Virus record (IMG/VR): IMGVR_UViG_3300042939_000511
Span: 1-64,000 of that record
Length of the DNA stretch: 64,000 nucleotides
Source of the DNA: a virus
Direction: 5' to 3' (one strand)
A program made the position numbers and the translations under genes. Of this stretch, positions 1 to 64,000 are shown piece after piece. How positions within the stretch are numbered: the first letter of the stretch is position 1; every line of letters begins with the position of its first letter. A model generated the notes under the pieces. It searched no databases, was not told the origin of the DNA, and was given only the letters and a program-made list of their open reading frames with translations.

Positions 1-80
1 AACGACTTGATGATACCATGTTCCTTGGCGGTTCCTTTGTGCACATACGTCACTTTGGTTCCTTCAGTCATTAATTGCAT
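1..80 (-). CDS. hypothetical protein, N-terminal fragment (gene continues beyond window start)
   Basis: The minus-strand ATG is the complement of 78-80 and reads MQLMTEGTKVTYVHKGTAKEHGIIKS... with no stop before the window edge. Not in the ORF track because it is truncated. Confidence 0.25.
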   Translation of the reverse strand, partial: MQLMTEGTKVTYVHKGTAKEHGIIKS

Positions 81-102
81 GATTGTGTAAGTTATAGAAA
101 CA

Positions 103-132
103 AAGGGTCCAGCGCATTAACACTGGACCCTT
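103..132 (-). terminator. perfect 10-bp hairpin (AAGGGTCCAG/CTGGACCCTT, 10-nt loop) downstream of SPFH gene
   Basis: The inverted repeat is seen directly. It is followed on the minus strand by TGTTTCT. It sits between the SPFH stop (145) and the next leftward start (80). Confidence 0.4.
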
Positions 133-144
133 GTTCTCTACTAA

Positions 145-993
145 TTAATTAACAGGTTTGTAAAGCATAGGTGCTTGACCGTATACAGGTAGCTTGCCAT
201 CCCAACGCTCAATCCATTGCTGTTTAAGCAACATTTCTGTAAGAGTGCGTTGTTTCAGGGCGTTAGCTTCTGCTTCTGCTTTAGCAGATGTCAAAAGTGC
301 CTGGGCGTTACCTTCAGCAGTAGCAACTTTAATTTTAGCTTGTGCTTCAGCAGATTTAACTTGGTTTTCAGCAGTAAGTGCTGCTTGAACTGCGTTGTTC
401 TTAGCTTCAATAGCTTTCTTGAAAGTTTCTGGATACACAAGGTTAGAAGTAAACTGTGCCAAAACAAATCCTTCAGGATACAACTGTGACTCTAATACTT
501 TACGCACTTTAACTTCAAACTGCTCACGATTAGAAATAAGTTCATCAGCAGTATAAGAGTTGGCTACAATACGAAAAGCGTCATACACAGCAGTTTTAAG
601 AAATCCTTCTTCAATAGCGTCAAGAGTTAAGCGATACTTACCAAAAATATAAGGCACACGATCACGTTTGACAGCGTAGTTAACTATTGGAGAAACATGA
701 AACTCTGAACCATCTTTTGAGTTAACAATAAATGACTCATCAACAGCATCTTCACCGTTGTTTTTATACTCTTTATGCTGTACAAAAGTAGGAAACTCAA
801 TAATCTTTGTGCTGAAAGGATTGTAGAAGACCCATCCTGTAACTTCAGTAGCATCATCTACGCCTTTACCATCTCCATAAAGATTTACTTTAACACCAAC
901 ATGTCCTGCGTCAATACGCTCGCAACAAGACAAAGAAAATATCATTAGTAGCGCCGCAACAGATGATAATAAAGTTATTTTAGCTTGGTTCAT
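145..993 (-). CDS. SPFH/band-7 (stomatin/prohibitin/HflC-like) domain lipoprotein
   Basis: N-terminal signal with lipobox-like LSCC, then an SPFH-type core and a C-terminal Ala/Glu/Gln-rich coiled coil (AEAQAKIKVATAEGNAQALL..). Both are typical of band-7 proteins. Confidence 0.75.
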   Translation of the reverse strand: MNQAKITLLSSVAALLMIFSLSCCERIDAGHVGVKVNLYGDGKGVDDATEVTGWVFYNPFSTKIIEFPTFVQHKEYKNNGEDAVDESFIVNSKDGSEFHVSPIVNYAVKRDRVPYIFGKYRLTLDAIEEGFLKTAVYDAFRIVANSYTADELISNREQFEVKVRKVLESQLYPEGFVLAQFTSNLVYPETFKKAIEAKNNAVQAALTAENQVKSAEAQAKIKVATAEGNAQALLTSAKAEAEANALKQRTLTEMLLKQQWIERWDGKLPVYGQAPMLYKPVN

Positions 994-1231
994 TGTTTTT
1001 TGGTTTTTTGATATTGTTAATAACCTTTTGAAATACTGTCACAATTATTGTGGACAGTGCAATGACAAGGGATAAGGCTATAATAAAACCCATGTACACT
1101 GCTATATTGCTGTCTTGATTCATCAGCCAAAACGCAAGGCGTGATAGCTCCATGATGAGTGCAAAGACAAACAAATAGACAAAAATTTTGATATAAATGT
1201 TTCTGAATTGATTCATAAGCATTGGTAACAA
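980..1231 (-). CDS. small two-TM membrane protein, possible NfeD-like partner of SPFH protein
   Basis: 83 aa with two hydrophobic helices. It lies immediately upstream of, and overlaps the start of, the SPFH gene, which is the NfeD-SPFH operon arrangement. Confidence 0.4.
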   Translation of the reverse strand: MLPMLMNQFRNIYIKIFVYLFVFALIMELSRLAFWLMNQDSNIAVYMGFIIALSLVIALSTIIVTVFQKVINNIKKPKNNEPS

Positions 1232-1272
1232 ACCCAGATGCAGAAGTTACTCTGCACCTGGTGTTCATTTTA

Positions 1273-3111
1273 TTAAAGAGTGACCCGTTCTTTGATAAGC
1301 TTGTCTACTTTGCGTGACATATAGTTGATCATGTCATTAGGTAGATTTTTGATGTCAGTCATCTTGATAAAGTAGTCAAACATTTGAGCTGAAGGCACTG
1401 ATTCTTCAATAGCAATCTGAATTACCTGAAAACCTAAAGCCTGTGCTTTTTGAACTTTAGATTTGGTGTCTTCAATAGCAGATCTGCCACTGTAGCCTAC
1501 AGCTGAAGGCTGACCATCTGAAAGTACAAACAACAAGCCCTGATTGGGTGTGTTTTTACGTACTCTTTTTGCAAAAGCAAGTATAGCATCACCGTCGCGG
1601 TTGTTGCCTCTTGCTTCAATAGATCCTAAAGAAAAGGGATCTGTGACATAACCTTTCTCACGGTAAACACGCAAATAAGTGAGATGTGTAGAAGGTGTAT
1701 CTGCAGTATGACCATACATGTACAAGTCTACATCAGGCATGTTTTTGAAAACTTCGTTGATGAATATAGCAGCTTGTCGTGCTTTGTCAATTTTACTACC
1801 TCCCATGGAGCCTGATTCATCAATCAATACGCCCACACAGATTTTATTTGTGGTGACGCGTCCCATTCTTTCATAGATAGTAGGGACGTTTTGAACAGCT
1901 TCTGCAATCTTGTTGGTATCAAGTCTACCAGAACGCATTGACTTCATTACAAAAGCCTGGTCTTTACTTTTTCTTGCAAAAAGCTTTTGAAGCACAGCAG
2001 CTTTAGTACCGTCTACTTTGTGCAACGCATTTTTGTATGCGCTGATGTTAGTGTCAGCTTTTAAGAAGACTACAGTACTGTCTTCAGCAAAACCTTCTTC
2101 ATCATAATCTTTAGAATTAGGTATATGATGCGCGCCAGGTATCATGTCCTCAGTAAAATCTTCAAACTCTTTTGTGAAACCTCCTTCTTTGTTACCTTCT
2201 TCAGCATTGATCAAAGATTTGATCATCTCTTTAGCTATCTCATCCAAGTCTGATTTACTCAGCTGTGGTTTTGATTTGCCAGAAGATGACCCACCGTCTT
2301 CTTCATCATCTCCCTCACCTTCTCCAGGTGGAGGTGGTTCTTCGTCTTCGGTATATTTGACAATGATGTTGGTTAAAGAAGTAGCCATGCTAGCACATTC
2401 TGCAGTTGTATTAGGTATGCCGCCATACTTTTTCAAAAGACGTTCAATAGCTGTTACAGGCTTTTCAAATTCTTCAAGATCACTTTCAGAAATATTAGCA
2501 GGATAGCGTAACATTTTGACAATAAGATCCATCAAACGCTTTTGAGCAGGTTCTTCTTCCCCTACAACTGGTGCATTTTCATAGCGATGGTTCTTGAACT
2601 TTTGAACAAACTTAAGATAACCTGGCAGACGATCTGCAAGTTTTTTGTCAATACGTTCTGTATTCAACACAGTAAACAAAAGATCTTTTAGACCTACGTC
2701 TTTAGAGGTGTCTCTTGCTTTCATAGTCTGATAATACTCAGAAGTAGTCTGCATTGTGGCCAGTGCAGCATTTTGAATGGAAGCACCGTAGAACGCATCC
2801 AGCAGCTCTGTGTCTTTGTCCAGGTAGTTTCCTTTCTTATCGCGCAACATGCTCAATGGAATTTGCACTGAAGGATTACGTGAATTTGCTTCTACGTTAT
2901 TGGTGTATTCAAAGTCCTTAGGAACACCAATTACCCTGAATATAGAACCAATCATCTTAGCAGCTACTTTCAGAGAGTCGTTATTGCGGACAAAGAATGA
3001 GGAGTAAGAATCTCTGCCTCTGTCCCAGCTGAAAAATCTTTTAGAGTCATCAGCAAATGTGTAGGCATCTTCTGCCCTGCGGTTAAACCAGTCTCTTGAC
3101 AGTTTACTCAT
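1273..3111 (-). CDS. von Willebrand factor A (VWA) domain protein, CobT-like
   Basis: MIDAS motif in VGVLIDESGSMGG within the C-terminal half. Acidic low-complexity tract EEPPPPGEGEGDDEEDGG, as in CobT-like proteins. Adjacent to an AAA+ ATPase. Confidence 0.75.
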   Translation of the reverse strand: MSKLSRDWFNRRAEDAYTFADDSKRFFSWDRGRDSYSSFFVRNNDSLKVAAKMIGSIFRVIGVPKDFEYTNNVEANSRNPSVQIPLSMLRDKKGNYLDKDTELLDAFYGASIQNAALATMQTTSEYYQTMKARDTSKDVGLKDLLFTVLNTERIDKKLADRLPGYLKFVQKFKNHRYENAPVVGEEEPAQKRLMDLIVKMLRYPANISESDLEEFEKPVTAIERLLKKYGGIPNTTAECASMATSLTNIIVKYTEDEEPPPPGEGEGDDEEDGGSSSGKSKPQLSKSDLDEIAKEMIKSLINAEEGNKEGGFTKEFEDFTEDMIPGAHHIPNSKDYDEEGFAEDSTVVFLKADTNISAYKNALHKVDGTKAAVLQKLFARKSKDQAFVMKSMRSGRLDTNKIAEAVQNVPTIYERMGRVTTNKICVGVLIDESGSMGGSKIDKARQAAIFINEVFKNMPDVDLYMYGHTADTPSTHLTYLRVYREKGYVTDPFSLGSIEARGNNRDGDAILAFAKRVRKNTPNQGLLFVLSDGQPSAVGYSGRSAIEDTKSKVQKAQALGFQVIQIAIEESVPSAQMFDYFIKMTDIKNLPNDMINYMSRKVDKLIKERVTL

Positions 3112-3225
3112 GGTGTTTTAGTTTTAAGTTTTGTCTGACAAATAATAAACATTTGCGACATCAGGGTGTGAGCAACACGAATGTCACTCACAACCCTTTT
3201 GTCACAAACTCGCTGATCCTACAGC

Positions 3226-4512
3226 TTAAAACGCAGAAACAATAGACAATACCTTGCTGCGCTCACTCACACCAATGCTGTCTTCAAACAGCGGCATGAT
3301 CGTGGCCAGCAATGCTTTGTCTACTTCAAAACCATCAGAGATAAGTGATGCAGCTTGCAAGGTGTGACGAACTGACACAGGAGTGGATAGTTCCTGTTCT
3401 TTGTACTGCTTGCGAATCTCATTAGAGACTCTGACAATAGCAGTAGCAGCCTTTTCGTCTACGCCGGTGCGCAGTTTTAGCACATTAATCTCATCACGTT
3501 CTGAAGGATAGCCCAGCTCTACAGGAAAGAACCTGTCAAGTAAAGCGCGGTCAATACTATGGGTGCCAGAATATTCTGAACCCAGGTTTGCAGTAGCAAA
3601 GAACACGGTGTTTTCATGCACCGCAATCCTGCGCTCACCATCTTCACATGCAATGTCTACAGGCAAGTAACGTCGCTTGTCTAAGCATGGAAATAGGATA
3701 TTATTAGCTGCAAGTGGAGAGCGGTTAAGCTCATCAAGCAGTACAATACCACCGCTCTGAATGTGAGAAACAAAAGGTGCTTGTTCAAACGAAGAGTGAC
3801 CTTCCTTGTTTAGACGGTGTACACCTAACAGAGCGCTTTGGGCGTCTTGTACAGTACCCATATCTTGGATATAAAGCTCTTTTCCCATAGCAGTTGCCAA
3901 GTGGTAAAGAATTTCTGTTTTACCGCTACCAGTAGGTCCTACAAGTAAGGTGTTTTCACCACGCAGCGCGTTGCGGCACATCAAAAACCAGATGTCTGGA
4001 TCAATGTGAAAGCCAACATCTTCTGTTTTAGGTACAGGATAATGCGCTGCAATCGTGCGACGAATGTTGGTTCCAGTAGGTGTTGTTCCTGGCTCTTCAG
4101 GCTTAGGAGCAATCTTGTCCTCCCAGACATATTCATAGCCGTATGAAGCCATCTGTTCAGCCATTTTCTTGGCGTATTCTACACCATAGTCAGCGCTGTC
4201 CAGGAAATAATCAACAGCAAAGTCACAGACTTTCTGCAAACGCTCTTTGTCAAGTGATGACAAAGGAAATAGGTTACCTTCAAAAGAAAGAGCGATGATG
4301 TTCTCTTTGCGAATATGCAAGTGATCTGCTTCAGGAAAGTCATAGCCGTCAGAAACAAAAATGGTTTCCAAAGGAAATTTGGCAAAATCAGCAATAGAAG
4401 TTGTAATCTTCAAATCTTCAATGCTGCGGGTGAGAGTTTTCTCAAATGCCTGTTTAGGCAATGTCTTGATCTGGTAGCTAGTACCTTGAATAAAGCTTTG
4501 TAGTAGGATCAT
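3226..4512 (-). CDS. AAA+ ATPase (AAA_5 / MoxR / CobS-like)
   Basis: Walker A LLVGPTGSGKTEIL and Walker B-like IVLLDELNRS. Paired with the VWA protein (a CobS/CobT- or MoxR/VWA-type pair). Confidence 0.75.
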   Translation of the reverse strand: MILLQSFIQGTSYQIKTLPKQAFEKTLTRSIEDLKITTSIADFAKFPLETIFVSDGYDFPEADHLHIRKENIIALSFEGNLFPLSSLDKERLQKVCDFAVDYFLDSADYGVEYAKKMAEQMASYGYEYVWEDKIAPKPEEPGTTPTGTNIRRTIAAHYPVPKTEDVGFHIDPDIWFLMCRNALRGENTLLVGPTGSGKTEILYHLATAMGKELYIQDMGTVQDAQSALLGVHRLNKEGHSSFEQAPFVSHIQSGGIVLLDELNRSPLAANNILFPCLDKRRYLPVDIACEDGERRIAVHENTVFFATANLGSEYSGTHSIDRALLDRFFPVELGYPSERDEINVLKLRTGVDEKAATAIVRVSNEIRKQYKEQELSTPVSVRHTLQAASLISDGFEVDKALLATIMPLFEDSIGVSERSKVLSIVSAF

Positions 4513-4539
4513 TTTTGTCTTTTTGTTAGAGTTGAATAT

Positions 4540-5133
4540 TTAGTAAATCGCAAAACCATTGCAGTTTTGAAGAAAGAGAGCAAAGTCTCTCATGTTGTCA
4601 GTAGTTGTACCGTGTGAGGTTTGATAAGCAATGCCGTCCAGTTCTGCGTCTCCAAAAAAGTATGTGTCGTACTTTTCATTGAGACGCTTCAGTTTTTCTG
4701 GATCATCTAGGGTGCAAGTAACAATGTCACCACGCTCATTTGGCGTTTTGAACGTCCAATAACCCATATTTAAGCTCACAAACCTGTGTCCTGCTGCTTC
4801 TATTGCGGAAGCGTGTAAATTGAAGGCTTCAGCGAGCTTTAAGCAGTGTACAGGGTCTGTGATACCGCCACCGCTATTGCTACCAAGAGCATCAATCTGT
4901 TCTTCAGGAATGTTCAGGTCATACTTTCTATTGAAATGAAACACCAACATTTGCAAGGGTCGCCAGTGCCACCAGTTGTTTCTGAAGTAATAACCAGGGT
5001 TTTGGTCTTCCCATTTGTCAAGTTTATCGTAATACTCAGTGCGTTCTTCAGCAGAAAGTTCGCTGAAATTGTCAGGATAAGAGGGTTTTTCGCTTGTCAG
5101 CTCAGGCTTTAAGCCATAAATGTCTACTCCCAT
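4540..5133 (-). CDS. hypothetical protein
   Basis: 197-aa ORF in a compact leftward array. No recognisable motif. Confidence 0.55.
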   Translation of the reverse strand: MGVDIYGLKPELTSEKPSYPDNFSELSAEERTEYYDKLDKWEDQNPGYYFRNNWWHWRPLQMLVFHFNRKYDLNIPEEQIDALGSNSGGGITDPVHCLKLAEAFNLHASAIEAAGHRFVSLNMGYWTFKTPNERGDIVTCTLDDPEKLKRLNEKYDTYFFGDAELDGIAYQTSHGTTTDNMRDFALFLQNCNGFAIY

Positions 5134-5291
5134 AAACAGTAAATTTTTATAAGGGGGTGGTCACCAGTGACCAGGGGGGTAGTCATGGGTGACCACACCC
5201 CCTAGTCATGGGTGACTAGTAAGGAATAAGAACAATGAAAAAGAAAAAGGCGCACATTTGAGGGGTGGTCATGGGTGACTACCCCCTATGC
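5134..5291. repeat. iteron-like cluster: 3x (T/G)AGTCATGGGTGAC(C/T)A plus GGTCAC-CA-GTGACC palindrome, flanked by G5/C5 runs and an A-rich tract
   Basis: Read directly at 5153-5179, 5182-5196, 5204-5218 and 5267-5281. The region is intergenic between two leftward genes. Confidence 0.6.
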
Positions 5292-5780
5292 TTAAAAGCC
5301 TCCTTTAAAGTCGTCAATTCTGAACTCTCCAGAGTCAGAAAATCCATCGTTGTCATCGTCATCTTGACCATCACTATTGCCAAATTTGATATCTTTAAGC
5401 AGATTAATGAGCTCTATTTTGATTGCGTCTAACTTTTCATCATCACCATTTTCTGCTGCCTTGCGAGCGGCATCTTCAAGTTTTTGCAAACGAGCACGGT
5501 GTGAAGAAGTAGCTGATTTAAAAGTGTCATTCATTTTCTCAGCTTTGTTGAATTTTTCCATAATGCCTTCTCTGATAGCAGAAAGTTGTTCAGTTATTAG
5601 GTCAATCATGCCAAGTAAGCCAAAAGGATGTCCTTTGACTTTTATAATTTTGCCATTTGGCAAACCATTTTCATCACTTTCCAAAACGATCATGATGTGG
5701 TCATGCATTGACTTTTCATTTAGTTCATCTGAAACATTTTCAAGGATTTTGATCAATGATGTTGAAGTGGGCTTGTTCAT
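5292..5780 (-). CDS. hypothetical protein with acidic C-terminus
   Basis: 162-aa ORF. C-terminal DGQDDDDNDGFSDSGEF tail. Confidence 0.5.
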   Translation of the reverse strand: MNKPTSTSLIKILENVSDELNEKSMHDHIMIVLESDENGLPNGKIIKVKGHPFGLLGMIDLITEQLSAIREGIMEKFNKAEKMNDTFKSATSSHRARLQKLEDAARKAAENGDDEKLDAIKIELINLLKDIKFGNSDGQDDDDNDGFSDSGEFRIDDFKGGF

Positions 5781-6060
5781 AGGTGGATTTGGATTTTTTA
5801 GGGTCTAAAAGATTAACAGTAACTGTTTTGTTCAGGGTAGTATTAAAACCACGTGTCACAACGCCTTTCTCAGAAAGTTCTTTAAGGATTCGCTGCACTG
5901 TAGATTTGCTTTTACCTGAAAGCTTTGCCAATTTTGATAAAGAAGGGTAGCAGTAGTCTTTGCTACCGCACATACAACAGATAATTCCATAAAGGCCTTT
6001 TGCCTCTAAGGACAAATGCTCAGACATTGCAACATGGTTATTGAGTCTACCGTAACTCAT
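5740..6060 (-). CDS. helix-turn-helix (winged-helix) DNA-binding protein
   Basis: LSKLAKLSGKSKSTVQRILKELSEKGVV is a classic HTH recognition-helix pattern. Confidence 0.55.
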   Translation of the reverse strand: MSYGRLNNHVAMSEHLSLEAKGLYGIICCMCGSKDYCYPSLSKLAKLSGKSKSTVQRILKELSEKGVVTRGFNTTLNKTVTVNLLDPKKSKSTYEQAHFNIIDQNP

Positions 6061-6373
6061 TGGCTAGAGATTGCAAAGAGTCATCACACTCCATGATCAC
6101 TTCAGCAATAGGTTCAAGTTTTTCAACAACCAGCTTGGTGAGCTTGTAGTATTCTGTTTTTCTGAAACGCTCCACATGTTCTGGAGGAACTTTTTTGATA
6201 ACTACTCCTTTACCGATTGGAGTGTCAATTGGCTTAGAGATCTGCTGCTGGTCAAGATTGCTGTCCAGGTTTTCCAGGTACTTTTTAAAACGAAAGTAGA
6301 CCAGTAACAGTTCAGCATTGGTGAGACCACCGTACTTGACGATGGCCTCACTGTTTGCAATGGATTCACTCAT
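6047..6373 (-). CDS. hypothetical protein
   Basis: 108-aa ORF. Its stop overlaps the start of the neighbouring gene. Confidence 0.5.
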   Translation of the reverse strand: MSESIANSEAIVKYGGLTNAELLLVYFRFKKYLENLDSNLDQQQISKPIDTPIGKGVVIKKVPPEHVERFRKTEYYKLTKLVVEKLEPIAEVIMECDDSLQSLANELR

Positions 6374-6903
6374 GGCATGGAAACATTTTCTGGAGTGATG
6401 GTGTAAAAATTCTTAGGAAGAAGCCGGCGTGTGATGAACTCATCAATAACCTCTTTGGTAGAGATTCCCAAGCTGCGTAAAGTAATATGCTTAGGAACAT
6501 CCAAGTACCAGTCAAAGTCCTTGGTGCCAATTTCCATGTCAGGAAAAATAGCATTCAAAAGCTTGGTTTCAGCTTGATAATGACGTTTAGCTTTTAACAC
6601 ATGCAAAGCGCGTTTGGCTTTTTTGTAGTCTTCTACAATATTTGTAATGGCAGTAGGAGACATTGATGCCATTTGTTCTGGTGTGTATTCTTTTAATCCA
6701 TACATGAGTCTTCTGAACATTTGGCGTTGAATCATGTTCAGATGAATTTTCTCAAGATTTTCAGATGTTTCAAGAATATGTTTAGGTTTAAAATCAGATT
6801 TTTTCTGATAAGTATTATCATAACGCTGTATGATTTGTTTACCATTTTTGTCATAGGTTATGATGCCTTGTGCTGTGGCAGTAATTGAAGGGTACTTTTT
6901 CAT
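6370..6903 (-). CDS. hypothetical protein
   Basis: 177-aa ORF, 4-nt overlap with the downstream gene. Confidence 0.55.
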   Translation of the reverse strand: MKKYPSITATAQGIITYDKNGKQIIQRYDNTYQKKSDFKPKHILETSENLEKIHLNMIQRQMFRRLMYGLKEYTPEQMASMSPTAITNIVEDYKKAKRALHVLKAKRHYQAETKLLNAIFPDMEIGTKDFDWYLDVPKHITLRSLGISTKEVIDEFITRRLLPKNFYTITPENVSMP

Positions 6904-6997
6904 AAAGTAGTATTTTTTTATTTTTGATTGTCAATGTGGGTTTTAGATGTGATAGATCTCACAATATTTGTCAAAATAACTAGCTCAATAAAATGAA

Positions 6998-7207
6998 CTA
7001 AAATCTAGAACTATTTTTTTTAAAAATAGGCTTGTCAAGGTCAACAACACGACTCAAGATGAACACAGCAAAAATTGGAATTGCTGTAAAAGGTGCCAAT
7101 AAAAACATTACAACATCTGACCAAGTAATTTCACCATCTTGTTCGCTAAAACAGCTAGAAAGTATCATTATTGCTGAAACTACATAGGATATAATCAAGT
7201 AAAGCAT
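6998..7207 (-). CDS. small membrane protein (two TM helices), holin-like candidate
   Basis: 69 aa, two hydrophobic segments, about 1 kb from the endolysin gene. Confidence 0.4.
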   Translation of the reverse strand: MLYLIISYVVSAIMILSSCFSEQDGEITWSDVVMFLLAPFTAIPIFAVFILSRVVDLDKPIFKKNSSRF

Positions 7208-7212
7208 AATTG

Positions 7213-7479
7213 TTAAAAGAGGTGTTTTACAGGAGACATGATTGTAAACTCTCCTTCAAGATTATGCTTTTTAGCTATGTGCATGATTTCTTGAGGAGTA
7301 TTTCCCTGAAGCATTATGAGATCTCCATTTTGATCTGCCATAAAGCATACATGGGGTGGTGACATATATTTGTTTTGTATGTAGAGTTGATATTGATAAT
7401 CATCATCAATGTTATCAAATCCTTCTACATTAGCTTCATGTTCACGCATTTGCATAAACAGTTCTTTCATTTTTCCCAT
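7213..7479 (-). CDS. hypothetical protein
   Basis: 88-aa ORF in the array. Confidence 0.45.
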   Translation of the reverse strand: MGKMKELFMQMREHEANVEGFDNIDDDYQYQLYIQNKYMSPPHVCFMADQNGDLIMLQGNTPQEIMHIAKKHNLEGEFTIMSPVKHLF

Positions 7480-7493
7480 TGGGTAAAAGTGGT

Positions 7494-7835
7494 TTAATAG
7501 TCTTCAAAAATGCTTGAATCAGATTCTACTTGCAGTTTTAGGTAGTTACTGCGACCCAAAAACTCTTTGATTATATACTTGTCAGTACTTGTTAACAAAG
7601 GGTTTTGAGAATCTAAATCAATGCTGAAAATGACAGAAATATTTGGTTCATCTGTTACAGGATCTGTAAAATTCAAAGGACTGACAGTGCATGTTTTCTT
7701 ATCAGTGTCATAGTGTAATTCAAGTGATTCAAATTTTTCATCAAGTCCTGGATATGATACAGGATCACTGAAGTTGTACAGTTTTATTACGTTTTGACCT
7801 GTGCGATAAGATTCTGAGCTTAGAATTGCTTTCAT
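7494..7835 (-). CDS. hypothetical protein
   Basis: 113-aa ORF. Overlaps the next ORF by about 70 nt in another frame, so the start is uncertain. Confidence 0.4.
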   Translation of the reverse strand: MKAILSSESYRTGQNVIKLYNFSDPVSYPGLDEKFESLELHYDTDKKTCTVSPLNFTDPVTDEPNISVIFSIDLDSQNPLLTSTDKYIIKEFLGRSNYLKLQVESDSSIFEDY

Positions 7836-8136
7836 GATAGGATTTGTTAAGTTTTATAAAAGGATTTTTGTTTGAAAGTTTGTTAAAAAGCAAATAATCA
7901 TTTTCTTTGTCAAACATCATATCTTGTGAAACAGATTCTATAGCATCTTTTATGCTGTAGTAACGCTTGAAACTTGCTTGTCTACTTTTAATGTTGATGA
8001 TCATTAGTTCATAGCAAGGACTGTACAATGTTGGATTATAAATTTCAGTCTTGCCATACAAAAAGTCAATAAAATCTTCTTTTAAGTTTTCCAGCCATGT
8101 CTTCAACTTGTGCTGAATATGTAGGAGATTCTGCAT
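7765..8136 (-). CDS. hypothetical protein
   Basis: 123-aa ORF. Overlaps the endolysin 3' end by about 70 nt, so the start is uncertain (an internal Met is possible). Confidence 0.35.
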   Translation of the reverse strand: MQNLLHIQHKLKTWLENLKEDFIDFLYGKTEIYNPTLYSPCYELMIINIKSRQASFKRYYSIKDAIESVSQDMMFDKENDYLLFNKLSNKNPFIKLNKSYHESNSKLRILSHRSKRNKTVQLQ

Positions 8137-8629
8137 AGTTTTCTTTTAGATATTGATAATAACTTTCTTCTGTATGTATTTTGCTCAAAAAAGCGCATTG
8201 ATACAGTGCGTAATCAAGTACACTTTCACGCCAGTGATAATATACTGCATGACCTAGTTCAGAACCTGAATTGGTGGTTGCACGACTTCGCGCTTGCTTC
8301 ATACCAAAAAGATTATGGTTGTTTTTGAATATCTGTGACTTAAAATGACCAGATTCAATAACAGCCTGAGCATGAACAATGTGAGGAAATTTCACATTTA
8401 GTTCTACAAGATAATTTTTCAGCTTTTCTTCTGAAAACTTGTCTTCTTCTTTGATAATGAACGCTTTTTCAGCATCTGTTAAACTTTTTGATCCTTTAGC
8501 ATAACCTGCATAATGGCCCATGTAATACGCCAATGAAGCAGATAGTAAAGAAAACAGAACTACAAATTTAATAAAATATTGTAGAGCTGAAACATATCTT
8601 AAAGTTTTTTTGCAATATTTGTAGAGCAT
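8066..8629 (-). CDS. endolysin, GH73 N-acetylglucosaminidase (FlgJ-like) with N-terminal signal-anchor
   Basis: HAQAVIESGHFKSQIFKNNHNLFGMK matches the glucosaminidase signature AQAxxESGWG...NNLFGIK. There is an N-terminal hydrophobic segment. Confidence 0.65.
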   Translation of the reverse strand: MLYKYCKKTLRYVSALQYFIKFVVLFSLLSASLAYYMGHYAGYAKGSKSLTDAEKAFIIKEEDKFSEEKLKNYLVELNVKFPHIVHAQAVIESGHFKSQIFKNNHNLFGMKQARSRATTNSGSELGHAVYYHWRESVLDYALYQCAFLSKIHTEESYYQYLKENYAESPTYSAQVEDMAGKLKRRFY

Positions 8630-8914
8630 AGATCATTTTTTAAGTGAAACAGATATATGTAGACTCAGTTTTTATAGTGTCGTTTTATACACTATTAAAA
8701 CTTGAGGCTAAACTTGCTTTACACCCAAGAGTTCTATTGGGATCTGATGTAAAGTCTTTACCTGAACTACGCTGGCGCTGCATCATGCCCTTACGTCTAA
8801 CAGCAGTGTGTTGCAGCTTTCAAAGAGATACCTTCTGACAAACCCATTCAGAAAGCCAATCCTCTTACCAGTAAGTTGAGGGTGTGCGTGTTCATTTTGT
8901 GTTGTTCGTTTTGG

Positions 8915-9322
8915 TTACAGTGACGTGAACTTTTTGACCATATTGTCTACCATTTCGTCAACAGTCACAGGTGAGCTGGCAAAGTGATCTTCAAGCAAAA
9001 TGCTATCGCGAATAGACTCTACACTGACCTTGTCATTTTCTGAAATATTTACTGAAGCTGGTCTGTCACAGTATACAGTATTCAATTTTACCTTCATCAT
9101 TGAAGTGCTGTACTTTTCACAAATTTTATTTTTAAGTGCATCAAGCTTGCTGCGAAGCTGACGCTCTTGTTCGCGTAGTTTTTCAAACTCTGCGTATTCT
9201 TTTGATGCAAGCACTTTTTCTTTTTGCTTTTCACCAAGTGACATCGATGTTTCAGACAGCTTTTTACGCACGCGTTCTGCTAAGATTTTAGCAACAGTAG
9301 AAGTGATGTTTTTGGTTTTCAT
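8915..9322 (-). CDS. coiled-coil hypothetical protein
   Basis: 135 aa, rich in K/E heptads. Confidence 0.5.
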   Translation of the reverse strand: MKTKNITSTVAKILAERVRKKLSETSMSLGEKQKEKVLASKEYAEFEKLREQERQLRSKLDALKNKICEKYSTSMMKVKLNTVYCDRPASVNISENDKVSVESIRDSILLEDHFASSPVTVDEMVDNMVKKFTSL

Positions 9323-9676
9323 GGTTTGGTTGTAAAAAAGTGGAACAGAAATGTAGGATCAGAATGATGGATACTGAGGGTGTAGCAGGAGAGACTTACT
9401 CTGCTGATGCTTAAACTTGTCTCTGTATTTTTCACCTTGACAGTATCAAATAAGTAACTTGTTATTTAATGACAGACCTGCTTATACTCATGTCATGACT
9501 GATGTGCAGTTTCCTGCGCACAGAACTTTTGCCCCAGTTTTAAAGATGAAACTTCAGGGATATCAAACTTGTTTGGGCTGCTTTTGTTACTAGAAACCTG
9601 TGTAGCTTCTTTTGGGACTTGACTAGTATTTACCCTCTGGAAACTGTGTAGCTTAACTTCACAAAAGCAGCGTTTG

Positions 9677-10126
9677 CTAATAAGTTCTGAGATACTCAAT
9701 GTCAAGAGTCCACTGATGTTGTGAACGAACATTCCATATCAAAAAACTGTGTTGTAAATACTCTGTTGCTTCTTCAAATGTCATTGAGTTAACTTTTTGA
9801 AGTTGCCTGATAACTATATCAAGTTTACCTTTCATCTGTGCTAATCCTGGGTGTTTAACTGCATGACAGTTGGGGCAAAGTGCAATAAGTCCTGTGAGTT
9901 TTTGTACATGATTGTGATCATCATACTGCCATATCTCATGACATTCAACAGGATGCTTGTGGTGTTGGTTAAGACCTGTGTCACCACAGATTTCACAAAC
10001 ATAACCGGCGTTCTGATAGCACTTTTTGCGTATCCGGTCCCATTCTTCTTTAGAAACATTAGACCTTACATTGGTATACCACGCAGTTTTGGGTACTAAC
10101 TCTATAGTAAGTGGATACTGTGTCAT
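9677..10126 (-). CDS. HNH endonuclease
   Basis: CEICGDTG..NQHHKHP..H..CPNCHAVKH carries a Cys4 zinc site plus the HNH His/Asn motif. Confidence 0.65.
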   Translation of the reverse strand: MTQYPLTIELVPKTAWYTNVRSNVSKEEWDRIRKKCYQNAGYVCEICGDTGLNQHHKHPVECHEIWQYDDHNHVQKLTGLIALCPNCHAVKHPGLAQMKGKLDIVIRQLQKVNSMTFEEATEYLQHSFLIWNVRSQHQWTLDIEYLRTY

Positions 10127-10290
10127 GTGTCAGTGTTTTGAGATTTAGACTTAGATCTGTCATACACTTTAGCAGAAGGTTTACTACGCGTGATCATCTT
10201 ACGCCGTATAATCTGTGCAATGTGTCTTATAGACAAACCTTGTTGCCAGTCTGGTGTATCTTTTGTCATTGGTTTTGCTTTAGTTAGTTG

Positions 10291-10974
10291 TTAGTAAATG
10301 TATTTGCCTACCAATTGAGTGTGGCCTTCGGGGGTGGAGATTTCCTTGTGTACCTTTTTCAAAGGACAGGTAGGTATTTCTTCTCTGATGCTTTCATATT
10401 GAGCCTTATCACATTTGACCCAATCAGCATCCTTGTAAAACTCTTTGCTTGACATATAAAAATACTCAATCTCACACTCAAACGCCACAGGCATCTTAGG
10501 TTGTGAGAGGGATTGGATAATCCATTTAACATATTCTTCATATTCTTCATCATTTACTTCACCCATAGCTGAACCATCTCGAACTGCCATCCTAATATCC
10601 TCCTCTGTGTACTTGTACTTTTCTTTGGCTTTGTTGTAACCTCTTTTGTAATCAAATGCTGATGTGCCATCTTTGTTACCAATACTTTCTCCATATTCTT
10701 TTGCTAATTCATCAACATCATCTTCTTGTTCAAATGGTGGTAACAAGTCCACTCCTTCAAGGATTGGTGAGTTGTTGAGTGGTAGGTGGGTGATTACTTT
10801 TTTTAATCCCTTGTTCAAATGGTGACCGTTTTTTTCACCTAAATACTGACTTGGAAGGTTTCCTAAAAATAAGTTCCCAAAATCATCAAACATTAAACAG
10901 TAATCTCCCTCCTTAATCTCTGAATCATCAACCACCAACAGGTAATTAGGTGTGTGAATTAGTTTGTGTGTCAT
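10291..10974 (-). CDS. hypothetical protein, paralogue of 10976..11647 (start moved to internal Met)
   Basis: MTHKLIHTPNYLLVVDDSEIKEGDY aligns with MKNIHLLPTDNYAPLV..EEIKEGDW of the neighbouring gene. Using this Met removes the overlap. Confidence 0.5.
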   Translation of the reverse strand: MTHKLIHTPNYLLVVDDSEIKEGDYCLMFDDFGNLFLGNLPSQYLGEKNGHHLNKGLKKVITHLPLNNSPILEGVDLLPPFEQEDDVDELAKEYGESIGNKDGTSAFDYKRGYNKAKEKYKYTEEDIRMAVRDGSAMGEVNDEEYEEYVKWIIQSLSQPKMPVAFECEIEYFYMSSKEFYKDADWVKCDKAQYESIREEIPTCPLKKVHKEISTPEGHTQLVGKYIY

Positions 10975-10975
10975 C

Positions 10976-11647
10976 TTATTTCTTTTTAAATTGTTCAAAC
11001 CATCTTTCACAGTGTTCATTTTTCAAATCTAATTCTTGTACAGGACTTCCATATCCTATATTAAAACCAATTTTAAAAGCACTTTTTAATTCTTCCCCAC
11101 TATACATTCTTTCTTGCATCCATTTAGCACCTTTTAAAAATGCCTCTTCAGTATCTGATGCTTTTTCAAAGCCTAACTGACCGCGTTTAAAATATTCGTG
11201 TGCGGCTTCTTCAAGTGTTTCTTGTTTAGGTTCTTCTTTTGGAATGATTATTTTGTAATCATAAGGTTCCTCAGGCATATACCCATATTTCTCAATCTCA
11301 ACCTCCTCACAACTTGGATTCTTGACAAACCATTCTAAAAACTCATCGTCAATAGCTTGTACACCATCTTTGATTAGGTCTTGGTCTGTTGTTAGGATGA
11401 TTTTTTTGTACCAAAATTTACTATCATGTTTTTTAGAATCATATTGAACTATATAAATGTACTCAAAGTTAAAAACCCAATCTCCTTCTTTAATTTCTTC
11501 ATTAGAAGTGATGTAGATGTGTTGATAAGAATCACCCATTTCTTTCATTGGTGAATAATGCTCACTCTTAAAGTATCCACCATATTTATTTGTTGAATGG
11601 ACTAATGGCGCATAATTGTCTGTTGGCAATAGATGTATGTTTTTCAT
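10976..11647 (-). CDS. hypothetical protein, paralogue of 10291..10974
   Basis: Shared N-terminal domain with the adjacent gene. Confidence 0.5.
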   Translation of the reverse strand: MKNIHLLPTDNYAPLVHSTNKYGGYFKSEHYSPMKEMGDSYQHIYITSNEEIKEGDWVFNFEYIYIVQYDSKKHDSKFWYKKIILTTDQDLIKDGVQAIDDEFLEWFVKNPSCEEVEIEKYGYMPEEPYDYKIIIPKEEPKQETLEEAAHEYFKRGQLGFEKASDTEEAFLKGAKWMQERMYSGEELKSAFKIGFNIGYGSPVQELDLKNEHCERWFEQFKKK

Positions 11648-11648
11648 T

Positions 11649-12020
11649 TTATTTGTTTTTCACAATTTCAATTAGTTTGATTAGACAAGCAAGTTCTGCT
11701 TCTTCGTAGGTATGAAAGTATGCTGCATACTGAGTGCTAGTATGTTCACCTGATAATACCCAACAAAATGTAGATTTATTACCTAACTCCATTGTTATCC
11801 AAGAGTACAATTCATACTTCTCTCTAAACCATCTGAATGCTTGTGAGAATGTTGGTGCTAAAACAGTATGCCCCCCTCGTGCATGATGAACTTTGCAATC
11901 ACAAACTGTAAATTCTTTAGTTGCATGGTAGTAAGCTCCTAGGTAAGGTTCATCAAATCCAAGTTCTTTAAGTGCCAAGGCTTGTTCGTAGGGGACAAAT
12001 TCTTTTTCTAAAATGTTCAT
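11649..12020 (-). CDS. hypothetical protein
   Basis: 123-aa ORF, 1-nt spacing to the upstream gene. Confidence 0.5.
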   Translation of the reverse strand: MNILEKEFVPYEQALALKELGFDEPYLGAYYHATKEFTVCDCKVHHARGGHTVLAPTFSQAFRWFREKYELYSWITMELGNKSTFCWVLSGEHTSTQYAAYFHTYEEAELACLIKLIEIVKNK

Positions 12021-12091
12021 AATAAGTTTTTTAAAGTCTACTTGATATTAGTTTTACAAGCTTCTTTTGTTTACAGTTTCATTGGTTGGTT

Positions 12092-12295
12092 TCAAGGGTT
12101 CATAGTTTGAAACAATTTGTACTTATCACAACTGTCATTGATCTTTTTGACTTGTGGACCAAAACCATTGCTGCGTGAAAGCACATACTCACAAGTGCTG
12201 TCGTTTATGTTACGCACATTTACAACTTTGTAAGGGCGTTTGTTCTCACAACTTGTGATAAACAAGCTTGTCAGAAAGATGAAAAGGTTTTTCAT
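12092..12295 (-). CDS. small secreted/lipoprotein
   Basis: 67 aa. Signal peptide with lipobox-like LFITSC. Confidence 0.45.
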   Translation of the reverse strand: MKNLFIFLTSLFITSCENKRPYKVVNVRNINDSTCEYVLSRSNGFGPQVKKINDSCDKYKLFQTMNP

Positions 12296-12330
12296 GATAA
12301 GTGATGTTTTAAGTTTAAACTATACAAGTT

Positions 12331-12374
12331 TTAACAACAACAAGTGAGGTGCCTGGGTATGAGAAGCCAGACAC
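12331..12374 (-). terminator. long imperfect hairpin at the 3' (minus-sense) end of the ORF-free RNA locus
   Basis: CAAGTGAGGTGCCTGG...CCAGACACCTTGCACTTG forms nested inverted repeats. On the minus strand it is followed by TTGTTGTTAAAAC. Confidence 0.35.
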
Positions 12375-12392
12375 CTTGCACTTGCCGCGTTC

Positions 12393-12452
12393 CCTCTGCA
12401 CTCAGTTGTAACCTATGTTTGTTATATAGGAAGTCATTGCCTTTATATGGCA
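12393..12452. ncRNA. three-stem structured element R1 (outer 9-bp stem CAGTTGTAA/TTACAACTG enclosing two hairpins)
   Basis: Inverted repeats read directly. The flanking 23-mer TCCCTCTGCACTCAGTTGTAAC and TTACAACTGCTCAC both recur at 14661-14849. Confidence 0.4.
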
Positions 12453-12499
12453 TTTACAACTGCTCACCCTTGGGAGACTGACTAAGTATTATTACAGGT

Positions 12500-12546
12500 G
12501 CTCTACTCGCCACCACTATTTCAGGTTCGATACCTGCTTACAGAGC
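12500..12546 (+). ncRNA. tRNA-like minihelix (GCTCT...AGAGC stem + T-arm mimic CAGG-TTCGATA-CCTG)
   Basis: A T-loop-like TTCGATA hairpin on the plus strand, closed by a 5-bp stem. No D or anticodon arms. Confidence 0.25.
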
Positions 12547-12732
12547 TTAATCAGTGTGGTTTCACATCTTATGATTGGGGCATCCTGGTACTAAAACCTT
12601 TACTACCCACTTTTTATGCAGCACGCTTTACAGCGTCATAAGAAGTCTTTATATCCACGTGAGTTGTGGTGCATTAAACGCGTGTCTTTCCACGCTGTCA
12701 CCACGTTTGTTGTCTTAGTGTGGTTAACTTAG

Positions 12733-12867
12733 TAGTCAGGACAGGATTCGAACCTGTGGTGCAAGTTATTAGGTGAAGTAATACTCTTCATTCATCAGAC
12801 TGAGCTGAACCTCTCATTACCTTGCCGACTTGTAGTAGTTGCGTCTAACCAATTCCGCCACCTGACT
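12733..12867 (-). ncRNA. split tRNA-like element, copy 1 (135 nt)
   Basis: On the minus strand a 5' AGTCAGG-TG-GCGG-AATTGGTTAG-ACGC segment (acceptor plus D-arm-like) is paired with 3' ACAGG-TTCGAAT-CCTGT-CCTGACT-A (canonical T-arm plus complementary acceptor). The roughly 100-nt body between them has no recognisable anticodon arm. Confidence 0.4.
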
Positions 12868-13081
12868 ATGTGCCTCACCCTGAGATTTGGGGTGAGTAGA
12901 TGTTTACAGTTTTTTGCTTTCAAAAAACCCAAAGTGTCTTACCACTTAAAAAAGTCAACACTACTGGGAGGAGTTGTGTCGCTCTCCTTTGTTCCCATGA
13001 TGTCCCACTCGCGCCGTAGACATTCTGCGGGTTCATTGTTTAAGTCTTGAACCAAAGACTCTGAGTATCTCTTACTCATTG

Positions 13082-13281
13082 CAGTCAGGATAGGATTTGA
13101 ACCTATATGCCATTTGTGGTTTTCTCTTACTACTGTTGCAACAGTACCACCAGCGTTTTGCAAATTCTGCATGTTGTCCGCTTACGTCTAACATACAATA
13201 TCAACCTTGCGGGTCAATCTTCGCGTCTACCATATCCAGCACATACTATTACTCTTTGTGCTTTCATTCCGCCACCTGACT
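13082..13281 (-). ncRNA. split tRNA-like element, copy 2 (200 nt)
   Basis: Same 5' AGTCAGGTGGCGGAAT and 3' ATAGG-TTCAAAT-CCTAT-CCTGACT-G ends as copy 1, around a longer diverged body. Both copies share TAGACGC and GCAAGGT blocks. Confidence 0.35.
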
Positions 13282-13519
13282 ATGTTTAGGGTGAGAAACC
13301 CTTTGTGTTGTGCACGGGAAAATTCTAATGCAATTCATCTCACTCCTTTCTCAAGGGAACAACACAATGTCTAAAAACAACTACAGTGCTACGTTTCAAG
13401 TGGCTTGTTAAGCCTTCGTAGGTACAATAAGGTGATCAACCCTCGTAAATACCCTTCATGCACTGCAGTTGTTTTAGACAAAAGCATACTTTAACCAGTA
13501 TGCCAGTGGTAGGTCAAAC

Positions 13520-13885
13520 CTAAACTAGGTTTTTGGTTACCTCTGCTCTTTCAGCAGGAGTAAGTCTTGTGAACAGCGTTCTGACAAATGAGACAAGCTG
13601 AATGTTGTGGTCACGCATGTTTGTTTCTGTTTGTTTTACACTAGCACGATCTGTTGCAGTTCTTTTCTGCACGCTACCGGCAGTGACACTTGTGGGCTTC
13701 AGATTTGTGTAGTAGCGAATGGCAATAGCTTGTGGACTGCGGTTTGTAAGAAATGCTGCTTTAGCAAATGCTTGGTACAATGTTTTGTGCTTTTTGCGTT
13801 TGCCTACAATGGACATTACAAGCGTTTCTTGTTCTGGTGTCCAGAAGCGAGGGTGCATTAATTTTGAGCTGGTAGGATTTTTCAC
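13520..13885 (-). CDS. Myb/SANT-like DNA-binding domain protein
   Basis: RFWTPEQETLVMSIV..KTLYQAFAKAAFLTNRSPQAIAIRYY fits the W-x-EE..L...W/F..IA...R..QC..R SANT pattern. Confidence 0.4.
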   Translation of the reverse strand: MKNPTSSKLMHPRFWTPEQETLVMSIVGKRKKHKTLYQAFAKAAFLTNRSPQAIAIRYYTNLKPTSVTAGSVQKRTATDRASVKQTETNMRDHNIQLVSFVRTLFTRLTPAERAEVTKNLV

Positions 13886-13899
13886 AGGGTTTGTAAATT

Positions 13900-14151
13900 T
13901 TAAGGTTGTAAAATAAAAAAGCCAATTTTGTCTAACGCGTCACCTGGGTCGTTGTCTATGACAACATACTCATCACCATCAAGGTCCTCAAAAATAGACG
14001 CTAAAGTGTAACCATTGTCTTTGTAATGGGTAGCAGTAGAGCATTCTTCAGGACAAAACAGTCTGAAATTGCCAGTTTCAGAGTCATCTTCATGAAGTTT
14101 TACCAGTTGAGAACCGTGTTGTTTAAAGAACTCATCAACAGTCATTGTCAT
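13900..14151 (-). CDS. hypothetical protein
   Basis: 83-aa ORF. Confidence 0.4.
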   Translation of the reverse strand: MTMTVDEFFKQHGSQLVKLHEDDSETGNFRLFCPEECSTATHYKDNGYTLASIFEDLDGDEYVVIDNDPGDALDKIGFFILQP

Positions 14152-14404
14152 CAGGTAAACTTTTAGGGTGTGAATTTTGATCGCGCAGTTTTTTGATGCA
14201 AAAATCCAGGTTGAGTTTGTAAGTCTCTAACTTCATGAGCATGGATGAATCAGTGCATTCAGCCATGTCATACTCAACCCACTCTTTCATATCCTCAAGG
14301 GTATTAAGAACCTCATAATCAACATAGGCTTTAATACCAAAAGAGGACAAGCTTATCACACTAACAAAAAGTGTGAGAGATACAAATAGTTTTTTAAGGT
14401 TCAT
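14135..14404 (-). CDS. small secreted protein
   Basis: 89 aa with an N-terminal signal peptide (LFVSLTLFVSVISLSSFG). Confidence 0.45.
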   Translation of the reverse strand: MNLKKLFVSLTLFVSVISLSSFGIKAYVDYEVLNTLEDMKEWVEYDMAECTDSSMLMKLETYKLNLDFCIKKLRDQNSHPKSLPDDNDC

Positions 14405-14660
14405 GTTAATTACAAGGTTTTAGTTGTCAAAATGATACAAGTAGAAATTTAGAGTACCAACGCCAGACACACCAACGCCGCTCGTTGGTCTGCTTTTATC
14501 GTTTGATTGTAGTTTACACAGACAAGATGACGGTAATATCATCCTTGTTAACAGGTCTGCATAAACCAGAGGAGAGGGGCGGAACTATTTTTCTCACAGC
14601 TCTGCCTGGCGCGGGTGACTCTAATGCTTCTACAGGGAGAGAGAAGATAAGAAGATATCT

Positions 14661-14849
14661 CCCTCTACACTCAGTTGTAACAAGTGGCACCCATTTGCAG
14701 GTAGGTGTTCTCCAATGGTTTCCTATTACAGCATACGTTCTGTAATATTCCCTGCTTGTTCTTGTTACAACTGGTTGTAATAGTTTTAGTCCTGTTTACA
14801 ATAACTACTAAGATGGGACTCTACAATACCCACATTACAACTGCTCACT
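14661..14849. repeat. structured repeat R2, an expanded version of R1
   Basis: TCCCTCTACACTCAGTTGTAAC (14661-14682), its 10-bp partner GTTACAACTG (14765-14774), and TTACAACTGCTCAC (14836-14849). These are 22/23 identical to the R1 ends at 12381-12457. Confidence 0.4.
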
Positions 14850-15090
14850 GATGTCAGTTAGTGCATGAGAAAGACTCTTTATGGCAAAAACTGATAGGTT
14901 ATAGCCATTTAGTGTCAAAATTTGTGCGTTCTGAGAAGTTTTTGAGGTGATCAAGAGGATGAGGAGGGGTGTGCTACCACTCACATAACTCCTTGCTCAT
15001 CAATAACTTACTGAACACTTACGTGTCAAAAAAGCAACTGAGAAAGCGCTGTGTAAATACAGCAACTTTCTCAGAAACTTGTTCAAGTGC

Positions 15091-15582
15091 TTAGAGACTT
15101 GCGTTCTTAGCACTACGTGCAGCGTTAAACTCACGCACAGCATCTGTATTATTATGCTGTACATAGACGTCGTGGTCTTGACCTGTTGCGTCATACACAG
15201 AAAATCTGATGATGCGCTCGCCGTCTACACAGAGTTCTACGCCGTCCTGACCTGCGCGTTTGACAAAGCTGTCAAGTGCTTCAGAAGCAGGTAGACTCTT
15301 ATTGGCAAACTGCTCAAAGAGACTCTCAGGGACTTCGCTCTCCAAGTACTCTTTGATAACGATGTGTCCGGGAAGCGACAGTGTCTTGTTAGACTGCACA
15401 AAACGCTGCAGCACGTCGCACTTAGCGCGCAACAGGGTGCTACGCTTGCGTTCTCTGATCCAAGTCCCTTCAGGGATCATAGAGGATTGAGACAATTGTA
15501 GGTAGCCGTACTCAGGTTTGTTTTTGAACGGAGTAATAAGGCTGCCTGTGGTGGAGTTGGGGATGATTTGAACTTGAGACAT
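15091..15582 (-). CDS. hypothetical protein, island paralogue A (start at internal Met MSQVQII)
   Basis: MSQVQIIPNSTTGSLITPF..YLQL..LLRAK..LPGHIVIKEYLE..KRAGQDGV aligns along its full length with 15835..16335. The upstream motif lies about 38 nt before this ATG. Confidence 0.55.
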   Translation of the reverse strand: MSQVQIIPNSTTGSLITPFKNKPEYGYLQLSQSSMIPEGTWIRERKRSTLLRAKCDVLQRFVQSNKTLSLPGHIVIKEYLESEVPESLFEQFANKSLPASEALDSFVKRAGQDGVELCVDGERIIRFSVYDATGQDHDVYVQHNNTDAVREFNAARSAKNASL

Positions 15583-15616
15583 AGGTAAAAAGTTTGGTTT
15601 TAAGTGTGAATTGATG

Positions 15617-15632
15617 GGGGGGTTGAAGGTTG
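15617..15632 (-). promoter_or_regulatory. island upstream motif GGGGGGTTGAAGGTTG (copy upstream of paralogue A; a second copy at 15668-15683)
   Basis: The motif recurs 33-48 nt upstream of three island genes. Confidence 0.4.
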
Positions 15633-15834
15633 TCTGTACTAAGTCTGTTCTCAGAGTTGTACTCAAAGGGGGTTTGAGGGTTGTACTGAGAGGTTACTCA
15701 GGAAAAAACTGACACCCTCGTGATTTGCATGCATGCACAAGAGCACTTTCTTGATTTGTGGTTGAGAAAAAACTGACCTGACTTGCACCAAGGCTGGGAG
15801 ACGAATCTCCCAACCTGGTGTGTCAAGTTCAGCG

Positions 15835-16335
15835 TTACGCAGGCAGTGTGGCACTGTTTGCGTTGACAGCTGCGCGGAACTCTGCGACCTCACTGACATT
15901 GTCGTGGGCAACAGAGATATCAGCCTGCGTGCCAGAGGCATCGTAGTCTGAGAAACGCAGAATGCGCTGACCGTTGTTGGTGAGCGCAACGCCGTCTTTG
16001 CCTGCGCGTTTCAGGAACGGCTGAACAGCCTGCTCATAAGAGAGGTTCTTGTTCAGGCGCGAAGCATAGTTTTCAGGGAGTTCGTCTTCAAGGAACTCGC
16101 GAACAACAATGCGACCTGGCAGCGTGAGCGTTTTGCCGTGCTGTGCTACGAAGCTCTCTAAGACAGAGGTCTTAGCGCGTAGCAATGCACTGCGGCGTTT
16201 TTCCTCCAACCAGCCGCCATCGCGCTGAATCATTTCAACAGACTGCAATTGGAGGTAGCTGTAGTCTGGGTTGCTGTTAAACGGTGTGATAAGAGCACCT
16301 GTCTGAGCATTGGGGGTGATTTGGACCTTGTTCAT
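15835..16335 (-). CDS. hypothetical protein, island paralogue B (GC-rich copy)
   Basis: 166 aa: MNKVQITPNAQTGALITPF..YLQL..LLRAK..LPGRIVVREFLE..KRAGKDGV. GC is clearly higher than the genome average. Confidence 0.6.
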   Translation of the reverse strand: MNKVQITPNAQTGALITPFNSNPDYSYLQLQSVEMIQRDGGWLEEKRRSALLRAKTSVLESFVAQHGKTLTLPGRIVVREFLEDELPENYASRLNKNLSYEQAVQPFLKRAGKDGVALTNNGQRILRFSDYDASGTQADISVAHDNVSEVAEFRAAVNANSATLPA

Positions 16336-16382
16336 GGTAGTTTAAATTAGGGTTTAGTGAAACAAAATGAACTGAATGAAAA

Positions 16383-16397
16383 GGGGGTTGAAGGTTA
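16383..16397 (-). promoter_or_regulatory. island upstream motif GGGGGTTGAAGGTTA (upstream of paralogue B)
   Basis: Same motif, 48 nt from the start codon at 16335. Confidence 0.4.
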
Positions 16398-16424
16398 ATC
16401 AGAGACACAAAAGTTGTGAGAGGA

Positions 16425-16628
16425 CTAATCCTCCCACAACCATGTGCCTACACATGTCAGAAAGCCCATGAACATGAATGAATTCATGAACCACATGGGT
16501 GCTGAGTCGCTGACATCTGTGAATGTCAGACTGCTGGTCAGCATGCTGATAGCGCATGCAACAAATATGTGCCAGATAACCGCCATGGTACCTGAGATGA
16601 GTAGCCATGCAAGTACCTGGACAGGCAT
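16425..16628 (-). CDS. small two-TM membrane protein (start at internal Met MPVQV)
   Basis: The 67-aa hydrophobic product begins about 55 nt downstream (minus sense) of the island motif copy at 16684-16698. The longer 120-aa ORF would contain the motif. Confidence 0.4.
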   Translation of the reverse strand: MPVQVLAWLLISGTMAVIWHIFVACAISMLTSSLTFTDVSDSAPMWFMNSFMFMGFLTCVGTWLWED

Positions 16629-16683
16629 GACGAAATTTTTGATTTTGTACACGAGAATTGGGTTTAGTTGAACAGTGAGGTGG

Positions 16684-16698
16684 GTTGAAGGTTGGTCA
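16684..16698 (-). promoter_or_regulatory. island upstream motif GTGGGTTGAAGGTTG
   Basis: Third copy, upstream of the small membrane protein gene. Confidence 0.35.
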
Positions 16699-16773
16699 AA
16701 CGCTTTAAAGACCAAGAGAGACGCTCCTGTGCAGAGCGTCCCTCCTGTGTCTGCGTTGCAGGTTGGATAACTT

Positions 16774-16977
16774 TTATCCATTGACATTCACGCAGTAGTC
16801 TCTGAAGTAAGCAATGGCTTCCCTCAGAGTCTTAGCAATGATGTCGTGTCCTGCAATGTTCCATGTGTGGTACATAGCGTAAAGGATTTGACCTGCATAC
16901 ACAGGGGGGTTGAGGGTTGTTGTGTTTGGTGGGGGGATGGTTGTCATAGGGACTCCCACCACTCTCATCCACATCAC
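16774..16977 (-). CDS. hypothetical small protein (start uncertain; motif copy 16904-16919 lies inside the long version)
   Basis: 67-aa ORF, GC-rich. May start at the internal MYHTW Met. Confidence 0.3.
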   Translation of the reverse strand: MMWMRVVGVPMTTIPPPNTTTLNPPVYAGQILYAMYHTWNIAGHDIIAKTLREAIAYFRDYCVNVNG

Positions 16978-17173
16978 ATTTTTACACCCATCAGTTCACA
17001 CCTCATGTCAGTGCATGAGTTAGTGTGTTCTTGTGTCATCTCTCTCCTTAGTGTTTGCTCTCTCTCTTTATAGGAGAAGCATGAGAGCGCCCGGTTTTTG
17101 TACAGTGCGCCCCAAAATGACAAAACCCCCAGGGGGGTACCTGAGGGTTGCTTAGAGGGAGGGGGTGTCTTTG

Positions 17174-17386
17174 TTAATTGGTAGTTGTCATCATGACGTC
17201 TTTCTCTGCTGAGATTTCTACCTCATAGTGCCAGGTCTCATCTGTTTCCTGGCAGAGTCTATACATGATGGGTGCTGTGCTGTCACCAGCCAGTTGCATG
17301 GCGTTGACAAGTCTTGGGAGTTGCATGGTGTCAGACTTTAGGTAGACGATCTGGCCAAAATCAAAGTTGTTGTGCAAGCGTATCAT
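17174..17386 (-). CDS. hypothetical protein
   Basis: 70-aa ORF. Confidence 0.4.
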   Translation of the reverse strand: MIRLHNNFDFGQIVYLKSDTMQLPRLVNAMQLAGDSTAPIMYRLCQETDETWHYEVEISAEKDVMMTTTN

Positions 17387-17404
17387 AGTGTCAGTTTATT
17401 TGGG

Positions 17405-18052
17405 TTAGTTGTACTCAAAGTCAAGGATCTTTCCTACCAGGTCAGAGCGGTGGTTCTCTTTAAGCTTGATCCACTTGATTTCAGGGATCTTCTTGCTCAG
17501 TTCTATGGCATAGGACAATCCGTTGTAATCGTCTCTGATGTCTTTTTGCTCATTGTCACCATTGACAATGATCTTGCCTGTTTTGCCCAGGCGTGTCAGA
17601 ATGGCCAGCATCTGCGCCTTGCTCAGGTTCTGTGCTTCTTCTACTACTAAGACATCATCAATAGTCTTTCCTCTAATGAACTGCACAGGATAGGCCACGA
17701 TCTGTTTGCTTTTGACCATCTCCTGAATCTTGGCTTTTTCATAGCACTTTTCCAAGTTCTCTACAAAAGCCTCCAAGTAAGGGTTAAACTTTTCATCTAG
17801 TGATCCTGGTAACAAGCCCATGGTGGCACCCACCTCAATGGTAGCGCGCGTCACATAGATATTATCGCATTCTTTTTTGAATAAGAAGTCTAGGGCTGTT
17901 TGTGCAGAGACTAATGACTTGCCTGAACCTGCGCGCCCTGTGACAATCACTATCTGGTTTTCTCTTATTAAACGCTTGGCATCTCTTTGCTCTTCGTTAA
18001 GCTCTACTAAATACTTGATTTCTGTCTTGCGTGATCTATTGGCGTCTCTCAT
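17405..18052 (-). CDS. phoH: PhoH-like ATPase
   Basis: IVIVTGRAGSGKSLVSAQTAL (Walker A), VTRATIEVGATMGLLPGSLDEKFNPYL, VVEEAQNLS, ILTRLGKTGKIIVNGDNEQKD and ENHRSDLV all match conserved PhoH blocks. Confidence 0.85.
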   Translation of the reverse strand: MRDANRSRKTEIKYLVELNEEQRDAKRLIRENQIVIVTGRAGSGKSLVSAQTALDFLFKKECDNIYVTRATIEVGATMGLLPGSLDEKFNPYLEAFVENLEKCYEKAKIQEMVKSKQIVAYPVQFIRGKTIDDVLVVEEAQNLSKAQMLAILTRLGKTGKIIVNGDNEQKDIRDDYNGLSYAIELSKKIPEIKWIKLKENHRSDLVGKILDFEYN

Positions 18053-18064
18053 AGTGGGGGTTCA

Positions 18065-18328
18065 CTATAAGTTAATAATAAAATCTGTAAGTATATCACT
18101 TGTGAATAACCCAAGCAGACTACCTGCGGTAGCGCCTAAAGAGTACAACACCCTATCAGTTATGGTGCCAAAGACAATCTTCTTGATGTTGTAAGACCAG
18201 ACCATAGAGATCATAAAGGCTGCAAAGAAAACCCCTACATAGAGCTCTTTGCTTAAAAAGACTGTGTTAATGGCCACAAAGTAGACCTGCACCACGCCGG
18301 TCATAAACAGTTTCATCCAGGTTTTCAT
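18065..18328 (-). CDS. small membrane protein
   Basis: 87 aa, three hydrophobic segments. Confidence 0.5.
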   Translation of the reverse strand: MKTWMKLFMTGVVQVYFVAINTVFLSKELYVGVFFAAFMISMVWSYNIKKIVFGTITDRVLYSLGATAGSLLGLFTSDILTDFIINL

Positions 18329-18789
18329 TTTCTTCTTGGCAGCCAGACCACGTCAAGCTCTTGTTTAGGGATATTAAACTCAATGCGTTTTTCAGCACAG
18401 CTTTTACAGCAGGTTACAATCCAGCCTTTGGTCCAGGTGCCTACATTATCTGTTGACCCACAGGTCTCACAGGTGTTTTCAGACTCATCTTCTGCAGCTT
18501 CTATCGCATCCCAGTTCTTGTTTAGTGTTCCACCCAAAGGATAGAATCTCAAGCTGCCATACTTTTCTTTGATGTCAGAAACCTTTGTCACCACTTTGGT
18601 TCCATTTTCAAGGTTGTACTGGTCGTCGTTTTCCTTTATGGTAGTGACCAGGCGCTTTATGATGGGGTACCAACCCAGGTCTACACCTAAACCTGCTGAC
18701 CAGGGGGTGTAGTTGGGATCTGTGCCCTGGAACATTTCAGGGTAAATCTTAATGATCTCAGCTGTTAGTCGCTTGGTTTCTGTTTCCAT
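18325..18789 (-). CDS. hypothetical protein with C-terminal CxxC..CxxC
   Basis: 154 aa. CETCGS...CCKSC. Confidence 0.5.
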   Translation of the reverse strand: METETKRLTAEIIKIYPEMFQGTDPNYTPWSAGLGVDLGWYPIIKRLVTTIKENDDQYNLENGTKVVTKVSDIKEKYGSLRFYPLGGTLNKNWDAIEAAEDESENTCETCGSTDNVGTWTKGWIVTCCKSCAEKRIEFNIPKQELDVVWLPRRK

Positions 18790-19211
18790 TGCAGCAGGTA
18801 GTTAGAGTTTTTGGTAGAGAATTTTATTGAGTTGGGGTTCTGTTCAGTGATTTTGACAATTTGGGTGGTCATCCAGGTGAAGAACCTACCGTATTGAGGG
18901 TCCAGAATCAAAGATCTCCCTTCAGCTGCCTGGTCATGACCTTTTTCAAAGGTGCCGTCCTCGTTCCACTCAATAAACTTGATCTCTTTTGCAGTCAGTG
19001 TCAGGCCATCTTCTGCGCGAACCAACATGTAGTCAGGTACTTCTATACTAGGTTTGCACTCTTCACAGTATTGTGGTCCTATGGCACCTTCCCCTTGGGA
19101 TGCTGCCAGTTCATCTAAAGTGAACTCATGACCTTTTTTGACAACCTTTCTGCACTTGGAGCACAGCAGCGCCATGTTGCCACTATTGAACTTAAAGATG
19201 GCTTTTTTCAT
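18765..19211 (-). CDS. zinc-ribbon hypothetical protein
   Basis: 148 aa. CSKCRK...CEEC. Confidence 0.5.
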   Translation of the reverse strand: MKKAIFKFNSGNMALLCSKCRKVVKKGHEFTLDELAASQGEGAIGPQYCEECKPSIEVPDYMLVRAEDGLTLTAKEIKFIEWNEDGTFEKGHDQAAEGRSLILDPQYGRFFTWMTTQIVKITEQNPNSIKFSTKNSNYLLQWKQKPSD

Positions 19212-19693
19212 TTCCAGTGATTGTTGTCTCTTTCAAAGTAAAACTCTAATGGTTCAACGTTGTGGTCATAGTAAAAACCTACCACATCGCTTTGAAACTT
19301 GCTGTGTACGTTCTCAAACAAAGCTGCTGTGACTACTTTGAAGCCCATGTCAATAAGGTGGTTGGCAAAAAAGTTATAGTTACCACCGGTGATTACCCCT
19401 GCTTCTACCAGGACTACTGTCTCAAAAGGAAAAAACTCAAAGCAGGTGCGGTTGGCAAACTGCTTGCGGTAAGGTTCAGGATCCTCGTCAGGATAAGGCA
19501 CCTCCACACACACTATGTCCAACATTTCTCCTCCCTGACTCAAATGGTGCGCTATGTGCATGGCTGCTGTAGCGCTGTAGTCTGGACTGACCATGGCTAC
19601 TGCTGCTTTGCCTGGCACCAGACCTTCTTTGTTTTGAAGCATCTGGCAGACTTTGACCAGGGCATCCCACTCTTTCTCTCTGGTGACGTACAT
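19208..19693 (-). CDS. hypothetical protein, weak phosphoribosyltransferase-like motif
   Basis: TVVLVEAGVITGGN resembles the PRT-type hhhhDDhhTTGGT loop, but with EA in place of DD. Confidence 0.3.
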   Translation of the reverse strand: MYVTREKEWDALVKVCQMLQNKEGLVPGKAAVAMVSPDYSATAAMHIAHHLSQGGEMLDIVCVEVPYPDEDPEPYRKQFANRTCFEFFPFETVVLVEAGVITGGNYNFFANHLIDMGFKVVTAALFENVHSKFQSDVVGFYYDHNVEPLEFYFERDNNHWK

Positions 19694-19702
19694 AAATCAA
19701 GT

Positions 19703-20077
19703 TTATTTAAGGTGGTTTTTTTGCAGGTACTGGTACAAGGAGCGCACAGAATAACAGATAGGTTTTCCTTTACTGTCATGCGCTCCATAACCATCGTGTT
19801 CTTCAGAAACAACCAGGTTTCCTTCATTGTCCCGATGGTACAAAGGCCCCTTCCACTTTTTCTTGCCCCACTCGTTCTCATAGATAAACCAGCTGATCCA
19901 CTCTAAACCTTCCTCTGTGTAGTAGCAGCCCATGGAACGCATTAGCATCTCTTCAAGGACGCTGCTCAGCTCATAAGGACTTTCTATAAGATTCATGCCT
20001 ATTTTATCCAAAGCCCTAATGTTCTCAGTGCCCTTTTTATAGATGTGCAAAATGCTCTTAAAGTCTTGATACTGCAT
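19703..20077 (-). CDS. hypothetical protein (first leftward gene)
   Basis: 124-aa ORF next to the divergent promoter region. Confidence 0.5.
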   Translation of the reverse strand: MQYQDFKSILHIYKKGTENIRALDKIGMNLIESPYELSSVLEEMLMRSMGCYYTEEGLEWISWFIYENEWGKKKWKGPLYHRDNEGNLVVSEEHDGYGAHDSKGKPICYSVRSLYQYLQKNHLK

Positions 20078-20094
20078 GATGTGGAATAACTTCT

Positions 20095-20148
20095 CTACAA
20101 ATATACAGACAAATTTGTAGAAGTTAAACTTTTGAAGTATATTTGTAG
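20095..20148. promoter_or_regulatory. divergent promoter region: 12-bp inverted repeat CTACAAATATAC / GTATATTTGTAG, each arm a Bacteroidetes-type TAnnTTTG -7 box
   Basis: The inverted repeat is at 20095-20106 and 20137-20148. The leftward arm is about 21 nt from the ATG at 20077. The rightward arm is about 39 nt from the ATG at 20184. A third TTTGTAG occurs at 20113. Confidence 0.45.
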
Positions 20149-20183
20149 TGTAGAAACTCTATAAAATGTAAACCCCAACTCCT

Positions 20184-20405
20184 ATGTCACAAAACCAAGA
20201 AGACAGAGAACCCACCAAAGAAGAGGTAATTGCCTGGTACAAAGAGCAAATTGAGCTGGCAGAGCTGCGCCACAAGCTTGCAGAGCTTCAGAGCAAAGCT
20301 GTACAGGAAGAGGCCAAGCGCCTGCAGGCTATGGCAATCATTGCTCAATTCAAGACTCCTCTAAACAGCAACGAGGATGATGCAGAGTCTGAAAACGCAC
20401 ACTGA
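20184..20405 (+). CDS. coiled-coil hypothetical protein (first rightward gene)
   Basis: 73-aa ORF, K/E/Q-rich. Confidence 0.45.
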   Translation: MSQNQEDREPTKEEVIAWYKEQIELAELRHKLAELQSKAVQEEAKRLQAMAIIAQFKTPLNSNEDDAESENAH

Positions 20406-20419
20406 AAAACCAAATAGCA

Positions 20420-20447
20420 GAAGTTTAACCCCCTTAGATTAAACTTC
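20420..20447 (+). terminator. hairpin GAAGTTTAA-(10)-TTAAACTTC
   Basis: Perfect 9-bp stem after the stop at 20405. The stem is A/U-rich, so strength is uncertain. Confidence 0.3.
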
Positions 20448-20475
20448 TCAGATTTCCATGTTCCTTGAAAACCTA

Positions 20476-20548
20476 GCCACTTTAGCTCAGCTGGTAGAGC
20501 GACTGATTTGTAATCAGTAGGTCGTGGGTTCAATTCCTACAAGTGGCT
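20476..20548 (+). tRNA. tRNA-Thr (anticodon UGU)
   Basis: Full cloverleaf folded by hand: acceptor GCCACTT/AAGTGGC, D-arm GCTC-AGCTGGTA-GAGC, anticodon stem ACTGA/TCAGT with loop TTTGTAA, variable loop AGGTC, T-arm GTGGG-TTCAATT-CCTAC. No encoded CCA. Confidence 0.85.
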
Positions 20549-20577
20549 CTAATTTCTCTTAAACCAACTCCAACCCT

Positions 20578-20868
20578 ATGTCAAAACCCTTTAAAACACT
20601 ACTTGGAACCAGGATCTTGTTAAACAAACCTGACAAACCAGAGTCTGTCATTCAGCTTTCACCGGAAGCAGAAGCTGAACTAGAACGTGAAATGATGCAA
20701 AAGTGGACTATGCTGGAAGTTTTTGCTACAGGTGATGAAGTCACGCATGTAGTTCCTGGCGACAAAGTCTATGTTCCTACCCAATACTTGCAGCATGCAG
20801 ATGTAGTCCAGTTAGATGACAGCATCAAACTCATGATTGCAGAGCGCGACATTGCCATTGTATGGTAA
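20578..20868 (+). CDS. GroES-like co-chaperonin
   Basis: FKTLLGTRILLNK...ATGDEV..VVPGDKVYV..LMIAERDIAIVW aligns with the GroES roof and mobile-loop pattern (..PL.DRVLV.., VGDxVxF, LxxSExDILAIV). Confidence 0.55.
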   Translation: MSKPFKTLLGTRILLNKPDKPESVIQLSPEAEAELEREMMQKWTMLEVFATGDEVTHVVPGDKVYVPTQYLQHADVVQLDDSIKLMIAERDIAIVW

Positions 20869-20902
20869 TTTTTCTGTTTAACCCTCAACCCTCCAAAAAC
20901 CA

Positions 20903-21160
20903 ATGCTTACATTTTTAATCAACCTGTTCAAAGGCAGTTCCACTTTGGCCACCCTTGAACGCAAAAAACTTGACATCCTGAGCACTTTTTATAAGATGTC
21001 CACAGAGCTGAGTGCACTGCATGATGAGCAGATCACCGCCATTAAGAACCTGGAAGTAAGACTTGCAGAGCTGGAAAGTGAAAAACGTGAAGTAGAACAG
21101 ATGGCCCTCAGCACAGAAAAAACTGTTGCTCAGATCTCAAAGATCATAGAGCAATCTTGA
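20903..21160 (+). CDS. coiled-coil hypothetical protein
   Basis: 85-aa ORF. Confidence 0.45.
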   Translation: MLTFLINLFKGSSTLATLERKKLDILSTFYKMSTELSALHDEQITAIKNLEVRLAELESEKREVEQMALSTEKTVAQISKIIEQS

Positions 21161-21166
21161 CAACCA

Positions 21167-21241
21167 TGCGGGCAGCCCTGGTGGCAGTCGTGGCTCATAA
21201 CCACAGATGTGTGGCAGGTTCGACCCCTGCGCCCGCTACCA
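21167..21241 (+). tRNA. tRNA-like element, anticodon CAT (Met/Ile-type), encoded CCA, non-canonical D-arm: possible unusual tRNA or pseudo-tRNA
   Basis: Acceptor TGCGGGC/GCCCGCT (6 bp plus a 1:72 mismatch), A73, CCA at 21239-21241. T-arm GCAGG-TTCGACC-CCTGC. Anticodon hairpin GTGG-CTCATAA-CCAC. However, there is an 8-nt variable region and no acceptable D-stem. Confidence 0.35.
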
Positions 21242-21245
21242 ATGT

Positions 21246-21276
21246 CCAGTTTTTAGTTCAAAAAACTGGACTTTTT
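21246..21276 (+). terminator. Rho-independent terminator CCAGTTTTT-AGTTCA-AAAAACTGG + TTTTT
   Basis: 9-bp stem then ACTTTTTA, 5 nt after the tRNA-like 3' end. Confidence 0.55.
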
Positions 21277-21434
21277 ACAACGCAAATGCCTGTACCTCAC
21301 ACTGATGTAAGCGTAGAAAAGCATGTCCTGGCAGTATGGTGGAACTGCAGCCCACACTCTCGCAAGGGTGTGTGTAACGCGGGGGAATGTTCAGGTGAAA
21401 CTCCTGAGTGTATGGTATCTAATCTTGAAAAACC

Positions 21435-21830
21435 ATGGAAGTAAACAAAGTTCAAAAAAAAATCAGGGTCACACCTTATGACCTTGTCAAATACCAGATA
21501 ATTACCAATTTTATCTTCTTTAAGAAAGAACACCTGATTCCTTCAGACATAGAGATTCTTACAATGCTTGCTCTTTGGGGGCCTGTTGAGCTGAGTAAAT
21601 TTTGCAATGCTGCTGCAAGAAGACTTTATGGATCTGTAGAACTTGAAGAGTTTTCTGTGAGAGCGCAAAACGTGCGCAATCGCATTTCTAAGCTTGAAAA
21701 GCGCAAGATTGTGGTAAAGAGCAAGGATAATAAGAAGCTGATACAAATCACACCCAGCATTGATATCTACCGTAAAGGAAACATTTTACTAGATTATAAC
21801 CTATTGTCCATTGAATCCAACAAAGCGTAA
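21435..21830 (+). CDS. hypothetical protein, possible winged-helix regulator
   Basis: 131 aa. Basic C-terminal half (RISKLEKRKIVVKSKDNKK). Confidence 0.45.
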   Translation: MEVNKVQKKIRVTPYDLVKYQIITNFIFFKKEHLIPSDIEILTMLALWGPVELSKFCNAAARRLYGSVELEEFSVRAQNVRNRISKLEKRKIVVKSKDNKKLIQITPSIDIYRKGNILLDYNLLSIESNKA

Positions 21831-22209
21831 AGAGTTGTCTTTGCTTACAGCAAAGAAACTTGACAGAAATTTTCAAGAGGTTGATGACATTGTTGCTTTC
21901 TTCTATCGCTATGTGCAAAAACGTCTCAGCAGCGTGGAAAGCATTGCTGTAAATGTTCCCAATTTGGGAACTTTTGTGCTTAAAAAAAGGAGGGTTCAAA
22001 AAAAGATTGAGCGCCACAAAAACTTTATAGACAGTCTTGATGAGACTGCTTCTATAAAAGCTTTTGAGATTAAGCAGGATGTTAAAAAAGACATTGAAAA
22101 ATATGAAGCCATCTTAGATATGATGGATCAGGAAGAAGAAAGAAAACTTAAAGTGCAAACCTTAAAAGAAAAACACCATGCTAATCAAGTTGTGGAAGGA
22201 TCGCAATAA
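21811..22209 (+). CDS. hypothetical protein
   Basis: 132-aa ORF. Confidence 0.45.
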   Translation: MNPTKRKELSLLTAKKLDRNFQEVDDIVAFFYRYVQKRLSSVESIAVNVPNLGTFVLKKRRVQKKIERHKNFIDSLDETASIKAFEIKQDVKKDIEKYEAILDMMDQEEERKLKVQTLKEKHHANQVVEGSQ

Positions 22210-22495
22210 GATTTTAGAAGGAGTCGCCAACAGCGTTTTTAAGACAGAACATGTTGAGGAGATTCATGATCACCGCATGGCCATATGCCAGAGTTGTCCA
22301 TTTTTGCAATCAAAAGGCCAAAAGAACTGCGTTGCACCTGGCACTCATCCATGCTGCCCTCAGTGTGGGTGTTCTTTGAAATTTAAGTTGCGTTCTCTCA
22401 CATCTTCATGCCCTGAGGGCTATTGGGATGCTGTCCTCACGCAGGATGAAGAGGATGATGTAAAGAAAAGCATTGATAACCAAAACCCCCTATGA
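22178..22495 (+). CDS. zinc-ribbon protein
   Basis: CQSCPF...CCPQCGC motif. Confidence 0.5.
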   Translation: MLIKLWKDRNKILEGVANSVFKTEHVEEIHDHRMAICQSCPFLQSKGQKNCVAPGTHPCCPQCGCSLKFKLRSLTSSCPEGYWDAVLTQDEEDDVKKSIDNQNPL

Positions 22496-23340
22496 GCATA
22501 CTCTTTGAACCCTCTACACACAGTTACACATCTTTAGACCCTCAGGATACTACTCAATGGGTCAGTGTTACCACCCTTTTGGGCGCACTCAAGCAACCTT
22601 TTGATGGTAAGAATGTCGCCACTAAGAGCGCCACTAACAAGCGCTCCAAGTGGTTTGGCATGACACCAGAGCAGATTCAGCAGATCTGGAAAAAGGAAGC
22701 TGATCGTGCTTGTAATTTAGGCAACTGGTACCATGACCAGCGCGAGCGTGACATTCTGGGCTGCCAGACCATTGTGCGTTATGACAATGAGTTGCCAGTG
22801 ATTCGTCCTATGCAGGATGAGACAGGTAAAAAAATAGCACCTTCTCAGAAACTTATTGACGGTATTTATCCTGAACACATGGTTTACCTGCGCTCTGCAG
22901 GCATCTGTGGACAAAGCGATCTGGTGGAAGTGGCTAATGGCCAGGTGTTTATAACAGACTACAAGACCAATAAAGAGATCAAGACAGAAAGCTTTAAGAA
23001 CTGGGAGGGTGTTTCTCAAAAGATGCACATGCCGGTGTCTCACCTAGATGACTGCAACCTGAACCACTACACGCTGCAGCTCTCTATTTACATGTACATG
23101 ATTCTTAAGCATAATCCTACACTAAAACCAGGCAAGCTTACCATTCATCACATTCTTTTTGAAGAAGAAGACCACAAGGATGAGTATGGATATCCTTTGC
23201 TAAAGACCAATACTGATGGTGATTTTATCATTCGCGACATCGTGCCTTATGAACTGCCCTACCTTAAAGATGAGGTGCTGGCGATCATGACATGGTATAA
23301 AGACAATCAGAATAAGGTGCTTAAAAACAAAAAATCATGA
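22492..23340 (+). CDS. PD-(D/E)XK family nuclease (RecB/Cas4-like exonuclease fold)
   Basis: GQSDLVEVANGQVFITDYKT gives the D...E.(x)n..D-Y-K arrangement of the PD-(D/E)XK motifs II and III. Confidence 0.5.
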   Translation: MSILFEPSTHSYTSLDPQDTTQWVSVTTLLGALKQPFDGKNVATKSATNKRSKWFGMTPEQIQQIWKKEADRACNLGNWYHDQRERDILGCQTIVRYDNELPVIRPMQDETGKKIAPSQKLIDGIYPEHMVYLRSAGICGQSDLVEVANGQVFITDYKTNKEIKTESFKNWEGVSQKMHMPVSHLDDCNLNHYTLQLSIYMYMILKHNPTLKPGKLTIHHILFEEEDHKDEYGYPLLKTNTDGDFIIRDIVPYELPYLKDEVLAIMTWYKDNQNKVLKNKKS

Positions 23341-23852
23341 TCAAGCTATTTGACATAGAAAACGGCAGGATTGTTCCCTCTGAACACTGCTTTACGCTCA
23401 CACTGCTCAAACAGATCATGAAGGACTATCCTGAAGATTACATGGACGTGTATGCGTATCTGTTCTACATGAGCTGTCCCAACCCTGACCTGAACCCTTT
23501 CTTTGACGTTCCTGAAAACGAAAAAGAAGAGCTGATCCTCTCACAGCTTAATGTCACTTTCTCTGTAGAAGACGAGCTAATCTTGCAGGCACTTACTTTT
23601 TGCAAGAAGCTGTATGAAACACCCACCTATCGTGCATTTATGGGCATCAAGCACATGCTGGACCGTCTTGCACGCTACATGGAGACTACCACTATTGAAC
23701 ATGGTCGCGATGGCAACATTAACTCCTTAGTCAATGCAGCTGCTAAGTTTGAGCAGATCCGCCTGTCTTTCAAAGGTGCCTACAAAGACCTTATGGAAGA
23801 GCAGAAGTCTCAGGTTAGAGGTGGACAGCATATTGCATACGACCAGGGTTAA
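23337..23852 (+). CDS. hypothetical protein (position compatible with terminase small subunit)
   Basis: 171 aa, two genes upstream of TerL. No motif. Confidence 0.35.
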   Translation: MIKLFDIENGRIVPSEHCFTLTLLKQIMKDYPEDYMDVYAYLFYMSCPNPDLNPFFDVPENEKEELILSQLNVTFSVEDELILQALTFCKKLYETPTYRAFMGIKHMLDRLARYMETTTIEHGRDGNINSLVNAAAKFEQIRLSFKGAYKDLMEEQKSQVRGGQHIAYDQG

Positions 23853-23870
23853 ACCAAAAACCAAACTATC

Positions 23871-24086
23871 ATGACCGCAGAAATTCTTTACGACTGGGTG
23901 TTTCACTACAACCACTTTGCCAACCAATGGGCAGCCTACCACCGCGATGACCACAAGGCTTACTTCAATGCAGAAACTTCAGTGCATCCCATCTTCAAAC
24001 ACAAGGACATAAAAGTTCTTGTAAAGCACCTTGTCAAAAGCAATGGTGACCCTGCGCTGCTTATGAGTTTTTCCCCTAAAAAATAA
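23871..24086 (+). CDS. hypothetical protein
   Basis: 71 aa. The stop overlaps the TerL start. Confidence 0.4.
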   Translation: MTAEILYDWVFHYNHFANQWAAYHRDDHKAYFNAETSVHPIFKHKDIKVLVKHLVKSNGDPALLMSFSPKK

Positions 24087-26284
24087 TGTACATCAAGGTT
24101 CCCACATACACTGCTGCTACAGACACATGGTCGCACACTGAGTTTGCGTCCAGGGATGCGTTTGTGGAGTTTTTGTGGAGTATGTTCAAAGAACCAGGTC
24201 AGTACAACTTTGACCAGACCTGTGAGATGTTCAATGAGCAGGCTAGGCTTTTCAACAAGTATAAAGTTTACTGTACAGCGCCCAGTCGCAGCAAAGACTT
24301 TGTTTACTACTGGGACACCCAGAAAGAACGCTGCCGCAACGGGGTGATCATACATGGTCCTAAGAACACCTGGTATCTGACCAGAGATTACTACATGTGG
24401 CTGAACTTTCTGCCTATCTACAACAAAGAGGTGGGCAAGTTTACCTTTGCTGACGTGCGTGATGCGCAGTACCACATGGCCCTTTATGAAGACATTGCCA
24501 AGCATAGCTACAAACATTGCGCGATTCTAAAGAAGCGACAGATTGCCTCTTCTTACTACCACGCTGCCAAGATTATCAATCTGTACTGGTTTGAAGAAGG
24601 TGCTGTCAACAAAATGGCTGGTTCTCTAAAAGACTACATCAACGAGAAAGGCACCTGGAGGTTTTTGGAAGAGTACCGCAACTTCTTGAACAGCCACACT
24701 GGCTGGTATCGTCCCTCTAACCCTGACAAAGTACTCAACTGGGAACAGAAAATTGAGGTGAACCAAGGTGGCAAGAAGCGTGACGTGGGCTTAAAGTCTG
24801 TTGTCTTTGGTCTTGCCCTGGAGAAAGACCCTACCAATGGTGTCGGTGGTCCCTGTACTTTTTTCTTTCATGAGGAAGCAGGTATTGCCCCACGCATGAA
24901 TGAGACCATAGAGTACCTGCTACCTGCCATGAAATCAGGCATGATCTACACAGGGATGTTTGTGGCTGCAGGTTCTGTGGGTGACCTGGAGCAGTGTGAA
25001 CCACTGAAGGAACTGATCTTAAACCCAGACTCTAAAGACGTACTGGCGGTAGAGACCAACCTGGTTAATGAAGCCGGTGAGATCGCCAAGTGTGGGTTGT
25101 TTATCCCTGAGCAGTGGAGTATGCAGCCCTGCATTGATGAGTATGGAAACTCCCAGGTAGAAAAAGCCCTGGAGATGATTCTTGCAGAAAGACTTGAGTG
25201 GAAAAAGAAACTTAAGCCTGATGACTATCAGCTCAGGATCTCTCAGAAACCTATTAATATTGAAGAAGCGTTTGCTTACCGCAAAGTCTCCAAGTTTCCG
25301 CTAGCACTGGTCAGTCGCCAGGTACGCAGGATTGAGGATGGCGAATATCATAGGGAATTTGTAGAACTGTACAGAGATGATGCTGGCAAGGTTACAGCAC
25401 GTGACTCACGCAAGCTGCCTATCTCAGAGTTTCCAGTATCTCCTAAAACCCAGGACAAAGAAGGTGTGGTGGTCTTGTATGAGCGTCCTGTAAAGGATCC
25501 TCAGTTTGGTATGTACTACGCGTCTATTGACCCTGTCAGCGAAGGAAAGACTACGACTTCTGAGTCGCTCTGCTCCATATTTGTCTACAAGACCGCGCAG
25601 GAGATTACTAAGCACAAGATGGACGGCTCTATTGAGCAGCACATTGAGCGCGACGGCATTGTAGCGTCATGGTGCGGCAGGTTTGATGACCTTACCAAGA
25701 CCCATGAGCGCCTGGAAATGCTTATTGAATACTACAACGCATGGACCATTGTGGAAAACAACGTTAGCTTGTTTATCCAGTACATGATCTCCAGGCGTAA
25801 ACAACGCTATCTGGTTCCTAAAAATCAGATCCTATTTTTAAAAGAACTGCAAAGCAACACCAACGTCTTCCAGGAGTATGGCTGGCGCAACGTAGGAACA
25901 ATCTTTAAAACCAACCTGATCTCCTACGCAATCCAGTTCCTGGAAGAGCAGTTGGATGTGGAGACCAAGCCCAATGGAGAGATTGTCAAGACAACCTATG
26001 GTATTGAGCGCATCCCTGACATTATGCTGCTAAAAGAGATGGCAGCGTATCGCGATGGACTAAACGTGGACAGACTGGTGGCTTTCTGTGCGCTGGTGGC
26101 TTTTGCAAAGGTACAGGAATCTAACAGAGGATACTCTAAGCGTGTAGAACGTGAGGATTCTAATTTGGATAACTCTAAAAAACATGCTAAATTAAGAGTG
26201 ACCCCTTTCCGTCATATGGGAAACGTTCACAACTCCTCTACTATGGTTAAGGTTCCCAGAAGCCCTTTTAAAAACATGAGGTGA
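24086..26284 (+). CDS. terL: terminase large subunit (TerL)
   Basis: C-terminal RNaseH-like nuclease motif I VVVLYERP..YYASIDPVSEGKTTTSESLCSIFVY. N-terminal ATPase region with a T4-gp17-like but deviant Walker A (ILKKRQIASS) and Walker B (CTFFFHEEAG). Position is directly upstream of the portal/scaffold/capsid genes. Confidence 0.7.
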   Translation: MYIKVPTYTAATDTWSHTEFASRDAFVEFLWSMFKEPGQYNFDQTCEMFNEQARLFNKYKVYCTAPSRSKDFVYYWDTQKERCRNGVIIHGPKNTWYLTRDYYMWLNFLPIYNKEVGKFTFADVRDAQYHMALYEDIAKHSYKHCAILKKRQIASSYYHAAKIINLYWFEEGAVNKMAGSLKDYINEKGTWRFLEEYRNFLNSHTGWYRPSNPDKVLNWEQKIEVNQGGKKRDVGLKSVVFGLALEKDPTNGVGGPCTFFFHEEAGIAPRMNETIEYLLPAMKSGMIYTGMFVAAGSVGDLEQCEPLKELILNPDSKDVLAVETNLVNEAGEIAKCGLFIPEQWSMQPCIDEYGNSQVEKALEMILAERLEWKKKLKPDDYQLRISQKPINIEEAFAYRKVSKFPLALVSRQVRRIEDGEYHREFVELYRDDAGKVTARDSRKLPISEFPVSPKTQDKEGVVVLYERPVKDPQFGMYYASIDPVSEGKTTTSESLCSIFVYKTAQEITKHKMDGSIEQHIERDGIVASWCGRFDDLTKTHERLEMLIEYYNAWTIVENNVSLFIQYMISRRKQRYLVPKNQILFLKELQSNTNVFQEYGWRNVGTIFKTNLISYAIQFLEEQLDVETKPNGEIVKTTYGIERIPDIMLLKEMAAYRDGLNVDRLVAFCALVAFAKVQESNRGYSKRVEREDSNLDNSKKHAKLRVTPFRHMGNVHNSSTMVKVPRSPFKNMR

Positions 26285-26304
26285 GGACTTAACTGAAAAT
26301 AATT

Positions 26305-29034
26305 ATGCCTAAAGTATACAACGCACTACAGCTCAAGAATGGAGCTAAGGTAGACCATAACAGAATGGGCACCTTGACCCAACCTGTGCAGTTTTTGAAC
26401 AGAAAAGACAAAGACGAAGCATGGGGCGCGTGGAACATGGACTGGTTGGAAATGCAAGGTCTTAAGCAGATTCGCAGAAACGCCCGCAGGTTGTTAAAAA
26501 ACTACAAGCTGGCTAATGGTATCATTGACAAGACAGACTACATTGTAGAAGAAGACAATGAAGTAGCAGATTTGATTGACGTGTTGACCAAACAAGATGA
26601 GTCAGCTTTTGAACTAAAGTTTTTTCCCATTATTCCCAACGTTATCAACGTAATGTGTGGGGAGTTTGCTAAGCGCAATGACAAGATTACCTATAGAGCA
26701 GTAGATGATCTGTCTTATAATGAAATGATGGAAGCTAAGCGAATGATGGTGGAGGAAGTTCTGGTGCGCCAGGCGGAGGTCAAGATGCAACAGACCATTG
26801 AGGCTATGGGTCTGAACATGGAAGATGAAGAGCAGGCTGCTCAGGCACAGCAAATGATGTCGCCAGAAAGCCTCAAGTCTCTGCCAGAAATTGAGGAGTT
26901 CTTCAAGAAAGATTACCGTTCCATGGTAGAAGAATGGGCTACACACCAACATGAGGTGGACGAAGAGCGTTTTACCATGAAAGAATTAGAGAACCTCGCT
27001 TTTAAAGACATGCTCATTGCTGATCGCGAGTTCTGGCATTTCAAGATGAATGAAGATGATTACGAGGTAGAGCTTTGGAACCCAGTGCTTACTTTTTACC
27101 ATAAGTCTCCTGAGGCTAGGTACATATCACAGTCAAACTGGGTAGGCCGTGTAGATTTAATGACTATTGCTGATGTCATTGACAAGTATGGTTACATGAT
27201 GACAGACGAGGAGCTTGCCTCTTTAGAGGCGATCTACCCAGTGCATTCAGCAGGTTACCTTATCCCAGGACTGCAAAATGATGGTTCTTTTTATGATGCT
27301 ACGCGTTCTCATGAGTGGAATACACAAGGTCCATCTTTAGGAATGCGGCAGTTTTTAAGTGCGCGTGATGCATTTATGAACACTGGCGATGATATCATCA
27401 TGAAAATTGTAAATGAGTCTGAAAGTGTTCAAGATTTTCAAGACATCAGTCTTCTGAGAGTTACGACTTGCTACTGGAAAAGCCAGCGTATGGTGGGTCA
27501 TCTTTCTAAAGTAGACGAGAATGGTGAGCTTACTGATATGATTGTTAATGAGAACTACAAGATTACCACTAAACCCCTGTATGACACTTCAGTACTTAAG
27601 AAAAAAAGTCGTGAGAACCTTGTTTTTGGTGAACATATTGATTGGATATGGATCAATGAAGTTTGGGGAGGTGTTAAGGTTGGTCCCAACAGACCTGCAT
27701 TCTTTGGCAATAATGACACTTTTGGATTTCAGCCACTGTATCTAAACGTAAAACCCTTGCGCTTTCAGTTTAAGGGTGACTTTACATTGTATGGCTGCAA
27801 GCTGCCGGTGGAAGGTGCTGTGTTTACAGAACGCAACACCAAGTCTATGTCATTGGTAGATAAGATGAAACCCTACCAGATTGGATACAACCTGGTTAAT
27901 AACCAGATTGCTGACATTCTGATTGACGAGCTTGGCACAGTAATTATGCTGGATCAGAACGCTCTGCCACGTCACTCCATGGGAGAGGATTGGGGCAAAA
28001 ACAACTACGCTAAGGCGTATGTGGCCATGAAGAACTTTCAGATGTTGCCGCTAGACACATCTATCACCAACACAGAAAACGCACTGAACTTTCAGCACTA
28101 CCAGGTTCTTAACCTTGAGCAGACGCAGCGCCTTATGTCAAGGGTACAACTGGCCAGCTACTTTAAGAACCAGTGCTTTGAGTCTATAGGTATTTCACAG
28201 CAGCGTCTGGGTGCAGTAAACGCACAGGAAACTGCCCAGGGTATTGAGCAGGCTATCAACATGAGTTACTCACAGACAGAGGTGTATTTTACGCAGCACT
28301 CTGAATACCTGATGCCGCGCGTACATCAGATGCGCACAGATCTTTCACAGTACTATCACTCTAATCGTCCTTCACTGCGTTTGCAGTATGTGACATCTAT
28401 GGATGAAAAGGTAAACTTTCAGATGAATGGCACAGAATTACTGGCCCGCGAGCTGAATATCTTTATCTCTACCAAGGTCAACCAGCGCCAGGTTATCGAA
28501 CAGATCAGAAGTCTTGCCATCAACAACAACACTTCTGGCGCTTCTATCTATGATTTGGGTAACATTGTCAAGGCTGACTCCATGGCTGAGATTACTCATG
28601 TCATGAAAGGTATTGAAGAGAAAACTACCAGGGCCAAGATGCAGGAAACAGAAGCCTTGCAGCAAACAGAACAGATGCGTCAACAAGCTGAAACAGAGCG
28701 TCTTGAAGCTAAGTTACGTTTTGAAGCTGAGCAAAACGCCCTGGATCGTGAGACTCAAGAGCGCGTTGCAGAAATCAGAGCTGCAGGTTACACTGCCATG
28801 AACGATCGCGACATGAACCAGCAGAACGACTACATTGACACTTTGGAATATCTTGACAAGAAAAACGCAAAAGAAACTGATCAGGCCATTGCCAGAGATC
28901 GCGAGTTAAATCGCACTGTTACAGAACAGAAAAAACTAGAGCTTAAGCGTCAAGAATTACTCTCTAAAGAGCGCATTGCTGAGAAAGAATTGCAAGTTGC
29001 GCGTACTAATAAAAACAAATATGACAAAAAGTAA
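26305..29034 (+). CDS. portal protein (candidate)
   Basis: 909 aa, placed between TerL and the scaffold/MCP genes, with a C-terminal coiled coil. The call is by synteny only. Confidence 0.5.
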   Translation: MPKVYNALQLKNGAKVDHNRMGTLTQPVQFLNRKDKDEAWGAWNMDWLEMQGLKQIRRNARRLLKNYKLANGIIDKTDYIVEEDNEVADLIDVLTKQDESAFELKFFPIIPNVINVMCGEFAKRNDKITYRAVDDLSYNEMMEAKRMMVEEVLVRQAEVKMQQTIEAMGLNMEDEEQAAQAQQMMSPESLKSLPEIEEFFKKDYRSMVEEWATHQHEVDEERFTMKELENLAFKDMLIADREFWHFKMNEDDYEVELWNPVLTFYHKSPEARYISQSNWVGRVDLMTIADVIDKYGYMMTDEELASLEAIYPVHSAGYLIPGLQNDGSFYDATRSHEWNTQGPSLGMRQFLSARDAFMNTGDDIIMKIVNESESVQDFQDISLLRVTTCYWKSQRMVGHLSKVDENGELTDMIVNENYKITTKPLYDTSVLKKKSRENLVFGEHIDWIWINEVWGGVKVGPNRPAFFGNNDTFGFQPLYLNVKPLRFQFKGDFTLYGCKLPVEGAVFTERNTKSMSLVDKMKPYQIGYNLVNNQIADILIDELGTVIMLDQNALPRHSMGEDWGKNNYAKAYVAMKNFQMLPLDTSITNTENALNFQHYQVLNLEQTQRLMSRVQLASYFKNQCFESIGISQQRLGAVNAQETAQGIEQAINMSYSQTEVYFTQHSEYLMPRVHQMRTDLSQYYHSNRPSLRLQYVTSMDEKVNFQMNGTELLARELNIFISTKVNQRQVIEQIRSLAINNNTSGASIYDLGNIVKADSMAEITHVMKGIEEKTTRAKMQETEALQQTEQMRQQAETERLEAKLRFEAEQNALDRETQERVAEIRAAGYTAMNDRDMNQQNDYIDTLEYLDKKNAKETDQAIARDRELNRTVTEQKKLELKRQELLSKERIAEKELQVARTNKNKYDKK

Positions 29035-29082
29035 AAGTACTATAGCGATATAGTGCAAAATATTTTATGTCATACATCTGCC

Positions 29083-29100
29083 AGATGTAAATCTTAGAGG
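29083..29100 (+). promoter_or_regulatory. late-gene motif GTAAATCTTAGAGGTTTA
   Basis: Member of the GTAAATTCTAATGTAGAGG family. 54 nt upstream of the scaffold ATG. Confidence 0.35.
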
Positions 29101-29153
29101 TTTATTTGGTAGATTATATATGAAGAAGAAAAACAACCAACTTAAACCTACTT

Positions 29154-30404
29154 ATGGATAGTAACAACCAACAAACATCTGTATCCAGCGTAAGTCTTGA
29201 CAGTATTGATGATTTTTTACCAATGCCAGGAGCTGAAAGCGTTGTAACCGCAGATGATGATCAAAGCTCAAAACCAGGATTCTTTTCTAAGGAAGGTTCT
29301 CCAGATCTAGGGTTTCTTGATGAAAACCAAAATGATGGCGATGATCCTGATGGCAAAGAAAAAACTCCAAATGCTGCAACAACTCAGGCAGCTATTGCTG
29401 AGTTAGACGCAGATTTAGAAGATGATGACGAGGATTCTGCCTCAAAACAGAAACCTGGTCGCAAGAAGATTGACAAAAGTGGACTGGTAGAAACATTCTC
29501 CAAACTTTTTGAAGAAGGCATACTAGTTCCTTTTGAAGATGAAAAACCACTGGAGGAATACTCAGTAAAGGATTGGAAAGAGTTGATCTCTGCCAACCTG
29601 GAAGAAAGAGAGAGATCTCTGAGAGAACAAACTCCAAAAGAGTTCTTTGAATCGTTACCTCAAGAGTTGCAGTATGCTGCAGAATATGTAGCAAAGGGCG
29701 GCACTGACATCAAGGGGTTATTTAGGGCACTTGCTCAGACTGAGGAAGTGCGTGAACTTAACCCTGCGACACCTGAGCACCAGGAGGTTATTGTAAGACA
29801 GTACTTACAAGCCACTGGATTTGGCAATGGTGACGCGGAATTGATGGAAGAACAAGTCCAAGAGTGGTTGGAATCAGGGATCATTGCAAAAAAAGCACAG
29901 CAGTTCAAGCCAAAACTTGATGCCATGCAAGAAGAAGTGATCCAATCCAAGCTTCAGCAACAAGAGCAGTTCCGTCAGGAGCAGCAGCGTAAAAAGGAAG
30001 AGTACATGGAAAACATCTACAACACCTTAAAACCTGCTGAAGTTAACGGTATCAAGCTGGACGCCAAGCGTCAGAAGTTCCTCTGGGAGGAGCTGACAAC
30101 AGCCAAGTACCAAAGCATGACTGGACGCCCTACAAACCTGTTGGGCAAGCTCTTAGAAGACCACCAATTTGGAAAAACCCCCCGCTATGACCTTATTGCT
30201 GAAACTCTTTGGTTGCTATCTGATCCTGATGATTACAAGGAAAATATCAGAAAGCAAGCTAAAAACGAGGTGACACAGGACACTGTCAGAAAACTAAAAA
30301 CTGAAGAAGCACGCAAAATCGCGTCCAACGTCAGAGAAGAGGAAGAAGACAAAGCACCTGTGAGAAAGATTCCACGACCTGCTGCAAACATTTTTAAACG
30401 ATAA
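29154..30404 (+). CDS. scaffolding protein (candidate)
   Basis: 416 aa, highly acidic (DDDQSS.., LEDDDEDSASK), coiled-coil rich, immediately upstream of the MCP. Confidence 0.5.
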   Translation: MDSNNQQTSVSSVSLDSIDDFLPMPGAESVVTADDDQSSKPGFFSKEGSPDLGFLDENQNDGDDPDGKEKTPNAATTQAAIAELDADLEDDDEDSASKQKPGRKKIDKSGLVETFSKLFEEGILVPFEDEKPLEEYSVKDWKELISANLEERERSLREQTPKEFFESLPQELQYAAEYVAKGGTDIKGLFRALAQTEEVRELNPATPEHQEVIVRQYLQATGFGNGDAELMEEQVQEWLESGIIAKKAQQFKPKLDAMQEEVIQSKLQQQEQFRQEQQRKKEEYMENIYNTLKPAEVNGIKLDAKRQKFLWEELTTAKYQSMTGRPTNLLGKLLEDHQFGKTPRYDLIAETLWLLSDPDDYKENIRKQAKNEVTQDTVRKLKTEEARKIASNVREEEEDKAPVRKIPRPAANIFKR

Positions 30405-30451
30405 CCCGCATACACTAACCCTTTAAATTCACTTTTTAACAACAAAATCCT

Positions 30452-32095
30452 ATGAGCACACCAGTTTTAAACAACGGTCTCTTCCTGCGCGACACTAACT
30501 ACAAGGTTAGTTCGCACGTGGACAGCTACCACTTGGTGAACATGCTAAAGAGCGCAGAACCCATGGACTTGGGTCCTGTTGATCTTTGGGCTATGACCCA
30601 AAAGGTAGAAATGCCTCTTTACCAGATGGCATCTTTCGGTGGCAAGAACACCATCACTGTAGACAACCCTCGTGGTGAATACAAGTGGCAAACCCCAATT
30701 GTTCAGGACCTTCCCTACATTGTAGAGGACGTAGAGCCTAGCTTAACATCTCTTGGTCAAGATGGTACAACCTTCAAGATCAAATTGAATAAGCGCAGCT
30801 TTGGTCATGGTGACATCATCACCTATGACAAGTACAAAGGTGCTGAACTTTACATTACAGCTGAGGACATTCTTCCTTCTGGCGATGGCTTCGTATACAC
30901 TGTTCAGTTGGTGAACAACGACAATCAGAAGACTTTGAGCAAAGTGTACCTTAAGCCTGGCACCAAATTCTTCCGCAAAGGTTCTGCCCGCGGGGAGTAT
31001 GGTGAGCGTTTCTCTGACATCGGAGAACTGAGTGCTGGCTTCCGCGAGTTCTACAACTTTGTAGGTGGTGCAGAAGCTCACGTTCACTACTCTGTTTCTA
31101 GCCGTGCAGAGCTTATGATGAAAGGTGGCATGAACGCTGATGGTACTGTACCTGTTACAGAGATCTGGCGCTCATTTGACGCCAACATTGCCAAAGATCC
31201 TTCTTTGACCAACATTGACGCCATGGTGTCTAAGATGGGCAAAGAATACATCAAAAAGGCTTACGACTCTGGAACTTTGACTCGTTCTTTTGTCACCAAG
31301 ATGGAGGCTGCTCACTTGACCAAGATTGCTAATGACATTGAAACCTACCTCATGTGGGGACAAGGTGGACGCATTAAGCAAGATGGTCCAGACGACATTC
31401 GCCTGTCTGTAGGTTTGTGGAGCCAGCTTGACAACTCTTTCAAGCGTATCTACAACAAGAGCTCTTTCAACCTTGAGTTGTTCCGCTCTGAGATCTTCAA
31501 CTTCTACAATGGTAAAGTTGAGTTCAAAGGCCCAGATCCTCAGCGTCAGATCATTGTTCAAACTGGTATGGCCGGTATGAAGATGGTCAATGAAGCTATC
31601 AAGAAAGAAGCCTTCAACACTGTAGGTGCTGGTCTGGTTGCCAACATTGACAAGTCTGGTTTGAACGCTATCAGCGGTAGCAACGCCATGGACCTGAACT
31701 TTGGTTTTGCTTTCACCAGCTATACTATTCCTTTCTTGGCAAACGTAAAGTTCGTGTTGAACCCAGCGTTTGACAACGTACATACCAACGACATTGAGAA
31801 CCCCATCATTGATGGCTTCCCATTGTCTTCTTACAACTTCATCGTGTTTGACATCACTGACAACACCAACGACAACATCTTCTTGCTGAAGTTGAAGTGG
31901 GACAGTGAGCTCAAATGGTTCTATCAAAACGGTACCATGGATTACATGGGTCGTACTCAAGGGTTCGCTTCTTCTGGAAACTTTAATGGATACCGCGTAT
32001 TCATGACCCAGACTATGCCTTCCATCTGGGTGAAAGACCCTACTAAGGTTCTTAAGATTGTGATGAGGAACCCCATCACTGGCGGCTCGTTCTAA
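30452..32095 (+). CDS. major capsid protein (candidate)
   Basis: 547 aa. Strongly biased, highly-expressed-type codon usage. Follows the scaffold and is followed by a GC hairpin. Confidence 0.55.
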   Translation: MSTPVLNNGLFLRDTNYKVSSHVDSYHLVNMLKSAEPMDLGPVDLWAMTQKVEMPLYQMASFGGKNTITVDNPRGEYKWQTPIVQDLPYIVEDVEPSLTSLGQDGTTFKIKLNKRSFGHGDIITYDKYKGAELYITAEDILPSGDGFVYTVQLVNNDNQKTLSKVYLKPGTKFFRKGSARGEYGERFSDIGELSAGFREFYNFVGGAEAHVHYSVSSRAELMMKGGMNADGTVPVTEIWRSFDANIAKDPSLTNIDAMVSKMGKEYIKKAYDSGTLTRSFVTKMEAAHLTKIANDIETYLMWGQGGRIKQDGPDDIRLSVGLWSQLDNSFKRIYNKSSFNLELFRSEIFNFYNGKVEFKGPDPQRQIIVQTGMAGMKMVNEAIKKEAFNTVGAGLVANIDKSGLNAISGSNAMDLNFGFAFTSYTIPFLANVKFVLNPAFDNVHTNDIENPIIDGFPLSSYNFIVFDITDNTNDNIFLLKLKWDSELKWFYQNGTMDYMGRTQGFASSGNFNGYRVFMTQTMPSIWVKDPTKVLKIVMRNPITGGSF

Positions 32096-32121
32096 AACGA
32101 CTGCTGAAGGCGCTGTGCAAA

Positions 32122-32144
32122 CCAGGGGGTGAGATTCCCCCTGG
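32122..32144 (+). terminator. GC-rich hairpin CCAGGGGG-TGAGATT-CCCCCTGG after capsid gene
   Basis: 8-bp perfect stem. No clear U-tract, so it may be an attenuator or an RNA-stability element. Confidence 0.4.
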
Positions 32145-32323
32145 TCACTGCATAAAATAGATGCACATTCCACCTCCCTTGTGCCCCTCTGTAGGTAGCA
32201 CCTGCAGACCCACCTGGTGTAAAAGCCAGGTGTCCTCCTGAGAGCTGACAACCTTGACGTGGTTCAGGAGCTTTTAACCAATAGCCAGCAGAACAGAAAC
32301 CAAAAACCAACCTTTAAAAACCT

Positions 32324-33340
32324 ATGGAAGTATCAATGATTGAAAAGCATCAAGCTTTTAAAACCAACAGTACGATTGCTGTTAGACCGTTTGTTGACAA
32401 TGCAAACGCCAACATGGGCCTTGAAAAGTATCAAATGGTGCTTTTTGAAGGTGTGTTCCACGAGGAACAATTAGCATGTTTGGAGTACAATGGCATCAAA
32501 CGCTATGTCACAGGACTTAATGAGTTTGCTCCTGAAATAAAGCAGATGAATGAAGACGAGCGTGAAGCTGCCATCAAGCAGATTCGTATGACAGTATCAC
32601 AGCTTGAAAAAGAACTTGCAGCAAACATCATTGACCCTGACGACAAGGATTTTTGGAACAAAGTAAGATTGCTACGTCCAGACAATGATGAGTTTTGGGG
32701 TAAGATTGTGATGCGTTTTGGCAATGAGCCAATCTTTTTAGACGCTTCTTCAGATCCTTATGACTTGATTAAACTCAGAGCAATTGAAGCAGGAGGTTTC
32801 TCTATTGTTGCAAAAAGTCTTGAAGAAGCGCGTTCTTCTGCCATTCCTTTCAAGTTTTATCTTGATCGTTATGAAGAGACAGCTTCTATTCGTACAGAAG
32901 TTAAAAAGATGCGTAACAAGGCTTTGGCAGAACTTCAAAAGCTATTTGACAAAAACGCTAACAAGTTGCTTTATGTATGCAAGGTTGTGGATCCTAATTC
33001 CACACAATACAAAAAGTCTACTCCACTTGATATTCTCTATGACAACATGGATAAATATATCAACGGAGAAACAGTTGACAAAGACAAGCGTAAAACAGCA
33101 CAGCGCTTTTTAGAAGTTGTTTCTTTGGATATGGAAACGCTCAAACTGCGTTCTATGGTGAAAGACGCAAATTTCTATAAGATCATTGCTACGCGTGGTG
33201 ATGGCTTCATATACCACATGAAGAGCGGTTCTATGCTAGGCAAAAACGCTTCTGATGTGGTTGAATATCTGAAAAATCCTCTAAATGAGGAAATTCTTAC
33301 AGATATCACCAAAAATGTTGAAAAACTCTGGAACGCTTAA
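32324..33340 (+). CDS. hypothetical structural protein (head-tail connector region)
   Basis: 338-aa ORF. Confidence 0.45.
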   Translation: MEVSMIEKHQAFKTNSTIAVRPFVDNANANMGLEKYQMVLFEGVFHEEQLACLEYNGIKRYVTGLNEFAPEIKQMNEDEREAAIKQIRMTVSQLEKELAANIIDPDDKDFWNKVRLLRPDNDEFWGKIVMRFGNEPIFLDASSDPYDLIKLRAIEAGGFSIVAKSLEEARSSAIPFKFYLDRYEETASIRTEVKKMRNKALAELQKLFDKNANKLLYVCKVVDPNSTQYKKSTPLDILYDNMDKYINGETVDKDKRKTAQRFLEVVSLDMETLKLRSMVKDANFYKIIATRGDGFIYHMKSGSMLGKNASDVVEYLKNPLNEEILTDITKNVEKLWNA

Positions 33341-33358
33341 TTAGTGCCCTACTGAGAA

Positions 33359-34057
33359 ATGAACAACAATCTATTACAGATAAAGATCAAGCAGCGGCTT
33401 AACAAGCTTGCTTCTCTGGACTATGACAACATTGAGTGTTGGCAGATTGCTGAAGCGTTTAACAAGGCTCAGATAGAGTGGGTGCGACGTCAGTTGCAAG
33501 GTAACAACCTCAGAAAACAAGGTGATGAGTCTACCATCATGCTGATAGATGACTTGCAAACACTTCTGACAGAAGTTCCTATGACTGGTACAAATCAGGA
33601 TTTGCATTTTGAAACAACTACTCTTCCGTCTAATTACTTGCATTTCAAGTCATTAGTAATTGATAGTAGAACAGAGTGTTGTCCTGATGCGATGATGAGT
33701 TGCTATTTGGTAGCGGTTGCAGATGTTAGTTCTTTGCTTTCAGATCCATTTAGAAAACCCAGTGCAGATTGGGGTGAAACTTTTGTAACGATGCAGGGTA
33801 ATCGTTTGAGAATCTATCATAATGATGAGTTTCAAGTGATTAACCCACGTCTTACATTCTACAGGTTTCCTACTCCTGTAAGTTTTCTGAATTGTGTAAA
33901 TCCTGCTACGGGTGCTGTTACTGCAAATGTAGAGTCAGAACTCAAAGATGATATTGTTGAGATGATCATTGACGAAGCAGCTTCTATCTTGGCCGGTGAC
34001 ACAGAACTATTTAACCAGTATCAACGCGCTAAGACAAACGCACAAACAAATAACTAA
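33359..34057 (+). CDS. hypothetical structural protein
   Basis: 232-aa ORF. Confidence 0.45.
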   Translation: MNNNLLQIKIKQRLNKLASLDYDNIECWQIAEAFNKAQIEWVRRQLQGNNLRKQGDESTIMLIDDLQTLLTEVPMTGTNQDLHFETTTLPSNYLHFKSLVIDSRTECCPDAMMSCYLVAVADVSSLLSDPFRKPSADWGETFVTMQGNRLRIYHNDEFQVINPRLTFYRFPTPVSFLNCVNPATGAVTANVESELKDDIVEMIIDEAASILAGDTELFNQYQRAKTNAQTNN

Positions 34058-34500
34058 TGGAAACATCTTTAGCTACTTATAGACTTAAGCGTCCCATGGC
34101 AACGCCTGTTGCTGATAGTTTGGAGGGCAAAACAGCAGCTCTTGTATCAGAATTGATGAACGCTTCTGTATCTACCCACAAACTTCATCTGAAGATAACA
34201 GGGCCTGGTTCATATGCTGCCCATACTGCACTGGCTTCTTTTTATGAAGGACTTCCAGGTATGGTTGACAGTATTGCTGAAGGTTTTCAGGGCGCACGTG
34301 AAATGCTTCTTGATTGTTCTTCAGAAAAATCACCAAGGTCTTTGTATTCTGTAGAAGATTGTGTAAATTATATGAGAGAGCTCTATACAATGGTCAATGA
34401 GTTACAGACAGTAATGCCTTACTCAGAGATTGTAAATGATCTTGATCTAATCAAGAGTCTGGTCAATTCAACCAAGTATAAACTCTTGTTCTTACAATAA
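34057..34500 (+). CDS. hypothetical structural protein
   Basis: 147-aa ORF. Its ATG overlaps the upstream stop. Confidence 0.45.
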   Translation: METSLATYRLKRPMATPVADSLEGKTAALVSELMNASVSTHKLHLKITGPGSYAAHTALASFYEGLPGMVDSIAEGFQGAREMLLDCSSEKSPRSLYSVEDCVNYMRELYTMVNELQTVMPYSEIVNDLDLIKSLVNSTKYKLLFLQ

Positions 34501-34549
34501 ACAACCCTTTAACCCTTTTTTTTCTTTTAACCCCTAATCTTTTAACAAA

Positions 34550-35905
34550 ATGGCTTATTTTCCCCACGCATTTCAAAAAATGCTTGTTGGAACCGCTGGT
34601 TTCAACACTACTCCTGGCAGCACTCTTACGTTGACTGCTGGCCAAATTGGCGTTGTCAAAGCTTCTGACCACCAAATTCAAAACCTTGGAAGCACTCCTA
34701 CTTATGGAAACACGCCTCTCATCTATCTTGCTCAGGGTAGTTTTCACACTACCGACAAGATTGGTCCTTTCCATGGTGGATACAAAGAGACTGTAAAGTC
34801 AAAAGGCATCAACCCAAAGTATGTCAGTGCTTTTTACGTTACTGAGCCTGCTGCCCCTGTAAATGAGGTTGTTGGCGTATCTGTACTTAACTGTACAAAG
34901 ATTGCATGCGACACTACTTATCGTTTGCGTCTTGATGTAAAAGGTTCGCCAGCACTGCGTTTTCTGACTCATAACTTGTATCAGACGCTTGATGCAAAAA
35001 CTCCTTGCTGTGATTCAAGCAACAACAATGCAGATCCTGTAGGTGTATTGCTTCAGTGGAAAGATCAGATCAACGAGTCTCCTATCGTGAAGGACTTTAT
35101 CAGCGCAAAAGTTTTCAACTTTAAAGTTGGAGGTTTTGCTGGCGCTGCTACTACTAATAGCACTACATTGACCATTGACGACACGTCTGGCGCAGGTGGG
35201 TCTGCTCCTGCAGGGCTTGCTGTCGGTCAAATGATCACTGGTGCTGGTATTCCACAAAACACCTTTATTACTGCTGTTTCCGGTGGTACACTAACCTTGA
35301 GCAAAGCTGCTACAGTTGCTGGTGCTACTGTTGCTTTGAAAGTATACGAGGAAGTTTTGACTTCTAGTTATACTCTTGAAACAGGTGCTTCTGCTCCTGA
35401 TACCAATGACGCAATGTTGGTTTTGACTGGTGCCTATGTTGACACTACATTTGGCAACTGCTCTTTCTCTCCAATGGACCACTATGAGCTGGAGCCTATT
35501 CACATCTACGCATCTGTTGTAGATACAGAAGGCAATCCTTGCGAAACTTCTTGTTTTGAAGTGGCTGAATTACAAGGTGGTTATCAAGGCAAAGGCTTTG
35601 GTGAAACATTGATTCGCGAACTCATTCTTTCTAAGCGTTATGCCCAGGAGCCATTCCAAACTGATCCCCGCATGCGCGAAGTATTGGATGACACTACATT
35701 GTCTGATTTGAGCCGCAGTACTCGTTACTTTGCTTATCACATTCTGCACAGTGTACCCCGCACAAGCAACCCATCTGGAATGATGGATGCTGACCAGTAT
35801 TTGGTAAAAGTTGTTGTGTCTGCTCGGAGCACTCCTTTTGAGACCTACATGAACGCTTTGCTAACCAGTGCCGGCAATCACGTACAACTTGCAGTACAGC
35901 TTTAA
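34550..35905 (+). CDS. abundant virion protein (candidate tail sheath / major tail protein)
   Basis: 451 aa. Highly biased codon usage like the MCP gene. Followed by a strong terminator. Position is after the connector genes. Confidence 0.4.
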   Translation: MAYFPHAFQKMLVGTAGFNTTPGSTLTLTAGQIGVVKASDHQIQNLGSTPTYGNTPLIYLAQGSFHTTDKIGPFHGGYKETVKSKGINPKYVSAFYVTEPAAPVNEVVGVSVLNCTKIACDTTYRLRLDVKGSPALRFLTHNLYQTLDAKTPCCDSSNNNADPVGVLLQWKDQINESPIVKDFISAKVFNFKVGGFAGAATTNSTTLTIDDTSGAGGSAPAGLAVGQMITGAGIPQNTFITAVSGGTLTLSKAATVAGATVALKVYEEVLTSSYTLETGASAPDTNDAMLVLTGAYVDTTFGNCSFSPMDHYELEPIHIYASVVDTEGNPCETSCFEVAELQGGYQGKGFGETLIRELILSKRYAQEPFQTDPRMREVLDDTTLSDLSRSTRYFAYHILHSVPRTSNPSGMMDADQYLVKVVVSARSTPFETYMNALLTSAGNHVQLAVQL

Positions 35906-35928
35906 GGCTTACAAACAATTGTAATTGC

Positions 35929-35968
35929 AAAAAGGAGGCGAAGGGTCAATTCTCTTCCCTCCTTTTTT
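35929..35968 (+). terminator. Rho-independent terminator AAAAGGAGG...CCTCCTTTTTT
   Basis: 8-9 bp stem plus a T6 run immediately after the 451-aa gene. Confidence 0.55.
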
Positions 35969-35988
35969 GCTTTTACCCTAAAAATTTT

Positions 35989-36007
35989 GTAAATTCTAAT
36001 GTAGAGG
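35989..36007 (+). promoter_or_regulatory. late-gene motif GTAAATTCTAATGTAGAGG
   Basis: Near-identical copies occur at 54792-54812 and 41841-41859. Confidence 0.4.
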
Positions 36008-36014
36008 TTTTATC

Positions 36015-36581
36015 ATGGCAACTATTAGACACACACTTGCACTAGACATTCCTGACACAGCATGTGACACCATTCTTCGCGTTTGGGATGCGTCTGTGTA
36101 TGGCCAGGGTCTTGATGTAGACTGCCCACGACTAGATATATGGCTACCAGGTTTTTTAGTGCCAAAGTACTACACTGAATTGCAGCCTGATTTTGTCAAA
36201 AACCTTAATGCTAAAGATCTTGGATTGCAGCATCCTTTAGCTGAAACACCACTTAGTCTTCCTGATGGCTTGTATAAAATTCGTTATAGTGTGTCTCCAA
36301 ATGACAAAGTGTTTGTAGAGTATCATCACTTGAGGACTACCAATATCATGAACATGTACTATCAGGAAATATGCAAGGTTCAGCTTGAGCCTTGTGAGCC
36401 TGGTCCAGAACAACATCAAAAGCTTCATGATCTGCGTTACATCAAAATGTACATAGACGCTGCTAAGGCAAAAACAGAGTATTGTCATGCTCCTAAGCAG
36501 GGTGTAGACATGCTGGCGTATGCTGAAAAACTTTTAAGGTCTTATATGACAGGTGCTTGCTTGTCATGTCATAACCAGTAA
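36015..36581 (+). CDS. hypothetical structural protein (candidate tail tube)
   Basis: 188 aa, directly after the sheath-candidate terminator and motif. Confidence 0.35.
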   Translation: MATIRHTLALDIPDTACDTILRVWDASVYGQGLDVDCPRLDIWLPGFLVPKYYTELQPDFVKNLNAKDLGLQHPLAETPLSLPDGLYKIRYSVSPNDKVFVEYHHLRTTNIMNMYYQEICKVQLEPCEPGPEQHQKLHDLRYIKMYIDAAKAKTEYCHAPKQGVDMLAYAEKLLRSYMTGACLSCHNQ

Positions 36582-36606
36582 TCAATAACCAACAACCAAC
36601 AAAAAT

Positions 36607-36783
36607 ATGTGCCCAAATTGTCACACAAAACTTTCTTGCAGTTGTCAGTTGAAAACTGCATCAAACGGAACTCAAGTTTGCTCAAATTGCATTACTGCTT
36701 ATGAGCAAAGTTTAAAGCAAATTGAGAATAAGAGTTCTTCAGACAGCTTGCAAAGTATTTATCCTCTTAAGACAACATCCTAA
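36607..36783 (+). CDS. small zinc-ribbon protein (58 aa, below ORF-track cutoff)
   Basis: ATG at 36607 gives MCPNCHTKLSCSCQLKTASNGTQVCSNCITAY.... The TAATG stop/start overlaps the next gene. Confidence 0.4.
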   Translation: MCPNCHTKLSCSCQLKTASNGTQVCSNCITAYEQSLKQIENKSSSDSLQSIYPLKTTS

Positions 36784-37004
36784 TGAACCTGGCATCTGTT
36801 AGCATTAATAGACTATTTGCTGATGCCGTTTATGCTGCATACAGGAAGAAGCGTTACGGCATTAAAAAATGCAGGGTAACGTATAGCGCTGACATGTTGA
36901 GTGATCTCAAAGAGATTCATAAAAGAGCGTTAGAGATGAAATCTTGTGACAGGAACTTTTGTTGTGGGCTTTCTACCATTGAAGAAAAAATTAAGACTTT
37001 GTAA
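36783..37004 (+). CDS. small Cys-containing hypothetical protein
   Basis: 73 aa. Confidence 0.4.
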   Translation: MNLASVSINRLFADAVYAAYRKKRYGIKKCRVTYSADMLSDLKEIHKRALEMKSCDRNFCCGLSTIEEKIKTL

Positions 37005-38593
37005 TGATACCTGTCAATACTAATACTTCTGTAAAGGCAAAGGACGCATGCATGCCTGTGTCATCTACATGTGTTATCTGGAATGGTCCAGACATACCTT
37101 GCATTAATCTTTGCCAAGGAGATTCTATTGACATTGTGTTGCATCAACTTGCTGAACTACTTTGTGAGAGCACAACAGGTGTTATTGATGTGACGTCTCT
37201 TGACTTTGCATGTCTTGTTGAACAAAATCAGCAAAATCCTGATACGTTACTTGAAGTATTGCAGGCTTTGATAAACAAAATCTGCGATATTGAAGATAAT
37301 TGCTGTGGTGGTGAAGTAGGACCTGCACCGGTTACACCAATACCACTGCCGTCATGTCTTTATTTCACCCAAAATGGAGATCAGGTAACCCAGTTACTTC
37401 CAAACGCGTACAGCGCATATCTTGCTGACAGGATATGCACAATACTTACTACCATTGCGAGTGTACAGTCAGCGCTTACATCTCTTACCACAAGAGTTAC
37501 AGCTATTGAAAATACGTTGGAGGGAATAGGAGGGGGGACTCCTGCGAGTATAACAGTTACTACACAGTGTGCAAGTGGCAACTCGCCAGGGTTGGTACTT
37601 CCTATTGCACAAGCTTTTTCTAATTTTGAGCAAAAATTTTGCCAGCTGCATTCTGTGCTAGGCAGTCTTTCATCATTAAACGCTGCCATCAACCTGGAAT
37701 GTCCAGATCTTGACCAAGCTAATCAGCTCTGCGACACAGAGCAGACAATGTCTCAGTTGCCTGGTTGGGTGTCAAATCCAACCACTATTGCTAGCACAAT
37801 TGTCAACATGTGGTTAACTATCTGTGACATGCGTTGCGCAATGCAAAATTTGATTGGTGGAGGCGGTACAGAATGTGTGCCACTTCCTCCTACTAACGTG
37901 CAAATTGCTGAACTCTATGCAAATGGTTGCAAGGTTACATGGAATCACCCACAAACAGGTTCTTTTGAAGATCCTGTTGCTTATGAAGTTACAATAACAG
38001 AGTGGAATGGAACAACTACTGTTGGCGCTCCAATTGCTTCTGCTCAGTTAAGTCATCCTGCAACAGAGTTTATATTTCAAAACTTAAACGCGGATCCTGT
38101 CAAAAATTACATTGTTGAGGTTTATGCGGCTTACAGTTGCGGTGATTCTTCAAAAGCATTTGTTGTGGGTAAGGTAAAACTAAGCTCAATTCAGTACATA
38201 TTGAATGTTGCTGATCAAGCAACTACTGCACAAATTACATACCCTTGCGATAATCATCAGAATTTGCCTGCAATACAGCGAGCTACAACAATTACATTGT
38301 ACAATCCTGCAAATAATCAAGTAGCTATAAACAACGGAGTATCAATTACAGCAGTGTTGAGATTTGCTGTTACTGGTGATTGTCCCAACTCTGCTACAGA
38401 AGATGTTTCAGTAAACATTCTTACTGGACAGTCTTCAGCAACATACACTTACATTGGAGAGCGTATGGTAAAATGTGGTCAAGATCCCTGCACGCCAGAG
38501 ATCAAAGCATTCCTTTGTGTTGTTTCGCTCAGTTCTACGGCTGTAGCATTACATCCTTCAGTTCCTTTATGTCAGCCACCTGCAAACGAATAA
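37004..38593 (+). CDS. Cys-rich FN3-like domain virion protein
   Basis: N-terminal CVIWNGPDIPC...VLHQLAELLCE module that is also present in the next ORF. FN3-like VQIAELYANGCKVTWNHP...YEVTITEW. Many paired Cys. Confidence 0.5.
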   Translation: MIPVNTNTSVKAKDACMPVSSTCVIWNGPDIPCINLCQGDSIDIVLHQLAELLCESTTGVIDVTSLDFACLVEQNQQNPDTLLEVLQALINKICDIEDNCCGGEVGPAPVTPIPLPSCLYFTQNGDQVTQLLPNAYSAYLADRICTILTTIASVQSALTSLTTRVTAIENTLEGIGGGTPASITVTTQCASGNSPGLVLPIAQAFSNFEQKFCQLHSVLGSLSSLNAAINLECPDLDQANQLCDTEQTMSQLPGWVSNPTTIASTIVNMWLTICDMRCAMQNLIGGGGTECVPLPPTNVQIAELYANGCKVTWNHPQTGSFEDPVAYEVTITEWNGTTTVGAPIASAQLSHPATEFIFQNLNADPVKNYIVEVYAAYSCGDSSKAFVVGKVKLSSIQYILNVADQATTAQITYPCDNHQNLPAIQRATTITLYNPANNQVAINNGVSITAVLRFAVTGDCPNSATEDVSVNILTGQSSATYTYIGERMVKCGQDPCTPEIKAFLCVVSLSSTAVALHPSVPLCQPPANE

Positions 38594-38597
38594 TAAA

Positions 38598-38882
38598 ATG
38601 TATCCTAATCAAAATTGTCAGCCTTGTCAGCCTGAGTGTCCTCCAGTAGAGGTTCCATTGCCACCTGCTTGTACGGGAGAACCATGCGAGGAGGTAGTTA
38701 CAGGTCTTTGCGTAAAGTACACAGGGCCAAATATACCATGTGTAGGTATTACAACTAATATGACATTTAATCAGGTAGTGCAGCTTCTTGCAGCAAAAAT
38801 CTGTGAATGTTGTGAGGGCGATCCTCCGCCACCACCTTCTTGTCCTGCTCCAGTGTCTCTTACAGCTTCTGCTGTACAGTAA
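38598..38882 (+). CDS. small Cys-rich protein carrying the same N-terminal module
   Basis: CVKYTGPNIPCVGITTNMTFNQVVQLLAAKICECCEGDPPPPPSC. Confidence 0.45.
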   Translation: MYPNQNCQPCQPECPPVEVPLPPACTGEPCEEVVTGLCVKYTGPNIPCVGITTNMTFNQVVQLLAAKICECCEGDPPPPPSCPAPVSLTASAVQ

Positions 38883-38916
38883 TATTATTTCAAAAAATTT
38901 AAAATCATAAACACTT

Positions 38917-39483
38917 ATGTCAAACATCTCAATTAGTTGGACTCCAGGTGGAGGCTCCAATATTACTGGTCAGCAGGTTCAACGTAAGACACCTTCTACC
39001 AGCTTTACAACAATAGCAACTGTTGGACCAACTGTAAACAGCTATACTGACACTACAGTTCTTGACAATGTAGTTTACATTTACAGAGTTTTGTCAATTT
39101 GCACAACTGGAGGCCCTACTGCTGGAAATGAAGACTGTTCAGGAGGACTGGTTTGCCCCGCAGGAATTACTGCAACTCCCTCTGGAAATGTTGTTACATT
39201 TTCTCTTCCTGCGCTTGGAGACGGTGTGCAATATGATGTAGTAAGAATTTATCAAGGTCCAAATACATCAAGTCCGTTGGTTCATACACAAACATTGAAC
39301 ATAAATGGTCCAACAACATTTAATGTAACACTTTTATATTCAACATCTTACTTCTATCAGGTTGTCTTAGAAGCACCTTCATGTCCTGAAATGTTCACTC
39401 TCATCTGTGGTGGAAACTGCACAACTGGCCCTCAACCCACATGTCCTGCTCCAACAAATTTGACAGCTGTTCTTACAGACTAA
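38917..39483 (+). CDS. FN3-like Cys-rich protein
   Basis: ISWTPGGGSNITGQQVQRK...YIYRVLSICTTGG. Confidence 0.45.
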   Translation: MSNISISWTPGGGSNITGQQVQRKTPSTSFTTIATVGPTVNSYTDTTVLDNVVYIYRVLSICTTGGPTAGNEDCSGGLVCPAGITATPSGNVVTFSLPALGDGVQYDVVRIYQGPNTSSPLVHTQTLNINGPTTFNVTLLYSTSYFYQVVLEAPSCPEMFTLICGGNCTTGPQPTCPAPTNLTAVLTD

Positions 39484-39500
39484 TGTACAATATTTGAACT

Positions 39501-40295
39501 ATGCCAACGCCACAACTTAATATCAATTTTACACCTGTTGCTGGTGCGACAGGGTATACAGTGTGTCATAGACCACAGATAACACCTTTGCCAACATATG
39601 AATGCACTTCTGTAAACGCAGTTGGTCTTACTCTACCTATTGTTGTTACATCATACAACAATAATAGTCTTCAGTATAGTACCAATTATGATGTAACGGT
39701 GCAGGCTATTTGTAATAATGGTTTGTCAAGTTCTGTTGTGTCAGCAATGGCGTTAAAAATAGAACCTCAACCTCCAACAGGTTTTTGCTATGATGTTAAT
39801 CTTTTTCAAGAAATAACTCAAGTGTACCCTGGATCTCAGATTCGATACACTCCTCCTGGAGGATCTTTGACAAACGTAGACATTTCTGTCTTGCCCTATA
39901 ACATGAATGGGTTTTATCAGATTAATCTTTGCAGTGAAACACCTGTCATAACTGTTGATAACCAAGGAAACCCTGTTACATACACAACAAACGGGTCAGG
40001 AATAACAGGAGGCTCTGTGGTTTGTACTCAATCAACTGATTGTGGACAGCTTCTGTACAATGTGCATACTAACGTAGGTCTTGGAAATGGTAGTGAAGCA
40101 TGCAGTAACCAAAATCAAACTGTCTACTCTAACTGTCCTATGTTTGGAATTTCACATGTGGGCTGCTGCCTTTATTACGATAACGCTGGGCAAGTGCCTG
40201 TTACAGGAATGACAAAGTTCTGGATTAATGGGGTGCTATATGATTTAGACCCTACTCAAGGATGCATCATAGGACCTGCTGCAGTTCAGTGTTAA
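39501..40295 (+). CDS. FN3-like Cys-rich protein
   Basis: INFTPVAGATGYTVCHRP...YDVTVQAICNNGLSS. Confidence 0.45.
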   Translation: MPTPQLNINFTPVAGATGYTVCHRPQITPLPTYECTSVNAVGLTLPIVVTSYNNNSLQYSTNYDVTVQAICNNGLSSSVVSAMALKIEPQPPTGFCYDVNLFQEITQVYPGSQIRYTPPGGSLTNVDISVLPYNMNGFYQINLCSETPVITVDNQGNPVTYTTNGSGITGGSVVCTQSTDCGQLLYNVHTNVGLGNGSEACSNQNQTVYSNCPMFGISHVGCCLYYDNAGQVPVTGMTKFWINGVLYDLDPTQGCIIGPAAVQC

Positions 40296-40353
40296 CACGA
40301 AAAAAAATATCATTGCACTGGTTTGTTGGTTTTCCAGTAATATGATGAGGGAG

Positions 40354-40388
40354 CCCCTGGTCAAAAGCCAGGGGTCTTCTTTTTTATT
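40354..40388 (+). terminator. Rho-independent terminator CCCCTGG-TCAAAAG-CCAGGGG + TCTTCTTTTTTATT
   Basis: Perfect 7-bp GC stem plus a U-tract. Confidence 0.65.
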
Positions 40389-40413
40389 GACAGAAACAAC
40401 TTCTACAAAACAT

Positions 40414-40430
40414 TTGTAAATTTGTAGACC
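40414..40430 (+). promoter_or_regulatory. promoter-like TTGTAAATTTGTAGACC (TAnnTTTG -7 box)
   Basis: 28 nt upstream of the ATG at 40458. A second copy at 41796-41810. Confidence 0.4.
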
Positions 40431-40457
40431 TTGCTAACTTAACCCTACCCTTATCCT

Positions 40458-41801
40458 ATGAACATCATTGAAGCAGTTTATCATAGCCTGAAGCGCAAAA
40501 AATCAGCTGATATTGAAGCTGAACGTTTGGGTATTCCTTTGAGCCAGTATCAAAAAGTAAGAAATGAGATCATCACAGTGGTCAACAAAGTAGGCCAACA
40601 GATGGATGATATCATCTTAAAACTGGTACAAAACAATCTTTCTGGCGCTAAATCAGAGCTTTCTGCAGAAGAACAGCTTTTTGAAATGGAACAGCAGCTG
40701 GGCATTACAGGTAATATTCGCTATCACGTATCTAAACCTACTTCTGTGGTGGAAGTACATGAGGACCTGGAAAGCGGTACCTCCAAGATCACCGGTATCT
40801 CTGCTACAGAGCCGCGCAGTGCAGAAGAGATCATCAAGATTCTTAAGATAGATACTACCAAATGGAAACTGTCGCAGTACTGGAACAAAGAAAAAGGCAC
40901 TAAGTGGCTGGTATCAGCCCTGGTGACTAGGATCCCACAGGCAGAGCAGGTACAGAACAACTTTTTAGAACTGCTCTCAGAATACAAACTTCCTCAGTTT
41001 CAGCCCATTGACCCCGCAGCTTTTTGGATCAACGCCATGTCGCCAGAAAGAGTTTGCGGGGTTCTTTCTTTGCAGGATCTGCATTTTGGCAAAGTGGGCA
41101 ATGAAGACATGGGTGAGATCCTAAAAAACTCCATTGAGTACCTGGTGGCCAAAGGTTATAAGAACTACATGATGGAAAAAGTGATCATGATCATTGGTCC
41201 TGACACGCTCAACATGGATACGTTTTCTGGAACTACTACCAAGGGTACACCGGTAGAGAACTCAGAAATGGCCACAGAGGCGTATTTAAAAGCCTTTGAA
41301 GCGCTGGCATGGACGATTGCTCATGTCAGACAGTTTTGTGAGAACCTTGAGGTGGTCTTTATTTCAGGGAACCACGACAGACTGTCTTCTTTTCACCTGT
41401 TGCACGCGCTGTCACAGACATTCAAAGAATGGCCCAATACAGTGTTCAATATTGACTACGCAGAACGAAAAGTGATCACCTACGGGGACAACATGCTTTG
41501 TTTTGAACACGGGGACGTCACTGCCAAGAACAACCCTTTGGTCTATGCTGTAGAGTATCCCCAGCAATGGGGTGCTTCCAGGCACCGCATGCTCTATATA
41601 GGACACTATCATGGACGCAAAACCAAAGAGTTTATCACAGAAAACGAAGAACATGGATTTGTTTCCAGGATCATACCTGCATTGACCAACTCAGACTATT
41701 ATCATTATCACAACAAGTTTGTAGGCAACAAGCGTTCAGCACTATTGCACCTGCATGAAGCTGAGAAGGGTCTGATATCAGAGTTTGTGTACACTGTGTA
41801 A
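40458..41801 (+). CDS. calcineurin-like metallophosphoesterase
   Basis: All five metallophosphatase motifs are recognisable by eye: DLHFG, GPD, GNHD (ISGNHD), H, and GHYHG. Confidence 0.6.
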   Translation: MNIIEAVYHSLKRKKSADIEAERLGIPLSQYQKVRNEIITVVNKVGQQMDDIILKLVQNNLSGAKSELSAEEQLFEMEQQLGITGNIRYHVSKPTSVVEVHEDLESGTSKITGISATEPRSAEEIIKILKIDTTKWKLSQYWNKEKGTKWLVSALVTRIPQAEQVQNNFLELLSEYKLPQFQPIDPAAFWINAMSPERVCGVLSLQDLHFGKVGNEDMGEILKNSIEYLVAKGYKNYMMEKVIMIIGPDTLNMDTFSGTTTKGTPVENSEMATEAYLKAFEALAWTIAHVRQFCENLEVVFISGNHDRLSSFHLLHALSQTFKEWPNTVFNIDYAERKVITYGDNMLCFEHGDVTAKNNPLVYAVEYPQQWGASRHRMLYIGHYHGRKTKEFITENEEHGFVSRIIPALTNSDYYHYHNKFVGNKRSALLHLHEAEKGLISEFVYTV

Positions 41802-41840
41802 TTTGTAGACCAAACATGCACAAAATGTCCATTTTTTTAC

Positions 41841-41859
41841 GTAAATTCTTATTGTAAGG
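41841..41859 (+). promoter_or_regulatory. late-gene motif GTAAATTCTTATTGTAAGG
   Basis: 6 nt upstream of the ATG at 41865. Confidence 0.35.
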
Positions 41860-41864
41860 CGACT

Positions 41865-42446
41865 ATGAAAGACGCAAAAAAGCTTGATCTCCACGCGCCT
41901 CGTTTCAGAAGAATTGCTGAAGGAACCCTTAATAGAGAGTTTATCAGCATTATTAGAGAAAGTATACCTGCTGCTAAGAATCTGACAGCTGCTGAAATTA
42001 AAGAAATTATCAGCACTTTCAATGGGGTGATGTGGCAAATGGTAGTGGACAAGCGTGATGGGGTAGAAATCCCAGAGCAAATTGGGCATCTTTTTATAGG
42101 AACTTGTCCTCCTAAGAAGCACAAGAATGTGGACTACAAAACCACACTTGAGTACATGAAGGTCATTCAGCACCGCAACTGGGAAAGTGACCAACATCTT
42201 GCCAAGATATTCTTTACTACTTATGGGACTAAGTATCGCTTTAAGAACAACGAGCTCTATGGTTTTGTGCCTACCAGAGATTTTAAACGTACTGTAGGAA
42301 AGACCTATCCTGAAAGATGGAAACAGTATGTGCAGGTAGACCCTAACATGAAAATGGCAGGGCTTTATCGTTCATTGCAATATCACATGGATAGACAAGA
42401 ATCAGCAAAAGCGCAGGTTGATACATACAATGAGTTTGAACTTTAA
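41865..42446 (+). CDS. hypothetical protein
   Basis: 193-aa ORF. Confidence 0.45.
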   Translation: MKDAKKLDLHAPRFRRIAEGTLNREFISIIRESIPAAKNLTAAEIKEIISTFNGVMWQMVVDKRDGVEIPEQIGHLFIGTCPPKKHKNVDYKTTLEYMKVIQHRNWESDQHLAKIFFTTYGTKYRFKNNELYGFVPTRDFKRTVGKTYPERWKQYVQVDPNMKMAGLYRSLQYHMDRQESAKAQVDTYNEFEL

Positions 42447-42451
42447 GAAAA

Positions 42452-43123
42452 ATGATTACTATATCAGAAGCTGTATCTAGAGTACGTAACCTCATAAAAG
42501 CTGTAAAGCAAGATGCTTTTGTGACTGACAGGTTTTTGTATTCGCTGATCATGAAGCATGCAAAACTTTTAATGCGTCGTCAGGATAATCTGAACCGCAT
42601 TATGAAGTTTAACTCTGTTTTTCAAGTGCTTGACTTTGTTGAACTTATAGAAGTTGACCGGGCTCAAGCTGATTGTCACTGCATTACTTCAGACTGTTAC
42701 ATTAAACGCACCAAAGAAAAGCTTCCAGCAATGATAGAAGGTTATTATGGACCTCTAATTAGGTCTGTAACCTCTATTGATTTTTCTGAGGAACTCACTC
42801 CTACTTTTCCTACTACTTATGAGCAGATGAGTCGCCAAAAAACCTTTAAGTACAACAAAAAGAAGTACTACTGGTTTCTTAATGGTTATCTCTACTTTCC
42901 AAATCTTGAGTGGGATGCAATACGTATAGAAGGTGTATTTGAAGGTGACATTAGCCAATATAATTGCACAACTTCTGACAATTGTGTTTCTGTTCAGAAT
43001 AAGACTATCAATGTTCCTGAATTTTTGTTTTCAGAAATTGAACAACTTGTCTTGAGAGATCTTGGAGTAATGCTTCAAATACCTCAGGATACTCAGCAAG
43101 ATAACAGACACGTGGCACGATAA
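42452..43123 (+). CDS. hypothetical structural protein
   Basis: 223-aa ORF. Confidence 0.45.
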   Translation: MITISEAVSRVRNLIKAVKQDAFVTDRFLYSLIMKHAKLLMRRQDNLNRIMKFNSVFQVLDFVELIEVDRAQADCHCITSDCYIKRTKEKLPAMIEGYYGPLIRSVTSIDFSEELTPTFPTTYEQMSRQKTFKYNKKKYYWFLNGYLYFPNLEWDAIRIEGVFEGDISQYNCTTSDNCVSVQNKTINVPEFLFSEIEQLVLRDLGVMLQIPQDTQQDNRHVAR

Positions 43124-43135
43124 ACAAGTTAAGCA

Positions 43136-44230
43136 ATGATGACTGAAGTACAATATAGAAACTTTGACGATGTTCTTGACAGTGTCAGGATTGATCTAAG
43201 AGGCTTTGATCTTGAGGGTATGATTGATGCTCAACAGCTTATCAAGGTTGCTATAAGAGTGAATTATGAGCTTGGCCTTAGGGTTAATCCTTCGCGTTCA
43301 AAAGCTATAGAGATACACAAAGGCAAGGGTAAATTGCCTAACGACTTTTACGTACTCAACTTTGCGATGCTTTGCGAAGGACATAACGTGCATGACATAG
43401 AGCATCCTGACAAAACAAAAACTTATACAGAAGGATTGCTGGAAGGTGCTGCTATGGGTCAACAGTCTGCGTTTTATGCACTTGGAAACGTGGTACAGCA
43501 ACAGACAGTTATTCAAACGCTTGCGCCTGGTGTCAACAACATTAGTCATGGTTTAAACTCTCAGAACCTTATAGTGCAAGCTATAGGGCCTGATGATACT
43601 ATTCTTTCATTCAACATACTTACACCAACTACGTCGCTGCTTCAAATTATTTCTGATGCTCCTGTCAGTATCTCTAATGCTAAGATTATCATCATGGCAT
43701 CAAGACCTGTTTTTACAGGAGTAAATTCAGCTGTCATTGAGCAGGATCATGATGGAAAGCACATTATGGCATATAACACGCCAGGAAGACGACATACTTA
43801 CAATGTGCTTACACCTATGCGCATTGAAAAATCCAAAAGTGTATCACCAGACTGCATCAATATTAACAGTAATGACTGGCATACAGCTGTTATAAAGAAT
43901 GGTTTTTTGGTGACCAACTTTGATGAGGGTGTTGTGTACATAAACTATCAGTCTTTAATGGAGGATGACGATGGAAACCTTATGGTGATGGATCATCCTT
44001 TAGTGAACGAGTTCTATGAATATGCAATCAAACAGCGCATTTATGAGAACCTGTACATTAGTGGTGAAAATGTGGCAAATTTCATGCAACTAGTAGAGCA
44101 AAGACTCAGGGCGGCCAGAAATAATGCACTATCCTTTGTTAATACACCAGATTTCAGAGAACTTAAGCAGGTGTGGGAAATGAACCGCAAGGCTCAATAC
44201 CACAAGTACTACAACATGTTTAAGAGATAG
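43136..44230 (+). CDS. hypothetical structural protein
   Basis: 364-aa ORF. Confidence 0.45.
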   Translation: MMTEVQYRNFDDVLDSVRIDLRGFDLEGMIDAQQLIKVAIRVNYELGLRVNPSRSKAIEIHKGKGKLPNDFYVLNFAMLCEGHNVHDIEHPDKTKTYTEGLLEGAAMGQQSAFYALGNVVQQQTVIQTLAPGVNNISHGLNSQNLIVQAIGPDDTILSFNILTPTTSLLQIISDAPVSISNAKIIIMASRPVFTGVNSAVIEQDHDGKHIMAYNTPGRRHTYNVLTPMRIEKSKSVSPDCININSNDWHTAVIKNGFLVTNFDEGVVYINYQSLMEDDDGNLMVMDHPLVNEFYEYAIKQRIYENLYISGENVANFMQLVEQRLRAARNNALSFVNTPDFRELKQVWEMNRKAQYHKYYNMFKR

Positions 44231-44234
44231 CGCA

Positions 44235-44609
44235 ATGGCCAGTAAGATATTTAAGCGCAAAATACCTGTTTCAATTTACAGCAGGTACGCAAATCTTTGT
44301 GTTGTAAAGAACATGGAAGATATGCAGGCTCAACTTGACAAGAAGTGCAACGGAATGATAGACGTGATGGACGCAGACGGTGTTGTTTTTGAGTTGTTTA
44401 GTTCTAAAGGGCATGAATATTACATAGTTCTGGTTGAAGAACAGCTTTCTCACAATCTCATTGCGCACGAGGTTTTTCACCTTGCTGTAAAGATGACTTC
44501 TGACATTGAAATAAAAGATGAAGAGTCTACAGCATGGCTTATAGGATATCTTACAGAAGAAGTATACAAGGTGTTGAAATCTAAAAACTACAACATCAAA
44601 GAACAATGA
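44235..44609 (+). CDS. small HExxH-motif protein (putative mini zinc metallopeptidase)
   Basis: NLIAHEVFHLAV. The stop overlaps the start of the 1555-aa gene. Confidence 0.4.
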   Translation: MASKIFKRKIPVSIYSRYANLCVVKNMEDMQAQLDKKCNGMIDVMDADGVVFELFSSKGHEYYIVLVEEQLSHNLIAHEVFHLAVKMTSDIEIKDEESTAWLIGYLTEEVYKVLKSKNYNIKEQ

Positions 44610-47600
44610 GCGAGAACTTTAGCAAAAGCAGTGTAACTGAGACGAACAGTTTTCACAAAGGTATGGTCAAAGACTATACTGACATTTATATGTCAGAGGG
44701 GCTTTGGCTTAACGCTGTGAATGCTATCAACAACTCTCATTATGGAGAGTCAGGCTCTATTGGAAACGAACCTTCTAATGAGTTTTGTGCTACTGTTCCT
44801 TACAGCATTATAGGTTTTGCCAATATTTCTCAGACCCGCTGGGTGATATTTTCTACCAATGACAGTTCTTCAGAGATAGGAATTTTTGATGAAAGTGACT
44901 GCAGTTACTCGTTAGTTGTTAACGCAGCATGTCTTAATTTCAAAAAAACACACATGATTAGTGCAGTAGTCAAAGGTAACTATGACTGTACTACTTCTGT
45001 ATATTTTGCAGACAACCTGAATCCTGATCGTGTTCTGAATCTTGATCGTGTGCCATACAAGGTAATAGGAGATGCAAATCCTGATCCTAATTGCTATGAA
45101 CCACTTTATTCAGAAGAGCTGGACTGTGACGCGTTAAGACTTCATCCTTTGGTTACACAACCTTGTGTGAATGTTAGCAAGGCTCAAGGTGCCGGTCAGC
45201 TGAACAATGGTAGTTATATAGCATGTGTAGCTTATTCTGAAAATGGAGTGCGTCTTACAGACTATTCTATTCCAAGCAATCCCCAAGCTATTTGGGATCA
45301 CTCAGGTATTGGTGGTTCTATTGACATTACTGTTACAAATCTTGACCAGAATTTTGAGGAATATGAATTGGTAGTAATAGCTGTTGTCAACCAACAGACT
45401 ATAGCCAAAAAGATTGGATATTACTCTATACGACAAAGCAAAGTTACGCTTGATCTGTTTTTGCAAAGTCTGCCAACAGTTGACATTGGTCAGATACCAC
45501 TTAAATCTGTGGTATATGAGAAGAGTGAAAAAATGTTTGAGGTAAACGACTATCTCATCAGAACTGGTGTTACTACACAACCATATTTTAACTATCAGCC
45601 TTTAGCAAATCAGATTAGAGCTTCATGGGTAGCCGCTGAGTATCCTGCTGACTATTACTGGGGTGGAGGAAATACTGTTGGTTACATGCGAGATGAAGTG
45701 TACCCATTTTTTATACGTTGGGTATACAGAACTGGTGCGCGTTCAGCATCTTATCATATACCAGGACGTGCAGCTAATTCACTTGACACAACTACTGTTT
45801 CTGGTCCAGACTTACTGACACCTTCTCAAAACAAGGTGTGGCAGGTGTATGATACTTCTACAAGGTACAACGCCGGTGGAACAACAGCTGATGGCGGCGT
45901 TATTATTGCTAAGGGTGACATGGCATACTGGGAGTCTACAGAGCGTTATCCTGATGACAAAGAACCTGTTTGGGACACATTATGTGGCAAACCTATTAGG
46001 CACCACAAAATGCCTTCTAATGAAACAATTCACATTCACAATCAAGGAGGTACAAAAATTATCGTTCTTGGTGTTGAGTTTTACAATATTGCGCACCCTG
46101 TAGATGAAAACAATCAGCCAATAACAGACATTATTGGTTATGAGATTCTGAGAGGTTCGCGTGAAGGCAACCGTACTATTGTTGCAAAAGGCTTGTTTAA
46201 CAACATGCTGGAGTATAATCTTGCAGGTAACAACTCAAGAAAAGGCCTTATTCAGAACTATCCTTATAATGATCTGCGTCCAGATAACTTTCTGACAGAT
46301 GATTATTCTGTTTTAGATAGTGGCAGTGCTAACTCAGGCACAATTGAATCAGCATCAAAGCTCTCTAACTACAAAAGAGATATTTTTTCTTTTCACTCTC
46401 CTGAGACAAATTTTGTAAAACCTTACCTGGGTGGAAACTACGTAAAGCTTTACACAGAAGAGAGAGGCACTGTAACAGGCCGCTATGAATTTCCAGACAA
46501 ACACCCCAAACATGTATTGCTTTCAGACGGAGCTTTTGCTATTGCAGCAGTTGTTGGAGCTGGTATAGCGCTACTAAATGCTCTTGGTAAAACAACTTAT
46601 TCAGGTACAGTTGAAGCAGGAGTTGTAGTTGCAGGTGTTTCTACAGGATCTTCAACAGAGTCTGGACCTGCTACTATTATACCTGCGCTTATCGCAGGAG
46701 CAGTTCAAAATCCTGTAGGCGCTGGTGTTAATATTATTGGTGTTGGACTATTGGCAGCAAGCAGTCTTTACTATTTTGGTCAAGGAATAGACCAGGTTTT
46801 AGAAGTTTTGAGAAACTTGTCTAAAGATCGCCAGTACATGCTGCAGTACAATTCTCATGGATTTTACTCTAGTTTTTCTAATGTGAGTAATAGTTCTGTG
46901 CCAGGAGGATTACAGAAGTCTATTAGACGTCGAATTGTACCATCATCTGCCAAGTATGTAGGATCAGGCTTGCACGATTTTGATGCAACATATAGGATTA
47001 ACAATCTTAATCGCAACAAGTATGTAGCATTAAAACTTTTATCAACTGTGTCAGACCCTGTGAGTGGACAAGATAATACAAAGCATAGAGTAAAAGATGG
47101 TGGTGTTACTCACCGTGAACCTTTGAAAAATGAAATCACCACAACTACTGTTGCTTATTACGGTGCTGTAAAGGTAGATTTTCAAAACCAATATGGTCAG
47201 TTAAGTTTAGTTGTACAGCTTCCTACAGGATCATGTGTGTTTTTAACCTCAAGTGAAACAGAGCAAAAATTTATATCAGGTCCAATTTTTGGCGGAGATG
47301 TGTACATAAATCGTTACACAGAAAAGAATCCTTACATGTTCTTTAACACCTGGATGTATGACATGCCAAATAGGACTGAGTATGATTATCGCAACTATGT
47401 TAATGGTCCTGCACCACGCTATTGGGTTAATTTTGAGAAGTATGACGCACAGGACTTTAACATAAGCGTTTTTCCAAATGGTATTTTTACATTACCTATA
47501 ATTGATGTTAACACACCAAGTGACTTTCATCGCTTAGATCGTCCAAGTTCTATAACAGGGGTTTTGACAGTAAGAAATAGTTATGCGTATTTGTTTCACA

Positions 47601-49273
47601 ATGGCGTGAGAGATTTCTTTACAGAGAGTGAGCTAAACATGGCGTACCGCGACTATGGTCAGGAACCTTATGAGAAATTCTATGATGTTTATGGAAACTC
47701 CTTTAATGATTTGAGCACAATGTTCAGATCTGATCTTATTACAAAACCAATCTTTTTTAAGTATGACTTATCTCTCAGCGCATCAAAACTTTTCAACAAC
47801 TTTGCATCCTGGGCTTCTATACTCCCCCGTGACTACGACCCTAGGCTATACACCACATGCTTTGAATATTACCCTGATAGAGGAATATACTCCCTCCAAC
47901 AGCAGTCTGGACTTAGACGAGATAATTGGAGAAATTATCTTGCGCTTAACTACAAAGACTTCTCAGGAAAAATAAGTACAATTAAGAATCTTAATGCTAC
48001 AGGCGCTATGATTCTTTTTGAGGATGCTGAACCTGTAATGTTTGTAGGTGTAGATCAGCTTCAGACAACAGGGGGTGTCAAACTGACCATTGGTGATGGA
48101 GGTCTGTTTCAAGGAAACATGCAAGCCATTGTTAATGCTGATGACACCATTGGATATGCAAGTAGCATATCATCTAGAGCAGCGGTTAACACACCTCACG
48201 GTTTATTTTTTGTTTCACAGCAGTCTGGTAAAATCATGCAGTATGCTGGAGGAATAACAGAAATTTCACGCAATGGCATGAAATTTTGGTTTAATGAAAA
48301 TCTTCCTAGCAAGTTTTTAAAAGCATATCCTGAGTACCCATATTATGACAACCCTGTTGTAGGTATTGGTGTACAAGCTGTATATGATCCACAATATGAA
48401 CTTGTGTATTTTACAAAGCGTGACTATGTGCCGTTGAGAAACGACCTGCTGTTTGATGATCCTTCAGGTGTGCCTTACTTTGTGACTGTGTCTGGTTCTG
48501 GAAACAATCCTGTAATCACCAAAACTTTTTGCACTTTTGACAATCCTGCTGTATTCAAGCCTTGTCACTGGACAGTGAGTTATGATCCTAAAAATAAGCA
48601 GTGGATAAGTTTTCATGATTGGAAACCAACTCTGTTAATACCTTCCTTTAGACATTTTCTTTCAGTCAAAGACAACGCTATTTGGAGGCACAACAACCGC
48701 TGGGATAGCTATTGCAATTACTATGGCACAAACTACGCATGGGAAATTGAGTATCCTGTAGTTACGCCAAACGCTGTAACCACGCTTAGAAGTGTAGAAT
48801 ACACCTTGGATGTTTACAAGTTTTACAATGACGGGAAAGATTTTCATCATGTTATTGATGAGAATTTTGACAGGGCTGTGCTTTACAATTCTGAGCAGAT
48901 TTCAGGACTTCTTAAATTAAGAATTAAAGGCAAGAATGCTCCTTTAGACTTGGTCAACTACCCACAAATTTCTACCAGTGGTATAGAGATTCTGTTTTCA
49001 AAAGAAGAAAACAAGTATAGGTTTAATCAGTTTTGGGATGTTACAAAAGATCGCGGTGAGTTTAGCACTTCGCGCACTTCTATGTGGAACACAGAGTGCG
49101 CTGGTGTTCAGAAGATTATCAACCCTGACTACATTGATTACTTTAAGTCACCACTTGAACACAAGAAGTTTCGTCACTATGGTAACAACATTATCTTGCG
49201 CAAAAATGTCAGCGGTGACAAAAAGATGGTATTAAAACTCACAAATAGCAAGCACATCAACAGCTCAAGGTGA
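44606..49273 (+). CDS. giant virion protein (1555 aa; tail/baseplate component candidate)
   Basis: Uninterrupted 4.7-kb ORF. Includes a Gly/Ala/Val-rich hydrophobic stretch ([17 protein letters not shown]...[10 protein letters not shown]). Confidence 0.55.
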
Positions 49274-52200
49274 TGAAAAATAGCAAGGATATACTCATGA
49301 AGTTTATATCCACTCAAGGGTATAAGCGCAATAGTCCTGATGTTAACAGGCCACTAAATGTTATTCCTTCTGGTAGAATAACCATGCAGGATGTTGACTT
49401 TCCTGTGAGAGGTGTTGATAACTTAGGTAATGAAATGTTCATGGTACCTGGAGGAGAGTATTTCTTTCCAGGCGATTATGTTGTAGAAACACCTATGATG
49501 CAACGTGGTGGGCAAACCAACAACGACCGTGAAATGGTAGAGGGTATTGCTGATATCCTTACCATGGTAAAAGATCCTGTAAACCGTCGCCAGATTGCAG
49601 CAGAAATGGTGCGTGACTTCAAACGCGAAGGTGTAAAGTATGACCTTCAGGAGTTTCAGAAGATGGCTCAGGTGCGCATGCAAGGTGGCGGCCAGCTTAC
49701 CATGGAAGATCTTAGACAAAGGGCTTTGGCACAATCTGCGCCAAGAGTAGACAACACCAGGATTGTTTCTCAAAAACGTATTGTAAAACAAGAAGCAGAA
49801 AATCCTCTTGACATATTTCCTTTTGTTAAAAACGTTGGTATAGATACAGGTATTGATCAGATACCATACGCAAGTGTTATGATGGGTGCCAAAGCGCTGA
49901 ATCAAGGAAGACCTTGGACAGCACTAAGTGAGTTTGCAAAAGTTCCTTTGGGATGGATTGGAGATGCTGGTATAAATGCACTTCAGGAAAATCCTACAAA
50001 ATACAGTATTAATGCATTAGAAGATAGTGTGATACCTTTTGCAAGACTGGTTAAAGGTGCAAATTTTGGAACAGGTGAGTCTATTGTCACTCGTGTAGGC
50101 AAACAAATTATGTCAAGTGGTGAAAAACCTGATTCAAAATGGTATGCACGCAGCTTTAACTTGCCAGGACTTTATGAAGCTGCGAAAACTTATGGTGTAG
50201 ACAACAACACTTTTACAAAATTTGTTGAAGACAACTGGGAAAATGCAGGTGGTGACTACAAGCAAATACTTGAGTTAGCAAAAACAAATTTACTTAAAAA
50301 ACAAAAAGGTGGTCAGCACGGTGGACTGGATCGTTGGTTTGCTGAAAAGTGGGTAGACATCAAAACAGGCAAAGAGTGTGGAAGACAAGAAGGTGAAAAG
50401 CGCGCGGGTTATCCTGCGTGCAGACCCTCAAAACGCGTCTCAGAAGACACACCCAAGACAACTTCTGAACTAAGCAGTTCAGAAAAAGAAAAGTTCAAGC
50501 GTTCTAAAACTTCAAGTGAAAGAATCTCCTACCAGCATAAGCGTAAGCAGGATGGTGGAGAGTGGCTTGACAAGTATGAGAATACAAAGGGAAACAGACA
50601 GAAGGTTGACCAACTTTTTGGTCCACCTGCTGCCGGCAACGTAGACTATGTTCCTGCAGTAGAATCTGTAGTGGGAGGTTTTTCAGCAGGTCTTGCAAAA
50701 AGTGCATTAGCGCCTGTTGTAAAGTCAAACTTACAAAGTCTGCAAAAGTACATGGAGATGCAAGATAGTCCTTTTGCAAAAATTGATCTTCCTGTTTTTA
50801 ATGAGGCAAAGAACTGGTTAAACAAATATGACGAAGGTGGCGCTATTTATACTGTAAAAAAAGGTGATACTTTGAGCAAAATTGCAGCTGAAAATAAAAC
50901 CACTGTTAACAAAATTGTTCAGGCCAACAACATTAAGAATCCAAACATTATAGGCATTGACCAAAAACTTGTTATTCCTCAAGGTTCATCTGTAAACAAT
51001 GCGCAAACAGGTAGTACTCAATATGTAGATTGGAGTGAAAAAAAGAAAAATCTTGACAGACTTAACAATTTACCTGATGAGCAACTGATAACAGGATTTT
51101 ATAGCGACAAACCTGAACAAACATATCTTGTTGTAGACAAGAAAAACGCACAAATGAAAGTCTATAAAGGAGATAAGGTTGTAAAAACCTATGAAGTGGG
51201 TGTAGGCGCAAATCCTGGAGATGCTCAAACTGTAACAAAAATAGTTAATGGTAAAGCTGATTGGAGTGCTGGCAACAAATCAACAGGAGCTGGTGCATAC
51301 ACTATCTCAAACATTGATCCCGCAAGTAAGGCATATTATGGCCTTCCATCTTTTAATTTGAAAAATGACAGAGGCATAGAAGTTGCAACTACTATTCACG
51401 GAACACCTGCAGGAAGAAGGTCAAGATTTGACAATAATAATGTGGAAGACAACAGAATGAGCTATGGTTGCATTAATGGAAAATGTTTTGATCTGAAAGA
51501 TTTACAACAGCATGTAGATATTGAGACACCTGTTTATGTATTACCTGAAGATGAAGGAAATCGTTTTCAAATTGTAGATGGAAAACCTGTTCTCAAGGTA
51601 TCTGCTCAAAATCGCGCCAAATACAATAGTTACGTTGATGCTACAGGAAAAGTACAAAAAGGGCAAGGAGCAAATCAAAGTGTTAATACACTTTCATACA
51701 GTCCTATAAAAGCTGTTTTTGATGAAAACAAATTTAAAGAGAAAGTATTTTCTTGGAATGATTTAAATGATGAAAAAGAATATGTGCAAACAACAAAACC
51801 TTTTTACAATGCTTTAGTGAAGTACAAACAAAGCATTATGAAAAATGCAAAAATTCCTTCAGATGTGTATAATGAACTTGCGCGAATGGCATTTGGCATT
51901 TATGGTACAGAATCTAATTTTGGAGACACTCACAGTACTGTTGGAAATTTTGCAAGAGCTAGTGCTAAATTCATAGATTCTAAAAACTCAAGTTCGCCAG
52001 ACTACAAGTCAAAAGCTACTACTTATGGTGCAAACGAAGATTCAAGAAGTGTTGGTTTGACACAAATACGATGGAACTATTTGAATAAAGATGAAAAACA
52101 GGTTCTAAATTCTTTAGGTATTACATCAAACATGGATTTTATGGATCCTGAAAAAGCAGCAATAGGTACTGTTGCATTGTTAGGTGTAAGATATAATCAG

Positions 52201-52377
52201 CAGTTAACAGATGATCAAAAACGCGATATTTGGTCACACTTACCAAGTAAATGGAACAGGCGTGGAAATTACAGTGATCGTGTAAAACAAAATGCAAGCT
52301 ATCTTAATTTTAAAGAAGCAACCAATAAACGTCAAACAGGTGGTCAGACAAATTGGTTGGACAACTATACCGACTAA
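49270..52377 (+). CDS. virion-associated peptidoglycan-remodelling protein: LysM + L,D-transpeptidase (YkuD) + lytic transglycosylase (SLT) domains
   Basis: LysM: [39 protein letters not shown]. YkuD: TIHGTP..RRS...SYGCING. SLT: [11 protein letters not shown]...SVGLTQIRW. Confidence 0.65.
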
Positions 52378-52433
52378 GTACCGACTAAGTACCGACTAAG
52401 TACCGACTAAGTAACAATTAAGTACCGACTAAG
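52368..52433 (+). repeat. 6 tandem 11-bp units (TACCGACTAAG x5 perfect, 1 degenerate TAACAATTAAG) spanning the upstream stop codon to the downstream ATG
   Basis: Read directly. The first unit encodes ..TD* of the 1035-aa protein. The last unit abuts the ATG at 52434. Confidence 0.8.
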
Positions 52434-54743
52434 ATGAAAGCACAATTTTTAAAAATAGCTGGTGTAAACTCTGAAAAAGAGTTTTACCAAAAGTATCCTA
52501 CGGAAGAGTCATTCTTTGCTGCACATCCTGAAGCAAACATGATGAAAAATGGTGGCAATGTGCCCACCAATCCTGAACTGTGGAGCAGGGCAAAAGCTGC
52601 TGCCAAAGCAAAGTACGACGTGTACCCTTCAGCTTACGCAAATGGTTTTGCTGCCAAGTGGTATAAAGAACGTGGTGGTGGATGGCGCAAAGCAGAAATG
52701 GGTGGTTGCATGGAATGCGGTGGACAGATGTCTCAAGGTGGTCCTATTGCAGAATACAGTGTAAACCCAATGGAGATGTTTTACCAGGAGGGTGGTCAAA
52801 ATGACCAAATGTATCAGAGTGGTCAGGAACAACCTGACTTGAGTGCTACAATTGGTGAGATTTCAAAGATGATCATGCAGGGCGATGACCCCAACGAGAT
52901 CTATGGCATGCTTATAGAAAACGGTGTGGAAGAAGACTATGCTCTAGACATCTTAGAAGAAGCCATGGAAGGTCTTGAAGAGACAGACATGGAAGAAGAA
53001 GATGTTCCTATGAACAATGATGAAATGCAGGAGTTTGAAGACCAAGAAGAGCAAATGATGCAGGAGCAAGTTGCAGAAGATGATGAAGAACTTTATTCTA
53101 TAGATTCTGCAGAAAAAATGCGTGATGGTGGTTCTATCAAAATTAATCCTGCTAAAAAAGGTACTTTCAAAGCACAGGCCACCAAAATGGGCATGAGCGT
53201 ACAGGAAGCTGCAGACTACATTTTGCGTCACAAAGAAAAGTACTCACCTGCTATGGTAAAGAAAGCAAACTTTGCTAAAAACTTTGCTAGAGAACTTGGT
53301 GGTGAAATTTATGATTTGACCCAGTATAAAGACGGCGGTGGCATTCCTCAGCGCTACCGTACTATGGGTTTCACAAAAGTAGGTGCTAAAAGAAAGTCAA
53401 CGCGTCCTGGTAAAAAGTGGATGGTGCTTGCAAAGAAAGGTGACCAGTACAAGGTGGTGCATGGTGGTTGGAAGGGCATGAAAGATTTTACACAACATCG
53501 CAATCCTAAACGCAAAGAGCGTTTTTGGGATCGCATGGGTGGTAGAGATTCTTCAAAAGCAAAGGATCCTTTTTCTCCGCTGTATTGGCACAAGCGTTTT
53601 GGCACCTGGGCAGAAGGTGGTGAACCTCAGAATGCAGGTTTTCAGGCACTACCAGAAGCAGTTCAAAATAAGATTTTGAGAAACATGGCTCAGCAGGGTG
53701 GTGCAATGACTACAAGTTATGAGAACACTCTTGCAAATCTCACTCCAAATGCTTTGAATAAAAATCTTGTGACTGCAAACACCTTGGCTGATCCTCGCAA
53801 TATGATATGGGCATTACCAAATAGAGGATTTTTAGGAACACTTAAAGGTATTGCAGGAGCTGCTGCAGGTCTTTCTGGAGCAGCATTAGGTTACAGTAAA
53901 CTGCTTGGTGTAAACAATAATCCTTATAGTCAAACTGTAAAATTTCAAGCAGGTGGTCAAAAAGCTAAAACATTTCAAGAATGGGCTGCAGAAAATCCTG
54001 TATTTAGACGTAATGATATTGCAGGTTATCAGAACTACTTAAACTCTTTTATAGGTTCTTTGAACATTAGTGCTCCTGAAGGACAATCGCCAAGAACAAG
54101 TTCTGTAACACCTATGACACCTTTGTCTGTTTCACAAGTATCTGCGCCTGAATTATCTAATTCAGGAATTGCAATGCCTCAGATTGCTCCTCCAAACATG
54201 TTTCAGCAGCTTCAGAGAACTCCTTCAATTGTCACTAGTCCTTTGGCAAATGTTCCTGTAACACCGCAAGTGTCAAAGATACCAATGCGTCAAATTACAC
54301 AGATTCCGGTACCTGAACCACAGATCAAGACTCAAAATCCTTACGTACAATTACCACAAACGCAGCAAGTAACTTATGGTGATCCATTTGGACAGATTGC
54401 TGCCAATAATGCTCTTGCGGGTTTTGGCATGCTGAATGATGTTCTTAGTGAACGTAATTATGCCAAAGAATATGAAGAGATGTTGCGCAGAACAGGAAAT
54501 ACTGACAATCGCTATAATGCATCAAATTCTGTTAATCCTTTTGGAAATTATACACTAAACGCAGGTCCTGCTAGTAATTTTGCTTTGGTTGCTAACACTC
54601 CTATTCAAGACTTTGGTACAAGCATGGCATCAGCAAAATATGGAGGAACAAGTTCTTACAAAGAAGGTGGTGAGTATTACATGTCAGAAGATGAAATTGA
54701 AGCTATTTTAGCCAATGGTGGAGAAGTAGAATACATTGACTAA
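52434..54743 (+). CDS. large virion protein (769 aa, Glu/Gln-rich)
   Basis: Long ORF. Acidic EEDVPMNNDEMQEFEDQEEQMMQEQ tract. Confidence 0.5.
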   Translation: MKAQFLKIAGVNSEKEFYQKYPTEESFFAAHPEANMMKNGGNVPTNPELWSRAKAAAKAKYDVYPSAYANGFAAKWYKERGGGWRKAEMGGCMECGGQMSQGGPIAEYSVNPMEMFYQEGGQNDQMYQSGQEQPDLSATIGEISKMIMQGDDPNEIYGMLIENGVEEDYALDILEEAMEGLEETDMEEEDVPMNNDEMQEFEDQEEQMMQEQVAEDDEELYSIDSAEKMRDGGSIKINPAKKGTFKAQATKMGMSVQEAADYILRHKEKYSPAMVKKANFAKNFARELGGEIYDLTQYKDGGGIPQRYRTMGFTKVGAKRKSTRPGKKWMVLAKKGDQYKVVHGGWKGMKDFTQHRNPKRKERFWDRMGGRDSSKAKDPFSPLYWHKRFGTWAEGGEPQNAGFQALPEAVQNKILRNMAQQGGAMTTSYENTLANLTPNALNKNLVTANTLADPRNMIWALPNRGFLGTLKGIAGAAAGLSGAALGYSKLLGVNNNPYSQTVKFQAGGQKAKTFQEWAAENPVFRRNDIAGYQNYLNSFIGSLNISAPEGQSPRTSSVTPMTPLSVSQVSAPELSNSGIAMPQIAPPNMFQQLQRTPSIVTSPLANVPVTPQVSKIPMRQITQIPVPEPQIKTQNPYVQLPQTQQVTYGDPFGQIAANNALAGFGMLNDVLSERNYAKEYEEMLRRTGNTDNRYNASNSVNPFGNYTLNAGPASNFALVANTPIQDFGTSMASAKYGGTSSYKEGGEYYMSEDEIEAILANGGEVEYID

Positions 54744-54791
54744 TCACTGCATTTTTAAGTCCTCTATGTTAGGAAAAACAGAATTAAATTC

Positions 54792-54812
54792 GTAAATTCT
54801 AAATGTAGGAGG
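54792..54812 (+). promoter_or_regulatory. late-gene motif GTAAATTCTAAATGTAGGAGG
   Basis: 38 nt upstream of the ATG at 54850. Confidence 0.4.
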
Positions 54813-54849
54813 TTTAAGGTCACACAAGTTTAAACTTCAAAAGTTTATC

Positions 54850-57800
54850 ATGAGAAAAATAAGGATAACAAAGTCACCCAAAACTGGAGATCAGAGAGAT
54901 TACTCGCTGGTACACAGGCAAGTTCACTACATTGGTGAAGGTGACGCCAACACTCCTGTAAAGAACACCATGGGTGCAGTTCCTCTAAGCGATGCTAATA
55001 TTGAAGTAGAGGGCGGAGAGACTGTAGTAGGTGATGTCAACCGCGATGGTTTTCTAGAGCATATGACTTTTGTAGGCAAACGTCACTCAGAGGGCGGCAT
55101 GCCGGTAAATATCCCTGAGGGATCATTCATCTTCTCAGACACCAAGAAACTTAAGATCAAAGACAAAGAGATTCTCAAACAGGTCTTTGGGCTCAATCAC
55201 AAAGCAGGAGGATACACACCTGCAGAAATTGCCAAGCGTTATCAGATCAACCAGTACATCCAGGATCTGAAAAGCCCTGACAGTGATGCGATTACCAAGC
55301 GTTCTGCCACCCAGATGCTTGCCAACAACATGGAAAAACTGGGCATGCTGGCTCTTGTACAAGAGTCCATGAAGGGTTTCCCTGATGGTGTTCCAGCAAT
55401 TGCTGAATCAGTAATGGCAGGACTGCAACCCGAAGGTCAAGCTCAGATGCCAGATGCAAAGTATGGTGGCATTACCAAGTACCAGAAAGCTGGTGAGGTT
55501 GGGCACTCTTTCTACATCAATGGTAAATCAAACAAAATCTCTAATCGTTACAAAGGTTTTTTTGGCGATGAATGGGTGGTGTTTGAAAAGCCTGTAAATG
55601 TTTTGGATGAAGATGGCAACTCTGATCAGATGACTGAAATGAAACTGAGCGATTGGAACAAGCTGTCATCTAAAGGAATGCTTCAAGTAGGCTACCAGGA
55701 CAACGCTATTGCACCTAATGCTTACACTTCTATTGACAACCTTACAGCATGGAACCAGGACCGCTCTGTTACAGACATTGGTCGTGGTGTAAAATATAAT
55801 ACGCTGGCTTACTCTGCCACACAACCTACAATTTCTAAACTAAAAAGCAACCCTCAGTATCAGCCTGGCTACCAGTACAAAGTAGGAAACAGAACCTATG
55901 AAGTAGTAGATGCGCAAGTTTATAGTCCTTATGGTACAGAAGGCGGTAACCGCAGAGCAGTGCGTGTAAAGCAGATCAATGACCCTGACCAAAACATTGG
56001 TTCTTTTGTTGACACTAAGTTTGGTGAGACGCTTGTTCCTCTTAAAGAGTTCAACAGGCTGACAGGTATAACGTCTTCTGCAAACGCGGCTTCTCAAAAT
56101 CAGGCGCCTGGTGCTGACGTTCCTGGAGGAGTTTCACCTATTGCACAACCTGCACCAACATCTGCTCCTGCTACTACTACTACTACTAATACAAATGCTG
56201 TTCCTTCTGCAGCACCTGCAAGAACTACAGCTCCTGCATCTTCTGCACCTGCTGCAACACCCAGACCTGCTGGTAAACCCAAGACTGCACAGGAAGCGCT
56301 AAACTACTTTATGCATGGTGGTCAGTTGGGTAACTACCAAGGTGGGGGTACTGCACAGAACCCGCCTGCTGAAAAGGCTAATCAGCGTGTGGACCCTAAC
56401 CAGGAGATCTTTGTGGGTAATATTGAGCTGGCAGACGGTAGCGTCGTACAGGCTTACTACAAGGGAAGTGAAAAATATGTCAAAGACAGCTCAGGAAACA
56501 TTCTTGCCCGCGGCACACGGACAGACACTCAGTTCTCACAATACGGTTCAACAAACATCAATCAGTTGCTGGCTAAAACGCCCAATGTACGTTACACTGA
56601 AACGAACTTTGGTTCTTTTGGCAACCAGCCTAGAATGGGCAACACAGGGATCTACATGTCTTCTGGCAACGCTGCTGCGCGCAAGAGCGGTGATCTTTCT
56701 GAAAAAGAGTGGCAGGACTTCAAAGACCGCCATGGCGACTGGTTGGACAAAGAATACACTGGTGGTTTTGAGCAATACAAAAAAGATTTGCTTGCTGGTC
56801 AAGAAACCGGTGACAAGGCTGCTGGTTGGTTCCAGGACAAGATCAATGAGAAAAGCATACAGAAGTTTGGGGTTCCTTACTTTGCTGACGCAAATGATCC
56901 TAGCAGATCTCCTTACAAGCGTGACAGCAAGTTTGGTCAAGTGACCTATTCTGTCCCACGCTTTTTTGATCCACCCAAAGAGCAGCCTAAAGCAGAAACT
57001 CCTGCAGAACCTAAAAAACCAACTGAGATTACTGTAGGAGAACCAGCACCTCCACAGCCACGCAAACAAGGACCATGGTGGTTACAAGACATTGTAAACT
57101 TCACAGGCACACTTACTGACAGGGTAAACCGCTATGAACCTACCCAAGGAAGAGTAGACCTTCAGACACCTGGTTACACACTTCTTGATCCCACGCGCCA
57201 GCTTGCTGCTAATCAAGAGCAAATGGCTCGTTTGCAGGACCAGGCAATGAACACTACCGATGGTAATGTAGCGATGGCCTCTATGCTGGGCGCATCAGGT
57301 CAGGGTTTTGCTAATGCTGCCAATGTGCTTGCAGATACAGAAAATCGCAATGTAGGCATTGTCAACCAGGCTTACATGACCAACGCCCAGATCAACAACC
57401 AGGAAGCTGTTGCCAATGAAACCGGTCGTCAGAAGTATGTGGAAGACATGGCCACGTTGAACCAGCAGATGGACAACGCAGAACAGCAAAAAAAGTGGCG
57501 CCAGATTGCAGCCTTCAACAATGGCACTACCAATTGGTTCCGCAAGAAACAAATGGAGCAGGTGTTATTCCCTCAAGTGTACATTGACCCTATCATGGGT
57601 GATGCAGAGTTTTCTGGCCAGGGTCGTGACCTTTTTGGTCCTGACACATACTCACCAGCGTATGCAGACATGTCACGTCAGGTAGCCATGAACCCAATAG
57701 CAAACGTTGATCAGTGGAACCAAATTTTTCAGGAAGCTAGAGGAACCATGGGAGATCAAGAAGCCAGGCGCTATGCTACCAACGCTGTCAATCAAATAAT

Positions 57801-57939
57801 GGCAGCTCAACAAAGACAAGTCACGGGAATGACTCCTCGTCAACAATACAATCAAATGGCTGCACAAGGACTGACCTTACCTGTTCCAGCACGCGAATAT
57901 GGTGGTGAGATGTATCTGCCCTGGGTGGAACTTGACTAA
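54850..57939 (+). CDS. large virion protein (1029 aa) with Pro/Thr/Ala-rich linker
   Basis: Linker AQPAPTSAPATTTTTNTNAVPSAAPARTTAPASSAPAATPRPAGKP at about 56140-56280. Confidence 0.5.
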   Translation: MRKIRITKSPKTGDQRDYSLVHRQVHYIGEGDANTPVKNTMGAVPLSDANIEVEGGETVVGDVNRDGFLEHMTFVGKRHSEGGMPVNIPEGSFIFSDTKKLKIKDKEILKQVFGLNHKAGGYTPAEIAKRYQINQYIQDLKSPDSDAITKRSATQMLANNMEKLGMLALVQESMKGFPDGVPAIAESVMAGLQPEGQAQMPDAKYGGITKYQKAGEVGHSFYINGKSNKISNRYKGFFGDEWVVFEKPVNVLDEDGNSDQMTEMKLSDWNKLSSKGMLQVGYQDNAIAPNAYTSIDNLTAWNQDRSVTDIGRGVKYNTLAYSATQPTISKLKSNPQYQPGYQYKVGNRTYEVVDAQVYSPYGTEGGNRRAVRVKQINDPDQNIGSFVDTKFGETLVPLKEFNRLTGITSSANAASQNQAPGADVPGGVSPIAQPAPTSAPATTTTTNTNAVPSAAPARTTAPASSAPAATPRPAGKPKTAQEALNYFMHGGQLGNYQGGGTAQNPPAEKANQRVDPNQEIFVGNIELADGSVVQAYYKGSEKYVKDSSGNILARGTRTDTQFSQYGSTNINQLLAKTPNVRYTETNFGSFGNQPRMGNTGIYMSSGNAAARKSGDLSEKEWQDFKDRHGDWLDKEYTGGFEQYKKDLLAGQETGDKAAGWFQDKINEKSIQKFGVPYFADANDPSRSPYKRDSKFGQVTYSVPRFFDPPKEQPKAETPAEPKKPTEITVGEPAPPQPRKQGPWWLQDIVNFTGTLTDRVNRYEPTQGRVDLQTPGYTLLDPTRQLAANQEQMARLQDQAMNTTDGNVAMASMLGASGQGFANAANVLADTENRNVGIVNQAYMTNAQINNQEAVANETGRQKYVEDMATLNQQMDNAEQQKKWRQIAAFNNGTTNWFRKKQMEQVLFPQVYIDPIMGDAEFSGQGRDLFGPDTYSPAYADMSRQVAMNPIANVDQWNQIFQEARGTMGDQEARRYATNAVNQIMAAQQRQVTGMTPRQQYNQMAAQGLTLPVPAREYGGEMYLPWVELD

Positions 57940-57960
57940 AACTTAAAGCACAGATTTTAC

Positions 57961-60606
57961 ATGGCAACTTTTATAAAAGGCGTAACAGATCAATTTGGTC
58001 CGCTGCAGCTGTACAGGCCTGACTATCAGTTTTTGACTCAGGTTTATGGCACTAGGCAGGCGCAGTATGATCGTGGGTTCAACATGGTCAAGTCACTGTA
58101 CAATTCTGTATTGAACAACAGTGTTACCAACCAGGAGAACGAAAACTTCAGACAGGAGGCGTTTAAGAAACTGCAGGGATCTTTAAAGAGCATGTCCAAT
58201 GTGGACTTGTCTAATCCTGCCAACGTGATGCGCGCACAAACACTGATAGATCCTATCAGTAAGGACGAAGAACTTGCCTATGATATGAGCGTGACAAGGT
58301 TTCATCAAAAGCAAAAGCAGCTGATGGAAACCTATCGCAACTCTACTGACCCCAAGATGCGGGCTATGTACAGTGATATTTCACGCATGGACATTCAGTT
58401 TGCAGAAGAAGATCTTGCTAGTGCCAAGCGTGGTGATGGAAGCATACGCCAGGTACAGCCCAGAGAGTTTACACCGTTCGAAGATGTGCAGGAGTTCTTA
58501 AGAACAGAAGCTAAAAAGCAAGGACTTGAAATTGTACAAAGTGGTCCTGATGGAAAAGGATACATGCTCACCCGCAAAAATGGTGTAGGTGCTGTTCCTA
58601 TTTTTAACAGTTGGGCAACTACTGCAATGGGTCCACGATTTGACCGGCAGTTTGCGGTCATGGGAAGAGTGAATGCAGAGAGCGCTATACGCACTACCAT
58701 GCAGACCACGGGTGTGTCCAGAGACGAAGCTGTCAGAACCCTGGCAAACAAACTGGTACCACAGATCAACGTGCAAGAATCTACCAAAGGCATTGTTACA
58801 GACAAAGAGCTCACAAAGCTGGAAAATGAGATCAAGTTTTATGAAAAAGAGTATCCCAACGGTTTTCCTCCTGCAAAACCTGAGATTGCAGAAGATTATC
58901 AAAAGCTGGTGGAAGCGCGGGATCAGTACAAGACAGAACTTGACAACTCACGCAGTGAAGTAAGCAGACTCCAAACAGAGGGTCCAGAGTATGTTGCTTC
59001 TAATTTGTACAGCATTTTTTCAAGAGCTGCCAAAGAGCAGACTGCGCTTTCTTTTGCGCAGAGTTATGCTACTGCCAAGCAGTCTATTGAAATGCGTCCT
59101 GATACTACATGGGCAACCAAGGCAAACATTGCTTCACGTGAACGTGTTGCTGGTGCTAATCTTGCAATGCAAGAAAAAAAGCTGCAGTGGGACATGCAAA
59201 AAACAGGGATGGCCAATGAGATAAAAATGCTTGAGCTCAAAGCTGATGGTAAACTACCTGGTGAAACTTTTGTAGGAAGCGCTGTGGCTGACAGACCGCT
59301 CTATGCGTCTGATCAACTGAGCCAGTCTACTGCGCAAAATCGCGAGCAGGCATACCTTGCAGCGTTTAACTCAGAGAACGGTCTGATGAGACTTGTGGTA
59401 GACGACGCTGGTGAGTACAGCAGGCTTTATTCCAGCATTGCCAAGATCAAAAACATGGGTGCAGGACAAAACGTAAAGCTCACATCACAGGATGTAGCCA
59501 ACCTGCAGGAGTATGGCAAGATGGTAGGCGTAACGATTGGTGTTCCCAACAGCGCGCGTACAGCTAACGCGCTCATTGAAAGTCTGGCTGGTCTTACTTA
59601 CAATGCAGCTACAGAACAACTGGGCAAGTACGACCGTGCGCACAAGATTTCTAAGCTTAATCCTTACATCGAGTCTTTTCGCAACAGTATGCGCGCGTTT
59701 CAGGCTATTAACATTCAAAACGAAAAACTTGAAGAGGACATCAAGAGCGTTGCTAAAGAAATACGTAACCCTGATGGTACTATCAAAAGCATGTACAAAG
59801 GTGCTGTAATACGCAGTGGCGCTGGTGGTCAGATCAAAGACATTGATCTCAGTGCTGTAAGTGAAGCAGGCAAAGCTAATCTTACAAAGATCATCTCAGG
59901 ATTCAAAGACCGTGAGAACCCTGTTTTGAACCGTTACAACTACACCAAACTTTCTGCTTCAGAAGTAGATTTGCTTTTGAGAAATCCTTATGGTGCTTCC
60001 AGTGTGACAGCCTCTGATGGCAGCACTATCAATCCTGAGCTATTTAAGAACATGAACACTGCAGATCTGGCAAAACTTTTTGGTGACCAGGCAGATGTAA
60101 TGTTTGATCCTGTTAACAACCAGGTAAAAGTTCAGTTAAATGTCAGTCAACAAGGCGACCTTGCCAAAAGACTGGGTGTAAGTAAAGGCACTCAAAGTCT
60201 GACAGTGGCAATTCCTTATGAGACCATTCAGTCTTCCAGAGGTGCGTATGGTCGTTTTGAAAAGTATGTCAAGACCAACACAGCCAACACTGCATCTTTG
60301 GGTGTGCTAATACCGTTTCTTACCAATCCTTCTGCTACAGTGCTGGCGCCTCTTTCTTCCAGCAACAGAGGTTTTGACTGGACTGCGCAAGGTGTCGTTG
60401 GTAAAAACGGACAGCCTGAGATCATGATCAACTTTAAGTATAAGAACCCAAAGACCAACATGATAGATCAAATGACAGAGCGCATGCCTTATCAACCTGG
60501 CAACGTAGAGTCTATTGACGCTGTGCTGAAGCTTATTGCTGACAGAGATGCCAATCACTTCATGAGCATAACTGCTTATGAAAACTACATTAACCAACAA
60601 CGCTAA
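57961..60606 (+). CDS. large virion protein (881 aa)
   Basis: Long ORF in the structural array. Confidence 0.5.
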   Translation: MATFIKGVTDQFGPLQLYRPDYQFLTQVYGTRQAQYDRGFNMVKSLYNSVLNNSVTNQENENFRQEAFKKLQGSLKSMSNVDLSNPANVMRAQTLIDPISKDEELAYDMSVTRFHQKQKQLMETYRNSTDPKMRAMYSDISRMDIQFAEEDLASAKRGDGSIRQVQPREFTPFEDVQEFLRTEAKKQGLEIVQSGPDGKGYMLTRKNGVGAVPIFNSWATTAMGPRFDRQFAVMGRVNAESAIRTTMQTTGVSRDEAVRTLANKLVPQINVQESTKGIVTDKELTKLENEIKFYEKEYPNGFPPAKPEIAEDYQKLVEARDQYKTELDNSRSEVSRLQTEGPEYVASNLYSIFSRAAKEQTALSFAQSYATAKQSIEMRPDTTWATKANIASRERVAGANLAMQEKKLQWDMQKTGMANEIKMLELKADGKLPGETFVGSAVADRPLYASDQLSQSTAQNREQAYLAAFNSENGLMRLVVDDAGEYSRLYSSIAKIKNMGAGQNVKLTSQDVANLQEYGKMVGVTIGVPNSARTANALIESLAGLTYNAATEQLGKYDRAHKISKLNPYIESFRNSMRAFQAINIQNEKLEEDIKSVAKEIRNPDGTIKSMYKGAVIRSGAGGQIKDIDLSAVSEAGKANLTKIISGFKDRENPVLNRYNYTKLSASEVDLLLRNPYGASSVTASDGSTINPELFKNMNTADLAKLFGDQADVMFDPVNNQVKVQLNVSQQGDLAKRLGVSKGTQSLTVAIPYETIQSSRGAYGRFEKYVKTNTANTASLGVLIPFLTNPSATVLAPLSSSNRGFDWTAQGVVGKNGQPEIMINFKYKNPKTNMIDQMTERMPYQPGNVESIDAVLKLIADRDANHFMSITAYENYINQQR

Positions 60607-60612
60607 AGGATA

Positions 60613-63600
60613 ATGGCTGACAATGTTTTTAACTTTCTGGATGATAACACGCTTGGCGTTGAAGAAAACAATCCTACAGGCAAGGCACCTCAGACTGATG
60701 AGTTTTCTGTAGCGTTTCAGAAACTTAACCAGCAAAGTGACTTTGAAAGACAGCAGGCATCACGCCCACAGTCTCTCACAGAGCGTTTCAATGCGCCTGT
60801 TGGTCCATCTACTTTTACATACACCCCAGAACAGACAGTAGATCCTTATCGCTACCAGAAAGGTTTCCAGGGAGAGTTCTTTAACCCTCTGGACAGCACC
60901 AACTACCAAAAGTTTGCTGACCGCGAAACGTTTGGTTCAGCCCTGAGTAAAGGCCTTGACAGTTTTGCTTACAAGTTTGGAAACACCTTTGTAGACTACT
61001 GGAAAGGATATGGACGTATGGCAGATGCACTGGTTCACATGGACTGGGACCGCATGAAGCCTGATGAAGAAACCCTTGCCACGCAGTACTATAAAGATCA
61101 GCTTGACATGAATCGCAACTTTGTGTTTGAGCAACCTGAAAACGAAGACAGCATTTTTTCTAAGCGCACTATGAGTGAGTTTATAGGCAATGCTGGTTTT
61201 GCTTTGGGAACCTTTGCAGGTCTTGGTATTGAAATTGCAGCAGATATTGCCATTACAGCTGCAACTGGAGGCGCAGGTGCTGTAAGTTTTGGCGCAACAG
61301 CTGCAAGGCTGGGCGCAAAACAAGCTGCTGCACAGACAGCAAAATCAGGATTTAGATTTGCAGATGCACTGACAGACGTAGGCAAAGGATTTTCTTATGG
61401 CAACAAGAGTGTAGATGAAATATCTGCAGCTGCAAAGGTTGCAGGAAAGATTGATGAAACAGCAGCCCTTGGTAACATGAGCCGCAGCGCATTGCGTGAC
61501 TCAATGTCTGAGACGTTCACTGTGTACTCTAATAATTTTTTCAACATTGCAAAGTCAAAGAACTTGGGAGAAGTTGCCACCAACCTGCTGAAAGGAACAC
61601 CGCTGGTGGGTACTGGTGTACGCTATGGTGAAAAAATTGCCGCGGCCTCTAAAGCAGGAGCCTCTACAGGCCAAATGATTGGCATGGGACTGCAAGGACT
61701 GCGTCGTGTGGCGCAGGAACTTAACATGGCAGGTACAGAGGCAAGTTTTGAAGCAGTGACCTCTTATGGTGATACGCTGGATAAAATGGTTAAGCAGTAT
61801 CAGGTAGACAACGAGGGAGCTGTACCTACAGCCGAAGAGTTTGAAGAGATGAGAAGTCTTGCAATGCAGGCAAGTACCGCTAACTATAACACCAACCTGG
61901 GACTGCTTCTTGCTACCAACAAACTTCAGTTTGGAAACTTGTTTAACAGGTTTATTCCTGCCAACAAGTTTATGACAGAAGCTGCAGAAAACGTAATGGT
62001 TATCAACTCTAAAGCTGGCCAAGCGCTAATTAACAAATCAGGTTTTTTTGGCAGCTATGGTGTACTTGGAAAGGTTGCCAGAGAGTTTGGTAAAAAAGAA
62101 GCTGCCTGGCAGTTCTCTAAAGCTTTTACTAAGGACTTTTTGAAGTTTGAAGTCTCAGAAGGTCTGCAAGAGAATCTTCAAGAAACATCTGCTACTGCAT
62201 GGCGTGACTACTACGCCGGTCAATTCAATGGTTTAGAAACCTCACTGTCTGACGCTTTTGGAAAAGGTGTCAGTGAGCAGTTTACTAAGCAAGGTCTGAA
62301 AACGTTTCTGATGGGCGCGTTTACAGGATCACTGATTCGCGTGCCAACAGCGCTTGCTTCCAGTTCATTTGAAGCTGCTAATCGCGCACTTATTAACCGC
62401 GAGTATGCAAAGACTCCTGAACTTAACCCCTACAAGCGTGCAGAAGAACAGTTCAAAAAAGACCTTGAGATACAGAACGCACTTTTCAAGCAGGCCAAAG
62501 AAGGCAGCTTTAAAGAAAAGATCGTAAACTTTGTGGCACAGACTGATGCTGCTCAACAGCAGGCAGAAGCTGCAGCCAAAGGATTGCGCTATGAGTTTGA
62601 AAACGGTCGCGACAACGCACTACTTGCAGCAGTAGCGTCTGCTCAAAGAACGAACTCAATAGGCATGTTGCAACGCGCTATCAAAGACATGGGTAAGGAC
62701 ATGACGGCAGAAGAATTTGAAAAGTCTTTTGGTGTCAAGTTAGAAGACACTAAATACAAATCTGCAAGCGAGTTCTCAGAATCTGTTGCTAGAGATGTTA
62801 AGAAATACTCAGACGTTATTGAGGGCCTTCGCACTAAGTTCAAAAGCACCATGGCCAATCCTGCACAGTATGACAAAGGCAGCAGAGGCCAGTACGTTGC
62901 AACATTGATGCGCGGTGCGCAGGAAGAAGCCATACAGGTTCTTGCCCTTAACGCTATTAAGGGTGACATGTCAGCTAACAGAGCCAAACAGATTGCTGAA
63001 GAACTGATGTCTTCACCTGGGATTGGAACCAGTGCAGATTACGCATTGCGAGCACTCACTAGTGCTACATCACTGCAAGGTGAACTTAAATCTTTGTATG
63101 CAGAAATCAGGATTTTAGAAGAGCAGCTTAAAGCTGAAGGTCTTGATGCTGACACAAAAAACAGCATCAAAGAGCAACTTGACAGTAAGATTAAAGAAGA
63201 AAAACTGCTGTCAAAGTGGGCCAGTTACTGGGAGGTCAGAGACAGCATTATAGGATACGACAAGGAGAACAAACCTGTTAAAAGCAAGCAGATTGTAGAT
63301 GTCTTTGTAGGAAAATCTATTGACAAAACACAGACTGTCACAGATGAAAACGGCAATGAGGTTGAAACAGTAGACAGGACATTTGATCCTACTGACCCAG
63401 AGGTTGTAGAAACGTTTCGCCAGTTAATGAACATCAAAAACAAACAGGCAGGAAACAGCACTGATATTTCTGAAGAGGTCATGCGTGACAGCTTTCAGAA
63501 GATCTATGACTACATCCGCCTGGACCGCGACACCAAAGACTACATGCGCAGTGTTGATGTGCTCATGAACCCTGATAACTTCCGCCAAATGCAGGAGCGT

Positions 63601-64000
63601 ATGGTAGATGGCAAGTTTAAGTTCAACCTGATTCTCTATGTTGACAAACTAGACGATGATTTATACAACAGGACTTTGGAGATTCTTAATGATCTGGCGC
63701 CTGGTGAACAAGATGCAGTAAACATAATTGAAGACTTAAGAAGCGCACTTGTTGACTCTGAGAACTATAAGAATTTGTTGGTAGTAATTACTAACCCTGA
63801 TATAAGCATTGAGCAGGAAGACTATGCGTTTAAATTGTATGAAGATATTGTTCAGGACTTGCTTAAAAAAGAAGCAGAGATCAGAGTCAAGTATGCACCT
63901 AAAGAATACACAGATGATATCTCACAAGAGGACTATGACGAGATCATTGCTACTAAAGAGTTGGATCCTGTAATTAAGTATCTTATTGCAAACAAACTTT
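60613..64000 (+). CDS. very large protein, 5' part (over 1129 aa; candidate tape-measure protein), continues beyond window
   Basis: ATG at 60613. My hand translation runs open to the window end. It contains a Gly/Ala-rich segment GFALGTFAGLGIEIAADIAITAATGGAGAVSFGATAARLGAK followed by long helical regions, which is typical of tape-measure proteins. Confidence 0.45.
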   Translation, partial: MADNVFNFLDDNTLGVEENNPTGKAPQTDEFSVAFQKLNQQSDFERQQASRPQSLTERFNAPVGPSTFTYTPEQTVDPYRYQKGFQGEFFNPLDSTNYQKFADRETFGSALSKGLDSFAYKFGNTFVDYWKGYGRMADALVHMDWDRMKPDEETLATQYYKDQLDMNRNFVFEQPENEDSIFSKRTMSEFIGNAGFALGTFAGLGIEIAADIAITAATGGAGAVSFGATAARLGAKQAAAQTAKSGFRFADALTDVGKGFSYGNKSVDEISAAAKVAGKIDETAALGNMSRSALRDSMSETFTVYSNNFFNIAKSKNLGEVATNLLKGTPLVGTGVRYGEKIAAASKAGASTGQMIGMGLQGLRRVAQELNMAGTEASFEAVTSYGDTLDKMVKQYQVDNEGAVPTAEEFEEMRSLAMQASTANYNTNLGLLLATNKLQFGNLFNRFIPANKFMTEAAENVMVINSKAGQALINKSGFFGSYGVLGKVAREFGKKEAAWQFSKAFTKDFLKFEVSEGLQENLQETSATAWRDYYAGQFNGLETSLSDAFGKGVSEQFTKQGLKTFLMGAFTGSLIRVPTALASSSFEAANRALINREYAKTPELNPYKRAEEQFKKDLEIQNALFKQAKEGSFKEKIVNFVAQTDAAQQQAEAAAKGLRYEFENGRDNALLAAVASAQRTNSIGMLQRAIKDMGKDMTAEEFEKSFGVKLEDTKYKSASEFSESVARDVKKYSDVIEGLRTKFKSTMANPAQYDKGSRGQYVATLMRGAQEEAIQVLALNAIKGDMSANRAKQIAEELMSSPGIGTSADYALRALTSATSLQGELKSLYAEIRILEEQLKAEGLDADTKNSIKEQLDSKIKEEKLLSKWASYWEVRDSIIGYDKENKPVKSKQIVDVFVGKSIDKTQTVTDENGNEVETVDRTFDPTDPEVVETFRQLMNIKNKQAGNSTDISEEVMRDSFQKIYDYIRLDRDTKDYMRSVDVLMNPDNFRQMQERMVDGKFKFNLILYVDKLDDDLYNRTLEILNDLAPGEQDAVNIIEDLRSALVDSENYKNLLVVITNPDISIEQEDYAFKLYEDIVQDLLKKEAEIRVKYAPKEYTDDISQEDYDEIIATKELDPVIKYLIANKL

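Follow-up and report, generated by a model that had tools for sequence, protein, structure and literature searches.

A phage locus of probable structured RNAs built around tRNA-Leu-like frames without an anticodon arm

Results

Overview of the locus

Our analysis of a 64,000-nt stretch of viral DNA (the window) showed that two elements on its minus strand, A and B, derive from class II tRNA-Leu and retain the tRNA parts read by processing and handling enzymes, with no anticodon arm and with a long payload held inside the tRNA-like frame. These frames make up a large phage family with variable payloads, newly defined here and with no earlier description found. It is very probable that the interval in which A and B lie (12296-13519; Table 1) is a noncoding RNA locus built around such chimeras. 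As the best explanation of the interval as a whole we favour, with somewhat better than even confidence, a minus-strand operon of structured noncoding RNAs that a crAss-like phage carries in its accessory (leftward) arm, the genome type being assigned from terminase, portal and Crass_capsid matches.

The interval had been described in an initial annotation as an ORF-free gap in a densely packed leftward coding array. Its longest ORF is indeed only 77 aa (12939-13172) and overlaps element B, and it is bordered by minus-strand ORFs of 67 aa (12092-12295) and 121 aa (13520-13885). The dense packing asserted for 1-20 kb needs one correction: the leftward array is otherwise tight, but a second large gap lies at 14405-15090. 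That the gap holds one or several structured RNAs rather than decayed coding sequence, as the same annotation had proposed, agrees with the two comparisons it had suggested, of nucleotide with protein conservation and of stems for covariation. Conservation is higher in the RNA elements than in the genes on either side (for B, 95.6% identity with the related locus L121, vs 87-90% for the flanks), and compensatory changes are present in the stems. To a pseudogene origin we give almost no credence, as the absence of ORFs, and nothing more, speaks for it: the homologous stretch of L121 is also free of ORFs longer than 68 aa, conservation is RNA-like and above that of the flanking genes, and tblastn matches of the spurious ORFs merely mirror the nucleotide identity of the RNA elements. 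Neither an intact ORF in relatives nor protein conservation above nucleotide conservation was found.

The RNA elements of the locus are absent from Rfam, and a literature search, with the frame sequences themselves among its queries, yielded no description of these elements. Rfam scans of the locus (permissive), of the whole window (at the gathering threshold) and of 35 related loci gave matches to the generic tRNA model alone, the locus had no BLAST match among 50,697 isolate phage records, and Pfam and PHROGs searches of the flanking genes found no RNA enzymes.

Table 1. Positions of the RNA features of the locus (window coordinates)
Feature	Position	Strand	Description
S leader RNA	13368..13480	(-)	~24-bp stem closing a small multi-branch loop
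Two hairpins in the S-B interval	13288..13367	(-)	fold z = -1.7; 89% identical in L121 and L316
Element B	13083..13281	(-)	199 nt, tRNA-Leu-like frame without anticodon arm
B, 5' acceptor and D-stem strand	13281-13266	(-)	
B, D-loop hairpin insert	13265-13232	(-)	34 nt
B, remaining D arm	13231-13223	(-)	
B, payload	13222-13107	(-)	116 nt
B, T arm and 3' acceptor strand	13106-13083	(-)	
M element	12868..13082	(-)	215-nt structured RNA filling the entire B-A interval
Element A	12734..12867	(-)	134 nt, tRNA-Leu-like frame without anticodon arm
A, payload	12840-12758	(-)	83 nt
Conserved trailer past the last tRNA-like unit	12639..12733	(-)	94% identical in L121, L392 and L393
R3	12391..12476	(-)	R-frame element
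R3, 5' arm	12474-12454	(-)	CCCAAGGGUGAGCAGUUGUAA
R3, insert	12453-12412	(-)	
R3, 3' arm	12411-12391	(-)	UUACAACUGAGUGCAGAGGGA
Terminator-like hairpin, locus 3' end	12339..12386	(-)	-24.9 kcal/mol, z = -3.6, 0/200 shuffles as good

Elements A and B are tRNA-Leu-like chimeras

Two T-arm motifs reported earlier on the minus strand, GGATTCGAACC (12744-12754) and GGATTTGAACC (13093-13103), turned out to be genuine T arms of tRNA-like elements; what had been missed is that they are parts of complete tRNA-Leu-like frames without an anticodon arm, and that such frames form a large phage family. A and B have in common a 7-bp acceptor stem (AGUCAGG/CCUGACU), a D arm and a T arm with a G53-C61 pair and a UUCRANU loop, and both have tRNA-type flanks, with U at -1, A73 and C74. 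The two are identical over 20/20 nt at the 5' end and over 22 nt at the 3' end, and the T-stem difference between them is compensated. Compared with the motifs that define the frame (see below), A is exact (16/16 at the 5' side and 24/24 at the 3' side), and B matches at 16/16 and 21/24 with a compensated T stem, AUAGG/CCUAU. Fuzzy-motif scans of the window returned these two frame copies only.

Considering the features of the Rfam tRNA family (RF00005), both elements have the 7-bp acceptor stem, the 5-bp T stem with its UUCRANU loop and a D arm with G18G19, and neither has an anticodon arm, that is, a 5-bp stem with a 7-nt loop, U33 and R37 placed right after position 26. The stems near that place are, in A, a 3-bp mini-hairpin with a 6-nt loop, which together with a Y-shaped domain at the variable-arm place makes up the payload, and, in B, a 7-bp stem with a GCAA-type loop. 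Run with permissive filters on a 3-kb slice, the Rfam model scored A at 35.5 bits (gathering score 29) with insertions of 53 and 21 nt; the whole-window scan did not report A, and B was never reported in any Rfam tRNA scan. The MFE z-score of A alone is -0.45 and not significant, and we accept its structure because homology and covariation support it, not on the ground of folding energy.

The likeness to class II tRNA-Leu lies in a 22-nt D-arm identity, the 7-bp acceptor, the 5-bp T stem, the T loop and A73, and in the tolerance of class II tRNAs for a long extra arm between the anticodon and T stems. On the other hand, the elements have no anticodon stem-loop, their "variable arm" is an independent structure of 30-150 nt, B carries a D-loop insertion, and ARAGORN in default mode missed both A and B, detecting in the window only a tRNA-Thr at 20476.

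A and B might instead be true tRNA-Leu genes interrupted by introns or insertions, with splicing restoring a decoding tRNA. Group I introns are known in bacterial tRNA-Leu genes, and ARAGORN can be brought to call tRNAs here with its intron options, but we consider this reading highly improbable. Rfam showed no match to a group I intron or to any model but the generic tRNA one (with E up to 10 at the locus, and in related loci), payloads of 30-150 nt are below group I intron size, and we found neither a catalytic core nor exons that would rebuild an anticodon arm; the inserts have no conserved exon-like anticodon stem or loop at their flanks, and none of 189 family elements has a canonical stem-loop. 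Moreover, the supposed anticodon of A is changed in its own homologue, and ARAGORN anticodons across the family are scattered and odd. The intron-option calls themselves (Phe-gaa with a 43-nt intron for A, and Arg-cct) are implausible and forced, and we treat them as artefacts. Separately, a hammerhead suspected in A (CUGAUGA) and another in the related locus L311 had no Rfam support.

A large family of phage elements shares the frame

We define the frame family by the 5' sequence AGUCAGGUGGCGGAAU...(G)GUAGACGC, a payload, and the 3' sequence ACAGGUUCGAAUCCUGUCCUGACU followed by A-C; A and B both qualify. The frame is present in more than 120 viral contigs, at up to 8 copies per locus and frequently in arrays or tRNA clusters, and 225 copies were counted in the viral loci examined, with element lengths running continuously from 63 to 199 nt. 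The acceptor and T stems are 97.8% paired with double changes at 9 of the 12 pairs, which was reached by none of 500 shuffles, and in the T arm G53, U55 and C61 are invariant while U54, C56, A58 and U60 are conserved at 90% or above. The flanks are again of tRNA type (U at -1 in 80%, A at N73 in 85%, C at N74 in 96%). Canonical tRNAs of the same loci likewise end in a base plus C. A canonical anticodon stem-loop occurs in 0/189 elements, A and B included, with 0.1 expected from shuffled payloads, and the frame elements are not decoding tRNAs.

When 185,579 bacterial genomes were searched with a frame 16-mer, 123 matches were returned (by our own estimate, chance would give about 280 for a 16-mer in 596 Gb), of which 116 had no 3' half of the frame and seven were real. 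Six of these seven are on 5.8-33 kb contigs of metagenome-assembled genomes and the other is on a long contig adjoining terminase genes, which argues that the frame is no mimic of a resident host tRNA. A synthetic frame query against the phage database matched ordinary tRNA halves only. All-against-all clustering of neighbouring ORFs (+/-7 kb) found no protein family in more than 13 of 120 tRNA-frame loci. The near-invariance of the acceptor and T stems exceeds what structure or RNase P would need, hinting at a specific partner or at homogenisation driven by recombination.

The D-arm region is identical at 22/22 positions to E. coli tRNA-Leu in 5426 genomes. One rival reading is that the frame has been kept Leu-like for aminoacylation by the host leucyl-tRNA synthetase (LeuRS). 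Such a charged RNA could work on the ribosome in the manner of tmRNA with its tRNA-like domain, could act on aminoacyl-tRNA-dependent enzymes, or could instead tie up LeuRS or EF-Tu. The identity elements of E. coli LeuRS are mainly A73 and the D-loop/T-loop architecture, with the anticodon and the long variable arm dispensable. The discriminator is A in 85% of the family, and there is precedent in tmRNA and in the tRNA-like structures of plant viruses, where, as here, a mimic of the acceptor and T arm carries a large non-tRNA body at the place of the anticodon arm, and the identity is of a sort readable by a synthetase without an anticodon. We nevertheless find charging an unlikely purpose. 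In several members the D arm has lost its likeness to tRNA-Leu (e.g. GGUGUAAUGGUAACAC, UAGCUCAGUUGGUUAGAGC) with the acceptor and T arm unchanged, a function at the acceptor end leaves the hypervariable payloads unexplained, and the Leu-likeness may be mere ancestry. Nor do the elements resemble tmRNA closely: tmRNA has no true D stem and has Ala identity, a tag ORF, pseudoknots and one conserved body, whereas the elements have a complete D arm of Leu-like type, no ORF and hypervariable bodies. Both ARAGORN (-m) and the Rfam tmRNA model were negative for a tmRNA in the window.

Payloads are structured and show cassette-like turnover

The 225 elements carry about 160 unrelated clusters of payloads. 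Classes A and B were found again in other phages: for the B payload, nine distinct homologues gave 30 predicted pairs, 6 of them with compensatory changes, and the A payload yields 6 compensatory pairs with the variant in L010/L246. Payloads fold slightly better than random windows of the same loci. Across the 64-kb window, antisense matches to the payloads did not exceed those of shuffles.

Turnover of the payloads is cassette-like and element-sized. Copies of A are 99-100% identical in L248/L250 and L251, phages with proteins that are either unrelated to those of this phage or share only about 71% identity with them, and the identity of this horizontally shared element stops at its borders; a further copy, in L245, is 95.7% identical. 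Array content also differs between close relatives, with B and A in the window vs X and B in one of them. Such element-sized horizontal spread with sharp borders, the varying arrays and a conservation of frame sequence far above structural need could also be explained by selfish or neutral recombination cassettes, in which the frames would serve as DNA homology arms or recombination hot spots and the inserts would hitch-hike without an RNA function for the phage. This is a very doubtful account of the family, considering that both the payloads and the stems of the acceptor, T and D arms show, by their compensatory changes, selection at the RNA level, that the tRNA-type flanks are conserved, and that no recombinase or other linked protein was found.

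The same selection on payloads bears on the idea that the elements are decoys for tRNA-directed immunity, abundant anticodon-less bodies that absorb nucleases or toxins attacking the acceptor end or the elbow, with the payload secondary. The elements are phage-restricted and multi-copy and lie in accessory regions and tRNA arrays, and immune nucleases that cleave tRNA tails have been described (PMC12851939). Yet the clear purifying selection and covariation in payload classes would be needless in a pure acceptor-end decoy, and known anticodon nucleases could not be decoyed, because the elements have no anticodon loop. We therefore think this reading improbable, about as much so as charging by LeuRS.

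Other RNA elements of the locus

The leader RNA S starts 40 nt past the stop codon of the upstream 121-aa gene and has an MFE of -45.5 kcal/mol (z = -6.5), matched by none of 200 shuffles. It is kept in L121, L316, L392 and L393, where the first tRNA-like unit invariably follows about 190-200 nt downstream of it, and inspection by eye of these four sequences revealed one compensatory change, from A-U to G-C. The second hairpin between S and B (AGGGUUUCUCACCCU) ends 6 nt upstream of the 5' end of B. The borders of M are exact, as it begins at the next base after the 3' end of B and stops at the 5' end of A; it has homologues in L073, L245, L263, L010 and L246 (71-84% identity), and RNAalifold predicted 48 pairs, 7 of which show compensatory changes.

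Within the trailer, a 38-nt motif (12677-12639) was found in 11 further contigs, and in the four contigs compared it lies ~200-300 nt upstream of an R element (see below). It consists of TTAATG, 17 nt and ATATAA, and is a candidate promoter on the spacing of these hexamers only. No Bacteroidota-type promoter was found within the locus, and a sigma-70 scan of the locus showed no enrichment.

The three-stem structure noted earlier at 12393-12452 was confirmed. Its two hairpins are closed by a 9-bp stem (CAGUUGUAA/UUACAACUG), and the whole is the insert of an R-frame element, R3, whose insert of 42 nt contains the two hairpins. We define the R frame as the 5' arm CCCAAGGGUGAGCAGUUGUAA, an insert of 22-154 nt and the 3' arm UUACAACUGAGUGCAGAGGGA, and R3 matches both arms exactly. 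More than 119 viral contigs contain the 3' arm, most of them together with the 5' arm, while 108 unique inserts fall into 95 clusters. R is a second family, new and defined here, in which the frame is constant and the insert varies. It has no modules in common with the payloads of the tRNA-like frame, and clustering of neighbouring ORFs for a linked protein found no family in more than 29 of 119 R loci.

A third T arm had been proposed on the plus strand, and this one did not hold up. The palindromic sequence CAGGTTCGATACCTG (12522-12536) has no acceptor or D-arm context on either strand and no ARAGORN or Rfam match, and the region containing it (12480-12630) is poorly conserved, being matched, at 12490-12530, in at most one related locus. 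We take the palindrome for a simple hairpin, or for a chance resemblance, outside any tRNA-like unit. The terminator-like hairpin previously placed at 12331-12374 does exist, with its best placement at 12386-12339; its tail, UUGUUGUU, is not a clean U run, and it is 95-97% identical in L121 and L393.

Discussion

How the locus is transcribed and processed, and above all what the payloads do, we infer from these features. The locus would be transcribed with the leftward genes or from internal promoters, and the long S hairpin would set its transcript apart from the upstream mRNA. RNase P would then cleave each frame at its 5' end, and the tRNA 3'-end pathway would trim the 3' end and add CCA, so that processing would free stable L-shaped RNAs. 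That the A and B chimeras are processed like tRNAs seems to us likely. If the frames act as punctuation, as we propose, the 215-nt M RNA would be freed as well. In mitochondrial transcripts (tRNA punctuation) and in the tRNA-miRNA units of the gammaherpesvirus MHV68, tRNA-shaped units direct RNase P/RNase Z cuts that free neighbour RNAs, and the same role is proposed here for the frames that flank M. These systems are eukaryotic or organellar, and in them the tRNA-like unit flanks its cargo, whereas here it also holds cargo inside.

In the mechanism we propose, the frame would be a chassis for biogenesis and stability and the payload its exchangeable working part, which may bind a host or phage macromolecule by shape, to the benefit of host takeover or counter-defence. 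That the payload is a shape-based effector is a real possibility, to which we give slightly less than even confidence. Considering that the frame ends are identical, payloads could be swapped between phages by recombination. More tentatively still, the phage arrays could be horizontally exchangeable RNA cassettes on a few constant frames (the R frame, and the tRNA-Leu chassis with its processing by tRNA enzymes), and each cassette could be an aptamer-like, folded effector with a host target of its own, for example an immune protein.

The engineered tRNA scaffold (the approach of Ponchon and Dardel), in which the anticodon arm is swapped for an RNA of interest, exploits processing by tRNA enzymes and stability in bacteria. 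The design principle is the same, with a laboratory construct on one side and what would be a natural counterpart on the other, in which the payload sits largely at the variable-arm position. A fusion of a tRNA-like module (T arm, D arm and acceptor-like stem) to a second functional module is also seen in YrlA, a bacterial Y-RNA-like RNA that is in some cases phage-encoded. YrlA differs in its permuted topology, with ends in the Ro-binding stem, in its one conserved partner module and in its link to Rsr; the ends of our elements are in the acceptor stem, and they have no Rfam match to YrlA. The species 1 and 2 RNAs of phage T4 (rnaC and rnaD; 139 and 119 nt) are annotated as small stable phage RNAs inside a tRNA gene cluster, and in the fold of rnaC the T arm is canonical (CCGGG-UUCGAAU-CCCGG), the closing stem is acceptor-like and long arms replace the anticodon arm. 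They have no sequence similarity to the frame, however, rnaC is without a recognisable Leu-type D arm, and there are no arrays and no known constant-frame family with hundreds of payloads. Neither RNA was among the matches listed in phage-database searches with the locus and the frame. We see the T4 RNAs as working alike, with folds that share the T arm and the closing stem only, and not as established members of the family.

If expressed and processed as proposed, the elements would be a large, so far unannotated class of phage small RNAs, one that standard tools miss or mislabel as odd tRNAs (ARAGORN with scattered anticodons, Rfam with its generic tRNA model). A frame that hardly varies, structured payloads that are unrelated and number in the hundreds, arrays, and horizontal transfer in units of single elements form the pattern expected of arms-race cargo, and the question this would open is which host molecules are bound by phage RNAs, not proteins. 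Expression and processing as proposed would also mean that nature offers a precedent both for the expression of RNAs on a tRNA scaffold and, in bacterial viruses, for tRNA punctuation. Were the arrays indeed sets of effector cassettes, they would correspond, at the RNA level, to protein anti-defence islands and would be the engineered scaffold in a natural form. Finally, "tRNA counts" of metagenome phages, and host predictions based on tRNAs, are probably contaminated by frame elements.

The structured-RNA locus

The window derives from a crAss-like phage. Its leftward gene array at 1–20 kb had been described in the initial annotation as densely packed around an ORF-free stretch; the packing is indeed tight overall, but a second gap of 686 nt interrupts it as well. 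The first gap, whose longest ORF is 77 aa, constitutes a compact operon with five or more structured RNAs, centred on two tRNA-Leu-like chimeras without an anticodon arm (units A and B). Its earlier reading as a structured-RNA locus is supported by selection at the RNA level, by conservation above that of the flanking coding DNA, and by an ORF-free homologous stretch in a relative. The stretch is about 1.4 kb long in this relative, the closest one found (IMGVR_UViG_3300016471_000437, loci L121/L122), and holds no ORF above 68 aa. The conservation test suggested in the initial annotation comes out clearly, the RNA elements being more conserved than neighbouring genes: between the window and L121, identity is 95.6% for B and 87–90% for the flanking coding DNA; in L251, identity is 100% for A (138 nt), against 79% in DNA and 71% in protein for the adjoining 123-aa gene. 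The leftward genes flanking the stretch encode small accessory proteins without informative domains, and no RNA-processing enzyme is encoded in the leftward arm of the window.

Features of the window
Feature	Position	Strand	Description
ORF-free stretch	12296–13519		first gap
S	13480–13368	minus	leader hairpin RNA; ~24-bp stem closing a small junction, z = -6.5
B	13281–13083	minus	tRNA-like unit, 199 nt
D-loop hairpin insert of B	13265–13232	minus	34 nt
M	13082–12868	minus	215-nt RNA between B and A
A	12867–12734	minus	tRNA-like unit, 134 nt
Trailer motif	12677–12639	minus	38 nt, TTAATGCACCAYAACTCACGTRGATATAAAGACTTCTTA, in conserved trailer after A
R3	12476–12391	minus	second family; constant arms CCCAAGGGUGAGCAGUUGUAA ... 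UUACAACUGAGUGCAGAGGGA, variable insert
Terminal hairpin	12386–12339	minus	end of locus, z = -3.6
ORF-free stretch	14405–15090		second gap
R1	14848–14774	minus	R-type unit in second gap, tandem with R2
R2	14773–14660	minus	R-type unit in second gap
67-aa ORF	12092–12295	minus	just downstream of RNA locus
123-aa protein	11649–12020	minus	adjoins RNA locus
223-aa protein	10976–11647	minus	adjoins RNA locus
Gene pair	1273–4512	minus	CobT/VWA-like protein and CbbQ/NorQ-type AAA+ (MoxR-like) ATPase
SPFH/Band 7 gene	145–993		accessory gene
PhoH-like gene	17405–18052		accessory gene
Large terminase subunit	24086–26284
Portal	26305–29034
Major capsid protein	30452–32095		Crass_capsid

Two tRNA-like units

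Both minus-strand T-arm strings noticed at the outset (12744–12754 and 13093–13103) proved to be parts of complete tRNA-like units, whereas the plus-strand string at 12522–12536 sits outside any tRNA context, in the only stretch of the locus that is poorly conserved. A and B are identical over 20/20 nt at their 5’ ends (ACAUAGUCAGGUGGCGGAAU) and have 22 nt in common at their 3’ ends, the T stem being compensated between them (ACAGG/CCUGU in A, AUAGG/CCUAU in B). The Rfam tRNA model aligns A from end to end at 35.5 bits, but manages this only if 53 nt (anticodon arm) and 21 nt (variable region) are skipped; an anticodon arm is absent from both units. Within the near-constant acceptor, D-arm and T-arm ends (the frame) sits a variable RNA, the payload. 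That of A consists of a mini-hairpin (3 bp, 6-nt loop) and a Y-shaped domain at the variable-arm position, that of B of a 7-bp stem with a GCAA-type loop cap followed by two further helical domains.

The family-consensus segment AGGUGGCGGAAUUGGUAGACGC matches tRNA-Leu genes at 22/22 positions in 5426/5426 complete E. coli genomes, and the sole difference in A is an additional U in its D loop (UUGGUUAGACGC). The frame therefore derives from a class II tRNA-Leu. We consider it unlikely that the units are charged by LeuRS.

A family of frames

The frame 16-mer AGTCAGGTGGCGGAAT is present in at least 120 IMG/VR contigs, in almost all of which the 3’ half ACAGGTTCGAATCCTGTCCTGACT, which was not selected for, follows 63–199 nt downstream. 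A fuzzy scan of related viral loci yielded 225 frame copies, at most eight per locus and often within or beside canonical phage tRNA arrays; element lengths are continuously distributed around a median of 109 nt. Across 73 distinct versions of the acceptor and T arm, 97.8% of cells pair, a level matched by 0/500 shuffles, and double (compensatory) changes occur at 9/12 pairs. The D stem covaries too (e.g. GCG/CGC, GUG/CAC, GCU/AGC), and among T-arm residues G53, U55 and C61 are invariant while conservation reaches 90% or more at U54, C56, A58 and U60.

The flanks are likewise tRNA-like, with U at -1 in 80%, A73 in 85% and C74 in 96%; no CCA is encoded in the frame family, and the canonical tRNAs examined from these loci finish in the same way, with a base and then C. 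These elements lack decoding capacity: in 0/189 members does a canonical anticodon stem-loop occupy its normal position, and ARAGORN anticodon calls on shorter members are scattered and odd. Canonical tRNA-Leu genes of the same arrays have ordinary sequences different from the frame. That the units act as decoys for tRNA-directed immunity seems to us a doubtful proposition. The frame may once have been, or sometimes still be, a decoding tRNA. A few short members (L049, 5644–5733; a 70-nt minus-strand element in L055) have a nearly real anticodon loop, the loops being UUCAAUU with CAA and CUUUUAA with UUU. An array in L010 (IMGVR_UViG_3300035681_000025, 285–3472, minus strand) places eight frame elements within 3.5 kb among canonical tRNA genes, with both payload classes, A and B, represented and an M element present; similar arrays of seven are seen in L245, L246 and L263.

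When the 16-mer was compared with one genome per species for 185,579 prokaryotic species, 123 matches were read, and the 3’ half was present at seven; by our own estimate, chance would give ~280 matches in 596 Gb. Of the seven, six lie on 5.8–33 kb contigs of metagenome-assembled genomes and the one on a long contig adjoins terminase genes, so the frame does not copy any tRNA resident in a host. It was not found in GenBank isolate phage genomes. On these sequence searches, the family is widespread and phage-restricted.

Payload diversity and turnover

Payloads of the 225 elements form ~160 clusters, 132 of them singletons. They are not junk, given the following evidence. Class B (nine distinct variants in nine contigs) has 30 predicted pairs, six of them compensated, and long invariant single-stranded blocks, e.g. 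GACGUAAGCGGAC, GCAAAACGCUGGUGG and AAGAGAAAACCAC; in class A, the divergent variant of L010/L246 shows six compensated pairs; and payloads as a whole fold somewhat better than random windows of the same loci (median z -0.62 vs -0.17, p = 1.6e-4). Payloads gave no significant antisense match across the 64-kb window, and no Rfam match in the window or related loci. The octamer GCTGGTGG in the B payload (13147–13154, minus strand), invariant in 9/9 B-class variants, is the E. coli Chi sequence; since its GUGG pairs with CCAC in the RNA model, the match is probably coincidental.

Turnover of the units is modular. A is 99.3% identical in L248/L250, which have no detectable proteins in common with the window ORFs, and 95.7% identical in L245 (a 219-kb contig); identity of A copies ends a few bases from the element borders, beyond which flanks are unrelated. 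The array runs B then A in the window and element X then B in L121, with breakpoints inside the common frame. Such turnover is cassette-like, and its simplest explanation would be recombination at the constant ends of the frame. We give very little credence to the units being selfish recombination cassettes.

Other RNAs of the locus

S is kept in four other contigs, each time ~190–200 nt upstream of the first tRNA-like unit, and the length of its stem right after the upstream stop codon points to a possible RNase III-type processing or insulating site. M homologues lie beside tRNA-like units in five other contigs, with seven of 48 predicted pairs compensated. M runs exactly from the 3’ end of B to the 5’ end of A, so that processing of these two units in the manner of tRNAs would set it free.

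The trailer motif recurs in 11 further viral contigs, and in the four compared it lies ~200–300 nt upstream of an R element. Its spacing (TTAATG, 17 nt, ATATAA) suggests a candidate promoter, a processing signal being the other candidate role. A few contigs have the first half of this motif joined straight onto the R 5’ arm.

The three-stem structure and the long hairpin of the initial annotation both fold as claimed, the former being R3. More than 119 viral contigs carry the R-frame 3’ arm. The unique inserts, 108 in number and 22–154 nt long, fall into 95 clusters, and 17/119 R loci also carry a tRNA-frame element. R1 and R2 have a closing stem in common (CAGUUGUAA/UUACAAC(UG)), and R2 (14772–14668) is 99% identical in L251 despite different surrounding DNA. 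In L311, a hammerhead-like core (CUGAUGAG...CGAAAC), with no Rfam match at the gathering threshold, lies ~10 nt downstream of an R element (3’ arm 2711–2731).

A possible mechanism

In our proposal, the units would share a transcript with the leftward genes; RNase P would cleave at U-1/A+1, and the 3’ ends would mature and receive CCA as those of the phage’s own tRNAs do. They would then accumulate as L-shaped RNAs with the payload as effector, while the frames would also punctuate the precursor, freeing M. The payload may act by shape on a host or phage macromolecule, given its structure and diversity, the lack of antisense targets, the accessory-gene-like horizontal spread, and the lack of a fixed protein neighbour (none was found among loci with either frame). 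The acceptor and T-arm sequence is near-invariant beyond structural requirement, which this mechanism leaves unexplained.

Relation to known systems

A and B belong to a known kind, tRNA-derived or tRNA-mimicking ncRNA. The closest classical parallels are species 1 and 2, stable RNAs of unknown function in the T4 tRNA cluster; T4 rnaC has long arms in its fold along with a canonical T arm. The species 1 and 2 RNAs have no sequence in common with the frame, nor do they form a family in which one frame carries variable payloads. With tmRNA, viral tRNA-like structures, YrlA, the engineered tRNA scaffold and tRNA punctuation, the units have one design principle in common in each case; each comparison fails on a defining feature. 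No published description was found, even with literal frame sequences, in a search that covered subscription journals thinly, so that an earlier one is possible; the frame family is apparently undescribed so far, and the hypervariable cassette system, taken as a whole, has a substantial chance of being new.

Neighbouring accessory genes

The 67-aa ORF is 97% identical in L122, and homologues of it occur in three other loci that carry elements; its N-terminus, MKNLFIFLTSLFITSC, resembles by eye a lipoprotein-type signal peptide. Homologues of the 123-aa and 223-aa proteins, often tandem duplicates, occur in 10–12 of 120 tRNA-frame loci, a co-occurrence that probably reflects common ancestry of the accessory region and not a functional link. 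The leftward arm also carries, as accessory genes, the CobT/VWA-like and CbbQ/NorQ-type pair, a PhoH-like gene and an SPFH/Band 7 gene.

Follow-up and report, generated by a model that had tools for sequence, protein, structure and literature searches.

Two tRNA-like elements in a viral genome fragment belong to a family of putative non-decoding ‘chassis’ RNAs with variable inserts

On its minus strand, the window (the whole 64,000-nucleotide stretch of viral DNA that was analysed) holds two elements that have the ends of a tRNA around a large, unusual body (Table 1). We use ‘chassis’ for the conserved tRNA-like ends (acceptor, D-arm and T-arm) and ‘cargo’ for the variable insert that replaces the anticodon/variable-arm region. 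Element 1 reads AGTCAGG-TG-GCGG-AATTGGTTAG-ACGC ... ACAGG-TTCGAAT-CCTGT-CCTGACT-A, and element 2 opens with an identical 16-nt 5' block and closes with ATAGG-TTCAAAT-CCTAT-CCTGACT-G. Each has a 7-bp acceptor helix (AGTCAGG/CCTGACT, with U-A at position 3:70), a Leu-type D-arm in which G18-G19 is kept (GCGG-AAT(T)GG..ACGC) and a canonical T-arm, and neither has an anticodon arm, for which a 5-bp stem closing a 7-nt loop with U33 and a readable anticodon would be expected. This bears out the first-pass annotation as to where the elements lie, with 5' blocks, T-arms and complementary acceptor strands all present, and as to the large body that it could not fold into an anticodon arm: ARAGORN in its default mode finds nothing in the region of the elements and, with introns allowed, no consistent anticodon.

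Table 1. Features of the two tRNA-like elements and of the DNA around them (positions in the window)
Feature	Positions	Strand	Size, pairing or basis
Element 1 (copy 1), chassis RNA with cargo type 1	12733..12867	minus	135 nt including discriminator A at 12733
Element 1 acceptor 5' strand AGTCAGG	12861..12867	minus	7/7 pairs with 12734-12740
Element 1 Leu-type (class II) D-arm GCGG-AATTGGTTAG-ACGC	12841..12858	minus	sequence, Rfam alignment, homologues
Element 1 mini hairpin, 3 bp and 6-nt loop ACUACA, at anticodon-arm position	12828..12839	minus	RNAalifold
Element 1 cargo domain	12761..12825	minus	RNAalifold consensus
Element 1 T-arm ACAGG-TTCGAAT-CCTGT	12741..12757	minus	sequence, family covariation
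Element 1 acceptor 3' strand CCTGACT	12734..12740	minus	sequence; discriminator A at 12733, then C
Spacer between elements 1 and 2	12868..13081	minus	contains hairpin CTCACCC..GGGTGAG (12896-12874) just before element 1
Element 2 (copy 2), chassis RNA with cargo type 2 and D-loop insertion	13082..13281	minus	200 nt including discriminator G at 13082
Element 2 acceptor 5' strand AGTCAGG	13275..13281	minus	7/7 pairs with 13083-13089
Element 2 portable hairpin in D-loop, GCACA-AAGAGUAAUAGUA-UGUGC	13234..13265	minus	32 nt; recurs in viral contigs
Element 2 D-arm 3' part ATGGTAGACGC, displaced by insertion	13223..13233	minus	sequence
Element 2 cargo domain, several helices	13107..13222	minus	~116 nt; covariation among 4 homologues
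Element 2 T-arm ATAGG-TTCAAAT-CCTAT	13090..13106	minus	sequence
Element 2 acceptor 3' strand CCTGACT	13083..13089	minus	sequence
Small hairpin AGGGT..ACCCT upstream of element 2	13288..13302	minus	sequence; such hairpins not general in the family

The bodies differ from their earlier description in some respects. A complete D-arm had been recognised in copy 1, correctly, and only the start of one in copy 2; the latter is in fact complete as well, split by the 32-nt D-loop hairpin in the arrangement GGCGGAAT[GAAAGCACAAAGAGTAATAGTATGTGCTGGAT]ATGGTAGACGC. With that hairpin recognised, the block TAGACGC, previously counted among those shared by the two bodies, falls within the D-arm. A second such block, GCAAGGT, is indeed common to both but at non-equivalent structural positions, forming a helix strand in the cargo of element 1 and a hairpin loop plus 3' strand in that of element 2, and its sharing is probably coincidental. 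Within element 1, the anticodon-arm position is taken by a mini hairpin whose loop is not a 7-nt anticodon loop, and whose pairs 29:40 and 31:38 are both compensatory in RNAalifold (A-U to C-G and U-A to C-G); D-arm pair 11:26 changes from C-G to A-U in homologues. The cargo of this element folds into an outer GCAAG/CTTGC helix and an inner AGGU/ACCU helix around two hairpins, UCAG..CUGA and GAAG..CUUC. In element 2, a U-A pair of the T-stem is replaced by C-G in the orthologue L253, again a compensatory change. Single-sequence folding energies of the two elements are unremarkable against shuffles (z = -0.27 and -1.31), such that the support for their structures is comparative and not thermodynamic.

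The short hairpins that had been noted just before each 5' half are present, and the one before element 1 is kept in one relative, L268, but they are not a general feature of the family: 45-nt upstream windows fold at -8 kcal/mol or better in 23% of cases, against 13% of shuffles. Similarity to L272, which holds an orthologue of element 2, ends 4 nt upstream of the element. The spacer is conserved in L268 at its two ends, though not in its middle, and a 46-codon ORF within it was rejected as a small protein gene, being truncated in that same relative.

The family to which the two elements belong comprises at least 308 elements (276 unique), spread over at least 188 contigs, mostly viral; it was collected by exact seeds taken from the chassis (5' block or 3' block), and the counts are lower bounds. 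Among the members listed, lengths run from 66 to 287 nt with a median of 105. The elements sit inside phage tRNA clusters, on one strand per locus, at a median spacing of 200 nt, and their arrays reach 8 or 9 members. The two-ended architecture is far beyond chance, given this recurrence and the score of copy 1 against the Rfam tRNA model (RF00005), which is 35.5 bits, attained only with permissive filtering (fast filters off) and compared with a gathering threshold of 29, and which places a 53-nt insertion in the anticodon arm. Element 2 has no RF00005 match, even with permissive filters; across the family, members score 30-48 bits against 50-71 bits for true tRNAs.

A look among relatives for the two conserved blocks, as the first-pass annotation had suggested, finds both. 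In the 5'-block-seeded set conservation is 94% or higher at all positions of the unselected 3' block, and in the 3'-block-seeded set a 5' partner stands at 66-290 nt in ~94% of occurrences. The near-invariant core is the minihelix AGUCAGG...ACAGG-UUCGAAU-CCUGU-CCUGACU-A, and U8, A14, G18-G19 and the T-loop UUCGAAU are retained across the family. Over 76 scaffold variants, 98% of cells are paired and 11 of the 12 chassis pairs show double changes; none of 500 shuffles was as good, and slid controls were 26-49% paired. Non-Watson-Crick cells in the T-stem comprise 53 G.U and 4 A.C, which makes the pairing strand-specific. Since the ends covary and the 5' strand accompanies the 3' block in ~94% of occurrences, the elements are neither unpaired halves nor att-site remnants of a host tRNA gene, and, of the three readings offered earlier, only that of a tRNA-like decoy or mimic survives, on the same observations.

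In the context of both 5' leader and 3' trailer, the elements resemble the real tRNAs in these clusters. Position -1 is U in 81% of members, compared with 65% of 380 real tRNAs at these loci. Of the at least 308 members, 87% have A as discriminator; the base that follows is C in 97%, compared with 91% of the real tRNAs, and is itself followed by A or T. The likely hosts of the carrier phages are Bacteroidota. The family was not found in deposited phage genomes, where matches are ordinary tRNA D-arms or T-arms, and among the first 120 genome matches listed for the exact 15-mer the architecture is present in 3, each on a MAG contig and with a long body. Unusual tRNA-like genes of another sort, outside the chassis family, are found in Tenacibaculum phage pT24.

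The cargo (~20-200 nt) is hypervariable, with 158 cargo clusters among 197 unique members and no 7-mer common to more than 7 of the 148 members in the cargo comparison. Those of elements 1 and 2 are of unrelated types, and the closest relative of the window phage has element 2 and lacks element 1; what had been read as ‘two diverged tandem copies’ is better described as two different cargo types on one chassis. Compensatory base changes are shown in at least three cargo types, the covariation within each spanning few independent lineages. The consensus fold for type 1 (RNAalifold, 10 sequences from two main subtypes) has 35 pairs, 7 of them compensatory (59:94, 62:71 and 80:92 within the cargo domain), and none broken among the 17 pairs of the cargo domain or the 20 pairs of its four cargo helices; type 2, with 4 homologues, has 6 compensatory pairs (61:120, 63:118, 87:112, 89:110 and 139:148 in the cargo, 180:194 in the T-stem); and in a third, unrelated type 9 of 28 pairs are compensatory. 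Compensatory changes were also seen by eye in the cargo type of L030/L247, which we do not count as tool evidence. Type 1 is confined to the chassis in 13 of 13 true metagenome matches. Saying this, constrained folds pair only ~48% of cargo bases and reveal no common cargo architecture, so that some cargos may be unconstrained filler. Judged from these comparisons, the chassis is under purifying selection with compensatory changes, as are individual cargos, which argues against the degenerate tRNA array that had also been considered.

No familiar identity for the cargo emerged. A permissive Rfam scan of the window region, bodies and spacer included, and 18 array-rich loci returned the tRNA model only, plus chance-level matches, among them a weak one between cargo 1 and the C/D-box family sR60 (16.9 bits, E ~1). 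The CUGAUGA of cargo 1 was rejected as the core of a hammerhead, since the U in it changes in step with a pairing partner, and a role as antisense regulator was set aside, the longest complementarity within the 64-kb window being 12-13 nt, no better than shuffles. Nor do the neighbours offer a clue: no protein is conserved next to the arrays, the largest cluster being present at 18 of 130 loci, and a scan of ~40 window ORFs revealed no recognisable enzyme of tRNA or RNA processing.

Comparison between loci points to rapid exchange. Element 1 is 99-100% identical in L269, L270, L271 and L383; in L271 the identity is 100% within flanks that are 72-79% identical, and in L269 and L270 it is 99% with no detectable flank similarity. 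The orthologue of element 2 in L253/L272 is 95.6% identical, and homologues of its cargo in L271 and L011 are without the D-loop insertion. The D-loop hairpin module itself occurs in 26 viral contigs, joined to different cargos, and cargos found with it also occur without it; the D-loop is a second insertion site of the chassis. Presence/absence indels have their junctions in the conserved 5' or 3' blocks, where crossover adds or removes whole cassettes, and cargos and the D-loop module recombine freely.

Taken together, we favour, at a probability of about one half, the reading that the two elements encode chassis RNAs which derive from tRNA, do not decode and bear exchangeable structured cargo. 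From their genomic context, chassis RNAs would be co-transcribed with the neighbouring tRNAs, excised by RNase P and the tRNA 3'-end machinery, provided with CCA and folded into the tRNA elbow; by virtue of such tRNA-like processing and elbow fold, the chassis would supply biogenesis, stability and possibly the binding of tRNA-handling proteins, with the cargo acting as a variable effector, for instance a protein-binding or decoy domain directed against the host. On the same reading the chassis would stem from a class II tRNA-Leu and, since bacterial LeuRS requires no more than A73 and the D/T tertiary core, leucylation may persist in many members. We also speculate, quite tentatively and on a point where we would sooner expect to be wrong, that phages of (probably) Bacteroidota keep a ‘plug-in’ RNA display. 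Its invariant minihelix would ensure processing, stability and an aminoacylatable end, with slots for hundreds of different structured cargos at the anticodon/variable-arm position and in the D-loop; recombination within the chassis would shuffle cargos between phages, and the shuffled cargos would serve as rapidly evolving effectors (for example aptamer-like inhibitors, or decoys, of the host's defence or translation factors).

An alternative is that the ends alone matter. Chassis conservation far exceeds cargo conservation and the RNAs, lacking an anticodon, cannot decode; they might then be pure tRNA-end decoys or sponges, whose acceptor, T-arm, elbow and CCA soak up host tRNA-end factors, the anticodon being irrelevant and the cargo only tuning stability or keeping the RNA off the ribosome. 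Candidate targets would be defence nucleases or toxins acting on the CCA tail or acceptor stem, LeuRS, EF-Tu and the CCA-adding enzyme; multi-copy arrays would yield a high dosage, and the likely Bacteroidota hosts would suit such a role. We nonetheless consider it unlikely: a decoy could do with any cargo or none in particular, but individual cargo types persist between divergent phages and show compensatory changes, and only a minority of bodies is very short (27 of the 308 elements listed are of 76 nt or less). Known tail-targeting enzymes tolerate changes in acceptor-stem sequence and so do not explain one specific acceptor sequence, and the real phage tRNAs of the same clusters would already serve as their substrates.

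A different role is suggested by the probable origin of the chassis. Its D-arm is near-identical to those of real phage tRNA-Leu genes in the same clusters, a Leu-like anticodon loop survives in a few members, and class II tRNA-Leu is its probable ancestor; chassis and canonical class II tRNA-Leu have in common the D-arm GGCGGAAUUGGUAGACGC, U8, A14, G18-G19, the T-loop and discriminator A73. Unlike tRNA-Leu, chassis RNAs have no anticodon stem-loop, attain lengths of up to 287 nt and start with an unusual A1-U72 acceptor pair, which is absent from the real tRNA-Leu genes in the clusters. The identity set of bacterial LeuRS consists of exactly such retained features, A73 and the tertiary core, with the anticodon arm dispensable for aminoacylation (PMC2377443). 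One could envisage leucine-charged donors, which the LeuRS of the host would aminoacylate and which would serve away from the ribosome (e.g. with an aminoacyl-tRNA transferase) or for 3'-end protection in the manner of plant-virus tRNA-like structures; the L/F-transferase is an enzyme that uses Leu-tRNA outside translation (PMC4105747). The notion of universal leucylation is, however, weakened by the G at the discriminator of element 2 and by D-arms that are not Leu-like in many members of the less biased 3'-block-seeded set; with no transferase or synthetase gene nearby and the diversity of the cargo unexplained, we regard leucine donors as improbable.

The turnover described above could be seen in another light, with the conserved blocks persisting as recombination or homing sites, or through gene conversion within tRNA clusters, in selfish DNA cassettes or decaying tRNA-Leu pseudogenes whose RNA is functionless. 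Presence/absence polymorphism with junctions inside those blocks, islands of 99-100% identity in otherwise dissimilar contigs and a collapsed element remnant in L054 would all fit, and a homing endonuclease, segB, lies in the T4 tRNA cluster. Against this, compensatory changes preserve RNA helices in chassis and cargos alike, the 53:4 excess of G.U over A.C is strand-specific, the conserved positions are tRNA tertiary positions as opposed to arbitrary repeats, the flanking sequence resembles that of real tRNAs in its processing context, and no endonuclease or recombinase is consistently adjacent; we think this reading decidedly improbable.

Finally, decoding tRNA-Leu genes with introns that are spliced out or giant expansions that are tolerated, reading Leu or stop codons, are very improbable indeed and the intron-interrupted reading of the first-pass annotation is largely refuted, for although RF00005 aligns element 1 as a tRNA with an insertion and a Leu-like 7-nt anticodon loop is kept in a few members (L051, L305, L311 and L333), ARAGORN with introns, run at several thresholds, gives ~40 different anticodons scattered across the family (which also rejects suppressor tRNAs), the shortest members (69-80 nt) have no 7-nt anticodon loop, in the element-1 type a 3-bp stem with a 6-nt loop is conserved at the anticodon position, the mutually unrelated bodies match no Rfam intron or ribozyme family at permissive thresholds (group I and other introns included), and these clusters also contain canonical tRNA-Leu genes whose acceptor stems differ.

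That phage tRNA clusters can contain stable tRNA-like RNAs has been recognised since T4, whose rnaC (species 1) and rnaD (species 2) are stable small RNAs at the end of the phage tRNA cluster, on the tRNA strand. The tRNA-like domain of rnaC has an 8-bp acceptor-type helix (ACGGAACG/CGTTTCGT), a perfect T-arm (CCGGG-TTCGAAT-CCCGG) and a non-anticodon hairpin; it matches only the tRNA-Sec model, weakly, and, unlike chassis RNAs, its tRNA-like part bears a 5' extension of ~45 nt. Read beside the chassis, rnaC and rnaD show no visible sequence similarity to it, and they are single genes without a shared chassis and exchangeable hypervariable cargo; we know of no arrays or cassette turnover for them, nor, to our knowledge, has their function ever been explained. 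The resemblance is in kind only, that of a tRNA-like stable RNA in a phage tRNA cluster.

A eukaryotic virus, murine gammaherpesvirus 68, carries an array of non-decoding tRNA-like units, transcribed by Pol III, that act as processing and expression modules for other small RNAs, with pre-miRNA hairpins appended 3' of a complete tRNA-like unit. Chassis RNAs likewise form a viral tRNA-like array that carries other small RNAs, but their cargo is embedded at the anticodon-arm position instead of appended 3', and the sequences are unrelated. These units are the TMERs, or tRNA-miRNA-encoding RNAs (PMC4337559). Engineered tRNA scaffolds, which together with T4 rnaC/rnaD are the nearest precedents, follow the same design, in that acceptor, D-arm and T-arm are kept and an arbitrary structured RNA replaces the anticodon arm, the chimeras being processed and stabilised by the cell like tRNA (PMC3753655 and PMC4402540). 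Such scaffolds are artificial, whereas the phage family would be natural, evolving and equipped with a second insertion site in the D-loop.

Two further systems were considered and rejected as identities. tmRNA, unlike the chassis RNAs, has G3:U70, a tag ORF and pseudoknots; 3:70 is U-A here, ARAGORN in tmRNA mode is negative and there is no Rfam tmRNA match. YrlA Y RNAs have the opposite topology, the ends of the RNA lying at the Ro-binding stem, and those of the present elements form an acceptor stem; YrlA also accompanies a Ro60/Rsr gene, and the window has no TROVE protein, its 612-aa vWA protein being CobT-like and without a TROVE domain. What both do share with the chassis RNAs is that they are non-decoding and, by mimicry of part of a tRNA (T-arm, D-arm, acceptor), engage tRNA-binding machinery (PMC4201824).

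A full-text search of open-access papers and bioRxiv preprints, the exact 15-mer included, returned no description of the family. It is apparently undescribed, and its members look like a ‘tRNA chassis’ for other small RNAs rather than codon-decoding tRNAs. One consequence is practical: 31-33 of the shorter members pass as tRNAs in ARAGORN output, under anticodons that mean nothing (aat, ata, act and aga), and the remaining members are missed, such that phage tRNA counts and codon-usage inferences drawn from metagenomes are contaminated. Another is that the family, with its hundreds of natural variants and its obvious constant and variable parts, makes the question of function testable. If the cargos are effectors, they would represent a large unexplored class of phage RNA-based tools for host manipulation or anti-defence, and phages would have reached the same tRNA-scaffold design as biotechnologists; and if the plug-in display is true, phages would have in it the RNA equivalent of their anti-defence gene cassettes that encode proteins.

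Both tRNA-like elements claimed by the first-pass annotation are present when the minus strand of the window is read (see table). Each keeps the top half of a tRNA (acceptor stem, D-arm and T-arm; the 'chassis') and carries a variable structured insert (the 'cargo') in place of the anticodon part. The annotation had credited copy 1 alone with a complete D-arm, which needs amending, as that of element 2 is also complete, a hairpin within its D-loop interrupting it. Neither element is called by default-mode ARAGORN or Rfam, whose sole report is a tRNA-Thr at 20476-20549; under permissive filtering the tRNA model of Rfam spans the whole of element 1, scoring 35.5 bits against a threshold of 29 and placing a 53-nt insertion in the anticodon arm, and gives no match to element 2. 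As single sequences, the two have ordinary folding energies (z = -0.27 and -1.31).

Minus-strand tRNA-like elements of the window and their component parts
Feature	Position	Strand	Description
Element 1	12867..12733	minus	AGTCAGG-TG-GCGG-AATTGGTTAG-ACGC, 83 nt, ACAGG-TTCGAAT-CCTGT-CCTGACT-A
Element 2	13281..13082	minus	first 16 nt those of element 1; end ATAGG-TTCAAAT-CCTAT-CCTGACT-G
D-loop hairpin of element 2	13265-13234	minus	32 nt, interrupts otherwise complete D-arm
Element 1 hairpin	anticodon-arm position		3 bp, 6-nt loop
Element 1 cargo domain	variable-arm position		65 nt, outer helix plus helix enclosing two hairpins

The spacer between them (12868-13081) has a counterpart at 6197-6440 of L268, a 219-kb contig, in which approximately the first 50 nt and the last 35 nt are conserved, the latter including the hairpin CTCACCC..GGGTGAG, while the middle has diverged and a 46-codon ORF of the window is 18 codons long; the spacer ends may carry processing or termination signals.

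Both elements are members of a large family, for which the figures are lower bounds, from scans that used the chassis or a cargo as seed. More than 120 IMG/VR contigs contain the 15-mer GTCAGGTGGCGGAAT, nearly always within the same architecture among the matches listed. In this 5'-seeded set the 3' block (T-arm plus CCTGACT), which was not selected for, is at least 94% conserved at each position, with U at -1 in 84%, A as discriminator in 87% and C as the next base in 96%, again among the matches listed. Conversely, seeding with the 3' block only gave at least 72 testable new occurrences; among the matches listed, 62 of 72 have the 5' partner (AGTCAGG plus the start of the D-arm) by a strict pattern, and in about six others AGTCAGG is visible together with another D-arm. 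The two halves thus belong together, which rules out the idea that these are att-site remnants of tRNA genes, left without a 5' partner. The D-arm is less uniform in the 3'-seeded than in the 5'-seeded sample, and what stays constant throughout is the minihelix of acceptor and T-arm. Class I type D-arms (TAGCTCAGT.., TAACTCAATTGGTAGAGT) accompany the acceptor stem and T-arm of the chassis at L268 3814-3944 and in a 77-nt member of locus L276, so that the minihelix has D-arm partners of at least two kinds. A census of loci gave at least 308 members (276 unique) at 188 or more loci, of 66-287 nt (median 105). Within cellular genomes the architecture was found in three of the 120 15-mer matches listed, all on MAG contigs, two of them identifiable (Sediminibacterium and Flavobacterium); the deposited phage genomes searched did not contain the family. 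The window itself is that of a tailed phage, encoding a terminase, portal, major head protein and crAss-type tail ring domain, a gene set that fits Bacteroidota as the putative hosts.

That the two halves pair, as first proposed, holds up well: across 76 distinct acceptor plus T-arm variants, standard pairs fill 98% of cells and both partners vary in 11 of 12 pairs, values reached by none of 500 shuffles, with slid registers only 26-49% paired. Membership required at least six of the seven acceptor pairs, so the T-stem is the unbiased part of this test; its non-Watson-Crick cells (53 G.U versus 4 A.C) fix the transcribed strand. The D-stem shows compensations too, such as C11-G26 to A-U in the copy-1 type. 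Members are housed in phage tRNA clusters, on one strand at any locus, in arrays of up to 8-9 with a median spacing of 200 nt, and their flanks resemble those of 380 real tRNAs of the same loci (U at -1; discriminator, then C, then A or T), a likeness from which we infer that RNase P and the tRNA 3'-end pathway mature them. At one locus (L054, minus strand, ~4098) a collapsed element, AGTCAGGTGGCGGAAT followed by CCTGTCCTGACTACA, has the 5' block fused directly to the T-arm end, as though the stretch separating the chassis's two GAAT repeats had been deleted.

The family elements are not decoding tRNAs. Even members of 69-80 nt lack a 7-nt anticodon loop, and the earlier suggestion of a tRNA interrupted by an intron-like insertion is not supported by intron-allowing ARAGORN, which returns some 40 different anticodons across the family with no consistency. 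Without the intron option, 31-33 short members are called, with anticodons (aat, ata, act, aga) that one would not expect of real tRNA genes. The same clusters also contain real tRNA-Leu(UAA/UAG) genes, canonical ones whose acceptor stems differ from that of the chassis; their D-arms, very similar to that of the chassis, and the Leu-like anticodon loop surviving in a few members point to a class II tRNA-Leu as the probable ancestor. For bacterial LeuRS the recognised features are A73 and the tertiary core (U8-A14, G18-U55, G19-C56), and charging can do without the anticodon arm (PMC2377443). These being the parts that the chassis keeps, leucylation of chassis RNAs is plausible; given the G73 of element 2 and the D-arms that do not resemble those of tRNA-Leu, it could not extend to the whole family.

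The middle of these RNAs is a hypervariable cargo, of which individual recurring types are conserved structured RNAs. No 7-mer is common to more than 7 of 148 bodies, 197 unique members cluster into 158 cargo types (132 singletons), and constrained folds place one to three helices at the junction with no common plan. Element 1 is 99-100% identical in L269, L270, L271 and metagenome contig L383, and 95.7% identical in L268; flanking similarity is undetectable in L269 and L270, and amounts to 72-79% identity in L271. In a diverged subtype (L011 plus eight metagenome contigs) the differences are mainly paired changes. For element 1 as a whole, 10 sequences yield a consensus structure of 35 pairs, of which seven are compensatory, with none of the 20 cargo pairs broken. 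A 17-mer of this cargo has 48 metagenome matches, 13 of which continue into cargo, every one inside a chassis; the other 35 are chance. Homologues of the element 2 cargo in L253, L271 and L011 supply six compensatory pairs, and a third type, unrelated to the window cargos, has 9 of 28 pairs compensatory, covariation within each type coming from few lineages. No cargo scanned matched an Rfam family, and the window cargos have no above-chance antisense complementarity within the window. Some cargos (L030, L247, L112, L117) contain an internal T-arm-like hairpin, apparently a tRNA-like module nested inside the chassis (CCCG-TTCGAGT-CGGG in L030 versus GGGG-TTCGAGT-CCCC in L247, these two sharing a fourth cargo type).

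Parts are also exchanged. The D-loop hairpin of element 2 occurs in at least 26 viral contigs on chassis with different cargos, and cargos are found with and without it (L248 versus L011, L255 versus L084, L260 versus L023, L249 versus L011); further D-loop insertions occur in L094, L302 and L324. Among the matches listed, the phage most closely related to that of the window (contig 3300016471_000437, ~89% identical) has an orthologue of element 2 (95.6% identity) and lacks the spacer and element 1; instead it carries another element, of 139 nt, upstream. The two junctions fall within the shared 3' block and the shared 5' block, respectively, the pattern expected if chassis sequences recombine unequally or ectopically.

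No consistently adjacent protein family was found, the largest cluster (a terminase-like protein) being present in 18 of 130 loci, and neither a tRNA- or RNA-processing enzyme nor Ro60 was recognised among ~40 window ORFs scanned. At 1273-4512 (-) and 17405-18052 (-) lie a MoxR/CbbQ-type AAA+ ATPase adjoining a CobT-like vWA protein, and a PhoH-like ATPase; no connection of these to the RNA elements was found.

Further candidates for structured RNAs came up in the window and elsewhere. At 14664-14776 (minus reading), in an ORF-poor ~700 bp (14404-15091), lies a 113-nt element with two hairpins inside a long-range stem, a perfect one of 13-15 bp (CAGTTGTAACAAG / CTTGTTACAACTG; MFE -34.6 kcal/mol, z = -3.9; 0/200 shuffles fold as well). 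It has no Rfam family and is 99% identical over 105 bp to L271 9318-9422, where the flanks show just 72-79% identity to the window; a further small structured RNA is one possibility, a MITE-like element another. A compact tRNA-like candidate at 21167-21240 (+) was overlooked by detectors: ARAGORN is negative at default and ps90 settings, and Rfam matches tRNA-Sec alone (20.7 bits, E = 0.32). Its T-arm is perfect (GCAGG-TTCGACC-CCTGC), its acceptor has 6 bp (GCGGGC/GCCCGC, U.U at 1:72), its 7-nt loop, CUCAUAA, gives the anticodon CAU, and its A-CCA end is encoded; a terminator-like hairpin comes next, at 21246-21275. Within a phage tRNA/chassis cluster, L019 4124-4186 matches the freshwater-1 RNA motif (RF02979) just below threshold, at 70.1 bits for a gathering score of 72. 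Two near-identical 'tRNA-Undet' genes of Tenacibaculum phage pT24 (LC168164.1, L121; 5790-5868 and 6157-6235) combine normal acceptor, D- and T-arms with an extended 'anticodon' stem that ends in a loop of 5 nt; their chassis differs from that of the window family, and they suggest anticodon-less tRNA-like RNAs in other Bacteroidota phages.

We propose, at roughly even odds (about 0.5), that a chassis-and-cargo RNA best fits the data: the tRNA top half would ensure processing and stability and open the way to tRNA-binding proteins, with the cargo as a variable effector. The main rival, under which the RNAs would serve purely to decoy tRNA-end-targeting factors, leaves the conservation of cargos unexplained; a selfish cassette and an intron-bearing tRNA are both disfavoured by the RNA-level covariation and the want of a consistent anticodon.

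The nearest natural precedent for the family is the T4 pair rnaC/rnaD, stable RNAs encoded where the tRNA cluster of that phage ends, of which rnaC has a tRNA-like acceptor/T-arm domain with a non-anticodon hairpin (verified on sequence); the engineered tRNA scaffold is the nearest design analogue and the MHV68 TMERs a eukaryotic-virus analogue. None of these shares sequence with the family or offers one chassis with hundreds of exchangeable cargos, and we found no description of the family in the open-access literature searched. We rate it as belonging with the known phage tRNA-like non-coding RNAs; should the cargos prove to be effectors, there is a substantial chance that the family is categorically new.
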